Positions 1 through 64,000 of a DNA stretch of 64,000 bases are shown in pieces (the first letter of the stretch is position 1; each line of letters starts with the position of its first letter). Source of the DNA: Octopus bimaculoides (Eukaryota); the NCBI RefSeq assembly GCF_001194135.2, contig NC_068982.1, positions 100,013,333 through 100,077,332 on the forward strand, written 5' to 3'. A program made the translations under genes and the position numbers. The notes under the pieces were generated by a model. That model searched no databases and had not been told where the DNA came from. It worked only from the letters and a program-made list of their open reading frames with translations.

Positions 1-435
1 CCCAGATAGTCTCTTTCTTTGCCTGAAAACCCCAGTTTGTCAAAGTTATTATTTAGACAATTATCAAAACAAATGTGTTAATGATTATTGATAGAAATGT
101 AATTACAATATGGGTAGAAATGCTATTTTTCAATGCCATTATCTATGTATGGTTTCTTTTTCAATGATACATTTTCACTGGATAGCTGGCCTCTATAACA
201 ACACATAATTATGTATACATGTATGATGTTTACAGTTATTCTGGATATAATTTAATGATAGATTAAGTTGATTTCATCTGTCATTATTGCGTATGTATGT
301 ATGTTTTCTGATATTTACTTACATACATATATCTACGCATGCATATTCAGACACATGCTCACATAAAAAATATACATATACAACAGGTTTCTTTGCAGTT
401 ATATAATGCAGTCATACATATATTCATAAATGCAT

Positions 436-495
<60 letters not shown>

Positions 496-1416
496 TATGA
501 AATCATTCATACATGCATGCATGTATCCAACATAGTGTCCAACAAAGTCACCCTAATTAATCTTTAAATTTTACCAGTCGTCAAGCTGTACAGTTAAGAT
601 GTTGACTACAGTCAACATCATAAGTTTGAATCTTACTCCAGCCATAACATTTTGCTCATGGTTCCAGGATGCTTGAAAACAAAATGTGGGTACCACCCCT
701 ACTTCATGACAAAATGATTAGCAATCTGGAGTTCACATAGATAAAAATAAAATTTACAAAGTAAAAATAACATGAAAAGAATTGAAGTAAGCAGTAAAAT
801 AATCAGCTCCAAGATTCCAGTTTGGTTTATTCCAGATAAGATTTATCAAACTTGCATATCAGCAAGTTTTTACTTTTTAAAAATTTTAGTTCAGAATTGA
901 GTGACAAGAGGGGTCTGAGAGTTAAAGGTAGTCTACTAAATTAGTTATTTTGCACAATTCAAAAAAATAAAATAAAATAATTCAAGACTAGCTTTGATGG
1001 ATTTTGGAAGTGCCAGAAATTTGACAAACCATTTTGAGCATATCAGAATACCTCATTACTAACCTGTTGGCACTGAAAGGATGATGAATTAGCCATATAA
1101 ATGGTAAATAGAGAACTTAGCTTAGTTGCTGGTATATCCGGGTGTGTGCTATTGCCACACACGAACTTCCTAGATTACATCCAAAAGAAGGTCATTCTGC
1201 TACTGGCAAAGATTGACTCACCAATACACTATAATCATTGGCTTACAGACATGCTGTTTTACTTCCTTTTTATCTTTAATCACAACTAAAATAGCCTCTA
1301 TTTCTTCAAATTAGCTGGATATATATCCTTATTATCCTTATCACCCAGATGCACCTGACTTTCCTGTTACTCTTATAGTATTCCATTGCAGATCCTGCAC
1401 ATAACATAGCAAATTT

Positions 1417-2137
1417 TCCACAAAACTCAAGCAAAATTCACATTAGAATGGTACTTATATGTATGGGACTGTACTGCTGCTGGACATCCATACACCAAAG
1501 ACTGCATCTACAAGAGACTGTTGTAATAATTAACAATGATTCCAAGTCAGCAAGCTGGCAGAAACATTAACATGCCAAGTGAAATGCTTAGCAGTATTTC
1601 GTCTGTCTTTACATTCTGAGTTCAAATTCTGCCAAGGTCAGCTTTGCCTTTCATCCTTTTGGGGTCGATGAATTAAGTACCAGTTGCATACTGGGGTCAA
1701 TCTAATTGACTGGCCCCCTCCCCGAAGATTTCAGGACTTGTGCCTAGAGTAGAAAAGAATAATTAACAATGATTCCTGCACCAACATAATTAAACCATTG
1801 GCTCTTCTACCACTACTATATTCACACCTGTTCTTCTGAACAAGCTAACACACTCCACCAAGTCAACCTGGCTTCTGCATCTCTTCTGTCATTCTTACTG
1901 TGTCTCACCTTCCAGGTTCCATATTAAACCAGTTGCTTCTCCTCTGGTATTCTCTTCTCACCTACATTTTCTCTAACAGACATCAAGCTGCAGACAGGTA
2001 AACAGAACATCAGCTGTCTCAATCTCCACAAAACTCAAGTAAAATTTACATTAGAATGGTACTTATATGTATGGGACTGTACTGCTGCTGGACATCCATA
2101 CACCAAAGACTGCATCTAAAAGAGACTGTTGTAATAA
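1417..2137 (+). repeat. 113-bp direct repeat (1417-1529 and 2025-2137, 3 mismatches)
   Basis: Direct alignment, offset 608. Confidence 0.9.
1544..1757 (+). mobile_element. tRNA-derived SINE family A monomer (central GCCTTTCATCCTTT-GGGGTCGA-AATTAAGTACCAG domain, Nin/Deu-like)
   Basis: B-box-like GAGTTCAAATTC; 19-bp TSD AATAATTAACAATGATTCC at 1525-1543 and 1758-1776. Confidence 0.9.
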
Positions 2138-2354
2138 GGGCCTACAATGTTTATGGGTACTACCCCTACACCTTCGACTAATACATATGTGTGTATTTTG
2201 CTACTGTTATTGTATTCATACCCAGTTTTCGCATTATCTTTTACTTTTTTTTTTCTTTGAGTTAGTGGACTGTGGCCATGCATGGGCACTACTTTGAAGG
2301 GTTCTGTTGTTAAATCATTCTCAGTACTTTTTCTTTAAGCCTGGTACTTATTCT

Positions 2355-2784
2355 TTTCTACTCTAGGTACAAGGCCCAAAATTTTGGGGAAGGTGGGGGG
2401 CAGTCGATTAGATCAACACCAGTATGCAAGTGGTACTTAATTTATCAACCCTGAAAGGATGAAAGGCAGAGTTGACCTAGGTGGAATTTGAACTCAGAAC
2501 GTAAAGACAGACAAAATACCGCTAAGCATTTCACCTGACGTGCTAATGTTTCTTATTTCTTTATTGCCCACAAGGGGCTAAACATAGAGAGGACAAACAA
2601 GGACAGACAAAGGGATTAAATCGATTACATCGACCCCAGTGCGTAACTGGTACTTAATTTATCGACCGCGAAAGGATGAAAGGCAAAGTCGACCTCGGCA
2701 GAATTTGAACTCAGAATGTAAAGACAGACGAAATACCACTAAGTATTTCACCCGGCATGCTAACGTTTCTGCCAGCTCACCACC
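2355..2784 (-). mobile_element. dimeric family-A SINE nested in a family-B SINE fragment
   Basis: Two monomers joined at ~2553; a single 20-bp TSD TTAAGCCTGGTACTTATTCT at 2335-2354 and 2785-2804. Confidence 0.9.
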
Positions 2785-2889
2785 TTAAGCCTGGTACTTA
2801 TTCTATCAGTCTTTTTTGCCAAATCACTCAGTTATGGGGACATAAACAAACACATACACAAAGACATACATTCAACCTGGCTCTTCATA

Positions 2890-3175
2890 TCTACACACAC
2901 ACACATGTGCATATGCATGCACACGTGTACACATGCACACATGCAAATCTCACATGCACACATGCCCCCCACACACACATACACACACTCACACACATGC
3001 ATACACACACACATGCACACACACTCACACACACATGCACACATGCACACATACTCACACACACGTGCACACACGCACACATGCACACACACTCACACAC
3101 ACATGCACACACGCACACATGCACACACACATTCACACACACACACATTCATACACACACACACACACACATTAT
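2890..3175. repeat. compound (CA)n/(CACATG)n microsatellite
   Basis: Directly visible; source of the His/Thr and Cys/Val pseudo-ORFs. Confidence 0.95.
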
Positions 3176-4842
3176 TACTGCAAAGGATGATATAAAATAA
3201 TTACTCTTTGCACCCCCATAACGTTTAGTAATATATAATCACAGAAGTTTGCAATTGCTGTTAAAACAAGTTATAATTACTAATACGTTATTATTGCAAC
3301 TGTAGATACTGTTGTCAAGGTGTTAATTATGCAGATAAAGATTTGATGTATAATATTACTTTAATTGAAGGATACAAACATGGTTCAGTGATAGACTGTT
3401 TTATTAGCAACACTCATCTTGACGTTTTACATTTCAGCAGTCATATTCTACATTTACTACTTGCCAACATTTCTGAAACTATGGTTTTCAACTTGATAGT
3501 AGTGAGTGCAGTTTTGTGACACAGCAGTAAATTCTTCTTAGTAAGTTCATTTTGTGATCCAGTTTCAACTCTTTTCTGAAGCTAGCTTAATTGATATCTT
3601 AATTATACTTCTAAATGTTCAGTTTAATATATTCTTTGCATTCTGACAGTAAATAAATAAATTCATTCATTCATTAATTAAATTTTTAAAAATTGTTTTT
3701 ATGCTATAAGGCTTCACTGTAGCTTGTAGCATGTCGATACTAGCATTAGTTAACACAAGCATTTTTATTCTCAAGGTAAGCTCAAATGACACTGTAAGTT
3801 TACAATTCTATTCAGTCTGTGATTGGCCAAATAAACAGGCTCCTTCTACTACGTCCTTTTGTTACTTATATAATGTGGTTGTGGCCATGTCTAATTGAGT
3901 TCCTTTCATTTCATTTCTCTAAAGACACCCAGCTGGTAGTTTGGTTCTATTGCATTTGCACTGGTATTTCTCACACAAGAACATGTGCTAGCATAATCAA
4001 CCAAACTCTGTCATCTCTCATGGTTTACTAGAAACACTTCTATCAAGTCTCTTTCTATATACACAAAGTACATCTAATGTCTTCACGCATTCATTCGCAT
4101 TATAGACATCTCCATAAAACACAACTTACTTCTTTACAAAAAGCTTATACAAGGCATTGACATTGTACGTAATCCACTGCTGTGAATAAAATTTTCTATT
4201 GAACAAGTTGAGTTTTGTCCATCTGTCTTTCACCATTGAAGTCTATCCATCTATTTCTGTATACCAACTACCGTTGAGTTTTGTCTATCTGTCTCTGTAT
4301 ACCAATTACTATTGAACGAACACACAGGCACAGTATTGACAAGCTACTACTGCCGACGTCATCACTTCAACCAGACTGTGAACACTCCATTGGGTTATAG
4401 CTACACATTAGCTACGAAAATAGTGAACTCACAATACCAGTGACCCATTCACTAAACAGATAACTTTCGCTAAAAGCTAAAGGTAATTCAGATTTTCTTA
4501 CCCAGAATGTAGTACAATTGACTCCAAATATGAAGCATTCACTGATATGAAATGCAAGTAAAAAAAGAACATAACCTCCTCAGCATCAGTCTCATCACCA
4601 TTATCGGTTTAATGACCACTTTTCCATATTTCCATGGGTCTGACAGAATTTGATGAGGCAGAGTTTCAATAGTCAGATGTCCTTCCTGTCATCAATCTGC
4701 TTCCAAACAAGGTAATATTTCTCTATGGCTAGACATGTTTTCATGGAAGATTGGAAATGAAGGACCCCAATTCTTTGATTGCTTTACAACTATTCACTTG
4801 ATAACCTCACAAGTGCCAGCGACACAGGAAAAGCATCTCGTA

Positions 4843-5735
4843 CATGGTCTGATCAATAAGTATCCGGACTGTTGCCATAGTAACAAATTTAAAGCATGCA
4901 GAGTAGAGCTGTTGGGCACCAGATTGACCTTAAACACTGCTGTGCATGCACACTAAGTCTTAACATTCTAGTTCACTTCTTCAGTTTACTGTAGTGCTTG
5001 GAAAGAAAGTGTATAGCATGTGATCATCACATTGACTTTGACAGAGAAAGTTGAGCAGAGAATTTGCATCAAATTTTGCCAAAAGTTTGGCGATACCTAC
5101 TCAGAGACCTACACAAAGTTTTCAAAAAGCTCTCATCATTCTCAATACAATCAAGGAGATCTTGTGCAACTGAAATCCAAGTGTCTTTTTGATCAGTTGA
5201 AAGCAGATTTGGCACAAAGTTGGCAGACACGCGTCTCATACCCAAATCTTCAGTGATAATGGACTGAACTGAACCATAACTAATCTGCACATCTTCTGAT
5301 AACTCACAGATGGTGATTTAATGATCTCCCCTCACAGCTGCATGCAATCTGCGATGTTTTTCTCAGTTCTGTTGGTTTTGGGTCTCCCAGAATATTCATC
5401 AATATCAACATTTTTTTCGGCCATCTTGGAAATGTCTGAACCACTCATACACTTGTGTGCAGTTGTACATTCTTCTCCATACACTTTCTGCAACTTTGTG
5501 TAGGCCTCTGAACAGGTATCACCATGACAACTTTCTCTGTCATGGTCAATGTGATGATTACACGCTACACAGCTTCCTTCCAAGTACTGCTGTAAAGAGC
5601 AGAAGTGAGCTAGAATGCTAAAACTTAGTGCACATGCACAGACCATTCAGGTTCAATTTTGCTAAGCGGCTTCAATCTGCTTGCTTTAGTTTCGTTACTA
5701 TGACAACAGTCCGGACACTTATTGATCAGACCTCA
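4843..5735 (-). mobile_element. non-autonomous mariner element (893 bp) built from two 5' ends; defective transposase fragments on both strands
   Basis: TIR CA(T/A)GGTCTGATCAATAAGT(A/G)TCCGGACTGTTG, TA at 4841-4842 and 5736-5737; peptides EQRICIKFCQKFG, VYGEEC, SGRPKT, LGMRRVSANFVPNLL. Confidence 0.92.
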
Positions 5736-5944
5736 TATAAACCATAAATTGGTTGGCATTAGGAAGGGCATCCAGCTGTAGGAATAAACCAAAACTGAGG
5801 TTGGAGCTTCATGCAGTCCTGTGGCTTGCCAGATCTTGTAAAATTTTCCCAGCTATGCCAACATAAAAAAACCAACATTAAATGATGATGATAATGATAT
5901 AATCATAAACACCTATACACATATATATATATATATATATATAC

Positions 5945-6235
5945 GGAGATGCACTTGCATAGCAAGTGACCTGATCTGAGATCGTGTGCTGGAACGAAAA
6001 CAATTGCAGCGTGGAAGGTGTTTATAAGCCATTTAAAATAACACACAAAATCCGTTAGATTCACTTCAACANNNNNNNNNNTGACAAAATTCTGTGCTGC
6101 ATTTTGTCAGTGAACAGGTCGCGGTCTCAAAGCGACGAAAATATTTTGACAAATTAAATTTAAATGTTGAAGAGAATCTAACGGATTTTGTGTGTTATTT
6201 TAAATGGCTTATAAACACCTTCCACGCTGCAATTA
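5945..6235. mobile_element. foldback (head-to-head) insertion in (TA)n carrying a minimal hammerhead-like motif (6103-6153, + strand) with a G3-C8 core
   Basis: 6003-6071 is inverted at ~6166-6235; central hairpin TGACAAAAT/ATTTTGTCA 6082-6109; 10-N gap in the left arm; GTGAACA-G-GTCGC/GCGAC-GAAA-ATATT-T with a 7-bp stem I. Confidence 0.65.
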
Positions 6236-6249
6236 TATATATATATATA

Positions 6250-6340
6250 TACAAGGTGCACTGAGTAAACTGTCATCTAAATTACGCATGCACAATATTA
6301 AGAGTATAAAATGGCGACAATTTACCCATCGCACCCTCAT
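6250..6340. mobile_element. ~90-bp MITE with maT-like TIRs
   Basis: Imperfect TIRs AGGTGCACTGAGTAAACTGTC / GACAATTTACCCATCGCACCCT resemble the 17349 TIR; TA context. Confidence 0.55.
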
Positions 6341-6559
6341 TATATATATATATGCATATATCATCATCATCATCACTTAACATCCATTTTCCATGCTGGC
6401 ATGGGTTAGATGGTTTGACTGGAGATGGCAAGCCAGAGAGCTGCAGCTGGAGACATGTCTGTTACTATTAGAGTCTGATGAGTCATCAAAATATATATAT
6501 ATATATATATATGAATTTGCCAATAAAAATATGACTATCCCTAAATACAACAATATAAG

Positions 6560-6634
<75 letters not shown>

Positions 6635-6635
<1 letters not shown>

Positions 6636-6835
6636 GCCATTATAGATCGCTAACCACTACACACATGTTTTTTTCTCTGCTTGTTTCTCTCCTTGTTTCT
6701 TTCTGTATTCCTTTCTGTAGAAGAGCATAGGCCTGAAACATTAAAGACTTTTTCAATTCCCGTGTGTTATACTAATGCATCTGTTTGTTTTCTACACCAC
6801 CTGTCTTCGTCTTTCGTATTTTTGTGAATTCTCCC
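6635..6835 (+). mobile_element. probable Penelope-like pLTR fragment between (TA)n tracts, with a degenerate hammerhead-like motif at 6711-6746
   Basis: CTTT-CTGTAGA-A-GAGCATAGGCCT-GAAA-CA-TT-AAAG; stem I CTTT/AAAG; core position 6 is T instead of A. Confidence 0.35.
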
Positions 6836-7105
6836 TATATATATATATATATATATATACATATATATCATTGCTATTATGTTAAACTGCTGTATGCCCA
6901 AATTTGGCCAAATGTGTCTTTTCCAATTTTTATTTTTGCTTGCAATAGCTGATTCTTTTGGTCAAACTATCATATCTTCAACTGCTTCAGATGCCAAGAT
7001 ATCAAAAATTGTCAATAGTTTTGTGATAGAATGGTGAAACTATTGTTTTGTTTTCTGAAAAAACAACATTTTGGACTTACAACACTTTTGCATAATACCA
7101 ACAAA

Positions 7106-7136
<31 letters not shown>

Positions 7137-7147
7137 TATGTATATAT

Positions 7148-7200
<53 letters not shown>

Positions 7201-7393
7201 AATATATGCACATACATATATATTTATATAGATATATATATGCTCATGTATATATAATATATATTCACACACACACATATTTATACAAATATGTGTATAC
7301 ACACTCATATATATATCATTAACTTAATGATTTGGATATTTTGTCACGTTCTTATAAATGATTAGTTATATATCTCGAATTTTGCTGTAGCTA

Positions 7394-7398
<5 letters not shown>

Positions 7399-7439
<41 letters not shown>

Positions 7440-7440
7440 T
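7399..7440. repeat. (GTA)n trinucleotide microsatellite
   Basis: Directly visible. Confidence 0.95.
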
Positions 7441-8162
7441 ACTGCTACCACTCCCCCCCCCCCATCATCACCACAGTTGGTATTTCTGTGCAAGAGATAG
7501 TGGGAGAGTGGGTCCCATGTTTTGTAACAGGGCGTATGTTTCAGCATCTATGTCTGAAAACTGATATTTCATTCTGAGAGTGGTGTGAGAATTTGAAGAA
7601 ACAGAACATAACATTGCTGCCACTGCCCTATATAGAATCAGCTGAAATTCTAAACCCTTCAAATTACATGTAAAACAATGTAGTCTGTTGGAACCAAATA
7701 TGACACTTTTTTTTATCATTATTATTATTATTATTGCAAAAAGAAACTTTACTACAATTTAGCGAGGTGAAAAGGGAACAATGAAGAAGATAAAACAAAC
7801 TCTAAACTAACTTTAAACTACACTTGATTTGATTTATTTAAGAGTTAATTTTGTTAGATAATTAATCTGTGGGTCCACCCATCTACAAAGTATTCAGAGG
7901 GTAAAAAATATGTCAATTTGAAAATATTTCTTTCTCTTAGTTTTCTTCATAACTTTTACTTTTTGTTCCTCAATTTTTTTTTTTTTTGGGGGGGGGGGTT
8001 TGCTCTACTTCCATAAAAATTAATTCCCTTAGAGAGATTGATATAAAGTTTCGAAACTATAAAATAGCTCAATAACTTTGGTAAGTATCTTTCATGCATA
8101 CATACTCATTATTGGTTCTTGATAACATATTTATACAGTCTCAGAGAGGAGAAGGGAGAGTG

Positions 8163-8197
<35 letters not shown>

Positions 8198-8319
8198 TAA
8201 CTAGTTGATTTGGAAGGGTGTTGTAAGCTTTGCATTATGTCCAGCCATGTAGTTGTAAATAGTTAACCATGTGGTATTACAGTTTGTCTCTATAGGCAGT
8301 GAAGTCACTGTAATAATTG

Positions 8320-8543
8320 AAATAATAATGGTTTCAAATTTTGTCACAGGGCCAGCAAGTTCAGGGGAGGGTGTAAGTTGATTAAATTGATCTCAGTCCT
8401 CAACTGGTACTTAATTTGTCAACCCTAAAAGGATGAAAGGTAAAGTCAACCCCAGCAGCGTTTGATCTCAGCACCTAAAGACAGATGAAATGCTGCTTAA
8501 CATTTTACACAGCATGCTAACAATTCTACTAGCTCACTGCCTT
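8320..8543 (-). mobile_element. older family-A SINE
   Basis: Degenerate central domain; TSD TGTAATAATTG at 8309-8319 and 8544-8554. Confidence 0.75.
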
Positions 8544-8684
8544 TGTAATAATTGTAATAATAATGAGCATCGTTTTAGTTGTTGCTGTTTAGCTCCTGAT
8601 CAAAGAGACTTAAATTCTTCCTATATTCAGAGATGTTCCAGTGACTACCCCATCTATTCATTTCTTTCAGGTATAGTATATCTA

Positions 8685-9071
8685 GTGGAGGCGCAATGGC
8701 CTAGTGGTTAGGGCAGTGGACTCACAGTCATAGAATCGCAGTTTCGATTCCCAGACTGGGCGTTGTGAGTGTTTATTGAGTGAAAACACCTAAAGCTCCA
8801 CGAGGCTCCGGCAGGGGATGGTGGCGAACCCTGCTGTACTCTTTCACCACAACTTTCTCTCACTCTTACTTCCTGTTTCTGTTGTGCTTGTAATTCAAAG
8901 GGTCAGCCTTGTCATACTGTGTCACGCTGAATATCCCCGAGAACTACGTTGAGGGTACATGTGTCTGTGGAGTGCTCAGCCACTTGCACGTTAATTTCAT
9001 GAGCAGGCTGTTCCGTTGATCAGATCAACTGGAACCCTCGACGTCGTAAGCGACGGAGTGCCAACAACAAA
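8685..9071 (+). mobile_element. tRNA-derived SINE family D, full length
   Basis: A-box TGGCCTAGTGG, B-box GTTTCGATTCC, (CAA)n tail; 10-bp TSD AGTATATCTA at 8675-8684 and 9072-9081. Confidence 0.9.
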
Positions 9072-9710
9072 AGTATATCTAAGATTATTATTCAATGTGT
9101 TCTTCCATTTTTAATATTGTTGGGTGTCCTTTATGTGGGAAATTTGGTTGTCATTACAAGCAGATTAAACTTCATTGGTTAGGAATAATGAATGTGTTAT
9201 TTGATTGCAGTATTAGAATGAAAGCCTTCAATGGAAATAAAAATCTTTCCACAAATTGGTTTCTTATTCAAGATAATTGGTGTCACCCATATCACAATGT
9301 ATCAACAAAGTAACTAGAATCCCCAACATAACTTTACATCTTCGAAAGATTATAAATTAAGTTAATCCTTTCACTGAATCTAGAGTGAGATTCATTAGAA
9401 AAGTCCTTAATATCATTTTCTTTAATGATATACTAGAGTGAAATTGAGTTCATTACTCCAAATGATTGAAACACTCATTAATTTTATAATCTCCCATTAT
9501 TTTCTACAGTTGATTTTACATTTTCAGGGTATCAACTTAGAACTAAATTCTGGATAAGAATTCTCTTGATTCCACTCTGTCTTTTCTTTAAAAAGGACAC
9601 ATTGGATAATATAGTCCTAGATATATTATGTCTAAAAGGAATGACAAAATGGTCACAGCTAGAATGTCTTTGAAAATAGGACTTCATGAACAAAACTGAC
9701 CTGGAGTTAA

Positions 9711-9929
9711 CCCTTTAACATTCACATTACTCTGTCAAATGTATTCCTTATTTATTCGCATTGCTTTGAATTAGTCACACATTATCTCATAGCTTCAAGA
9801 TTTCGATGATGCGATTGTTATTTTTAAAAAGATATTGTAGGTAGGTTTTAGGGGCTGAATTTGGCCAGTTTTAACATAAAAACAGGCAGAATATTTGGGC
9901 TGGATATGACTGGTTTATATTTTAAAGAG
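9711..9929 (+). mobile_element. piggyBac-type MITE (~220 bp, TTAA-flanked)
   Basis: TTAA at 9707-9710 and 9930-9933; ends CCCTTTA...TAAAGAG; repeated at 17563-17781, ~35818-36030 and 48105-48618. Confidence 0.75.
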
Positions 9930-10644
9930 TTAAACACACCACATAGTGAATCACAATAGTAGGATATGAACCATAAACCATTTTTGCTATTATACCCATG
10001 TCTTAAGTGCTTAGCAATCTGTAATTCTTAAACAATTCAACTATTTCAAAAAAAAAAAACAAAAAAAAATTACAGTTGCTGAAACCAAGTACTTTATTTA
10101 TTAACTTAGTAAATAACTTTTCATGTTAACACTAAGAGAATAGTATCAGATTTTTATGAAACTTGTAGTGTGTATAATTAAATACCAAACCAATTCGCAT
10201 TTTTGAATATGCAAACTATTGAAAGCCAATATTTATGAATAAACCAGATTTTAAATTTTCTGAAATTTGTTTAAAATATTATTTTTTTTGAATATTTTTA
10301 CATAAACTTGTACAATGTAGAAAGTAATGTGAGTCATATTACTTAAAAAAAAAAAATACTGCACACCACAATAGACAAACATTTGAATACAAGTCAATGA
10401 ATACTTTATATATGTTTATTTTTAATTAGAAATAAACCAATTGGAAACAGATCTCAGTTTTAAGCCTGCTATCCCAGAATAGATAGAGTCAATCTGACAT
10501 AGTTTCTATCTATCCAATTACGCTTACATCACTTAAGTCATTCCGAGTCTGTAACAGAAAATATTTGCCCAAGATGCTGATTTATGGGATCAGACTTTGA
10601 ACTCCGTGGTTGCGAAGCAAGTATCTTAACCATAGGCACAGGTA

Positions 10645-11130
10645 TGGCTGTGTAGTAAGAAGTTTGCTTCCCAGCCATATAGCTCTGGGTTCAGTCCCAC
10701 TGTCTGGCACCTTGAGCAAATATCTTCTATTATAGCCTCAGACTAATCAAAGAAACTGAAACTGAAAGAAGCCTATTATATATAGGAAAGTATTGTAGTT
10801 TGCTTGAAGCATTGTGTATTGTTTGTAAAGAATAAAAAGTTTTGAATGGTACAACAATACACTATAATACAAAAAATGGACTATATACCTGTTGTAATTT
10901 AGTTATCTATAGTCCGATGATATTTCAGAATACAATTCCTTCTTCAGATATTCTTAGATGGAGTCACTCCTATAATCGGTTATAGCAGTGGCTCCATCTA
11001 AGAATATCTGAAGAAGGAATTGTATTCTGAAATATCATCGGACTATGGATAACTAAATTACAACAGGTATATAGTCCATTTTTTGTATTATAGTGTATTG
11101 TTGTACCATTCAAAGCTTTTTATTCTATTT

Positions 11131-11178
<48 letters not shown>

Positions 11179-11506
11179 GATAGATAGGTAGATAGGTATG
11201 TAGGTAGGTAGGTATGTAGGTGTGTGTGCATGTGTGTGTGTGTGTGTGTGTGTGTGCACGTGTGTATGTGTGTTGCATGTGTGTCTTAGTGCTTGTGTTT
11301 GTCTCCCACCACTGCTTGACAACTGGTGTTGGTCTGTTTATGTCACCATAACTCAGCAGTTTGGCAAAAGTGACCAATAGAATAAGTACCAGGCTTTAAA
11401 AATAAAAAGAAGTATTGGGGGAGGGGATTGACTCAGTCAACTAAAAGCTCTTCAAAGCAGCGCCCCAGCATGACCACAGTCAAATGACTGAAACAAGTAA
11501 AAGATA
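10645..11506 (+). mobile_element. family-B SINE split by the foldback insertion (head 10645-10784, tail ~11280-11506)
   Basis: Head and tail match family B on either side of the palindrome. Confidence 0.75.
10829..11126. repeat. 298-bp near-perfect palindrome (147-bp arms, 4 mismatches, 4-nt loop) with a CTGAAGA...GAAA-TA-TC core in each arm
   Basis: Direct base-by-base comparison of the arms. The insertion (10785-11129) interrupts a SINE at its TA tract, with TTATATATA on both sides. Confidence 0.9.
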
Positions 11507-11588
11507 CAATCATGCCTGAATTTATGTTTGTAAGTTTACAGACACAGCAAAGCATGTGATTGTAATCCATACAATATTTAATACTGTC

Positions 11589-12019
11589 AAGGCAGTGAGC
11601 TGGCAGAACTGTTAGAGTGCCGGGTGAAATGCTTAATGGTATTTCATCTGCCATTACATTCTGAGTTCAAATTCCGCCAAGGTCAACTTTGCCTTTCATC
11701 CTTTCGGGGTCGATAAATTAAGTACCAATTACGCACTGGGGTCGATGTAGTCGACTTAATCTGTTTGTCTGTCCTTGTTTGTCCCCTCTGTGTGTAGCCC
11801 CTTGTGGTCAGTAAAGAAATAAGAAACGTTAGCATGCCAGGTGAAATGCTTAGTGGTATTTCATCTGTCTTTACACTCTGAGTTCAAATTCCGTCAAGGT
11901 CAAATTTGCCTTTCATCCTTTTGGGGTCGATAAATTAAGTACCACTTGCATACTGGGGTCGATCTAATCGATTGGTCCCCTCACCCAAAATTTCAGGCCT
12001 TGTGCCTAGAGTAGAAAAG
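11589..12019 (+). mobile_element. dimeric family-A SINE (second copy)
   Basis: Same junction (AAAGAAAT|AAGAAACGTTAGC at 11820/11821); 16-bp TSD AATATT(T/G)AATACTGTC at 11573-11588 and 12020-12035. Confidence 0.9.
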
Positions 12020-12639
12020 AATATTGAATACTGTCTATTTATATTCTGAATTGAAATCTTGCTTTTCATTTCAATGAATTAAACAGTGTGTAAATTCAGT
12101 TACCTATAACTCTCTGGGATAAATCTTTATCTAAAGCTTAATTCAAAAATATCAATTAGGAATCAGGAATATCTAAAGAAAGAATTCTATCTTTATTTTC
12201 TATTGCAATTTTGGTATTATATACATTGAATATTTCTTCATTTCATTGTAGTTTTTTTGAGCAGTTATCTCTTATTTCATAATTTATCATTACTAAAAGG
12301 AGGCGGGTCTATGAATCACATGGAACTCGCTGACTATGTGTGCAGGTTCCATTATCATTTCAATTATCATTTAAAATGATAATTGATAATACGTTTGTAT
12401 TTAAACCTTATCATCATCTTCATCATCATCATGTTTGAGAGGGAGAGTGGGAAATAGAAGGGTGGAGAATACAGTGAATGGTGAACACAGGTGGGGATAA
12501 GGGGTTGTTGGGAAGATGGAATGTGGGGAAGAAGTTTATCAGAAACAAGATGTGTTTGGGGAGGGGGAGGGGGTAGTAGACATAAAGAACTTGCTTTTAT
12601 GGCCTCAATTTTACTCAGCTAGACAGGTCTTCTCAAGTA

Positions 12640-13010
12640 CAGCAAGTCACTTCAGTTCTTTGTCATTTCCTATGTGAAGCTCAGTATCTGAAGATCATCT
12701 CTGAAGTCATCAGATTTTCCTCTTCTTCAGGTTCCTTCCACAGTTAGAGATTGACACTTCTTTATGCAACTGTCTTTATCCATATACATCACATAACCAT
12801 ACAAGTACAATATTCTCTCTTGTACACTACATTTGATGCTTCTTGTACCCAATTTTTCTCTCGAAATATTTACACTTTGTCGTATATGCACACTGACATT
12901 GCACATCCAGCAGAGCATGCTGACTTTAGTTCTTTCAAGCCTTCATGTGCCCTTTGCATTCACAGCCCATGCCTCTCGAGCAGGACATAGTGTCTGAAGT
13001 AAAACTTGTC
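12640..13010 (-). mobile_element. degenerate RTE LINE RT C-terminal fragment
   Basis: MLCWMCNVSVHIRQSVNISREKLG...KKCQSLTVEGT parallels the 25.1-25.6 kb copy. Confidence 0.85.
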
Positions 13011-14875
13011 CAAAATAGATGGATGGCCAGAATGTGAGGTGAAACTCTACTGGAAAGATTGTATGATCTGAAACGTAGCTGAGAGAAATTGATGATATAC
13101 CAGTCTGGAAGAATAGCTGAGATATCTTACTGTCTGCTACTTCATGCTATAGGCTATCTGTTCATTGTTTCACATGGTTGATGGATTGCATTAGTCAGCA
13201 TTTAGATAAGTTTTTAGAGAATGACGTTCACCATTCAATGAATGAATGACTGACTGAATAATATATTTATAGAACACAACAGCTGTTTAAAGTCAGAGAC
13301 AGCAAAGCTAGACAGTAGCACTATGAAGAATGAGGAAATTGTAGCTCAGTCAAAGGCTAGTGACAGCCCAACTCAGCAAACTCTTTATTAATAATGAAAA
13401 CCTTAACTTCAGCATGCTGGGAACCAAACATTATACAGTTTAGTTTCTATTAAAAAAAAGAAGTAATTGATATTACTTTCAGCAGTATGCTTGCTTCTCC
13501 ATTACATTTAATGCTTAATGCTATGGTAAGTAAACGATGCAAGCAGAGAAAGGTGTGGCACAGGGAGATGATGAATACTAGTCATTCTGTCACTGGTTAG
13601 AATACAGAAGGGAAGAAGGGAAGGAGACGGAGAGGGAGGGAAAAGCCTTATCTGAAATTCTCTTCTTCCAATCATGTGTATTCTATTAATTGATAAATAA
13701 GTGTCTAACACCATAAAGATGTATTCTCGATAAGTTCATACTGTGATTCAATTTACATTCCAAATTACTATTTGATTTCATTTATATTACAAATTTTCTC
13801 TGTGAAAGCATAACTGTCCCAACAGCTCTTTCTTCTATTCTTACATGTCTGAAACCACATATAATAAACCACGGTTAAATTCTTAATAGATTAAGACCAA
13901 CTGGTTTTATTAGTAGATAAGCCATAACCTCTATATATTCGACTATTTATTTTTGCGTCAATTTTATAATTAGCTACATCAGTTCCTTTTCTCAGTATAA
14001 TTAATATGCTTTATAATATGGAATCCACATAAAAGAAAGATTTAAATTAGTTCTGACAGAGCTCTAACTTGGAAGCATCAAGTCTCAAGTTTGCTTTTGT
14101 GTCAAGTTTAGTTCTATATCAATAAATTCATGTCTTCTTTCCAGGCAACCTTGAAGGGGGCAACTAGTGGTTGTGTGTGCATGTGCACTTGTCTGTGCAT
14201 GTGCACTTGTCTGTGCATGCGCGCGTGTGTGCGTATTTGTGTGTTTGTGTTAGTGTGTTTTCATGCTCTCAGATGTATGATGGCTGTCTTATTTGTTAAT
14301 TTCTGCCTAGCATTTGTCAAATGCCCATGCGATGGAAACCAGCATTCCTTTCAACATCTCTCAGTCTTAACAACAAAACTTTCTCCATCAGAGAGTATTA
14401 ACTTTGAAGAAGAAAACAATATACATTGCTTTTCAGAAGGGCTGCCTTCATTTGCTATTGGATAGTGATGGGCATGGCTGAATAGGTATGGGGGACAGGG
14501 TATTCAGGCTTTATCACAACTATCATCACTATCATGTGACATCAGTTAACATCCAATTTTCTTTATTTTACTTTAGCTTAATTTACTTTAACTCTCAACA
14601 TAATCCTGCAAAGTCTCTACTCTGTGTTATGTCACAAGTTAACAACAAGTCTCCAAGTGGTCATTCCCCATACTAGAAATGACAACCAAATCTTCCTCAG
14701 TCATGCCCTTCCATCTTAAATAAGGAAAGACATATTAGACTATGTGATCAACTGATATTCTAAAAAACAAAAAAAAGGGAAGGTCAAAGATGGGACATTT
14801 TTGATTATAAGGTTGCTCAATTGGGGCTGACCTAAGATTAAACAGCAATATTCAGACATAAATGCATGCATATGG

Positions 14876-14913
<38 letters not shown>

Positions 14914-15442
14914 TCCTTATGTTATATGCCCTGATAGAATATACAAACTGGTTCTAAAAAGCCATTACATTTATAGAATAAAGTATTGCAAAAAAAAAAA
15001 TATATATATATATATATATGTGGGAAGACAAGAGTGAAGCATTAGTAAAGAGGCATTTGATGATCTGGTGTCAGGCAACACTTTAATATATTAGTAGCAT
15101 TTTCTAATTGCCAATGAGTCAAAGAGACGATGCTGCTACAATATGTGTATTTGAAGAGTATTATTGTTGACTCAACTATAACATTGCATCTAGAAGCATT
15201 GGAATTTGGGAAACTAGAATAAATGTAATATAAAATGGATGTAATTTGCAGATGAAAGTCAATACTTTCCAGGCTGGATATTTGGGATATGGGACAGAAA
15301 AGAAAAATTTAGAAATTTGTGTTAATGTGTTACTCAATAATTTAAAAAAAAAATATTCATGGATATTTTAATATTTTCTTACTGCATGTCTGTGTGTGTG
15401 TGTACACATACTTAACCATTTTTACACTGCTTACACCATAGG

Positions 15443-15500
<58 letters not shown>

Positions 15501-15504
<4 letters not shown>

Positions 15505-15790
15505 TCATCGTGTAACGTCCGCTTTTCATGCTAGCATGGGTTGGACTATTTGACTGAGGACTGGTGAAACCAGATGGCTACACCAGGCTCCAATCTGATT
15601 TGGCAGAATTTCCACAGCTGGATGCCCTTCCTAACGCCAACCACTCCGAGAGTGTAGTGGGTGCTTTACGTGCCACTGGCACGAAGGCCAGTCAGGCGGT
15701 ACTGGCAACGGCCACGCTCAAAATGGTGTATTTTATGTGCCACCTGCACAGGAGCCAGTCCAGGAGCACTGGCAATGATCTCGCTCGAAT
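15501..15790 (-). mobile_element. RTE LINE 3'UTR-only copy
   Basis: Matches the 3'UTR and tail of 42945-43472. Confidence 0.85.
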
Positions 15791-15883
15791 ATATATATAT
15801 ATGCAAATATATGTGTGTATATATATATCATCATCGTCATATATATATATATATATATACAAACACATACATACATACATACA

Positions 15884-16277
15884 TGGCTGTGTGGTAAGAA
15901 GCTTGCTTCTCAATCACATGGTTCAGGGTTCAGTCCTGCTGTGTGGCACCTTGAGCAAGTATCTTCTACTATCGCCTTGGGCCAACCAAATCCTTGTGAG
16001 TGGATTTGGTAGATAGAAACTGAAAGAAGCACATCGTATGTGTGTGTGTGTGTCTTTGGACCTGTAATTATCACCCCCCCATCACCATATGACAATTGAT
16101 GTTAGTGTGTTTACATCCCCATAACTTAGCAGTTTGGCAAAAAGGACCACCAGAATAAGTACTAGGCTTTAAAAAAGAATAAGTCCTAGGGGCGATTTCT
16201 TTGACTAAAACCCTTCAAGGTGGTGTTCCAGCATGGCCGCAGTCAAATGACTGAAACTAATAAAAGGGTAAAAGAAT
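15884..16277 (+). mobile_element. family-B SINE, near full length
   Basis: Same head, microsatellite core and tail as 33083-33486. Confidence 0.88.
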
Positions 16278-16653
16278 ATATNNNNNNNNNNNNNNNNNNN
16301 NNNNNNNNNNNNNNNNNNNNNNNNNNNNNNNNNNNNNNNNNNNNNNNNNNNNNNNNNNNNNNNNNNNNNNNNNNNNNNNNNNNNNNNNNNNNNNNNNNNN
16401 NNNNNNNNNNNNNNNNNNNNNNNNNNNNNNNNNNNNNNNNNNNNNNNNNNNNNNNNNNNNNNNNNNNNNNNNNNNNNNNNNNNNNNNNNNNNNNNNNNNN
16501 NNNNNNNNNNNNNNNNNNNNNNNNNNNNNNNNNNNNNNNNNNNNNNNNNNNNNNNNNNNNNNNNNNNNNNNNNNNNNNNNNNNNNNNNNNNNNNNNNNNN
16601 NNNNNNNNNNNNNNNNNNNNNNNNNNNNNNNNNNNNNNNNNNNNNNNNNNNNN

Positions 16654-17349
16654 CAACTCTTTTCAATGCTCTCCTTGTTTAAGTTGGTGAATGCTACCAT
16701 ATTCCTTGCCTTCAGTTCATCTTTGGTGTTACAGGGAGTTTTGTTGGTCTCTTGCTCAATTGTGTCCCACACATAATAATCAAGGGGGTTAAGGTCTGGA
16801 GAGTTAGGTAATCAGATGTTAGTGGTGATGTGGTCGCAGAAATTGTCTGACAGCCATGACTGGGTTCTCCTGCTTGTGTGGCATGGTGCAGAGTCCTGTT
16901 GCCAAACATAGGGTCTTCCAGCAGCCACCCTCTTGACCTGGGCAGCACTACCTCCTCCAGGCACTTGATGTAGGCCTCCATGTTGGGTCTGAGGCCATGT
17001 GGGAAGATGAATGGAGGCATAATGTCACCATCACTAATGATCTCTTCAAGTACCATGATGTTGACTGGATGTTTGATTTTTATCACTCTCAGTACATGTC
17101 CTCAGATTGCACTGTCTTCAGATTGACACTCAAACACTCTGAAATGTTTGTATTGGAGCTTCTGGCATGAATGCCAAGCTGTACAGTATGTGGTTTCCAA
17201 ATTTCTGGCAGAGTGAATTGCGTCATGATGCTGTTTTTCTTACAGAGTGCCCAACTGACCCTACTATACTGTGTAGTGAACAAAATGGAAAACAAACAAT
17301 GCGCATGTATGAAAATATAAAATGGCAACAATTTACTAATTGCACCCTG
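16654..17349 (-). mobile_element. maT-family (DD37D) Tc1/mariner element, internally deleted and inactivated; 3' end in the gap
   Basis: WQQDSAPCHTSRRTQSWLSDNFCDHITTNI*LPNSPDLNPLDYYVW has 37 residues between the catalytic Ds; 5' TIR CAGGGTGCAATTAGTAAATTGTTGCC at 17349. Confidence 0.88.
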
Positions 17350-17562
17350 TTTTCTTCTGTTGTATATAGTTGTAAGGCTTTGTGCTGTTATATATGCATA
17401 ATTCTTTGTCTGTTGTATTGTTAGAAGAATATCTTTTATAACCCCATGAAGTTTTGAAAGACATCATTTGCATATGAATTTACTGCACAAATCTGAAGCA
17501 TACTCATTTGAGGAGCTGGGAATTGGTGGAACAATGCTAAACACACTTGGATGTAACTTTAA

Positions 17563-17781
17563 TTCTTTAACATTCAGATTACTCTGTCAAATGTAAAGCT
17601 TATTTATTCACATCATTTTGAATTAATCATGCATTACCTTGTAGCTTTGATATTTTGATGATGTGATAGTATATTTTTAGAATGACTTTGTAGGATATGT
17701 ATGAGAAGCTAGATCAGGTCTGTTGAACATAAAATAGGTAGAATATTTGGGCTGAATATGGCTGGTTTAAATACTAAAAGT
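17563..17781 (+). mobile_element. piggyBac-type MITE copy
   Basis: TTAA at both ends; internal match to 9711-9929. Confidence 0.7.
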
Positions 17782-19598
17782 TTAAAGATGGGTCTTATTG
17801 AGTCTGATGAGGAATTTAATAACTGCCTATTTAATGCCAAAACATTTGGAACCTGTTCTGCATCTCAGTTTCACGATTTGTTCATTTTGATATTATCCTC
17901 GGGTATCAGATTAAATATTGCTCATTGAATCTTAGCTTGTTAAAATTCTTTCAAAATATAAAGTTGTTTATAGTAAAAGATCACTGACTGCAGCCTCCTA
18001 ATGATGAACAATTAGGGATGCATGTTATCATTGATATGCAAATCTTTTGCCTTCAAAATAGTAATTCTTTTCAGCAGATCACCTCTGGATGATCGGCATC
18101 AGATACACAAGAAATTCTCATCTCAAGACATCTCTAACATTGATCTACTGAGAACTGATGCCAACAATTAAAAAAAAAAAACATTTTGACACCTGAGTTA
18201 TGCACAAACACATATATACACACACATATGCCTGTGTGCACACGCATACACACTCATGCAATCATAAATATATAATAAACATAGATGAGTGTGCCTGCTT
18301 TCACTTTGCTCATTGTTGTTGATGATGATGATTAAAAAATATAAAGGAGGTTAAGAAATAAACAACTGAAACATACAAATGTGTCTACAAATTCATCTTA
18401 ATTAAGCATTCAGATAATATAAAAGTCAAGAAAATATTTTAATAAAACAAAATTTTTATGTACATGACGCCAGTGATGTCATATAGAACAGCAATCTAAG
18501 TTTAAATACTTTCTTTACTGATGGTTTTTGGTGACTCCAAAAAAATGCATTCAGTTTAATGTTTAATGAGCATGCATAAGATTATGTGAATCATCTACTC
18601 GTACTTCTGCACCAACATGACTGGCTTAAGTATTTTACAAAAACGGTCTACTGTTATTTCAACTTTTCATACTTCAGTTTGCAATGAGAAGGATTCGGTT
18701 TATCAACAACAAACAAGCAAAAATAACTTGAAATTGTAGTTCCATCTCTTGGGTTGAAGTATCATAAACGTTGAGGTATAAGAATAAAGCTGTTGATCAC
18801 ACATTTCATGTTCTTTAGCAAAATTATTTACCTTTTTTATGGTAAGATCATTATGTTTCTTGGGGATTTTTAACTAATACTTCTTATCTTAATGAAAACT
18901 GGCAGATTTGCTGTCATGATTAATCCTTCATTTCAGAAGAAAATTATGAAAGAGAAACTTACATCAGTTGAAACTACAGAATCAAGAGTTTGATTTTTTA
19001 TTTTATGTTGAATTCTGATGTCAAGATAGAGCTCCAAGCAGTTTCAAGTTCATATCAAATGAATGTGAAATGATAAATTAGGTTTTTGGCAGCCTGCTGA
19101 TTCCTTCAAACTTCACAGATCAAGCAAAACTAACAGTACCTATGATGTTATTGATTCTATAAATGAGGGAATTATCAACATATTTGATGGAGAAACTGTC
19201 ACTTAAAAAAACCATGATTTCCGTGTTAATGAATTTATATTTACAGGTCATTATATAAGATTATACTTTAGAATTATTTAGTAATTATAAGGAATAATTA
19301 TATTGATATATAATTGTAAACCTAGCAACTTAAAAAATTATATTAATATATAATTGTAAACTTAGCAACTTAAAACTGATGTCTGGAGCAGAAACAAATG
19401 TTGCAATTTGCTATTAAAGCCTGGTACCTTCCATCTTTGTGTTATATTATTCTTATATTAATTCTATACAACAGCAGAGTTCCACAAGTTTATCCAGCCT
19501 AGGAAAATATTCTGCTGTAGAGTGACATGTGGTAGCCAATAATGGTATTGGAGTTCTCAAATGCACATTACAAGGTTTTTACCTAAATTATACTATAT

Positions 19599-20479
19599 TT
19601 ATATAAGGGCATTCCTACAGAATAATGCCACACAACAGACTTCCCAAATAAACACATTTTAGTACCGAATGTGAGGAAAGCAACCAACAGAAGAAACCAA
19701 CTTTCTTTTAAATAATTCAACTATGTATCGACCAATTTCGCGATTACTAGAATGAAATCTAGTTTCCATTCATCAGCATAGTATAGTACAAAATATATAT
19801 AAATAAACAAAATCCTCACCTTACCAAAACGAACACTCAATGTATCCAACAAAGCAAAGGGAATGATGTTTATCTGTATATATCTCTTCACAAAGAAGCA
19901 GGAATCTTTCTGAGTTGCTTTCGTACACATGTGCAAATCGGAATAAAATTCAGCATTGAATATATTCTGGGTATATATTTGATTAATAAATTCAAAAAAG
20001 GATAAAAATCTTTTACAAGAATTTTATCAGGAAGCCAGTGTGTAAAAAAATTCATAAGGGAAATTTCTATTCCCAAGAATATAATTATTCCCTTTGCTTT
20101 GTTCCTTTTGCTTTGTCGGATACGTAGAGTGTTCGCTTTGGTAAGGTGAGGATTTTGTTTATTTATATATATTTTGTACTATACTATGCTGATGAATGGA
20201 AACTAGATTTCATTCTAGTAATTGCGAAATCAGTCGATACATAGTTGAATTATTTAAAAGAAAGTTGGTTTCTTCTGTTGGTTGCTTTCCTCACATTCGG
20301 TACTAAAATGTGTTTATTTGGGAAGTCTGTTGTGTGGCATTATTCTGTAGTAATGCCCTTATATAAATATAAATGAATTATTATATTCTTGGGAATAGAA
20401 ATTTCCCTCATGAATTTTTTTACACACTGGCTTCCTGATAAAATTCTTGTAAAAGATTTTTATCCTTTTTTGAATTTAT
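19599..20479. mobile_element. 881-bp Penelope-like/retrozyme insertion with interleaved inverted repeats (A-X-B'-A'-B) and two hammerhead motifs
   Basis: 15-bp flanking direct repeat TAAATTATACTATAT at 19584-19598 and 20480-20494; hammerhead motif at 20183-20245 (+) and 19720-19782 (-). Confidence 0.75.
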
Positions 20480-21519
20480 TAAATTATACTATATATATAT
20501 ATATATACTCACACACACACATACACTCACTCACACACACACATATATATATACATATATATATGTATATATATATATTGTCGTCAGCTTTACCGTCTTG
20601 CTAAGTATTGCTTTCTTCGATGAAGAAATACCAGTGGCTTAGTTTTGATTAGTGTAGATCCCAATAGGAAGTGATTAACACACTGTAGCACATGTAAAAT
20701 GTAACACCCAGGATCAGACAATGAAACTGCAACAGACTGTTGTTGCCAGGCATTGCTTGAGTTGTGCCTTCATAGGTAGTCTGTCTGGCATTGCCTTCTT
20801 TCATCAGTTCAGCCATTGGAATCATAGGTTTTCATCTACTTGATTTGCTATTGAGAACTTGGGGGTTTTTTGGGAGGTTTTTTTTAGTTATGCTGCTCTA
20901 GATTTGGCTGCATCAGTGGGAGCAAGGTCTCTTTATGCAGATTTTAGTGAGGATAGCTTTGCTAATAAATCAGAGGCTAAGTTCTTTCCCTGGACATGAC
21001 CAATTACCTTGGAATGTGAAGACCAATATCTGAGGAAAAGCTATATATTGTGCATCATACATCTACACAGCCTTTGAGCATATACATTTATATATAGTTC
21101 ATAGATGAGATCCAGATGTTCTCTGTATAGAATACACTTGAGTGGGTACAGAAGCGAATGTGGGGATAAGCAAATTAGACAGACGAATATATAAAGTATA
21201 TTAAATACATGAAATACAAACTATGTATATAAGTATACATATAAAAAGGTCCAACTTACACAGAGTACAAATGATATAGAAAATTAAATGGGTAGAAGAA
21301 AGCTATTACAAATCCAACAGGGGGCACGGCAATCCATGATAATGTTTGTAGATTAATTCCATCAGAGAATGTGGCTGTATGGATGCATTTAACATAGGAT
21401 GAGATGAGCCCCCATCTTCAGGGAAGAGATCTTACATTTGAGATCATAAAGGAAAGAAGTTCAAAGATGGACAGCAACAGCACCAACAACAGCAGCACCT
21501 GCAACAACAACAGGTGCAC

Positions 21520-21830
21520 CAACATCATGTGCCCACAGAAAAACATGGGATCCACTGGGAATTCTCTCAAACAGCATCTTGCCAACTATTTCTCCTCCTT
21601 CAGAGTCCAGGGAAGGAGATATGTGATATCGCTGGTAATTAAGAGTTGAAGGGATACCATACTCAATCGCATGGAAAATACTCAAGAACTCAGTTATGCA
21701 TTGCTGAATGCACGAGAACCCTAAAAGACTCTATTGTGCCAGGGAGCATACTGAACTCCAGAATGGAGATTTATGGGCCATGTTTGCATTTTAGAAGATT
21801 CTTGCTGGCATTTTGGAATCCACAAGGCAA
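21520..21830 (+). mobile_element. degenerate Penelope-like element GIY-YIG endonuclease C-terminal region (frameshifted)
   Basis: Consecutive peptide pieces MGSTGNSLKQHLANYFSSFR / EGIPYSIAWKILKN / ILNSRMEIYGPCLHFRRFLL follow the pattern YIGxTxNxFKxRxxNHxSSFR...IxWxI...LLNxRxExxxxCxHxxKFLL that I recall for invertebrate PLEs. Confidence 0.65.
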
Positions 21831-22273
21831 CACTGCAGCCAGAATCCAATAGCCAAGGCCAAAGGGAGACAATCGTTTACCTTCATGGTTCTTTGGTGAG
21901 TGCAGCCAAAGCTCGATGACCAATGGCGAAGGGAGATAATAACCTAGTGTTTACTTATATAGAAAGGCATTTCTCCCTCCATATTTTGAGGAGGTCTTAG
22001 GCCAGCATTTATATCTTATTAACCTAACCTGGAATCTACACTTTGGAAATAAAGTACCTTTATAAAAAGTACATGTCTGAATTACCTAGAGTGGCTATCT
22101 TCACCTAGCTGGGTTGCATTGTCTGCACACATGGCAGGAATGTCAGGTACAAACACCCCTGCATGGAGTCTTGATATTCAGTATTCAATTGATATTGTTT
22201 GGGTGTGTGGATTATATCGACCTAACAAGGTGCCTCAATTTAAGTACCTAATTCAACAGTATCTTAATTATAC

Positions 22274-22304
<31 letters not shown>

Positions 22305-23091
22305 ATAATATTAGGGACAAAATCCAAAATTACAGGTAAAAACTCAANNNNNNNNNNATATATAATAATATTAGGGACAAAATCCAAAATTACAGGTAAA
22401 AACTCAATTAAAATCAATTCATAAAAAATTAAAATTAAATTGAGCTTTATAGATTATAATATATATAGAAATATATAGTTTTAGGGAAAAGAACCAAGTT
22501 TCAAGAACTCTTCGATGAAAATCCACTATCACATATAGAAAAATTAATAATTAAAAGCACAATAAATGAGTATAATATAAAACAAAGTAAATATCATAAG
22601 ATATTTGGTTCTTTTCCCTAAAACTATATATATATATATATACATATACACACACACATATATATACACACACACACAGAGGATTGATAAATCAGGACAG
22701 TGTGGGACAAATTACTTTGTAGTTACATTCCTTGATATTTTGATTTGTAAGATCTATTTTTGCCTTTCATTTTTGGAAGGTCAATGATCTACCAAGCATG
22801 ATAATGTGATTGTCTACACCCTAGAAAGTAGTGTCTCAGCTTGGCCACAGTCCAATGACTGAAACCAGTAAATGAATACACACATACATGCTTGCTTGCA
22901 AGCATATACACACAAACACACACAGACAGACAGAGACATACACACACACATTTATATATTTAAACCATGTTATTATATGAAAAAAAAAAAGATACCAAAA
23001 TAGGTTTTATCTCTCCCACAGACTTTGCCCTTTAAACACTGAAGGAGATCTCCCACCCAACAAACTGCTGAAATAACCCAGCTGTACCTGT

Positions 23092-23140
<49 letters not shown>

Positions 23141-23598
23141 ACAACTCATACTGTGACCCACCTAACCACACTATTATGATAAAGAATAAGCAGTGAGTGG
23201 GGAGGGATGTTGTACTTATTACGTAACACTACTTGTGTTTTGCAGCTCCTTGACTCACTGTTCTGTGTGTTATTTTGTTACACAACTCAGAAGACCACAC
23301 CNNNNNNNNNNNNNNNNNNNNNNNNNNNNNNNNNNNNNNNNNNNNNNNNNNNNNNNNNNNNNNNNNNNNNNNNNNNNNNNNNNNNNNNNNNNNNNNNNNN
23401 NNNNNNNNNNNNNNNNNNNNNNNNNNNNNNNNNNNNNNNNNNNNNNNNNNNNNNNNNNNNNNNNNNNNNNNNNNNNNNNNNNNNNNNNNNNNNNNNNNNN
23501 NNNNNNNNNNNNNNNNNNNNNNNNNNNNNNNNNNNNNNNNNNNNNNNNNNNNNNNNNNNNNNNNNNNNNNNNNNNNNNNNNNNNNNNNNNNNNNNNNN

Positions 23599-23635
<37 letters not shown>

Positions 23636-24525
23636 GAGAGAGAGAGAGAGAGATACAGTAAATGTGTGTGTGTGTGCATGTGTGTGTGTGTGCATGTGTG
23701 TGTGTGTGTGCATGTGTGTATACTCACACACACGCACACGCATATATATTATCAGTTAGTTATCTGCAAGTCAGAAATAGGTATTCAATGAAAAATAGAC
23801 CAGTTATATTTTAATACATATAAAATGGGTGATCAATATTTCCACGTGTAATATTTTGTGTGAAACCTATGGTAATAACCTGACCAGTCATATGTCTTAA
23901 CTTATACTGCTCAACAATATAGAAATGTATATATTTTGTTTTTGTAATGTCACCCTCATCACTCATTATTTTTGCTTTGTGGATCCCTCACTCTCATACA
24001 GTAACTCTCTATGTTTGGTGTAGCCCTCGTCAGCAGTTCCACAGATTCTGGTCACAAAGGCAGACAGGAATTCATTTTCTGTCTTTAAACTTCCACTCCT
24101 CAATTGATTCAATCTTTTTCTGTAACACGCACATCATTACTCACACCCACATGCACTCAAATGCATGTAAAACCAAGCACACACACACACACACACACAC
24201 ACACATTGGTTCAGAAGCACTTGTCTTTCTACCCACTCACTTACCAACAGCATAAATATATATTTACACAGACACACGCACACACACTCATACACAATGA
24301 GATTCTAAAACCCTTTGTATCACACACACAATATGTCCAGAAACACACCAACTAAAACTTACACATACAGCCCTAACCCTATCACACACGCACTGATAGT
24401 TATAATGCACATATTCACATACTCAACATAACACTACAACACAAAATCCATCTAAACACATCTCATACACATGTATACGGATATGCACATGTATGCACAA
24501 ATACACATATATAAACATAGGTATA

Positions 24526-25638
24526 TTATCATCATCAACATTGATTAACGTCTGTTTTCCATACTGGCATGGGTTGGGTGGTTTGACTGAGGTCTGGAAA
24601 GCCAGCAGTTGCACCAGGCTCCAATCTGATCTGGCAATGTTTCTACAACTGGATGCCCTTCCTAATGCCAACCACTCTGAGAGTGTAGTGAGTGCTTTTT
24701 ATGTACCACCAGCACAAGGGCCAGTCAGGCAGCCTTGGCATCAATCATGTTTGGATAGTACTTTTTACATGTCACTAACATGGGAGCCAGTTAGGGGGAA
24801 CTGGCATCGACTGCGTTCACATGATGCATTTTACGTGCCACCAGCATGAGAGCTAGTCAGGTGGACTTAGCATCGATCACATTCGGATAGTGCTTTTTAC
24901 ATGCCTCTGGTATGGGAGCCAGTCAGGGACACTCGCGTTGACCACTTTTGGATGGTGCTTTTTACACACCACTGGAATGGGAGCCAGTCAGGGGGCACTG
25001 GCCACAGCTACGAATTTGGTTTTACTTGACTCAACAGGTCTTCTCAAGCATATCATATTGCCCGACACATCAAGAGTACTTTTAAATGAGCTGGGCATGC
25101 AACACTGGCATCGGCCATGGCTGTGATCTCACTTTAATTGCAGGGGCTTCTCAACCACAGCATATCTCCAAAGGTCTTGGTCTCCTGTTATTGCTTCTAT
25201 GAGACCCTATGTTCGAAGGTCATGTCTTCCCATGTCTTCCTGGGTCTACCTCTTCCACAGGTTCCTTCCATAGTTAAGGGTGTGGCACTTCCTCATACAG
25301 CTGTCCTCATCCATATGTAACATATGAGCAAACCAGTGCAGTCGTCTCTCTCTTGCACACATTTGATGCTTCTTTCTCTCAGGGCGCTCACACTCTGTCA
25401 TGTGTGCACACTGACATTACACATCCAGTAGATCATACTAGCTTCATTTCTTTCAAGCCTACACATGTCCTCAGCAGTCATGGCCCATGTTTTACTGCCG
25501 TGTAATACGGTAGTTCACACACATGCATCATACAGTCTACCTTTCATCCTGAGCGAGAGGCCCTTAGTTGCCAGCAGAGGTAAGAGCTCCCTGAACTTTG
25601 CCCAGGCTATTCTTATTCTAGCCGCTACACTCTCAGAG
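24526..25638 (-). mobile_element. 5'-truncated RTE-clade LINE: degenerate RT C-terminus, 3'UTR with ~65-bp subrepeats and (GAT)n tail
   Basis: Translation ...RIRIAWAKFRELLPLLATKGLSLRMKGRLYDACV...LHGSKTW...WMCNVSVH...RRLHWFAH... is an RTE-type post-RT region with stops and frameshifts. Confidence 0.9.
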
Positions 25639-25857
25639 CATATATATATATGTACATATATATATACATATGAGTGAATGTATATATTTGTTCATTTGTG
25701 TGTTCATTTTATGTCCATTTTCTTCAGGCTAGAATGAGTTAAGTGAATACATATTATTGTGGTGTTGTGTTACAACTGGATGCCTTTCGGTCACTGACCG
25801 TTACCTATTTTTCAAGTAAAGGAGTTTTCATTCCACTTATCTTTGAAAGTACAGAAC

Positions 25858-25858
<1 letters not shown>

Positions 25859-25930
<72 letters not shown>
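25859..25930. repeat. (TG)n microsatellite
   Basis: Directly visible. Confidence 0.95.
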
Positions 25931-25932
<2 letters not shown>

Positions 25933-26619
25933 ACATGTGGGTGTTTAACTCTGCCTATGCTATAGATTCTATTAGTCTTGCTTGAAGAGATATATATTTG
26001 GTCAGCATTGGCCAAACATTTTTAGGAGATTTTTTTTTTAAATGATTCTAGAATTTGCTGTTAATTTTTAAAAACTTTTAAACTTTTATGAGGCTGAAGG
26101 AATTTATTTTCATGAGATCCAGGTGTTTGCAGGTGAGTTTTTTTGCACAATTATACAATTATATATGTGTGTGTTCATTCACTGATTTGTAAACATTGGC
26201 TTCACTGATGGGTGTCATTTGTTTCTAGTTCTCAGGAGAAACATGTCTACACTGTTTATTATTTAACAGACTGGGAGATAGTTATCTTTTATCGAAACAG
26301 GTAGGGGTTGGTGTCAGGCAAATTCTGCCCCAAGATACTGTCATCTGACTTATACAAGCACAGGAAAATAGATGTTGACACAACGATTATATTGATGATG
26401 ATTATGGTATATATATATATATATGTACAAGCTATAGTATATGGTCTTGGGTTTGTTAATGCCTAAAATAAGTATAATTGCATGAATATTTTGATTAAAT
26501 TGCTTTAAAAATATGCTGGCAATCTTCAGTTGGTCCAGGAACATTGATTCACTCAAAATTATGGCATCAAATTATTTCATAAAAAATGCATAGTTTTTGC
26601 TTAGTAGGAAAAAAGAAAG

Positions 26620-27140
26620 GACCCTCATATCTTTAGGGGAAATGGCCTTGCTTGATATGCAGCAAAAGGAGTAGGTATAAACTTCATATGCTGTGCTCAG
26701 TGTAAGTGATGGATACACAAGAGGGATAGCAGAATATCACAGGCAGATTCACAAAAAAATAAAGCTTCATACATGACAAATGCACTGATGCCTTCATGGT
26801 TCACTAGAAGTAATCAAAAGCTGTTGTTACCAGAGAGATGTAATTAGAAAGAGAGGTAATTGCTCCAAAAGTATAGTAGTCAGGATAGGAACATGTTGCA
26901 AGAAGTTCAGGAAGCTTTTACCACTGCTGGCAACAAAGCTCTTTCCTTTCAGAATGAAGGGCAAATTGTAAGATGCTTATGTTAGAACTATGGTGATAGT
27001 GGCAGCGGAGACAAGGACATCATATGCAGAGGATTTAAGAAGACTGAAAAGAAACAAAGCTAGCATGCTCCACTGGATGTGCAATGTAAGTGTGCATGAA
27101 TGACAAAGTACCAATGTATTGAAAGAAAAACTGTGACTTG
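26620..27140 (+). mobile_element. degenerate RTE LINE ORF fragment
   Basis: KGVGIN..CAQCK.WIHKR Cys-rich segment and EDLRRLKRNKASMLHWMCNVSVHE. Confidence 0.75.
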
Positions 27141-27741
27141 TGCTGGTATGGACATGATGCACATAAGGAGAACCACTCACTTCTTTACATACATTGCTAT
27201 ACACAGATGTATTCTGAAATAGGTGCATCTATTTCTCAAACACACATTTCCATGCTTACATATATGCCCACAGCAATGTAAACATTATGTACACTCAAAA
27301 GCTTTCATAGATATTAGACATGCAGTAATCCTTTCTTATTCTTGTTTAGCTTCAGGTCAGCCTTCATCAAAGAGATTTCTAATCAAAGCTATTTCAGCCA
27401 CGACCATCTTGTTTTATTTTCAGATACACTTTACTCTGGGATAAATTGTCCAATGTGTCCTTTTTAAAATAGTAGAATGTAGTTGGAGAGGATTTAGCTG
27501 CTAGTTTTAGCACATTGATTGATAATGTAGGGGTTTCTCCTTGGCTTGACTGATCCTTATTCTCTATTTAAAGATGGTAGTGTGCGTGGCTTGAGGGAAA
27601 TTTGACTGCTTTTTCTAGCAAGTAAAGCTACCATAAAGATGTTTCTTCCTTTCATTTGGGTTAAAATCAGTATGAATGGGAAAAATTTCCTAGCTGTTTA
27701 CTTATTTTCTTATTCTTAATGAGACATATCATTCAAATTTC

Positions 27742-27779
<38 letters not shown>

Positions 27780-28249
27780 GAAAGTAAAAATGCAACCATT
27801 GGTTGTCTGAATTCAGAGTGTTGATATCTGTTGTAATGGTAAACCAGAAGAATAATACTTATATTCATAAGGAAGAAATCTTTTATCTTCCATTGCTAGG
27901 TTATTTAATAAATTTCAACTGCATTTTACATTACATTATTTCTGTACATCTTGGTAGTGTAAGATTTTGAAATGATATAATCATTAACCCCATGAATAAT
28001 GGGAAAACACTTATACATCTATTAAGATTTAACTATCAGGTGGTTTTGACTAAGAAAATACGACTGTGATGATTTTATCATAGCTGTAAAAAAAAAATTG
28101 TACATCAATTAGAAATTGTAGGGAGAAGGTAGATAACTCTACTGTGTAGTTACTTCCCTTGTTACAGTTGAACTGCAACACTTGTATCGTTTTCTATTAT
28201 TAAAGTTGCCTCAAGTTCTCGCATTCATCTATTGGCAATCAATAGCCTG

Positions 28250-28490
28250 ATTGCAACTGCATGGGAGAAAATAACGATTGACTGCAAACAATAGCGGAGA
28301 GTTATAAAGAAAGGAGTAAATGTCGCAGAATCAAAGTGGATGACACAAAAAAGGAAAAAAGTTTTGAGTAAGATCCACTACACAGAGCTGCCAGTAGTAC
28401 GATGTTAATACATGTGGACAGTGTTATGCCAGCACCTTTGGTCTACTATCCTACGTAAGAGCAACTCATCGTTGATCAAGTTCCTTCACT
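28250..28490 (+). mobile_element. degenerate RTE(BovB-like) LINE C-terminus with a terminal C2H2-like finger
   Basis: TAWEK...RRVIKKGV...CNTCGQCYASTFGLLSYVRATH. Confidence 0.55.
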
Positions 28491-31400
28491 ACATCCGAGG
28501 AAAAACTAAACACTGCTATTTACTCATACTCAGTTACGAGTGACAACCAAGAAGACTAAATTATAGTAAACTATTTAAATATATTTGGAGTGATATCCAT
28601 ATGTTGCTCTTCAGCCTCAGGTTAGTCCTGCCTTGAGTAGACCCACAGTCATAGGCATTCCACTCATGACGATCTTGTCTTTTTAGAAGTTATGTAAGAC
28701 TATGTAGTCGATAGTCAAACCTCTCATGAGGTATAAGTGATTTCAAGTTACTTATCAATTTAAAAACTATAGCATTTCAGAATCATGTGTAGCTTTCTTG
28801 TACTACCAAGATGTACAGAAATAATGCAATAATGTGGTTAAAATTTATCAAAATAACCTGGCAATTAAGACTTTAAGTTTGCTCCACTTTTGTCACAAGT
28901 GTAAGCACTTTGTAACCAATGGATGAGTTTTTAATTCTTGTTTCTGATTTTTAAAAAATCTTTTACAGAATTTGAATTAATCTAAATCATTTCCTTATTT
29001 CAGGTGTTAGAGAGGTTTGGTTGCTATTTCTAGCAGTTCAAATAGCCATGTAGAGTAGAAGATGAGCTCAGGTTGAGTCTACTAAGGGAGGTAACAAACC
29101 AACGACTAAAGAAAACCATTGCGCATACCGTTATCATGAAATTATTCTCCATATTCCATGCCTAATGGAAGACAGTTTACTCTTACATGAAGTGGTTTAT
29201 CATATTATATACATGTTTTACACTACTGTCTTGTCCATTTTATGAGGTATTCTTTAACCTTGAATGGGAAAACTTTTGCTTAAAAGTATTCCAATCATGA
29301 CCACCCTGACATTCTAGTGGTATCTACGACTACATTATCCAGAATATATTTCATTGAAGATGAGAAAAGTGTGATTTTGAGGAAGATTTCGTTGCTATGT
29401 CCAGTTGGTCTACTGGCTATATTGTAAATCCCCTTTAGATTCTGCTGGTGATGATACTAGAAATGGGTAACTGGGAATTGCAGTGAGTGGCAGTTATTGC
29501 TGTTCCCTACATTTACCTTCATTTGTGATCTGTATCCCTGTGCATTGAATAAGTGGGGTCTTTTTTTTTTTTTTTTGTTACTTTGTTGTATCTTCTGCGT
29601 TCAAATCCCACTGACTTTGACTTTCTTTTTATCCTTCTGGAGTTGATAAGATAAAGTGACAAGTAATGGGGGATGATGTAATGATTATATATATATATCT
29701 TCATCTGTTGTAGCATCATACCTAAATTAGAAATGATTATTGGTTGACAGCAAGCAAATGTTATCTTGATAGAATGCTTATCTTTTATTGCTGACAATTA
29801 AAAATTGGTGCAGATAAAAACACATAAGGGCAGATATCAAGATCAAAAACAGCACTGCTATGTTAAGTAGTTATTACAATGGCTGTGTAGAATTTCACAG
29901 CCTTTCAGAACTCAGGAGGTGGTGCATTAAGGCAAGAATAGACTATTTTGAATGTAATCATAAAATATTTTAAACTATATACAACATATAAAGTTTTGTC
30001 AGTCCCAAAACTGATTTAAATGATAGATTTTAACATAAAATAAAAAACAAAAAGCCAAGTTATTTGTGCAATATATTTTAATTTCTCATATATATATATA
30101 TATATTTCATCTTTTAAATGTTTGTTTAATTTCATCATTTAAACAATTTCTGAAATTCATTATTTCACAGATCAATTTCATCTTTTCCAATGAAAAAAAT
30201 TCAGTAAAGAATTGATATTTTATGATAAACCAGACAGAGAGGATTAGGATATTGTTAATGTGTCAACACAAACTAATAAATAATTGAATAATTGGCCTAG
30301 TTTGATTTTTTTTTTCTTTTACTGAACTACCAGATAAAGTTTCTTTCCCTTAACATTGATGTATGATGCCTCAGGCATAGATATTTAACTTTAACAACCA
30401 TCTAACTGTAGATAGGCACCGTAGAGAATTGAAATGAATTTCTACTATAAGTGGGAATGGTCATATCCTCTCCACATGAAAAAATACCTGAAATAGATTA
30501 AGTAGAAAAGGTGGCTTTCAACCACTTAAAGCTGTGATGACTAGAGTAAGCTCCAACAAACTAGGACACACAGGAGTCACAATGCATGACAAGAAACACT
30601 TCAAACAAAAACAAGTTATGTTTCAGGATTGTCATAAATAAAACAAAGAATGACAAGAATATACTTCTTGAAAGAAATATATCAATAGAAAAGAAGGACT
30701 GAAAATATGAGTGTTCATCAGGTGACATTACTGGTATTTTCCCAAAACCTGCAGATAATTAAAATTTAGTTTATTAATTTGTGATGCCTTTATAAGAATA
30801 TCAACACGCAGATATAAGAGCTAGGTATACATACAAAAATTCCATAGAGAGATTGAAAAATAAAGGAAAACATATTGGCTGCATTTCTGATGACATTGTT
30901 GTTATATACATGTTCAGGGATTTGAAAGGATGATTTATTAGCTGTGCTATTGATAAAATTACTTGATTTTATTTTACATAGAGAAAAAAACCTCAAATGC
31001 ATTGAAGAAGTGAAACAGATACTTTGTAATGTTTAAGCCCTTAAGGAGATTAGTGATCTGTGTTAAGTGAACCATTTACAATGGAGAATGAAATTTGGAT
31101 GTGAGACTGACTTGAAGAGATTGTGTTATATAGTGCTTGCCCAGAACTATAAACATTTATTTCTCACAACTAGCAGAGATTTATAAAGAAGCGGAAATAG
31201 GATGATGAAATGTCCATACCTTTGCCAAAGGTAACAGAGGCATGAAGTAAAATGGTTTCAACTAGGAACCATAACTATATTGCAGATGTTTGCAATGCAT
31301 GTTATATTGTAATCAGACTGATGGAAGTGAAAATGAAAGTTTTTGTGTGGGTGATTTCCTTTTCTATACATGTAGTGTAGGTTTGGAAGCATCATCTGCA

Positions 31401-33082
31401 AGAGTGCTACTTACAGAGCCATCTTGTTGGAAGTAAGATTCAATAAAGTTCTCTTCATGACAAGGGACAGCAGAAATGAGTTTACAGGCTCTGCAACATG
31501 TGGAGCATCATTTGTGGTCAATTTGATCATATTGCAGGTGTTACACTGGTGACCCCACCCCCTCCTCAAGCACTGCAATTTATGTTCTTTACATGAACAG
31601 CAGTGAATGAACCATTTAGAGGTTTGGGGACTTTGCTTGTATAAAAGATGTAGAAGGAGCATTCTGTTTAAAAGGAAAAAATTTTAACATATTTTTCAAT
31701 TTCAAATTTAACTCCAATTTCCTTTCTTCAGTGCAATTGGAAAAGCATTCTATATTTTAGGAATTAGAATTTGCCATGAAATTAAGAATAAATTGAAATT
31801 GCTTTTAGAGGAAAACTATAATCATTTTATTATATACTGAGGTAGCAAAGATATATGTGTGAAACAAAAATTCCTCTTTGAACTATATATATCATTTTTA
31901 CTGATAACTGATATAACAAGTTAAAATTTCAGTCGTATTTCTGAAAGGAATCATAGCAACATTTTCATGGATTTTTAAAATTTTCAAATTTCAACACCAA
32001 AATTACTGAACTTTTTTATTGGGCACAAGGCTAATTTTTCTTGATGTGAGATATATTCTACCGAATAAACCATGAAGTAATAAACAACAATGTCAGTTCA
32101 GCACAAATTAAACTTGGGAGTGTAATATGATAAATACTAAATAATGCAACAAGTCCAGTGCCCTACATCACTACCAACACACCAATGTCTACATGAAAAA
32201 TATTGAACATTGCTCAGACAGTTTTAGTTTTGCAGTTTTTCAAGAGGAAACAAAAAAAAAACTTCCAACTTGCTATGCTTGCAGAGTTGAACAAAATAAT
32301 TGATGGATTAAAATATTTTTATTAATTTTTTTTTAGGATGTTGTGATTAATGACAGTCTTAAATGATATGTACTTCAGATTTTTTTATGTGCCACAATAT
32401 ATTCATATAGTGTACAGCACATTATGCTGTAATCCCACATTATGCTACAGTCCCACATTATGCTACAAACACATAAATGTCATTTGCTAAATATGTGTGT
32501 GTGTGTGTAGGTTTATAGTGTAAATGAAATACAACTCTTCATCTATGAATGTTTGGTTAAACAGTAGTGGGGAGAGCCTGTTTATCTATGAAATAATGAC
32601 AATGTTTATGTATACCAATACCCTGGTACTTAAAGAGAAAAGAAAAGTTGACTATGTTATTAATATTTTGCTATACTCAGTATTCCTTGGTAATCTGTAT
32701 GTTCAATTGAAATGGTTAATGGCTAAATATTTATCAATTATAAGTTAGAGAGAGGGAGAAGAGACAGAGAGGGGAAAAAAGGGAAAGAAGGCAAAGAACA
32801 GATAGAAATAGAAGTTGTACGAATTTAAGCACTTGTGAATAAAATCGAGGGTATGTAGCATTCCATTAATTGATAAGTTGAAAAACATGTAGTAAATGCA
32901 AAAAAGTACAGAAAACAGACATAGGTCAGGAAGTCCACATCAGATATCGGCCTCACTAAATATTTATCAATTATAAGTTATCATGTAGACAGCTAAAATA
33001 ATAATACTGAGCTATTTTATCCATAGGGTTTTCTTCTCATAACCAATAATACAGGTGAAGCTAAATCCAGTATTTATATACT

Positions 33083-33486
33083 CTTTTACTTGTTTCAAGT
33101 CATTTGACTGTGGCCATGCTGGAGCACCGCCTTTTAGTCGAACTAATCGACCCCAGGACTTATTCTTTGAAAGCCTAGTACTTATTCTATCGGTCTCTTT
33201 AGCCAAACCGCTAAGTTACGGGGACGTAAACACACCAGCATCGGTTGTCAAGCGATGTTGGGGGGGACAAACACAGACACACAAACATATACACCCACAC
33301 ACACATATATATATATATATATACATATATATGACAGGCTTCTTTGAGTTTTCGTCTACCAAATCCACTCACAAGGCTTTGGTTGGCCCGAGGCTATAGT
33401 AGAAGACACTTGCCCAAGGTACCACGCAGTGGGACTGAACCCGGAACCATGTAGTTGGTAAGCAGGCTACTTACCACACAGCCACT
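33083..33486 (-). mobile_element. tRNA-derived SINE family B, near full length (central TA/CA microsatellite, 3' ...CAAATGACTGAAACAAGTAAAAGA)
   Basis: Head GGCTGTGTGGTAAG...GGTTCAGTCCC; matches copies at 15884-16277 and 37893-38295. Confidence 0.9.
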
Positions 33487-33944
33487 CCTACACCTATATG
33501 TAATTTTGTGCATCAAATCTGCAATATAAACAAACAAGCTGAACTTCATCAAAATAATAAACCCACCTGGTCAGCCAATGGCTCTTACAAAGTATCTGTA
33601 CACAAAGTTTTTTGACTTAACTGCACCTTTTTGTACAGTGCCAATAAACACATTCCACAAAACACCATGAGGCAATGAGATGAAATGTATCACTGAAGGT
33701 AGACTTCATTGATCCTATACTAGCCAAAAATATAAATAAAGGACTTGGATGTCCCTTTAGCTACACACCTTGTAGTGTTATCAATGTATTTAACAAAGAC
33801 AGTACATTATGTTTAAAAAATTGAAATAAATCATCTGCAGCTCTTTCTAAAAACATATTTAACATTAAAAATTGCTAGGCATAGCTAAATACAGTATTGC
33901 TGTGAATTGAGATATTACTTAGTGTATAAAAGAATCCTTTCAGT

Positions 33945-34260
33945 CATGAATAACCATGGGATTGCACCTGGAAAGTTCCCCTCCAAGGTACAAGTCCAGG
34001 CAAGGTTGTTCATGTAAAACCAGCAGTCACCCATGCATACCAGCCTCTCCTCTTTACGCCACTAATGTTATCCAAGGGAAAGGCCAATACAACTTGGCAC
34101 CAGTGACATTGCAACTCATTTCTACAACTGAATGAACTGGAGCAACATGAAATAAAGTGTCTTGCTCAAGAACACAACACACAGCCTGGTCTGGGAATTG
34201 AACTCACTACCTCATGATTAAGAGGCTGATGCTCTAACCACTGAGCCATGCGCCTTCACT
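33945..34260 (-). mobile_element. tRNA-derived SINE (D-type head, third tail type)
   Basis: Head GAAGGCGCATGGCTCAGTGGTTAGAG and shared TTGAGCAAGACACTT...GTTGCTCCAGT block. Confidence 0.75.
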
Positions 34261-34276
34261 TAATTTATATGTACAA

Positions 34277-34367
34277 CTAGCAGAAATACCCGGCGTTGCC
34301 CGGGTTAAAGAGAATAATGAAATCTAAAAACGCCGTCTAGACTACGCATCATCTTTATATATAGAGA
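34277..34367 (-). mobile_element. 91-bp non-autonomous Helitron
   Basis: On the minus strand: A|TCTCTATATATAAA...CCCGGGCAACGCCGGG hairpin...CTAG|T. Confidence 0.8.
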
Positions 34368-34549
34368 TGTATATACACACACGCACCCAAACACACGTGT
34401 GTATATGTATATCAATATAAATATATGAAAGTCAATGAAGTTTCATAAAAGAACGTGATCATGTACATACTTTCTTGCTGTTGTGATTATAACACCTCAT
34501 TGTAAACTATGTTCCTTGTTTTCCCTTGTGGAGCATATACAAATAGGTT

Positions 34550-35373
34550 NNNNNNNNNNNNNNNNNNNNNNNNNNNNNNNNNNNNNNNNNNNNNNNNNNN
34601 NNNNNNNNNNNNNNNNNNNNNNNNNNNNNNNNNNNNNNNNNNNNNNNNNNNNNNNNNNNNNNNNNNNNNNNNNNNNNNNNNNNNNNNNNNNNNNNNNNNN
34701 NNNNNNNNNNNNNNNNNNNNNNNNNNNNNNNNNNNNNNNNNNNNNNNNNNNNNNNNNNNNNNNNNNNNNNNNNNNNNNNNNNNNNNNNNNNNNNNNNNNN
34801 NNNNNNNNNNNNNNNNNNNNNNNNNNNNNNNNNNNNNNNNNNNNNNNNNNNNNNNNNNNNNNNNNNNNNNNNNNNNNNNNNNNNNNNNNNNNNNNNNNNN
34901 NNNNNNNNNNNNNNNNNNNNNNNNNNNNNNNNNNNNNNNNNNNNNNNNNNNNNNNNNNNNNNNNNNNNNNNNNNNNNNNNNNNNNNNNNNNNNNNNNNNN
35001 NNNNNNNNNNNNNNNNNNNNNNNNNNNNNNNNNNNNNNNNNNNNNNNNNNNNNNNNNNNNNNNNNNNNNNNNNNNNNNNNNNNNNNNNNNNNNNNNNNNN
35101 NNNNNNNNNNNNNNNNNNNNNNNNNNNNNNNNNNNNNNNNNNNNNNNNNNNNNNNNNNNNNNNNNNNNNNNNNNNNNNNNNNNNNNNNNNNNNNNNNNNN
35201 NNNNNNNNNNNNNNNNNNNNNNNNNNNNNNNNNNNNNNNNNNNNNNNNNNNNNNNNNNNNNNNNNNNNNNNNNNNNNNNNNNNNNNNNNNNNNNNNNNNN
35301 NNNNNNNNNNNNNNNNNNNNNNNNNNNNNNNNNNNNNNNNNNNNNNNNNNNNNNNNNNNNNNNNNNNNNNNNN
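34550..35373. other. largest assembly gap (other gaps: 6072-6081, 16282-16653, 22348-22357, 23302-23598, 40636-41007, 44367-44775, 62102-62460)
   Basis: N runs, mostly bordered by (TA)n/(GA)n or inverted repeats. Confidence 0.99.
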
Positions 35374-35698
35374 NCTCTCTCTCTGTGAAAGTATCTGTCA
35401 CTACAGTATCGAAATGTGATTGTTTCAGTTAGTGGAATAGTTTCATTTTTAAAGTGAAAGTATTTGACATGAGTGTTTTTGTTTCACTTTTGACACGTAA
35501 TACTTAAATAGTGGAGGAGATATTATGTTGCCGTGTGCTCGAACTCTGCAAGAAGTTAATAATTTTTTTTGACTAAAACACAACTGGAACCCTAAGTAAG
35601 GCATGTGTAAAATTTGAATGAAATTGGTTGCGTAGTTCTCGAGTTTTAGGGATTCACACAGACAGACAGACAGACATTCTCATTTTCATATATATAGA
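35374..35698 (-). mobile_element. non-autonomous Helitron-like element, 5' part (3' end probably in the gap)
   Basis: A|TCTATATATATGAAAATGAGAATGTCTGTCTGTCTGTCTG...AACTACGCAACCAATTT, a typical Helitron-N/DINE-like 5' end with a (GTCT)n tract. Confidence 0.6.
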
Positions 35699-35817
35699 TT
35701 TATTAAAATCTGTTTCTCAGACACACTGACAAAATAAAATATTGAGAGAAAAAAGTTGGTTTGAATTTTCAATTAATTTTTTTATCTTAAGATTTTTTTG
35801 ACACTTTATCAATAGAA

Positions 35818-36030
35818 GCATTCAGATTATTGTGAAAAGTAATGCTTATTTATTCACATTATTTTGAATTATTCATGGCTTATCTTGTAGCTTTCAGATT
35901 TCAATGATGTAACTTTATGTTTAGAATGACAATGTTGGGAAGGTGTGAGAGGCTGGACCTGGCCAGTTTGATCATAAAACAGGAAGAATATTTGGGCTGG
36001 ATATGGCCAGTTTAAATGCTAAGGACATTA
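35818..36030 (+). mobile_element. piggyBac-type MITE copy (ends degenerate)
   Basis: Internal match to 9711-9929. Confidence 0.65.
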
Positions 36031-37623
36031 AGACACTTGCAGCATTACCACAAAATAGTGCAAGACTGAGATGCAGGAGCAGCCATGCACCCTCAAAAGC
36101 CTCGCCTGGCACAGATGAGGCAAGATGCAAAGAGGCTTAAAAAAATTCAAGTGTTTACAAAAGTTAAAAACTGAATAGGAAGCTGCAAACTAAATATCAA
36201 TTGATGCACTGGTCCCCAACACCTCTATAGACACAATTATGCTGAAAGATAATTGAAGGGAGGGTCACATGGCTTAAATTCTAGACTATAAAAAGACATT
36301 CTAGAAAACCACTAAAAAGCAACAACATTTTATAAAATAACATATCTGATGAAGAATCATTGGCATATCATTACTAACCAAAGTCTTAAACCCAACCAAA
36401 TGAAATTCTAGGTGCGGGCATGGGTGTGGAAAGAAGTTTGCTTCCCAACCACACAGTTCTGGGTTCAGTCCCATTGTGAGACACCTTGGGTAAGTGTCTT
36501 CAACTATAGTCTCAAGCCAACCAAAGCCTTGTGAGTGGATTTGGTAGACAGAAACTGAAAAAAGCCTGTCGCGTATTTGTGTGTGTGTAAGTGAGTGTGA
36601 CAATGTATGTTTGCATCGCCTTGATTTGACAACACATGATAGTTGTAAAATAATTGTCACTGCCATACAAGCAGCGTCATTCGTTTCCAATGTTCTATGA
36701 GAACATGTGGTAAATATTATCCTGTTTGGAAACAGGTGAGGTTTGGCTACAGAAAGGACGTATGGCAATAGAAAATTTGCCTCATTAACTCCACCTGACA
36801 CATACAAGCATGGAAAAAAATGGATGTTAAAAGGATGATAGATAGATAGATGGATGGATGGATGGATGCTGATAGTAACTTCTAAGTTTCACCATGGAAC
36901 ACCTTCATCCAAGTCTGATGAAGCCAGTACATGGGAAACTTCAAAATCATTCAATCTTTCTCTTATAAAGATAAGTTTTATATTCTAACGTATTGTGTGA
37001 CCTTTGCTTGACTTATTATATGTATGATCATACATAAAAAAAAAACACACACACACACACATAAGCATTCAGAACTATGTATGCCAGTAAATGCTTGAGT
37101 GAATGCATACATAGTGCTAAAAGGAGATCTAACACTCTCGAATGACTTCTGATGCATATTCACATGCTGAGACAGCACTCAATCAGTGTTTTTATCCTTC
37201 ATGTATTTGAATACCAACAGTTGTTCACACCAATCTTTATCTGTCCCTGAAAGAAACTCATATCTCAAACAAACATGTACAGACGTTTACACAAACACAT
37301 ACACTTTCTAATGAGTATCAATCATTACAATGGTTATTCACTCCATCATAGAGTTCTAGAATGAACTAGAATGCATTTAATGAGGCTATTTGATCTGCTA
37401 GAACCAGCAGTCTAATGTTCTTCAAATCATGCCCAATCTTTTTTCAACAAAGATTACATTGAACAAAATAGTCTATGATATACAAAAAAAAAAAAAAAGA
37501 CAGGATGATCATTGCTGGCCTGTTTGTTCAACCAGAGCTGGCCTGGAGACTAAACAACAATATATCATTACAGATATATACAATCATCAAATACTGTCAT
37601 GTTTCTATAACATTTAGACACCC

Positions 37624-37657
<34 letters not shown>

Positions 37658-37892
37658 ACAAAGTGTTCCCAGTAGTCATATGAACACAGCTACAGGTAGA
37701 GATCTTCCTTCCCCACCACCATTATTAAAATACTAATACAGCTCTGGTCTACACAAATATGACAAGCTGTTTGAAAATATGAACCCATGAAATCCTAAAG
37801 GAGACTCTTGTTTTGTATTTAACAAATATTTTGTGTATACATACATTGTTTACTCAGGATGCTTTTTTTTTACTTCATATATATATATTTTC

Positions 37893-38295
37893 ATTTATTC
37901 TTTTATACTCTCACTTGTCTGTCATTTTACCATGGCCATGCTGGAGCACCACCTTAAAGAGTTTTAGTCAAACAAATCAACTCCATGACTTATTCTTTAT
38001 AAGCCTAATACTTTATTCTATCAGTCTCTTTTGCCAAACTGCTAAATTATAGGGATATAAACACACCAACATTAGTTATTAAGCGATGGTGGGCAGACAG
38101 CAAATACAGACACATGGATATATATATCTACACACACATGACAAGCTCCTTTCAGTTTCCATCTACCAAATCCATTCACAAGGCTTTGGTCGGCCTGAGG
38201 CTATAGTAGAAGACACTTGCCTGAGGTGAATTGAGACTGAACCCAGAACCATGTGGTTAGAAGCAAGCTTCTTATCACACAGCCAGACCTGCGCC
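37893..38295 (-). mobile_element. family-B SINE
   Basis: Same architecture; abuts the mariner at 38302. Confidence 0.85.
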
Positions 38296-38301
38296 TATAT
38301 A

Positions 38302-39137
38302 CAAGGTCTGATCAATAAGTGTCCGGACTGTTGCCATAATAATGAAGCCGCTTGGCAAAGATTGACCTTGAACTCTGCTGTGCATGCGCACTAAGTTTTA
38401 ACATTCTAGCTCACTTCCGCTCCTTACAGCAGTGCTTGGAAGGAAGGTGTGTAGCATGTGATCATCACATTGACCATGACAGAGGAAGTTGTCATGGCGG
38501 TACTAGCTCAGAGGCCTAGGCAAAGTTGTAGAAAATGTATGGAGAGGAGTGTATGAGCCACACACAAGTGTTCAGATATTTCCAAGATGGCCAAAAAATG
38601 TTGATATTGATGAACGTTCTGGGAGACCCAAAACCAGCAGAACTGAGAAAAACATTACAGATGTGTGTGCAGCTGAGAGGGGAAATCATCGAATCACCAT
38701 CCATGAGTTACCAGAGGATGCGCAGATTAATTAAGGTTCAGTTCAGTCCATTATCAGTGAAGATTTGTGTATGAGACGCATGTCTGACCAAAAAGACACT
38801 CGGGTTTCAGTTGCACAAGATCTCCTTGATTGTATCGAGAAATGATGAGAGCTTTTTGAAAACTTTGTATAGGCCTCTGAGCAGGTATCGCCAAGCTTTT
38901 GACAAAATTTAACTCAGATTCTCTGCTCATCTTTCTCTATCATGGTCAATGCAATGATCACACGCTACACACTTTCCTTCAAAGCACTGCTGTTTACAGC
39001 AGAAGTAAGCTAGAATGTTAAAACTTAGTGTGCATGCACACCAAAGTTTAAGATCAAACTGTGCCAAGTGGCTTTACTCAGCATGCTTTAGCTTCGTTAC
39101 TATGGCAACAGTCCAGATACTTATTGATCAGACCATG
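38302..39137 (+). mobile_element. second copy of the same mariner derivative, opposite orientation
   Basis: Same TIR, same internal junction and deletion; right end abuts (GATG)n. Confidence 0.9.
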
Positions 39138-40569
39138 GATGGATGGATGGATGGATGGATGGATGGATGCTGAAGAGATAAAAAGATAAGGAGAGAGAGA
39201 AGTACATGAGTGCATTTTGCTGATTTTATAAGCCTTTGTTCTTTTAACCCACTTGCCACAAGCTCACGAGAGACTTCCTGTTTAAATTGATCTAAATTAA
39301 AAACTTGCATCAAAATTTCATGTTACTTGATATTTCAAAGACCAGCTTAACAATGACAAAGATAGTTTACAAAATTCTTTACTAATTTAAAAATTAATTG
39401 AAATAAAGGTGATATATTTCATCAGAAATATGGTAACAAAAAGATTCACATCTTATGATAACCCATGAAATATATCATTGACATGCGATGAGTGAAATGT
39501 AATACTTCAGACCAATGGTGAAATAAATTATAATATAATCAAATGTTATCAAATATGATATCCATAAACACTAGCACGCCTAATCCATCAATATATCATT
39601 AAAAACATCTACTGTGACAAAAATTTGGAATGTTGCATTTAAGTTTTATAATAATGGAAAACTTGCACTCTCACACACATACATGGATGTGGTGAGCAAC
39701 CATATTCTCATGCAAGACCAATCAGAAAATGCATTATACTGCTACTATATCCATAACCAACGCACAAAAACAGACACATTATTGAGTGACACTTCTAAAC
39801 ATTTCTTCAACATAACCTTAAAAAGGAACTCATTCACTCAGCAGAGACAAACATACACATAAAAATAGCTGCAGTACTAATAGCTTCATTTGCCCTAAAA
39901 TATTGCACCAGGTGTACACAACCAATGCTACGCATAAAGGAACAACAGCTGTCACGCTCTGACTAAGTCCATCTTACCTGTCTTTGCTGTAGCCACAAAC
40001 AAAATCTATAGGCATACAGAAATGGAGTAGACAGAGTGCAACATTTCATGATATGCAATGCAACACTGCACGTCAGGATGCACAGAATGTTTCTCAGCCA
40101 GACAAAGAGATAGTGTATCTGAAACAAAGTCACAACTAGTCAAGTGAACGACTACCTGCACATTTCAGTCTGCTGATTTGAGGTTGTCTTGCACCTAAAC
40201 ATAACAACCAACATTCAGGTTGAAACCACACATGTTAATCATGTTCAGCCAAATATTTATTGTAAAGATCTTAAACAATCTGCAGGATGAATAACATTTA
40301 AAAGAAGTTGATACAAATATTTGATAGACTCATTGACTTATATTCACACTCACACACATGAATACTCTTATTAATGCAAAATAATCGATACTGCTTGATA
40401 TGTGTGTATGGGGAAATTATAAATATTGTCTATTAATAAGCATATGAATATGAATTACTGAATGAACATATATAATTACAAAAGAGCTACAAACAGTTTC
40501 ATGCTTTAAATCTTAAAACATGAAATTATTAGTACGTCATGTATGTGTGTGTCTATTTCTCTCTCTCTC

Positions 40570-40615
<46 letters not shown>

Positions 40616-41299
40616 TATATATATATATATATATANNNNNNNNNNNNNNNNNNNNNNNNNNNNNNNNNNNNNNNNNNNNNNNNNNNNNNNNNNNNNNNNN
40701 NNNNNNNNNNNNNNNNNNNNNNNNNNNNNNNNNNNNNNNNNNNNNNNNNNNNNNNNNNNNNNNNNNNNNNNNNNNNNNNNNNNNNNNNNNNNNNNNNNNN
40801 NNNNNNNNNNNNNNNNNNNNNNNNNNNNNNNNNNNNNNNNNNNNNNNNNNNNNNNNNNNNNNNNNNNNNNNNNNNNNNNNNNNNNNNNNNNNNNNNNNNN
40901 NNNNNNNNNNNNNNNNNNNNNNNNNNNNNNNNNNNNNNNNNNNNNNNNNNNNNNNNNNNNNNNNNNNNNNNNNNNNNNNNNNNNNNNNNNNNNNNNNNNN
41001 NNNNNNNATATAATATATTAAAATGTAATTATTCTTTGGTTGTACCATATGCTTTTGATGATTACACAGTTTGGAAAATAACTGTCAGCTTTTGCTTGTA
41101 TCTGTACTTTCAAGATCAAATTTATTTTATTGATTGGAAGAATAAAAGTACCTAATAATGAACAGAAACTTTAAGTAGCTGTGAGACAAGAAAAACATTG
41201 TGTGAACCCAGAGAGCTACAAGGAATAAAATTATAGGAGCAAGGCAGGCTGCATCTATAAAACTCAAGAATCATAATTAGATAAACAACAAACAAATAT

Positions 41300-41458
41300 A
41301 CTATGTGGTTAAGAAGTTCGTTTTGCAACCATGTGGTTTTAGGTAAAGTCCCTCAGGAAAGCACCTTGAACAAGTGTCTTCTACTATATCTTTAGGTCAA
41401 CCAAATGTCTTATGAATGAATGTGGTAGATAGAAACTGTGCAGAAGCCCATTATATAT
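41300..41458 (+). mobile_element. family-B SINE head (host of the hammerhead tandem)
   Basis: Degenerate match to the head up to GAAACTG...AGAAGCCC followed by (TA)n. Confidence 0.7.
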
Positions 41459-41497
41459 ATATATTTACCTGCAGTTAAATATAGCTCTATGGGCGAT

Positions 41498-41557
41498 AGT
41501 CTGACGAGTTGTCCATAGAGCTAAAAGCTTTATGGATGCGAAACCATTGGTCACTCT
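41498..41557 (+). ncRNA. type I hammerhead ribozyme motif, canonical core (copy 1 of tandem pair)
   Basis: CTGACGA 41501-41507; stem II TCCATAGAGC/GCTTTATGGA closed by G41508-C41539; GAAA 41540-41543; stem III ACCA-T-TGGT; GTC triplet 41550-41552; stem I AGT/ACT. Confidence 0.85.
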
Positions 41558-41659
41558 ATGACCAGACATATATTTAACTGCATGTAAATACATTACTACT
41601 CTTACTTTTAGAGTGTGTTTCCTTTTTGGATATATGATCCACTGACTATATATATATAG

Positions 41660-41691
<32 letters not shown>

Positions 41692-41791
41692 ATATATATA
41701 TAAATCTTATTCTTTTGCTTACAAATTACTGACTGTAATGGTTTTCTACCTCCAGTTCAAGAGAGGTTGTATGTCCTCTCCTATCCATCTA

Positions 41792-41851
41792 GAGTCTGAC
41801 AAGTCGTCCATAAAGCTAAAAGCTTTATGGATGCGAAACCATTGGTCACTC
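41792..41851 (+). ncRNA. type I hammerhead ribozyme motif, G8A-mutated (copy 2 of tandem pair)
   Basis: CTGACAA 41796-41802; perfect 10-bp stem II TCCATAAAGC/GCTTTATGGA; GAAA 41835-41838; GTC 41845-41847; stem I GAGT/ACTC. Confidence 0.75.
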
Positions 41852-42086
41852 AATGACCGGACATATATTTAACTGCATGTAAATACATTACTGCTCTATA
41901 CTTTAGAGTGTGCTTCTTTTTCGGATATATGATCTACTGACGATAGACACACACACACACACGCATACTAGTCACTAACATCCATCACATGCATATATCA
42001 TACATATGCCTACATCACATATATGGTGCATACATCATATATGGTGGTTGTCTACTCCTTACACAGAGTTTGACCACCTCCTGCAC

Positions 42087-42300
42087 CTACACCTTAGCCC
42101 GTTCATGGCGTCTGATGTGGCTTTTTAAACCAGAGTGTTTTGAAAAAGCACCCACACAGATTGCACCTCTGATCTGCACTACCAATACCTGCAAGTAAGT
42201 TCTGCTCACTGTGGATCCTAACATGCCTTTTAAGACCCCCATTGGATTTGCAAGCCCTCTGGCACACGCCACATTCAAACGTGTGCACAGACATATAATC
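42087..42300 (-). pseudogene. two tandem C2H2 zinc-finger motifs with a frameshift (LINE C-terminus or ZNF fragment)
   Basis: FECGVCQRACKSNGGLKRHVRIH, then CNLCGCFFKT/(shift)SGLKSHIRRH, then stop; no splice context found. Confidence 0.6.
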
Positions 42301-42433
42301 AGAATAGCTGGTTGAAGTTTGTTTTCCATGGGTTCGCATGCATACATAGATCATACATTTGCACACATACATCTATATACTTACATTACATGTAGATGCA
42401 TATATACATCATTATATATACACAAACACACAT

Positions 42434-42466
<33 letters not shown>

Positions 42467-42944
42467 ACACTCACACAAACATACATCATACATGTATATA
42501 CATACACCATATATACATAAATATACATTATATTTGTGTAAAGCCACCAAATATACACATATCACATTACATACAACATATCACCATAAATAAATATACA
42601 CACAATATATATAATCACATATTTATGTATCAATCTTATGCATATATGCATCCATATATCACATTCATATCGATATTTCTCTCAACACTTGGTGAGCCAG
42701 TCTGTTTTCTTCTCTAATTTCATTCCTTTTTTGAATTGAGAGTCTTTCCCATCTTCGTCTTTCATACTCTCAATTTCTTGCTCTCTCGACACTCATTTCA
42801 TTTCTTTTTATGGTGTTTTCTTGCAAAGGTATTTTCCTTGTATCTTTATTTATTACACTTATATTATTGTTGTTTAAATTATTAGTTGCATTATGCAAAT
42901 TTTGGTTGATAATGATGAAAGGGTTATCATTATTATGTGTTGAA

Positions 42945-43472
42945 CGAGACCTTTGGAAATATGCTGTGCGTGAGAAGACCTGGCAAGCCAAGTGAGACCT
43001 AAATCCAAGGCCTCTGCCAGGGGTGTAGCCAGCCCACTTATGCGTACCTTTCCTTCATTGGACACTAAACTCCGCTTGCGAAGACCTGTTGAGGCAAGTG
43101 AAATCGAAATCGTGATGGCACCTGTGCCCAGCGTCGCCTTTCTGGCACTTGTGCTCGTGGCATGTGTAAAGACTTTCGAGCGAGATCGTTGCCAGTGCCC
43201 CTGGACTGGTTCTTGTGCGAGTGGCACATAAAATACACCATTTTGAGCGTGGCCATTGCCAGTACCGCCTGACTGGCTTTCATGCTGGTGGCACCCACTA
43301 CACTCTCGGAGTGGTTGGCGTTAGGAAGGGCATCCAGCTGTAGAAACTCTGCCAAATCAGATTGGGGCCTAGTGTAGCCATCTGGTTTCACCAGTCCTCA
43401 GTCAAATCGTCCAACCCATGCTAGCATGGAAAGCAGACGTTAAACGATGATTGATTATGATGATGATGATGT
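42945..43472 (+). mobile_element. RTE LINE 3' end (ORF end ERDLWKYAVREKTWQAK*, 3'UTR, GAT tail)
   Basis: Contiguous ORF end and the same 3'UTR as 24526-25130. Confidence 0.85.
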
Positions 43473-43825
43473 ATTAATAGTGATAACGTAATTTTCTGAA
43501 ATGACACTATTGTTAAATGAATTTGTATCGTTTGATTCTATGGCAATCATTATATATAGCATTTAAGTTATTATCATGATTGATAACATGATTTTCTGCT
43601 ATTTCTGGTACATCCAGCTGAAACTTCAGATGGATTCTTTGCGAAGGAAATGGTAACTGGATGGCCTAACAAAGAATTTAGAAATGTACTTCGCTTTAAT
43701 GTTGACTTTAGATACCTTATTTGAGAAGAGTTTGGAGATTAATAGTTATCAAGCAAAAGTGAGATGATTCTAAAACATTGGCATAGCTTTAAAAAGTTAT
43801 TGTCTTCACACAATTTGTAAAATAA

Positions 43826-44167
43826 TACTTTGGTTATTTCTGATTAATCTCGCTTTTAAACGATGTTTGTCAAATACATGTGTGTGCTGTGTATGCACAC
43901 CTGTGAGTATGTGAGAAAGAAAGGGAAACACACATATGTACATATACACATATGTATATAGAAATATATATATCTCCATATACATGCACACACACACATA
44001 TATATATATATACACAAACATACATAAAAGTATAATAGATATATATATACACGTATATATATATATACACATATACAGACAACTATCATCTGCTCACAAT
44101 TCATAAAATAATACTACGGTTATTTTTGGTTAATCTCGCTTTCAAATGTTGTTTGTCAAATACGTGT

Positions 44168-44206
<39 letters not shown>

Positions 44207-44350
44207 AGTGTATACAAGAGAGAAAGGTTATCACATACACATGTATATAGAAATATATATATACATACACACATATATAAATATATACAAACATACATAA
44301 ATGTATAATAGATATATATATATATATATACACACATCTATATATATATA
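43826..44350 (+). repeat. diverged ~280-bp tandem duplication of a microsatellite-rich unit
   Basis: AATACT..GGTTATTT..G.TTAATCTCGCTTT..AA.G.TGTTTGTCAAATAC at ~43826 and ~44111. Confidence 0.7.
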
Positions 44351-44916
44351 TATATTTATATATATANNNNNNNNNNNNNNNNNNNNNNNNNNNNNNNNNN
44401 NNNNNNNNNNNNNNNNNNNNNNNNNNNNNNNNNNNNNNNNNNNNNNNNNNNNNNNNNNNNNNNNNNNNNNNNNNNNNNNNNNNNNNNNNNNNNNNNNNNN
44501 NNNNNNNNNNNNNNNNNNNNNNNNNNNNNNNNNNNNNNNNNNNNNNNNNNNNNNNNNNNNNNNNNNNNNNNNNNNNNNNNNNNNNNNNNNNNNNNNNNNN
44601 NNNNNNNNNNNNNNNNNNNNNNNNNNNNNNNNNNNNNNNNNNNNNNNNNNNNNNNNNNNNNNNNNNNNNNNNNNNNNNNNNNNNNNNNNNNNNNNNNNNN
44701 NNNNNNNNNNNNNNNNNNNNNNNNNNNNNNNNNNNNNNNNNNNNNNNNNNNNNNNNNNNNNNNNNNNNNNNNNNNTTAGTCCAGTTACCATGATAACATA
44801 TGTAAAAAGTTTACCTGTCGGGAAAGTTTATTGGAACACTAACATCTTTGTATAGCTAATTGGAGGAGGAGGAGGAAGAGGAGGAGGAGGGTGTAATGAC
44901 TATAGCAGACTGAGAG

Positions 44917-45210
44917 GACATAAAGAAACAAACACCAGTTGCAAAGTGGTGAGAAACAAACATAAATACAAAGATGTACATACACACATATAAATATATT
45001 TATATATGTGTGTATGTACATCTTGGTATTCATGTTTGTTTCTCACGACTTGGCAACTGGTGTTTGTTTCTTTATGTCACCATAACTTAACAGTTCAGCA
45101 AAAAGGCTGACACAATAAGTTATAGATTAAGCACAGGGATTGATTTGATCAACTAAACCCTTCAAGGCAGTGCTCCAGTATGGCTGCCATTCAATAACTA
45201 AAGCAAATAA
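44917..45210 (+). mobile_element. family-B SINE 3' half whose 5' side is an inverted duplication (162-bp hairpin 44917-45078)
   Basis: 76-bp arms with 4 mismatches and a 10-nt loop; tail matches family B. Confidence 0.75.
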
Positions 45211-45574
45211 AAGTATGATGTGAATGAATTAATGTAAATATGGAGAAGAATATAAATTGTCCTTAAATTTTATAGAGTTACCCTCCTTGCACCATTGGAG
45301 AAAATTGTATACTTTTTTCACTTTCCTACTTTCACATAACCTTTTTCTGGTAATAGCTACCTTCATCACAGTTTCAGTTCCTGAACCCAAAAAATTTACT
45401 CTTGCAACCAATCAAATTCGTCAATGAAAATTCTGGCCACAAAGATCCGATTAAAAGCTATTAGGGATCATAGAAGATGTAAACTTTCCATTTAAAATTA
45501 AAGAATGATTTTTAGGGTTATAATATGTACTCTAGTTCTTCTTCTATCAAGTACTTTTACCTTTTGTTTGTACA

Positions 45575-45625
45575 TCAAAGTGTGTGTGTGTATACATACA
45601 TATGCACATGTGTGTGTTTGTGTGG

Positions 45626-45662
<37 letters not shown>

Positions 45663-45804
45663 TACATATATACATATGTATATGCGTTATATTTATATAT
45701 ATATATATATACACACATATGTATACGTTATACATATATACATATGTATATACATTATATATATACAAATGTATATACATTATATATATATATGCACACA
45801 CATG

Positions 45805-45892
<88 letters not shown>
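45575..45892. repeat. compound (TA)n/(CA)n microsatellite downstream of the SLC23 stop
   Basis: Directly visible. Confidence 0.95.
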
Positions 45893-45893
<1 letters not shown>

Positions 45894-46032
45894 CATTAAG
45901 AATTACTTCTGTCCATTATGAACTCAGGATAAAAGGTTGAAATAAATCTACAATATAACTATGTGTACATGATTAACTACGTCAACTAAGTAATTGTTTG
46001 TTTTCAAAAGTACTAGTAGTTTTCTGCCTCTA

Positions 46033-46038
46033 TTTATT
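46033..46038 (-). promoter_or_regulatory. candidate polyadenylation signal (AATAAA) for the SLC23 gene
   Basis: First AATAAA I noticed on the minus strand after the stop (~180 nt downstream); common hexamer in AT-rich DNA. Confidence 0.25.
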
Positions 46039-46216
46039 TTGGGTTAAATTCTCATTTAATGTGTGCATGTCCTTTAAAATATATTCCTACAGCATAACAT
46101 TTTATATTAAATTAGATTACAGATAAATAATCTTGCATCCTGAGTAAATTTTAAATTTGTCAACAAAGTCACAGTTCAGATTTAACAAGCAATGTCAGAT
46201 GTTATACATTATTTAG

Positions 46217-46440
46217 CTAAGCAATGTTTATGTCAACATTTTTCTTGTGTCTGCAACAACGGGATCTACAGCTTAAGGTAGGAGATACGTAGCCAGGGAG
46301 AAATGGAATGTACTGAAATATCTTAGACTTCTTATTGGTTGTATTAATAAATGGTAGTCCATATGAATCAGCCTTTTCTTCATTTGATTCATCTACAGTT
46401 ATTTCTTGCCATGCAATGAAGCCTCTTTCTTCCAGTGTGC
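46217..46440 (-). CDS. SLC23A: SLC23 terminal coding exon: (G)TLEERGFIAWQEITVDESNEEKADSYGLPFINTTNKKSKIFQYIPFLPGYVSPTLSCRSRCCRHKKNVDINIA*
   Basis: TTTTCAG acceptor at 46441; GTxEERG, YxLP and YIPFLP motifs; TAG stop at 46219-46217. Confidence 0.95.
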
Positions 46441-49400
46441 CTGAAAATATTTAATGTTTAATACCTTAATAGAACATTTTATAAATAACAAATATCATTA
46501 CAAAACAGAATGAGTTAACAAAAATATAGAATTTGTACTGCCACGTAAAGGAGATTGTAAAGTATGACAGTCTATGCCACTGAGTAAATGGTAGTCAGTG
46601 GTAAACTGGGTCTCAGGCTCAGATTCATTACTCAATTTAACCATTTGGCTTACTCAACTATTTCCTATAGAATGCAAAACCAGTGTTACAGCAGCTTTCT
46701 GTTTTGCCACTGATTGAGGCCAATGGAAGTTGTTAGATAGTTCTGATTACAAACGTCAACAACTGACTTTGTCTTACTAATGTATAGAAGAAATAAATAT
46801 AAAATATAAATTTTAAAAATATTCACAAAAGATATTGGTTTCAAATTTTGGTACAAGACCAGCAAGTACGGGGAATGTTAATTACATTGACTCCAGTACT
46901 CAGCTAGTACTTATTTTATTGACTCTGAAAAGATGAAAGGCAAAGTTAGCCTCAGCAGAATTCTTAACTCAGAACATAAAGACAGACAAAAAGCTGTTAA
47001 GCATTTTGCCTGGCATCTTGTATTCAAAAAAGATATTCCCAATTTGTTGGGTATTTGCGTGTTAACAACACAAAGGGAGAAAATTTCCCTACTAGCTAAA
47101 AGCATTTACCATCAAAGACTAATAGTTTTTACAAGCAAAGGGAAAAAATAAATTTAATGGCACAAACTCTTGAAAATAAAGATAATTATACAAATTGATA
47201 CTATCAGGCAGAAACTAGAAATATTGGTACAAACTAATGTAAAAAAAAAATAAATGCGCCCTTTTAAAGCCTAGCCAGACTCATGGTCCCGGTTTCCCAG
47301 TTTCTATGGCGTATGTGTTCCCCAGCTGGACGGGACGCCAGTCCATCGTAGCGTTACTCATTTTTGCCAGCTGAGTGGACTGGAGCAACGTGAAATGAAG
47401 TGTTTTGCTCAAGAACACGTGTCGCCTAGCCCAGGAATCGAAACCACAATCTTATGATCATGATGCTAACACCCTAACCACTAAGCCACATGCCTCCACA
47501 CAAACTGATGTTAATAAACAGAAAATAGTAAAACTGAAAGTGTGGGAAATAATGTAAGGGTACTTTGAAAATTTCTATTACGATAGGTTTGGGTATGTGG
47601 GTATTTTGAAGACACCTTAAGGAATGATGACTGTGCCCTGCATAGTTATGGGTTGTCCTTTGGCAAGGTAAAGCACCTGTTCAGCTGCCCTGCCAGAGAT
47701 ACAGCAAAGCCATGAGACTGCAGCATGACAGATTGTGAAGAGGTAGTTGAAGAGCTCAACTGAGCCAACAGTGCTTCTTACATTGATGTTGAGCAGAGGA
47801 ATCCTAGAAGATCAATGGTCAGGATAACTAAACTCTATCAAGAGAGTAACTGCAACATATGTGTAAGGGTGGCACCTATGGTTGTGTAACTAACTAATGA
47901 AAGGTTCACTGTGACTCAAGTTCCCAATTCAAATTCATAATAATGGAATTGGATGGCAACATAGAGTCATGGAATTCGCAAAAGCAGCAAATATAAAAAA
48001 GAAAATAATAGGCTTATCCTACCAATATAAATATAATGTATTAATATAGTATAAAGTTACAAAAATGTCTCAAAAGTGTAGTGACACAGATATATCTCTG
48101 TTAACCCTTTAAGCATTTTAACCAGCCGCATCCAACCTAAATACACTGCCAGTTTTATGTTCAAACTGGCCAGATCAATCTCTCACACCTATAAAAATAA
48201 ACAATCACATCATCAAAATTTCAAAGATATGAGAAAAGACATCCGAGCGAGATCGTTGCCAGTGCCGCTGGACTGGCTCCTGTGCGGGTGGCACGTAAAA
48301 TACACCATTTTGAGCGTGGCTGTTGCCAGTACCGCCTGACTGGCCTTCGTGCCGGTGGCACGTAAAAGCACCCACTACACTCTCGGAGTGGTTGGCGTTA
48401 GGAAGGGCATCCAGCTGTAGAAACTCTGCCAAATCAGATTGGAGCCTGGTGTAGACATCTGGTTTCACCAGTCCTCAGTCAAATCGTCCAACCCATGCTA
48501 GCATGGAAAGCAGACGTTAAACAATGATGATGATGATGAGATAATGCATGATAAATTAAAATTAATATGAATAAATAAGCTTTACATTTTTGACAGAATA
48601 ATCCTGAATACCAAAGTGTTAAGGCATTAACTTTAATAAGTGTTTATTGACATTTAGCAGTTCAGAGAATAACAGCTGTGAGGAAACTAAATATGGTGGA
48701 GCAGCCAATCAGAAAGGTCAAAGTTCATAGACAAGGAATGAACAAGAACATCAAGATTAAGAATCCACTATTATTATATATTCTTGAAAGATTTATTAAG
48801 GTAAAAGTACCCTTTCTATTAGTAACACTGTTCCTACTCACCCTTATATAATGTGGGGTAGCTATCTATCATCACTATAGAAAGGCACCTGGACTTGTCC
48901 CTTTATACTTTTAGCCTATCAACACCTGGTTTAAAACTACATCCCACTTTTCAAATACCCATCCCCCATCCATAACTGAGTGGGCTTTCCTGTTCTTTTC
49001 CTATCTTGAAAGTTACTTGGCAACATCACAAGACCTGATTGCACAAAAGTAGCTCCCAGTACACACAGTAAAGTGGTTGGCATTAGGAAAGGCATCTAAC
49101 CGTAGAAACCAGACCAAGGCTGACACAGGGACTCGATGTAGCCTTGTGACTCACCAGATCCAGTCAACTTGTCCAACCCATGCTAGCATAGAAAACAGAT
49201 GTATGATGATGATGATGATGAAACTCTTGTCATTTAAACATAACAGGATTATGGAGGCCAGTTGCATAAGATGACTACTGTGATACTACTAAAGTTCACA
49301 TAATTATGTGCTTCTAGGTTCAATTTCAGAGCGTGGTACCCTTGGGGAAGTATCTTCTATTACAGTTTTGAATTGACCTGTCTTTTGTTTTTTGTAATAA

Positions 49401-52400
49401 AACTAAATAGACTGAAACTGCATGAAAGCCTGTTGGAATGGCTGTATCTATTCTTATGAGATAAACTTAATCTGTCATCCATTTTAACACCAACCAGTTG
49501 GCCTTTGTATATCTTTAGCAAAGTTCACTGTTGCATAGATTTGGAGCAGAGTTCCAATCTGTGAATAAATAGTGATGTGTTAGGGTTTCTTCTTTCTCTC
49601 AAATACTCTTGGAGGGCCTACTAAAGGGTAGTGGGCACTGCCTTTCCTCTTCTGATTAAGCCTATAACATTTTTTTACAAATTGTTTTTAGAAAATTTCA
49701 TAAAATATTTTATAAAATTTTGTTATAAAAATTGGGGACTTACCTGGCACTGTGTTGTCAAGGAAGCAAGCTAAGGCACCACCAACAAAATTAGCATTTC
49801 CTAGCAATGTTTGTAATATGTTATTTAATTCTACATAACCTAAGTAATAAAAAAAATAGAACAGATAAGAATATTGATATTAAAACATGAAGTATACAAA
49901 TGCAGAATATTCTTTTCTACTCTAGGCACAAGGCCTGAAATTTTGGGGGAGGAGACCAGTCAATTAGATCAACCCCAGTATGCAACTGGTACTTAATTTA
50001 TCGACCCCGAAAGGATGAAAGGCAAAGTTGACCTTGGCAGAATTTGAACTCAGAACGTAAAGACAGACAAAATACTGCTAAGCATTTTGCCTGGTGTGCT
50101 AGCATTTCTGCCAGCTTGCTGCCTTACAAGTGCAGAATGTTAAACAGAATATTTGTATATCACCAATATTAAAACAGATTGAAAAGAATGTAATTATGTG
50201 TTATAGAATTTGTATTCTAACATTACTGCTTAGTAGTCTCTCTATAGCAAGACACTTGTGCTTGTTCTTCTATCATACATTAGCAGCATTTCAATGCCTG
50301 ACATAGAGCTATCTTCCCCTCTCAAATGCTTCCCAGTTTAGTAATGAGAACTTTTTCCTTTTCCTTTTGCCTTATTCTTTTTTTCTGCTTGCAAGTTATT
50401 TGGAAATTTCACTAGGACTAGTGGCACAAAAAAATGCATCCAGTACAATCTGTAAAATGGTTCGCATTAGGAAGGGCATCCGATCATAGAAACCATGCCA
50501 AAGCTAACAATGGAGCTTGATGTGGTCTTGTGGCTTGCCAGATGCTATCAACCTGTCCAACCCATGCCCACATGAAATGTGGATGGTAAATGATGATGCT
50601 GATGACGAGAACAAATGGTGAAGAAAAAATATATAAGAAAACAAATAACTTTTCTAAAATAAAAACTTAAGCAACTGATAACACTATATACTAAATAGGA
50701 AAAACTCAATGCGGGAGTCATTAGTCATTCAACTGGCTAGAAATAACAGTCAAATCTCCTTCAAATCACAGCCTACTTAAAAAGAGAAAGGATATTACAG
50801 GATGATATAGTCTTAAGTAATTCTAAAAAGATGGTTTTGTCCCAGCTGGAATGCTTTTAATCATAATCTGCTGGATTAGGACAGACTTTAGGTTAAAGCA
50901 ACAAAATATAAGAAACACATTTTCAATGAAATTAAATCCAAGTAAACGTACATGCAACTGTCTAACCAATCAATTTCTTGTTGAGCAAATGTGGGAGTTG
51001 CAACACAAATACTTTGACATGATAGACATAGCAGACAAATCTTTCTGACACTTAACCCTCTCACCTTAAGAAAATTCAGTGAGGTCAAATTGGATAATGT
51101 CATTCTAGACAAACTTTGTCTGAAAAATAAATGATATTGTCACAGCTGGAACATCAAATTAGATCATGTTATTCTAAACATACTCGATCTAAAACATAGA
51201 TGAAACGGTTACAACTGGGATGTCATTGATTATAGTTCTGATCAATCAGGGCTGACATATGGTTAGACAACACAGCTTCACTGGACAATTGTAGTTACTT
51301 CTATCTTTCACAAATACCAAGTTATTTGATTCTGTTCACACTTTAGATCAACTTCAGTAATTAACTGACAAATATTCACACATGTTTAATAATAAACTTT
51401 TATAATGTACAATATTCTACAATAAATGATAGTTACTTACAATGGATAAATCCATCAAAATGTTATATCATTTATTTCGGAGTATGCACAGTATACATTT
51501 CACTTTCATTATAAAATAGTATAATATATACGATATTTTGAAATTGTAACTCATAACAATTGCTGATTCTCTACAAAGCTCAAATGAAGATCCCAATAAA
51601 GTACTGCTCAATAAAGTACACCTGCATCCAGAGAAAGGTCACTGAACTAACTGGCATTAAATCACTAACAAATATGCTCCAGTTTCTGGTGTGCTGTCTT
51701 CTCTATCTATCTTTTCTATAGCTAGTACAATGGCCTGTGTTTTGCAAAAGTGGCTGGTCTCATACATCTTTTACTCAGGTACTCTTCATCTACTTGTATC
51801 CCCCTCTTTTTACCCTTGTTATGTCCATCCATGCCCTGATCCTGTAATAATATCAGCATTCTGGAAATTTCTCCTTGCTTATGTTTTTCTTGCAGCTACT
51901 GAACAGTAAAGGTCATGGGCATTGCCCTTCCTTCTAGATTCAGCAAGAAAAAGAAAATGACTAGGAACAATCTCTGAAGTACCAATAAAACAAAGATTAT
52001 TTCATTGTATTAATATTATTTCTAAGCTACTGACAAGCTAGAGCATATTCCTGCCTGTATAGTGTTGAGTAAGTGAGAGATAGGTGAGGGACATAGATCA
52101 CATAAATTAAGATACCTCTTGAAGGGAAGCAACTGAATAATTTAAAGAAAATGTAATATCTATTTTTTGACTTGCTTTTGGATAATATCCGTATTCTCAG
52201 TTGGTTATGCTAGGAAGTCTAGCAGAATAGTGTAATGACAGTTGCTCCTGATATGACCTTATGGAGGAGGTGCCTGAGAACTATACCCTTACAACCCTTC
52301 AAAGAACAGTGGGTAGTGAAAATGGATGGATGGGTCTTAGTACAACTTTTATTGATACTGAATGATGAAATAACATTTTAACTTAATACTGGTACAAAGA

Positions 52401-55400
52401 AAACTAAAGATTTCAAAAGAAGAAAATACTTACCTGTATCAAAAGGTTTTTTAGAGCTAGAAACATAATAGGGTACCATTAAACCAAACAAAAGTGAGAT
52501 GCCAATGATAGCTAAGTTGCGAGATGAGTTCATATCTATATACATCATGTTGGAGAGTACTAGACCAATAAAAATACCAAAACTGATAATTTGTACTCCA
52601 CCAAGTACAGGGTAAGGAATTATCACAAAAATTGCACCAAGTTTTCCAAGGACTCCAAATACAATGAATATGACGCCAACCATTTGAAATACTCGTCTGC
52701 TTCCAACCTAGAATATAAGAATATTTAATATATAAAGAATTGTTTTTAATATATTTTTTTGTTCAATTCACTCTCTGCTGTTCATGCTTTCAAATATATA
52801 ATGGCCAGCAATAATCTAAAATAACTACTTTCATATAGTTATAACATATAATCTTTAGAATTTGGCAAGTGGGTGGTCTCAGCAAAAATGAATCCAGTTA
52901 AAGGAAAAAATATGAGCTACAAGCAAAATAAAAAAAAAACTTTCTTGCTGGTAACATTAAAGCTTTGAATTTTACAGTTAAAAGTTGGAAGATCTCTCTC
53001 TGATGCAGTGGTAGCATACCCATCTACTCTATGATAGACACATGGTTCCATTCCAGTCAGTGACTTTGTCCACATTTTTCTGTGTGAGGGAATTATTGGC
53101 CATAGCTACACTGGCATTTAAGCAACTTTGTAAAAAGAGTCCAAATAAGTCTTAAGTGACATATGGGAAATATAAATTTAATAGTATGGAACTGCAGGAT
53201 ATAGTAAAACAAGTGATTTATTTACAAATTTTAATTATAAACTGTGGAAACTGAAAACTAATTTCGTCAGTAAATTCCAACTGGTTTTCATTGTTATTCT
53301 AACTTTCATCAACTGTTTATGGACAGAAATTATTGGTTTTGGGGCCCTCAAATTAAACAATTCAGGTGTAAGTTGTCATCGTCATCATCGTTTAATGCTT
53401 GTTTTCCATGCCAGCATGGGTTGGATGGTTTGAAAGGAGCTTGCCATGCTCCAATTGTCTGTTTTGGCATGGTTTTCACAGCTAGATGTCCTTCCTAATT
53501 TCGCTTCCCAACCACATGGTTTCAGGTTCAATCCCATAGTATGGCACCTTGGATAAATCAACAGAAACTGAAAGAAGTATGCTGCATGTGTGTGTGTGTG
53601 TGTGTGTATGCTGGTTGGTTGGTTATGCTAGGAAGTCTAGCAAAATAGTGTAATGACAGTTGCTTCTGATACGACCTTATGGAGGAGGTGCCTAAGAACT
53701 ATACCCTTACAACCCTTCAAAGAACAGTGGGCAGTGAAAATGGATGGATGGGTCTTAGTACAACTTCTATTGATATTGAATGATGAAATAACATTTTAAC
53801 TTAATACTGGTACAAAGAAAACTTTACAGAGTGTGCTGTATGCATTTATGTGGCACTGGCACAAGTGCATTGTACAAGGCACTGGCGCCTGCAAAGCAAA
53901 GACCTCTCAACTGAGAGAGGGTGAGGGAGGTATGGCCATAAAGGACATACCTATATGTATGGATGGCCATATGGTATGACAAGACATAGTATACATCAAT
54001 GAAAGACACACACATACAGAGATGAAGACTAAAACAGAGACAAAATGGAGGAATTTGATTAATCAAAAGTTTATATAGTGTAAAATATAATTAATAATTA
54101 ACCCATAAAGTGCTGGGATTTTCACTTACATAGCATGGGCTGCTGAGCACATTCTATGAAAATGAGACTATCGTACACACATAAAAAACAAAAAAAATAG
54201 TTAAAATATCTTCTTAGTATATAATGGTGGCAAGTTTTACATCATCCAAAAAGTCATTAGTTGAACTATTAGTCCTCTTGCATTCTGGGAACGAGGTGTA
54301 TCGGAGTATTTGAGTGACATTAGACCCCAACAAACGCCCATAAATTAAATGCATCTATCTGGGCCACAATCATGGCCTGTCGACCTGTGCCTGATGGCCA
54401 CAATCGTGGCCCGTAATGCTTTATGTGTTAAAACTATAAACAAATAAAACAAATACAAACAATTCAGTTATTGATTACCTTTGTTATTCCAATTGCTCCA
54501 ATGTTTCCTCCATAAGTGCTGGTGCCATGTCCAGCCCCAAAGGCCCCTGCAAGACAACTGGCAAACCCTTCAATCATGATACCACGGTTGACAGCATGGC
54601 TAGGAGGGGGTGGGAGACCACACATTCGAGCACATGCATAATAGTCCCCAATTGAATCAATGATAGACGTCATCGTAGCTATTATAAAACCAACAAATGC
54701 AGACGCTAGGAAACTAGGTGGACCAAACTGACCTGCAAAGTAAAAAGAAAAAAAAAAAAAGCGTTATCAGCCATTAAATTGACAACACAAATATAGATCA
54801 ATAAACAAGTAATGAATATCCATCGAGTTGAATCAACAAAGAATTTCTAGCAGAGCTAGAAACAGTAGACAAATCTTTCTTGTATCATATTGTACTATAT
54901 TGTCATAATGAAAGGAATAACTTTAGGGAATGTAGTGCTAAATACACTATGACTGAACCTACACACATGCATATACACACAAACACACACACACAAGTGC
55001 ACCTAGAGGTACAGGCATGATTGTGTGGTTGAGAATTTCGCTTTCCAACCACATGGTTTCAGGTTCAATCCCATAGTATGGCACCTTGGATAAATCAACA
55101 GAAACTGAAAGAAGTATGCTATGTGTGTGTGTGTGTGTGTGTGTGCACGTGCATGTATATATACGGCATGTAAATAGCACCATTTGAGCATGATCGTTAC
55201 CAGCGTCGCCTTACTGGCACGTTAGAAAATCGTTCGAGCGAGGTCATTGCCAGTGCTGCTGGACTGGCTCCTGTGCAGGTGGCATGTGAAAAACACCATT
55301 TTGAGCGTGGCTGTTGCCAGTACCGCGTGACTGGCCCTCGTGCCAGTGGCACGTAAAAGCACCCACTACACTCTCGGAGTGGTTGGCGTTAGGAAGGGCA

Positions 55401-58400
55401 TCCAGCTGTAGAAACTCTGCCATATCAGATTGGAGCCTGGTGCAGCCATCCGGTTCACCAGTCCTCAGTCAAATCGTCCAACCCATGCTAACATGGAAAG
55501 CAGACGTTAAACGATGATGATGATGATGTGTATCAGGTCACTTCTGAGCTCTCTCATGAATGCTATTGATAACATGGAATCTAGTACATCCTGTTGCTTG
55601 GTCGAGTTATTGGCAACTAAACTGGCACCCCCACTTGGCTAGCTTGGAGAGAAGGGTTGCTAGAAACCCAGCAGGACTAAAGACCAGACCTGTCAAAAGG
55701 ACAGATGAACCTAGTACAGGTTCAACGACTATATAGTAATAGCATGGATACTCAAAAATTCTGGACTGGTGTCTGGCATGCTGGAAGACCACTGGGAGTA
55801 AAGCATCCTTGCTAAAGCATATCTCTAGGAGAAGGTCAATTTGATATAATACTACATATACAGGGAATAGCATTGGAGATTTTGGGGATCTTTTGGTTGC
55901 CCTAGAAATCATGGCACTCCTACATTCCTGAACCTTTGACTGATATTAGCACTAGATATCTTGCTTTGACTCATCTCAGGATCATGTCAATAGGGTGGAG
56001 AGGGTCTATGAGGTGTTGTGCAAGTCTTATTAGACCTAAAATTTTGTACAGGCATTACTTTGTCAATGATGGTCATACTCATCTAACATGCCAACAGCCA
56101 TCATCATACATGTATGTGAGTGTGTGTGTACATTTGTGTCTCTGTCTTGACATAACACAATTGTTGTAAATTGTGCTATGTCAAGTTGTCTTGGCATAGC
56201 ACAATAGTTGTAAATTAGTGTAATTCTGCAAAAAACATGTCTGGCCATGGGGTAATATTATCTTGTTTGAAAACAGGTAAGGTTGGTGATAGGAAGAGCA
56301 TCTGGTCTTTGAAAAAGTCTCGATAAACTGCATGTAACTCATGCAAGTATTGAGGAGAAGGAGGACAACAAATGAGGATGAGATGACAATGATTCTTTTC
56401 TATACTTCCATGAGCCAGATGGAATTTGGTAGATGGTAGATTTTCCATGGTTGGATGCTCTTCTTGTTAACCAAGCAAGGAAATATTTTCTTACAGCTGC
56501 ATATATTTCCATGGAAGACTGGAAACGAAGAACACTGTTTGTGTAGTGGTGATGGTTATTTGTAATGATCACATGATATCAAGAAAAGGACACACAAACA
56601 CACATGCGCATATAATCACCATCATCATCATTTAACACCAGCTGGCATGAGTTGGATGGCTTTTTCAGTTTCTTTCTACCAGATATAATCACAAAGTTTT
56701 GATCAACCTGGGACTATAGTAGAAGACATTTGCTCAATGTACCACATAATGGGACTGAAAATGAAACCATGTGGTTAAGAAGTAAACCTATTAACAACAC
56801 AGCCATCTCTGCACACACACACATACACATATACACACACACATAAACATGCATCCATTTTTTTAAAAACAAATTATCATTTTTCCATGCCAGTGTAACG
56901 TTAGAAGCACCATTTTAGCGTGATTGTTGCCAGAGCAGCTGACTGGCTCCCGTGTTGGTGGCACATAAAAAAAGCACCATTCAAGCATGGTCATTGCCAG
57001 TGCCGTTGGACTGGCTCCTGTGCAGGTGGCACGTAAAAAGCACCATTTGAGCGTGGCTGATGCCAGTACCGCCTGACTGGCCCTTGTGCCGGTGGCACAT
57101 AAAAGCACCCACTACACTCTCGGAGTGGTTGGCATTAGGAAGGGGCATCCAGCTGTAGAAACTTTACCAGATCAGATTGGAGACTGGTGCAGCCTTCTGG
57201 CTCGTTGGCCCTCAGTCAAACCATCCAGCTCATGCCAGCAGGGAAAGCGGATGTTAAAAGATGATGATGATGATGATGATGACAGCAGTGGGGTATGAGA
57301 TATTTGTTCTTTTTAGAATCAGAAATGAGGGGGCCAAACTGTTAACATGCTAGGTACACTCAAGATAAATTATGGGATATCTCCAAATAAGTGTAATATC
57401 ATTCTCAATATTACTGCAGCTAGGGTATTCCTCTCCTGATTGTAAGGGTTGTGTGTTCGATTCCTTGTGACATGTTGTGTCCTTGAGCAAGGCACTTTAT
57501 TTTATGTTGCTCCAGTCCTTTCAGCTGGCAAAAATGAGTTGTGCTTGTAATTCAAAGGACCAGCCTTGTCACATTCTATGTCACACTGAATCTCCCTGAG
57601 AACTATGTTAAGGGTATGCATGTTTGTGGAGTGCTTAGCCATTTGCATATTTAATTTCACGGGCAAGCTGTTCTGCTGATCGGATCAAATGAAACATTCT
57701 TCATCATAACCAACAGAATGCCAGTTATTTCACCTGTAAAAAGCATTAAACAAATATATAACATAAGTAAAACAAGAGACAAACAATTATACATACCAGG
57801 ATATGGGAAATAAAACCAGGATGAAGAATGTACTACATGAAATCTGCTGTCTGTCCGAGCAAAGTACTGTGAGTTTTGAGGATTAGCAGACAAAACTCCA
57901 GCTTTGGTTAAGATGTCACTTAGAATCCAACCAAATATTATGGCAAACAGAATCTAGTAAACAGAGAACAGAATGACGATATTCATAATAACACACTGTA
58001 TGTAGAAATGTAGATTACAATAATGAAGATAATAATAGTGGTGATGATGAGTTTGGTGGCAGGGAAAACAACATTAGCATAATAATTATCATTTATCATT
58101 TTATTGATATAATGTGTGTGTGTGTGTGTGTGCGCGTGTGTGTGTGTATGTGCGTGCATGTGTGTGTGTATGTGCGTGTGCATGCGTGTGCTTATGCATG
58201 TCTGAGTACATGTGTACGTGTGTGTACCCTTGTCTTGACATCACATGTCAGTTGTAAAGAAGTATATTGTCCATTTCTAGTCATCTGTGAAGAATGTGTT
58301 GCTTGGAAACAAGTAAAGATTGGTAGCTGGAAGAACATCTGGCCATAGAAAATCTACCTCAACAAATTCTGTATGACCCATGCATGCATGGAAAAATGGA

Positions 58401-61400
58401 CGTTAAATGACGGTGATGATGATGATGATGATGACAATCAGAAAATAAGTGACAAAGAGAAACTAATAGTTAAACTAAACTCAGCAAGGCACCACTCACA
58501 CAGCTGAATGAAGTAGTATAGCAAGAGTTAAGTACCTTGAACATACACGAAAACTTAAATGAACACTTACTGCAAACACTTTGTGTAAAGGATAGTTCAT
58601 GAGATGACAGTGTTTTTGTTTATTCCAACTGGGTATATAGCAATTTAGCTTATCACAGTATAGACATAAAATTCCAGCAAAAACAGCAGTTCTAGAAATG
58701 AGAAATATGTACAGAAAAGATAATTATTTCTAATTTAGGCACAAGGACAGAAATTGGAGGAGAGGTAGGGTGTCAGTGGATTACATAGGGCCCCAGTACT
58801 TGACTACTTTATTTTATCAACCCCCAAAAAATGAAAGGCAAAGAGCTTAAATGAATACTGCAATGCAATTTTTTCTGAAGCTCAAACAATTTTGCTAATT
58901 TACTGCATGTTTGGGGAAAATTATTAGCTAGAGGTGAGAAAATACTTCAGCAGTTTTTATTTTAAGCAAGTTATTTTTAATTTACACTCATTTTTTTACA
59001 TGTGGGCAAATAAATACAATAGGCTTACAAACTGTATTCTTATTGTTGATAATGTTTGAATTTGACTGCTAAAATAATTTATGGATGAAAGAAACATGCT
59101 AAAACACTTTGTAGTTCAATAGCTCAATGTAGCTAGGATTATTTTTTATTTACTCTAAATTAACATATAACGCAGATAGTTTTTGGTTACTTTGAAGAGA
59201 AACAGTGCTAATATTCTTTTTTGGAGTTTCGTAAATGATAGGATGAGATCAGAATAGTAGGGTGAGGTTCATGTAATGTACAAAAAGGAATAACATTTTC
59301 TGCTATAAAGAAAAATAATTTCTAATATTTAAGTCAAGGTCCTTTCAGTATACAATCTCCATTTTGTACTGATACATCACCATTATTTTCCTCCATCACT
59401 TGTGTTTTACTTTGAAGCTGGAATGGTTAATATTTGATTTGTCTGTTGTAGTTTAATATTTGTAAGAAATGCAAATAATAAACTACAACAGAGTGGGAAC
59501 TTCCAAAACAATGCAGTATGTAAATGAAGCAGGGTTTTGGCAAAATGTAACTGGGAATGGCATAAATTTAATATTATGGAGGGTAAAAAGGACAATTTTA
59601 AAATTGAAAGAAGATACTCAGGAATGTAATAGGATGTTGACAGGTACCTTGTTCACACTTCATATTTTCTTAACAAGCTCACTGGCTAATTGTGACACTA
59701 GCACCTATTTTGACACTCTGTTTCTATATATCACTTGTGGGGAGATAAGTCACTGCTATCTTTAGCAGTCGAGCACCTATCATTGATGAAACCAAGGAAG
59801 GTTGAAATCAGGTGATCTGGTGGTCTCGGCACTGAAGATGGCAGGGATTTGTCTTCCCACTAGTGATATAAACAAATGTGCATTTTGTACCAAATGCCAA
59901 GTTTCTGTCATGGCATCTACCGCAGTACAGTTTGTTCTAACAGAATGTCCACATTTAAGTGAGGATAAATATTATATCTTTATTTTTGAAGATGACCAAG
60001 ACTCCACTTCTTATACTGCAACAACAGAGGATGCAGCCATGCAGGCAACCAAAGATTCACAACTACTTTTGTTTATACAACAACTTCTAATGAAACTAAG
60101 GAAATGGTGACTGCACAAGATGACCAGCCTCACTCCCTCATCCCTGCTGTCAAGACAGCTAGGCCTATATTAGGGATGCAGAGGAATGACCATGCTGAGT
60201 TGTGTGTCTTACCATGCTCTGAGCGATGCATACCACAGTGGCATTGCTGGATATTGCCCTTTGGCCTGTTGACAGTTGGGTTTACTCCATGCAATCTGCC
60301 AAAAACTCCAGTCTTCACATGCATCATAAACATACACATATATATAAATGAAGACAGATGAACAACAATGATAATGAACGATGAGGTTTCATATATTCGC
60401 AATATTTATTTCTAAACATAGAAGGGTCAAATAAATGGATTAAGTTGATTACATCAACCTCAGTGCGTAACTGGTACTTATTTAATCAACCCCGAGAGGA
60501 TGAAAGGCAAAATCGACCTTGGTGGAATTTGAACTCAGAACATAATGGCAGAGCATGCTAACGTTTCTGTCAGCTCACCGCCTTAATATATTCACAATAC
60601 TGGAGTCCTACCACTTCAAAGGCAATCCTCAGCAAGGCTAAGTAAGAGTCCCTTTCATCCAACGTTGTTTCTGTTTATTCAGTAACCACTTTACAGAGTG
60701 CACTGGGTTCATTTTGCTATGGCATCAGAACTAGAAAGACTGTGATCCTACTATACTTCTCATTCTGTTTTCTTTCCTACTGACTACAACTTAAGTCTTT
60801 GAAGTCTCTTGATAAGAGGATTTACTTTCAAGTTAAGATTACTTCTTTCAGTAAATTATCTATGAGAACTAAGTCATCAGTATTTAGGAATTCCCAAGAA
60901 CAGCTGATCTTAAACTCCTCTATTATGGCCCTGCAAGCTAAATTCCTCACTGAAATTGTTAATCTTCAATTTACTGGCAATCTCTCTGTACATGAATTGC
61001 ATAACTCTCACAAGCCATTCATCTATCTTTAATTTATTTTAGTGACCACCAAACTATAGAGCATACAAACCTGTGAAAAGCTTTCTTCTGCTCAAACAAA
61101 AACTAGTTTCAGGGTGAACTTATACTTGGTTATGTGCAACTTTTGTAGTTAACTGACTAAAGAGACAGTTGTGGTGGTGGTGGTGGTGGTATTTTAATTC
61201 TCTTCCTAAATGGCTCACTACAATTCTTTCAGTAACTTTCCTAACTTAGTCCATCAATTTAATAACTGTAATTTCAGTCCGTTGAGTATTTTCTTTGCTC
61301 TTGTAGCAATTGATGATGATACTACACTGCCAGTCATTAGGTGCAACACTTCCTTGTACTATCTGCATCACTGAGTGATTAGTATATGACCTTGACAATC

Positions 61401-63158
61401 CTTTTTAGTCTAGCTTAACTGTACCTTCATATTTTTAAAGGTGCTTTCAAGCACACAATTGTCATTAATGATTGATCCCTACAAAGTGCACCCATACATT
61501 CTTCTCATTCAAAATTTCTCACTTGTTTCTATGACTCTTCAGTGTCACTGAGGGTAAGTGCTTCTTTATCATTCAATACATGCCACTCCCAAATGACATC
61601 TCAGTTCTCTCAAGTACAATGTCTTTCAAACCATGCCTTTGAACCTCACATCACAGAACATATATAATCTACTTTCTTTTGGTTTCTTCCTAACTAACTA
61701 TACCTGGCTTCTAGCTTCTCTTCTAGCTATATGATAGTGTTGTTTGCTTCCCCCTTATTTCCAGTATTTCCAGATTTGTCTCTACAGTCTTATGGCTCTA
61801 TCTTTGAATATTTGTTTCTATTGAGATGATACCTATTTTTATACAAAGCACTTTACTGACAACGGTTCTGTACATGAGTTGCATAACTCTCACCAGCCAT
61901 ACATCTATTCCAAATTTCTTTTAGTGACCACCAAACTACAGAGCAAAGAAACCTGTGAAAGGCCCTTATCAGTTCAAACAAAAACTAGGTAGGGCGTGAG
62001 CTTACACCTGGTTACATATAAAAATAGGATAGTTTTACAAATATCTCAAGCAAGAATAATTCAACTCTTACTCCTCATATATATATATATATATATATAT
62101 ANNNNNNNNNNNNNNNNNNNNNNNNNNNNNNNNNNNNNNNNNNNNNNNNNNNNNNNNNNNNNNNNNNNNNNNNNNNNNNNNNNNNNNNNNNNNNNNNNNN
62201 NNNNNNNNNNNNNNNNNNNNNNNNNNNNNNNNNNNNNNNNNNNNNNNNNNNNNNNNNNNNNNNNNNNNNNNNNNNNNNNNNNNNNNNNNNNNNNNNNNNN
62301 NNNNNNNNNNNNNNNNNNNNNNNNNNNNNNNNNNNNNNNNNNNNNNNNNNNNNNNNNNNNNNNNNNNNNNNNNNNNNNNNNNNNNNNNNNNNNNNNNNNN
62401 NNNNNNNNNNNNNNNNNNNNNNNNNNNNNNNNNNNNNNNNNNNNNNNNNNNNNNNNNNNNGAGAGAGAGAGAGAGAGAGAGTACATTTTGAAGAATGCAT
62501 TTCCTTTTCTTATTAATGATGGATTTTACTGAATTCTTAGACAGGCATAAAGTTAATTTTCACAAAGAAGGAATATATTCAACTGAAATAATCTACTATA
62601 TTCCTGCTACTTATTTCAATGTCCTCTGAGAGAGTGAAAGGTAATGTAGATCCTAGCAGGAATTGAACTCATAACTAGACTAAATGCGCTGCATTTAGTT
62701 TGACACGTTACTCTCTTGGATTTGTACAAGAACATGAAGATGATAAGATTTCTTATATAGGTACAGCTATAAGAAATGAATCAGAGAAATGAGTTATAAT
62801 GCTCATGCTTTTTTTCAAGAGTATGAGTCAAGCAATTTTATTCAAGATTTGAAACTACATTAATAAGCTTGGCTTACCAAGAATTATGGCCATGATATAA
62901 CAGCCAGGTAATATGTAAGTAAAGACGTTTCGAATAACTTTGACATAGAAATACTTAAATGTTGCTTGATACTTACGATAATGCAATACCCCAATGTGAT
63001 TCGGAGAATTTTGTAGCTACTTTAAAGAGAACCATACCAACAAGACACATTGCTGGAATTATAGTGACTGGTCCAATGAACTTCATCATTACTCCTACAA
63101 TACCTGTAGCACCTATAAGGAAGTGAACAATACCAGCCAACATCAAACTTCCTTCAAG
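46217..63158 (-). CDS. SLC23A: SLC23/NAT-family (nucleobase-ascorbate transporter, SVCT-like) gene, 5'-partial; 7 coding exons join(62977..63158,58571..58691,57797..57953,54479..54732,52434..52707,49744..49839,46217..46440), 1308 nt = 435 aa + stop
   Basis: Manual exon assembly. All introns are GT-AG and phases match (0/2,2/0,0/1,1/0,0/1,1/1,1/stop). The translation has SLC23 hallmarks IGPVTI, WFYFPYPGQFGPP, SIGDYYACAR, NIGAIGITKVGSRRV, SSRNLAIIG and FLDNTVPGTLEERG. Orthology to a specific vertebrate member (A1/A2/A4) cannot be assigned. Confidence 0.95.
46835..47035 (-). mobile_element. older family-A SINE (intronic)
   Basis: Similarity to the other copies (GATGAAAGGCAAAG, AACTCAGAAC, AAGACAGAC). 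Confidence 0.7.
47241..47499 (-). mobile_element. tRNA-derived SINE (D-type head, different tail)
   Basis: Head GGAGGCATGTGGCTTAGTGGTTAGGG; TSD ACAAACT(A/G)ATGT at 47229-47240 and 47500-47511. Confidence 0.85.
48105..48618 (-). mobile_element. piggyBac-type MITE copy split by the RTE insertion
   Basis: TTAA at 48101-48104 and 48619-48622. Confidence 0.7.
48236..48538 (+). mobile_element. RTE LINE 3'UTR-only copy inserted into a piggyBac-type MITE
   Basis: High similarity to 15501-15790; MITE halves on both sides. Confidence 0.85.
49744..49839 (-). CDS. SLC23A: SLC23 exon: (G)YVELNNILQTLLGNANFVGGALACFLDNTVP(G)
   Basis: TTAG acceptor, GTAAGT donor; 96 nt, phase 1 to 1; FLDNTVPG motif. Confidence 0.95.
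49912..50124 (-). mobile_element. family-A SINE monomer ~70 bp upstream of the 49839 acceptor
   Basis: Full monomer; 17-bp TSD with 2 mismatches at 49895-49911 and 50125-50141. Confidence 0.88.
52434..52707 (-). CDS. SLC23A: SLC23 exon: VGSRRVFQMVGVIFIVFGVLGKLGAIFVIIPYPVLGG...SSRNLAIIGISLLFGLMVPYYVSSSKKPFDT(G)
   Basis: TTCTAG acceptor, GTAAGT donor; 274 nt, phase 0 to 1. Confidence 0.97.
53497..53823. repeat. intronic chimeric duplicate: 53497-53583 copies 55034-55120, and 53618-53823 copies 52200-52405
   Basis: 87 bp with 1 mismatch and 206 bp with 7 mismatches, joined through (TG)n. Confidence 0.92.
54479..54732 (-). CDS. SLC23A: SLC23 exon: (G)QFGPPSFLASAFVGFIIATMTSIIDSIGDYYACARMCGLPPPPSHAVNRGIMIEGFASCLAGAFGAGHGTSTYGGNIGAIGITK
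   Basis: Poly-T tract + GCAG acceptor, GTAATC donor; 254 nt; carries TM8 and the NAT signature motif. Confidence 0.97.
55165..55527 (+). mobile_element. RTE LINE 3'UTR copy (intronic)
   Basis: Subrepeats, CACCCACTACACTCTCGGAGTGGTTGGC block and GAT tail. Confidence 0.85.
56900..57281 (+). mobile_element. RTE LINE 3'UTR copy with three full ~66-bp subrepeats (intronic)
   Basis: Units start at ~56907, ~56974 and ~57040. Confidence 0.85.
57390..57722 (+). mobile_element. family-D-related SINE (shares 3' half with 8685-9071)
   Basis: TGTAATTCAAAGG...GTGGAGTGCT...GATCGGATCAA block; head block TTGAGCAAGGCACTT...GTTGCTCCAGTC. Confidence 0.75.
57797..57953 (-). CDS. SLC23A: SLC23 exon: ILFAIIFGWILSDILTKAGVLSANPQNSQYFARTDSRFHVVHSSSWFYFPYP(G)
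   Basis: TAG acceptor, GTATGT donor; 157 nt; contains the ARTD and WFxFPYP motifs. Confidence 0.95.
58571..58691 (-). CDS. SLC23A: SLC23 exon: (S)TAVFAGILCLYCDKLNCYIPSWNKQKHCHLMNYPLHKVFA
   Basis: TTTCTAG acceptor, GTAAGT donor; 121 nt, phase 2 to 0, exactly bridging the flanking exons. Confidence 0.88.
58730..58847 (-). mobile_element. 5'-truncated degenerate family-A SINE next to the 58691 acceptor
   Basis: Partial match to the tail and central domain. Confidence 0.55.
60405..60585 (-). mobile_element. family-A SINE with internal deletions
   Basis: TSD ATATATTC(G/A)CAATA at 60391-60404 and 60586-60599. Confidence 0.82.
60986..62013 (+). repeat. diverged ~145-bp direct repeat (60986-~61132 and 61868-~62013) in the SLC23 intron
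   Basis: Alignable by eye at roughly 80% identity, offset 882. Confidence 0.8.
62977..63158 (-). CDS. SLC23A: SLC23 exon (first in window): LEGSLMLAGIVHFLIGATGIVGVMMKFIGPVTIIPAMCLVGMVLFKVATKFSESHWGIALS
   Basis: Pyrimidine tract + CAG acceptor at 63159-63161, GTAAGT donor at 62976-62971; 182 nt, phase 0 to 2. Confidence 0.93.
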
Positions 63159-64000
63159 CTGGAATGAGAAGAAAAAGGAGATTAAGAAAAATGGAGAGTA
63201 TGAAAATATGTACAGTTAGGAGTGATAGAGATGATGGCAATTATATAAAGGAGAAATAGTATCAGAAAAATGTTAGATGTTTTGAAGAATGCTTAAGGTA
63301 ATGAGTTATAACATAAAATTAGAATCGTATACTATGTTGCAATGAAGTTGTATGTGAGGAAGCAAGCCACTAATTCAAGAAAATAAGGGTATTTACATGA
63401 AATAATAGGTTAATGGTGGTATGCTTGCTATGAGCTGGATTGGAAACAAGAATAGAATTAGTGTGAATACCTTAGAGCTGGAGGAGAGACTAAAATATTA
63501 GGCAGAGCAATTTCATCAAGAATGAAAGAAAATATTCTTATTCTTTCATAAATAATTCCACTCAGTAGTACATTAGTTTCTACTTCACTTCACAACACAC
63601 CAACATACAGCACCTCAGCAAAACTATGTTAAAGCATAGCACAAAAGTAATGTGTTTAATAAAATGACTTTTATACTAAACTATAACAGAAACTTTGCTA
63701 ATATGTAGTGCAATGGCTTTCCTTTCGTAAATGTTTTTTACAGTAAAAGAATATAATATGTAAGCTGTCACTATCATGATCATCACCATTCTAACATCTG
63801 CTTGCGCAAGTCAGACAGAATTTGTTGATGCCAATTTTCTATGGCTGGATACCCTTCTTGTTGCCAGCCCTCACTTAGTATTAGTTGTGAATGTAAAATG
63901 TAAATAGTACATGTTAAATTTAAAATAGAGAGCCATTCTTATTAAGAAATTAGAGCAGGAATATGCATCAAAGAAATCAAGTTATGTTTGGCAAAAGATC

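What the first reader, a model, noticed from the sequence alone, without database searches (positions are those of the whole stretch)
41462..41945. Tandem hammerhead ribozymes with a 295-nt period: candidate octopus retrozyme / circular-RNA template
Seen: two ~150-bp direct repeats, each starting with a type I hammerhead. Copy 1 has an intact core (CUGACGA 41501-07, GAAA 41540-43, GUC 41550-52), a long stem II (10-bp TCCATAGAGC/GCTTTATGGA) and a stem III ACCA-U-UGGU with a 1-nt loop, which suits a dimeric fold. Copy 2 has G8 changed to A at a CpG but a better stem I (GAGT/ACTC). Combining the two copies gives a 6-bp stem I TAGAGT/ACTCTA. Cleavage sites are 295 nt apart (41552, 41847). Short inverted copies of internal sequence form the 5' end, and the target is a SINE (TA)n tract. 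Established: metazoan non-LTR retrozymes are tandem monomers of a few hundred nt, each with a type I hammerhead, that yield linear and circular RNAs; Penelope-like elements carry hammerheads in their pLTRs. Inference: this is a genomic copy of a non-coding, self-cleaving retroelement RNA. I do not know whether this family has been described.
Basis: partly seen in the sequence, partly recalled or inferred. Interest (0 to 1): 0.88.

Follow-up and report, generated by a model that had tools for sequence, protein, structure and literature searches.

The report
Decayed hammerhead-ribozyme retroelement pair
Two copies, 295 bases apart, of a short non-coding repeat each carry a hammerhead self-cleaving ribozyme motif of the kind found in animal Penelope-like elements and retrozymes, but one copy has a dead catalytic core, so this is most likely an old, inactive relic of a known kind of mobile element.

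Summary
Two direct repeats (41498-41650 and 41793-41945) are 90-92% identical. Each begins with a type I hammerhead layout. Copy 1 has every invariant core base; copy 2 has G8 changed to A.

The motif is unlikely to be chance. No dinucleotide shuffle (0 of 300) gave a hit with helix II of 6 bp or more. My rough estimate is 0.07 chance hits or fewer in a 2.7-Gb genome.

Its shape matches the variant hammerheads of Penelope-like elements: a 14-bp helix II closed by G10.1-C11.1, a bulged base at the helix II base, a short helix I, and a palindromic helix III that is stable only as a dimer.

- No Rfam hammerhead model matches, even at E up to 10.
- Tandem Repeats Finder calls no 295-nt array; only about 1.6 units are present.
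- Copy 1 sits inside a (TA)n tract while copy 2 is followed by (CA)n, so two separate insertions fit as well as one tandem.
- The copies differ by neutral-looking transitions, four at CpG.
- No other copy is in the window or in any searchable collection.

Verdict: probable relic of a hammerhead-bearing non-autonomous retroelement, not an active circular-RNA template. It is a new member of a known kind. The octopus origin is unverified.

The parts
41290..41451 (+). SINE-like repeat that provides the (TA)n target tract
   Evidence: 41300-41452 matches at least 8 other copies in the window at 72-84% identity. Alignment by eye with those copies shows (TA)n(TG)n tails.
41452..41463 (.). (TA)n, 5' flank of unit 1 (start of the SINE tail)
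   Evidence: Read directly from the sequence.
41464..41646 (+). Unit 1 (183 nt), made of an inverted-repeat left arm, the hammerhead, the inverted-repeat right arm and a 58-nt tail ending ...GATCCACTGAC
   Evidence: nhmmer E=2.5e-62. BLAST gives 92% identity to unit 2 over 150 nt.
41464..41483 (+). Inverted-repeat left arm, read as the outer 'closing stem' of helix I
   Evidence: 19 of 20 bases complementary to 41569-41588. 41459-41590 folds at -52.1 kcal/mol, z=-8.1.
41496..41557 (+). Hammerhead copy 1: helix I 41496-41500 with 41553-41557; core CUGACGA 41501-41507; helix II 41508-41539 (G10.1-C11.1, bulged U41509, 13 more pairs); GAAA 41540-41543; helix III ACCAUUGGU 41543-41551; cleavage would follow C41552
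   Evidence: Sequence read. It is the only true-core descriptor hit in the window with helix II longer than 6 bp. All modelled pairs are standard pairs.
41569..41588 (+). Inverted-repeat right arm
41647..41702 (.). (TA)28 tract, either the 3' flank of unit 1 or internal to a 295-nt monomer
   Evidence: Tandem Repeats Finder: period 2, 28 copies.
41703..41744 (+). Spacer with no similarity to anything else in the window
   Evidence: BLAST finds only itself.
41745..41942 (+). Unit 2 (198 nt), with the same layout, a degenerate left arm and a 14-nt insertion before the hammerhead
   Evidence: nhmmer E=1.5e-69. Alignments. Left-arm identities of 15/20 and 14/20.
41790..41853 (+). Hammerhead copy 2: core CUGACAA 41796-41802 (A8 at 41801, inactivating); helix I TAGAGT with ACTCAA (4 bp, a mismatch, then 1 bp); cleavage site would follow C41847
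41943..41962 (.). ATAGA(CA)n tract following unit 2
   Evidence: Tandem Repeats Finder reports an AC repeat at 41947-41962. Sequence read.

Best explanation
The locus holds two decayed copies, in the same orientation, of a short (about 185-200 nt) non-coding retroelement unit.

The transcript of each unit carries a type I hammerhead ribozyme of the variant kind seen in Penelope-like-element pseudo-LTRs and animal non-LTR retrozymes.

Inferred mechanism for the ancestral element:
- It was transcribed as a multimer or read-through RNA.
- Two hammerheads paired through their palindromic helix III (ACCAUUGGU) to form a double hammerhead.
- Each cut after C17, releasing unit-length RNA. A host RNA ligase could circularise that RNA.
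- A Penelope-like reverse transcriptase/endonuclease copied it back into microsatellite DNA.

At this locus, unit 1 landed in the (TA)n tail of a SINE. Unit 2 lies 99 nt downstream of unit 1's 3' end. It arrived either in the same event as a partial tandem or as a second insertion.

Since then both copies have drifted neutrally. Copy 2 lost G8 through CpG decay. The locus should therefore no longer release a 295-nt RNA.

Shown here: the motif, the repeat, the flanks, the decay pattern, and the energetics that favour a helix III dimer.

Inferred, not shown: cleavage, circularisation, mobilisation by Penelope-like elements, and the existence of a family.
For: - All invariant hammerhead positions are present in copy 1 and in the right order: C3-A9, G12-A14, A15.1-U16.1 and C17.
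- Helix II has 14 standard pairs in both copies. Both substitutions within it keep pairing, U-G versus C-G and G-U versus A-U.
- The motif is rare by chance: 0 of 300 shuffles with helix II of 6 bp or more; decoy cores give 0.0014 per window at 10 bp or more; the rough genome-wide expectation is 0.07 or less.
- Helix III is unstable alone (0.0 kcal/mol) but gives -8.9 kcal/mol as a self-duplex. This matches the dimer mode described for metazoan type I hammerheads (PMC4209133, PMC7229834).
- The traits listed for Penelope-like-element hammerheads are present: a large helix II, a short helix I, G10.1-C11.1 and a palindromic 15.2-16.2 segment. An unpaired base lies at the 5' base of helix II, but one position further in than described.
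- The context fits. GC is 33%. The largest ORF is 44 aa. The HH-to-HH spacing of 295 nt lies within the 170-400 nt range for retrozymes. The insertion is in (TA)n, a target bias reported for Penelope-like elements.
- A 20-bp closing stem beyond helix I is present in both units.
- The hypothetical 295-nt circle folds well: -73.4 kcal/mol, z=-6.6; without the (TA)n tract, z=-4.1.
Against: - No Rfam hammerhead family (Hammerhead_1, HH9, HH10, II or 3) matches, even at E up to 10 on 79 nt.
- Helix I is only 3-4 contiguous pairs.
- Helix II is far longer than the 4-8 bp described for these hammerheads, so the usual loop 1-loop 2 contact cannot be recognised.
- The nearest-neighbour energy of the hammerhead fold is well above the minimum free energy for copy 1 (-12.2 versus -23.7 kcal/mol). 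In copy 1, 41484-41497 can also pair with the 5' strand of helix II.
- Only two copies exist in 64 kb, and none in metagenome, prokaryote or viral collections.
- With two sequences there is no compensatory covariation.
- No Penelope-like-element ORF adjoins the units. The rest of the window was not searched for one.
- The hammerhead region has diverged about as much as the rest of the unit, so there is no sign of selection.
Confidence: 0.68

Rival explanations
1. One reading: this is a live tandem non-LTR retrozyme. The transcript of the locus is cut at both hammerheads, after 41552 and 41847, and gives a 295-nt linear and circular RNA.
For: - Two hammerhead layouts lie 295 nt apart in the same orientation.
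- Spacing and GC content fall in the retrozyme range.
- Helix III suits a dimer.
- The 295-nt circle is predicted to be well paired.
Against: - Copy 2 has A8 with C3. This is an inactivating core change, not the U3-A8 covariant.
- In the double hammerhead, the intact core gets a 3-bp helix I, and the 6-bp helix I goes with the dead core.
- Only 153-190 of the 295 nt are repeated, and Tandem Repeats Finder calls no array.
- Under the working definition in bioRxiv 10.64898/2026.07.22.740005, an active retrozyme needs a tandem repeat found by that program with a complete hammerhead in at least two consecutive units. Neither condition is met here.
- The copy differences are neutral-looking transitions, four at CpG.
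Confidence: 0.1
2. The hammerhead resemblance is coincidental. The unit is a foldback or MITE-like inverted-repeat element, or some other repeat whose central hairpin happens to be flanked by CTGACGA and GAAA.
For: - The first 125-145 nt of each unit form an imperfect palindrome. nhmmer reverse-strand self hits have E=7e-10 and 7e-6, and the fold has z=-8.1.
- 41464-41588 has 19/20 inverted ends with TA on both sides, and mariner-like transposase fragments are present in the window.
- No covariance model matches.
- A loose descriptor does give one clear false hit elsewhere in the window, at 31731-31690.
Against: - The shared unit runs 58 nt past the right inverted repeat at about 90% identity, so the inverted repeats are not the element's ends.
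- Copy 2 lacks a TA on its left side.
- Getting both core boxes, G10.1-C11.1, a 9-nt palindromic helix III, U16.1-C17 and a helix I around a non-microsatellite hairpin is expected 0.07 times or fewer per genome.
- Decoy cores rarely score.
Confidence: 0.17
3. The ribozyme ancestry is real, but the pair is not a tandem from one retrotransposition event. It is either two independent insertions of a SINE-like hammerhead monomer (or solo Penelope-like-element pseudo-LTR fragment) into a microsatellite-rich spot, or a local DNA duplication of one insertion. This is a sub-question of the best explanation, which leaves the arrangement open.
For: - Unit 1 has (TA)n on both sides, as if it split the SINE tail. 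Unit 2 is followed by ATAGA(CA)n and preceded by unrelated sequence.
- Both units share the same 5' and 3' ends.
- The 42-nt spacer matches nothing else in the window.
- Most minimal hammerheads in animal genomes are dispersed single motifs, probably from truncated Penelope-like elements.
Against: - Two insertions of an element otherwise absent from 64 kb, within 100 nt and in the same orientation, would be a coincidence unless targeting is strong.
- Penelope-like elements typically insert as partial tandems.
- A 1.6-unit tandem also gives shared ends by construction.
Confidence: 0.4

Closest known systems
Minimal or variant type I hammerheads of Penelope-like elements (Cervera and de la Pena 2014, PMC4209133)
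   Same: - Type I topology.
- Helix II larger than usual, closed by G10.1-C11.1.
- An unpaired base at the 5' base of helix II.
- A short helix I.
- A palindromic helix III segment that points to action as a dimer.
- No recognisable loop-loop contacts.
- Many genomic copies of these hammerheads are dispersed and lie away from any ORF.
   Different: - Helix II here is 14 bp, against 6-8 bp described.
- The bulge lies after 10.1, not between 9 and 10.1.
- Helix III has a 9-nt palindrome rather than none or 2-4 nt.
- The two hammerheads flank about 240 nt of non-coding DNA, not a reverse transcriptase/GIY-YIG ORF.
- No Penelope-like-element ORF adjoins the units; the rest of the window was not searched for one.
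Metazoan non-LTR retrozymes (Cervera and de la Pena 2020, PMC7229834; Li et al. 2026, bioRxiv 10.64898/2026.07.22.740005)
   Same: - Non-coding and AT-rich.
- A type I hammerhead in each unit.
- A 295-nt spacing between hammerheads, within the 170-400 nt range.
- A weak helix III that needs a dimer, as in newt and axolotl.
- A predicted well-paired circle.
   Different: - Retrozymes are true tandem arrays, from dimers up to 62-mers, of whole units. Most carry canonical hammerheads with a 6-bp helix I, a 4-bp helix II and loop-loop contacts.
- Here only about 1.6 units are present and Tandem Repeats Finder calls no array.
- One core is dead.
- Expression and copy number are unknown.
Schistosoma Sm-alpha and newt satellite 2 hammerhead repeats
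   Same: Short SINE-like or satellite repeats of about 330 nt with a type I hammerhead. The newt ribozyme works as a double hammerhead. This comparison rests on the account given in PMC7229834.
   Different: Those families have thousands of copies, canonical short helix II with tertiary contacts, and match Rfam Hammerhead_1. This sequence does not match that model.

Membership tests
Hammerhead ribozyme, type I | Invariant core: C3 U4 G5 A6 N7 G8 A9, G12 A13 A14, the A15.1-U16.1 pair, and H17 not G | tested here: met
   Copy 1 has CUGACGA, GAAA, A41543-U41551 and C41552. Copy 2 fails at position 8 (A41801).
Hammerhead ribozyme, type I | Three helices around the core, with helix I open and helices II and III closed by loops | tested here: met
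   - Helix II has 14 pairs in both copies.
- Helix III is 3 bp with a 3-nt loop (0.0 kcal/mol alone, -8.9 kcal/mol as a duplex).
- Helix I has 3-4 contiguous pairs and is weak.
Hammerhead ribozyme, type I | Match to a curated covariance model (Rfam Hammerhead_1, HH9, HH10) | tested here: not met
   No hammerhead family is reported at the gathering score on the window, nor at E up to 10 on 601 nt or 79 nt. The 32-nt helix II hairpin and the tiny helix III are likely reasons; that is my inference.
Hammerhead ribozyme, type I | Tertiary contact between loop 1 and loop 2 | tested here: inconclusive
   Checked by eye only. Helix II is 14 bp, so loop II lies far from helix I. A 12 x 11-nt internal loop follows helix I, but I recognised no known contact motif.
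Hammerhead ribozyme, type I | Site-specific self-cleavage after position 17 | not testable with these tools
   This needs in vitro transcription and cleavage assays.
Hammerhead ribozyme, type I | Covariation that supports the helices across family members | tested here: inconclusive
   Only two sequences are available. There are no changes on both sides of a pair, and two one-sided changes that keep pairing in helix II.
Metazoan non-LTR retrozyme | Head-to-tail tandem array of whole monomers (about 170-400 nt), each with a complete type I hammerhead | tested here: not met
   Tandem Repeats Finder finds no array with a period near 295. Only 153-190 nt of the 295 are repeated. Copy 2 has an incomplete core.
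Metazoan non-LTR retrozyme | Non-coding, low GC (below 45-50%), with no LTR, primer binding site or polypurine tract | tested here: met
   GC is 33% over 41464-41945. The largest ORF is 44 aa. The absence of LTR features was judged by eye only.
Metazoan non-LTR retrozyme | A multi-copy family in the genome | not testable with these tools
   There are only 2 copies in the 64-kb window. The source genome is in none of the searchable collections.
Metazoan non-LTR retrozyme | Expression as unit-length linear and circular RNA | not testable with these tools
   No transcriptome data can be reached.
Penelope-like element pseudo-LTR hammerhead | Hammerheads lie in direct repeats that flank a reverse transcriptase plus GIY-YIG ORF | tested here: not met
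   The 243 nt between the cleavage site of hammerhead 1 and the core of hammerhead 2 are (TA)n plus non-coding sequence. Six-frame reading of 38-46 kb by eye shows no reverse-transcriptase-like ORF next to the units. No profile search was run on those frames.
Penelope-like element pseudo-LTR hammerhead | Variant architecture: a large helix II, a short helix I, an unpaired base at the 5' base of helix II, G10.1-C11.1, and a palindromic 15.2-16.2 segment with loop 3 | tested here: met
   All are present, judged against the descriptions in PMC4209133. The bulge position is shifted by one, and helix II is longer than described.
Penelope-like element pseudo-LTR hammerhead | Insertion bias for microsatellites, and partial-tandem or inverted structures | tested here: inconclusive
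   Unit 1 is flanked by (TA)n on both sides, and unit 2 is followed by (CA)n. The inverted segment is internal to both units, so it is not a junction feature. The literature basis is PMC8557442.

The most novel reading that the evidence does not exclude
This locus is a fossil of an undescribed cephalopod (or other mollusc) family of hammerhead retroelements with an unusual ribozyme. That ribozyme has a 14-bp helix II, a 9-nt palindromic helix III, and a helix I extended by a large internal loop and a 20-bp closing stem. Younger copies of the family elsewhere in the genome would still self-cleave as dimers and accumulate as small circular RNAs.
Probability: 0.25. Interest if true: 0.5.

Novelty: new member of a known kind. 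Interest (0 to 1): 0.3.

Why it matters
If the ribozyme ancestry is real, hammerhead-bearing non-autonomous retroelements extend to a lineage where the papers I could search describe none. 'Retrozyme' with 'octopus' gave only incidental mentions.

It would also add a structural variant: a very long helix II, which Rfam models miss. That is a reminder that covariance-model screens undercount hammerheads of the Penelope-like-element type.

The locus itself looks dead, so the value lies in pointing to a family worth a genome-wide and transcriptome-wide search. The principle is not new. Hammerheads in animal repeats, dimeric cleavage and circular-RNA intermediates are all established.

Tried and rejected
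- **Rfam at three scales:** no hammerhead hit. The only hits were weak (TA)n-driven miRNA-like matches and one chance 17-nt match.
- **Metagenome scan** for CTGAYGAG...CGAAACCATTGGTC: 8 hits, about the number I estimated for chance. They are mostly GC-rich prokaryote-like contigs and none shows the hammerhead helices.
- **Prokaryote-genome and viral-contig scans** with a 21-mer from the ribozyme: 0 hits.
- **Protein route to other copies:** I searched the 61-aa open frame on the minus strand of unit 1 against 5.8 billion proteins. No candidate was found.
- **Organism identification:** the Xan_ur_permease exon gave best hits of only 63-66% identity, from metagenomes. Sequence strings of the ribozyme and of the SINE were searched in full-text papers, with 0 papers found. 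ARAGORN on the window found 0 tRNA-like genes. The 'octopus' label therefore stays unverified.
- **BLAST (word size 7) and nhmmer --max** of the units against the window: no third copy.
- **Variant-core scan:** a search for minimal hammerheads and U3-A8 variants elsewhere in the window found none.
- **MITE reading:** considered and largely rejected, because the shared unit runs 58 nt beyond the right inverted repeat.
- **miRNA-type hairpin:** rejected. The 14-bp hairpin is too short, and the longer 132-nt hairpin is not kept in copy 2 (z=-3.5 against -8.1).
- **Pfam** on nine ORFs of the window: only the permease exon scored.
Full report
**1. What is there**

The sequence at 41440-41965 reads, in order:
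- the 3' end of a SINE-like repeat that has at least 8 copies in the window;
- its (TA)n tail, 41452-41463;
- unit 1, 41464-41646;
- (TA)28, 41647-41702;
- a 42-nt spacer, 41703-41744, that matches nothing else in the window;
- unit 2, 41745-41942;
- ATAGA(CA)n.

The high-identity repeat is 41498-41650 against 41793-41945. It is 153 nt long, 90-92% identical, and offset by 295 nt.

Homology most likely continues 5' to a 20-nt segment at 41464-41483 in unit 1 and 41745-41764 in unit 2. The two segments match at 15 of 20 bases, a level reached by 21 of 5000 random stretches. Unit 2 has a 14-nt insertion before the ribozyme.

BLAST with 7-nt words and nhmmer --max find no third copy in the 64 kb.

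**2. The hammerhead layout**

Copy 1 has every invariant position in the right order:
- C3-A9 = CUGACGA (41501-41507);
- G12-A14 plus A15.1 = GAAA (41540-41543);
- the A15.1-U16.1 pair (41543-41551);
- C17 = 41552.

The three helices are as follows:
- **Helix II.** G41508-C41539 forms the conserved G10.1-C11.1 pair. U41509 is bulged, and 13 further standard pairs lead to a 5-nt loop.
- **Helix III.** The segment is ACCAUUGGU. A 1-nt loop is not feasible, so as a monomer it is 3 bp with a 3-nt loop, predicted at 0.0 kcal/mol. Two copies of the 9-mer pair at -8.9 kcal/mol.
- **Helix I.** It has 3 pairs, a mismatch and 1 pair in copy 1. In copy 2 it has 4 pairs, a mismatch and 1 pair.

Beyond helix I lie a 12 x 11-nt internal loop and a 20-bp closing stem that matches at 19 of 20 bases. 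The closing stem is also present, degraded, in unit 2.

Copy 2 has CUGACAA. Its A8 faces C3, so it is not the U3-A8 covariant reported in Schistosoma Penelope-like elements.

**3. Is it chance?**

- A descriptor with copy 1's minimum criteria gives 0.02 hits per dinucleotide-shuffled window. It gives 0 in 300 shuffles with helix II of 6 bp or more.
- On the real window, 719 permuted decoy cores give 0.035 hits per window with helix II of 4 bp or more, and 0.0014 with 10 bp or more. The single hit at 10 bp or more lies in a (TG)n tract.
- The true core also gives one obvious false hit in AT-rich DNA at 31731-31690 when helix II is short. Loose hits alone therefore mean little.
- I also conditioned on non-microsatellite hairpins of 12 bp or more, of which there are 17 in the window. 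From base composition, the chance that one is flanked by both boxes, a palindromic helix III, U-H and a 3-bp helix I is 2e-9 to 5e-8. That gives 0.004-0.07 expected in 2.7 Gb.
- I conclude that the motif descends from a real hammerhead, with about 0.8 probability.

**4. Evidence against, or missing**

- No Rfam hammerhead family matches at the gathering score or at E up to 10, even on 79 nt.
- I weigh it as a real negative, softened by the literature. Hammerheads of Penelope-like elements escaped canonical descriptors for the same structural reasons: a large helix II, a missing or tiny helix III, and no loop-loop contacts.
- The nearest-neighbour energy of the hammerhead fold is -12.2 against a minimum of -23.7 kcal/mol for copy 1, and -18.6 against -21.9 for copy 2.
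- In copy 1, 41484-41497 can pair with the 5' strand of helix II.
- With two sequences there is no covariation. Both changes in helix II are one-sided and keep pairing, which has a prior chance of about 25% by my estimate.
- The copies differ by 11 substitutions and 2 indels in about 150 nt. Ten of the 11 substitutions are transitions and four are CpG to TpG/CpA changes, including G8A. The differences are spread evenly over ribozyme and non-ribozyme parts.
- This pattern is neutral decay, not maintenance.

**5. Which known kind?**

The description of Penelope-like-element hammerheads fits well (PMC4209133). It lists:
- a helix II larger than usual;
- a helix I of 4-5 bp or shorter;
- an unpaired base at the 5' end of stem II;
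- a conserved G10.1-C11.1;
- a palindromic 15.2-16.2 segment and loop 3;
- low or no activity as a monomer.

Canonical retrozyme hammerheads have a 6-bp helix I, a 4-bp helix II and loop-loop contacts. They fit less well.

The context fits a non-autonomous element:
- no ORF above 44 aa;
- GC of 33%;
- a 295-nt spacing, within the 170-400 nt range;
- microsatellite flanks, which match the (TA)n/(CA)n insertion bias reported for Penelope-like elements.

The locus fails the operational retrozyme definition, which requires a tandem array found by Tandem Repeats Finder with a complete hammerhead in at least two consecutive units. It also fails the definition of a Penelope-like element, because there is no ORF between the repeats.

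**6. One event or two?**

Unit 1 has (TA)n on both sides, as if it split the SINE tail. Unit 2 has unrelated sequence upstream and ATAGA(CA)n downstream. That favours separate insertions, or a later insertion of unit 1.

Against this, two copies of an element otherwise absent from 64 kb, 99 nt apart and co-oriented, favour one partial-tandem event of the kind typical of Penelope-like elements. I cannot decide this with the data in reach.

**7. Can the locus work now?**

This section is inference from the double-hammerhead model cited in PMC4209133.

In a dimer, each active site combines the core and 5' helix I strand of one copy with the cleavage strand of the other.
- Core 1, which is intact, would face site 41847 with a 3-bp helix I.
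- Core 2, which carries A8, would face site 41552 with a 6-bp helix I.
- At best one weak cut is expected, so no 295-nt unit and no circle should arise from this locus.
- The hypothetical 295-nt circle would be well paired: -73.4 kcal/mol with z=-6.6, and z=-4.1 without the (TA)n tract.

**8. Search for relatives and for the organism**

- The metagenome scan gave 8 hits, about the number I estimated for chance, and none shows the hammerhead helices.
- The prokaryote and viral scans gave 0 hits.
- The protein route found no candidate.
- The permease exon at 52378-52683(-) has only 63-66% relatives.
- No paper holds the ribozyme or SINE strings.
- 'Octopus' is plausible from my own knowledge, given low GC, a heavy SINE and microsatellite load, and C2H2-like debris. 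It is not verified.
- Full-text search finds no described cephalopod retrozyme. Cephalopods are reported to hold Penelope-like-element (Naiad) remnants.

**9. Verdict**

The best reading (0.68) is a decayed pair of units from a hammerhead-bearing, non-autonomous retroelement of the Penelope-like-element or retrozyme type. It is a new member of a known kind, it is inactive at this locus, and its interest is modest (0.3).

The more exciting reading needs the genome-wide and RNA tests listed under next steps.

Noticed in passing
41290-41451; also 15887-16034, 36431-36557, 38153-38219(-), 33347-33420(-), 56666-56740(-), 10656-10734, 55024-55088, 53497-53551: An abundant SINE-like repeat with at least 8 copies in 64 kb, 72-84% identical, with (TA)n(TG)n tails. 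ARAGORN sees no tRNA-like head.
   Followed up: partly
5332-5646(-), 16712-17086(-), about 38100-38900(+): ORF fragments that look like mariner/Tc1 transposase by eye. Pfam reported none at E up to 0.01.
   Followed up: partly
15564-16016(+), 24493-24849(+), 43065-43391(-): A repeated ORF-like family sharing 'KPDGYTR.QSDLAEF.QLDALPNANHSESVV'. It partly overlaps SINE copies and is probably another interspersed repeat.
   Followed up: no
about 42100-42300(-): Frameshifted reading frames that resemble C2H2 zinc fingers ('FECGVCQRACKSNGGLKRHVRIH', 'CVGAFSKHSGLKSHIRRHE'), directly downstream of hammerhead copy 2. Likely a pseudogene or transposable-element fragment.
   Followed up: no
52378-52683(-): An exon of a nucleobase/ascorbate transporter (Pfam Xan_ur_permease, E=2.5e-14). 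The nearest database proteins are only 63-66% identical, so the source organism is not represented in the protein collection.
   Followed up: partly
31690-31731(-): An AT-rich match to a loose hammerhead descriptor (CTGAAGA ... GAAA, 6-pair helix II). It looks like chance and shows the false-positive level of loose descriptors.
   Followed up: yes
41484-41497 with 41508-41521: In copy 1 only, the segment just upstream of the hammerhead pairs with the 5' strand of helix II over 14 bp. This alternative fold would compete with the active one. It is absent in copy 2.
   Followed up: partly
6072-6081, 16282-16653, 22348-22357, 23302-23598, 34550-35374, 40636-41007, 44367-44775, 62102-62460: Eight assembly gaps (runs of N), several of them next to microsatellite tracts. 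The window comes from a draft scaffold.
   Followed up: no
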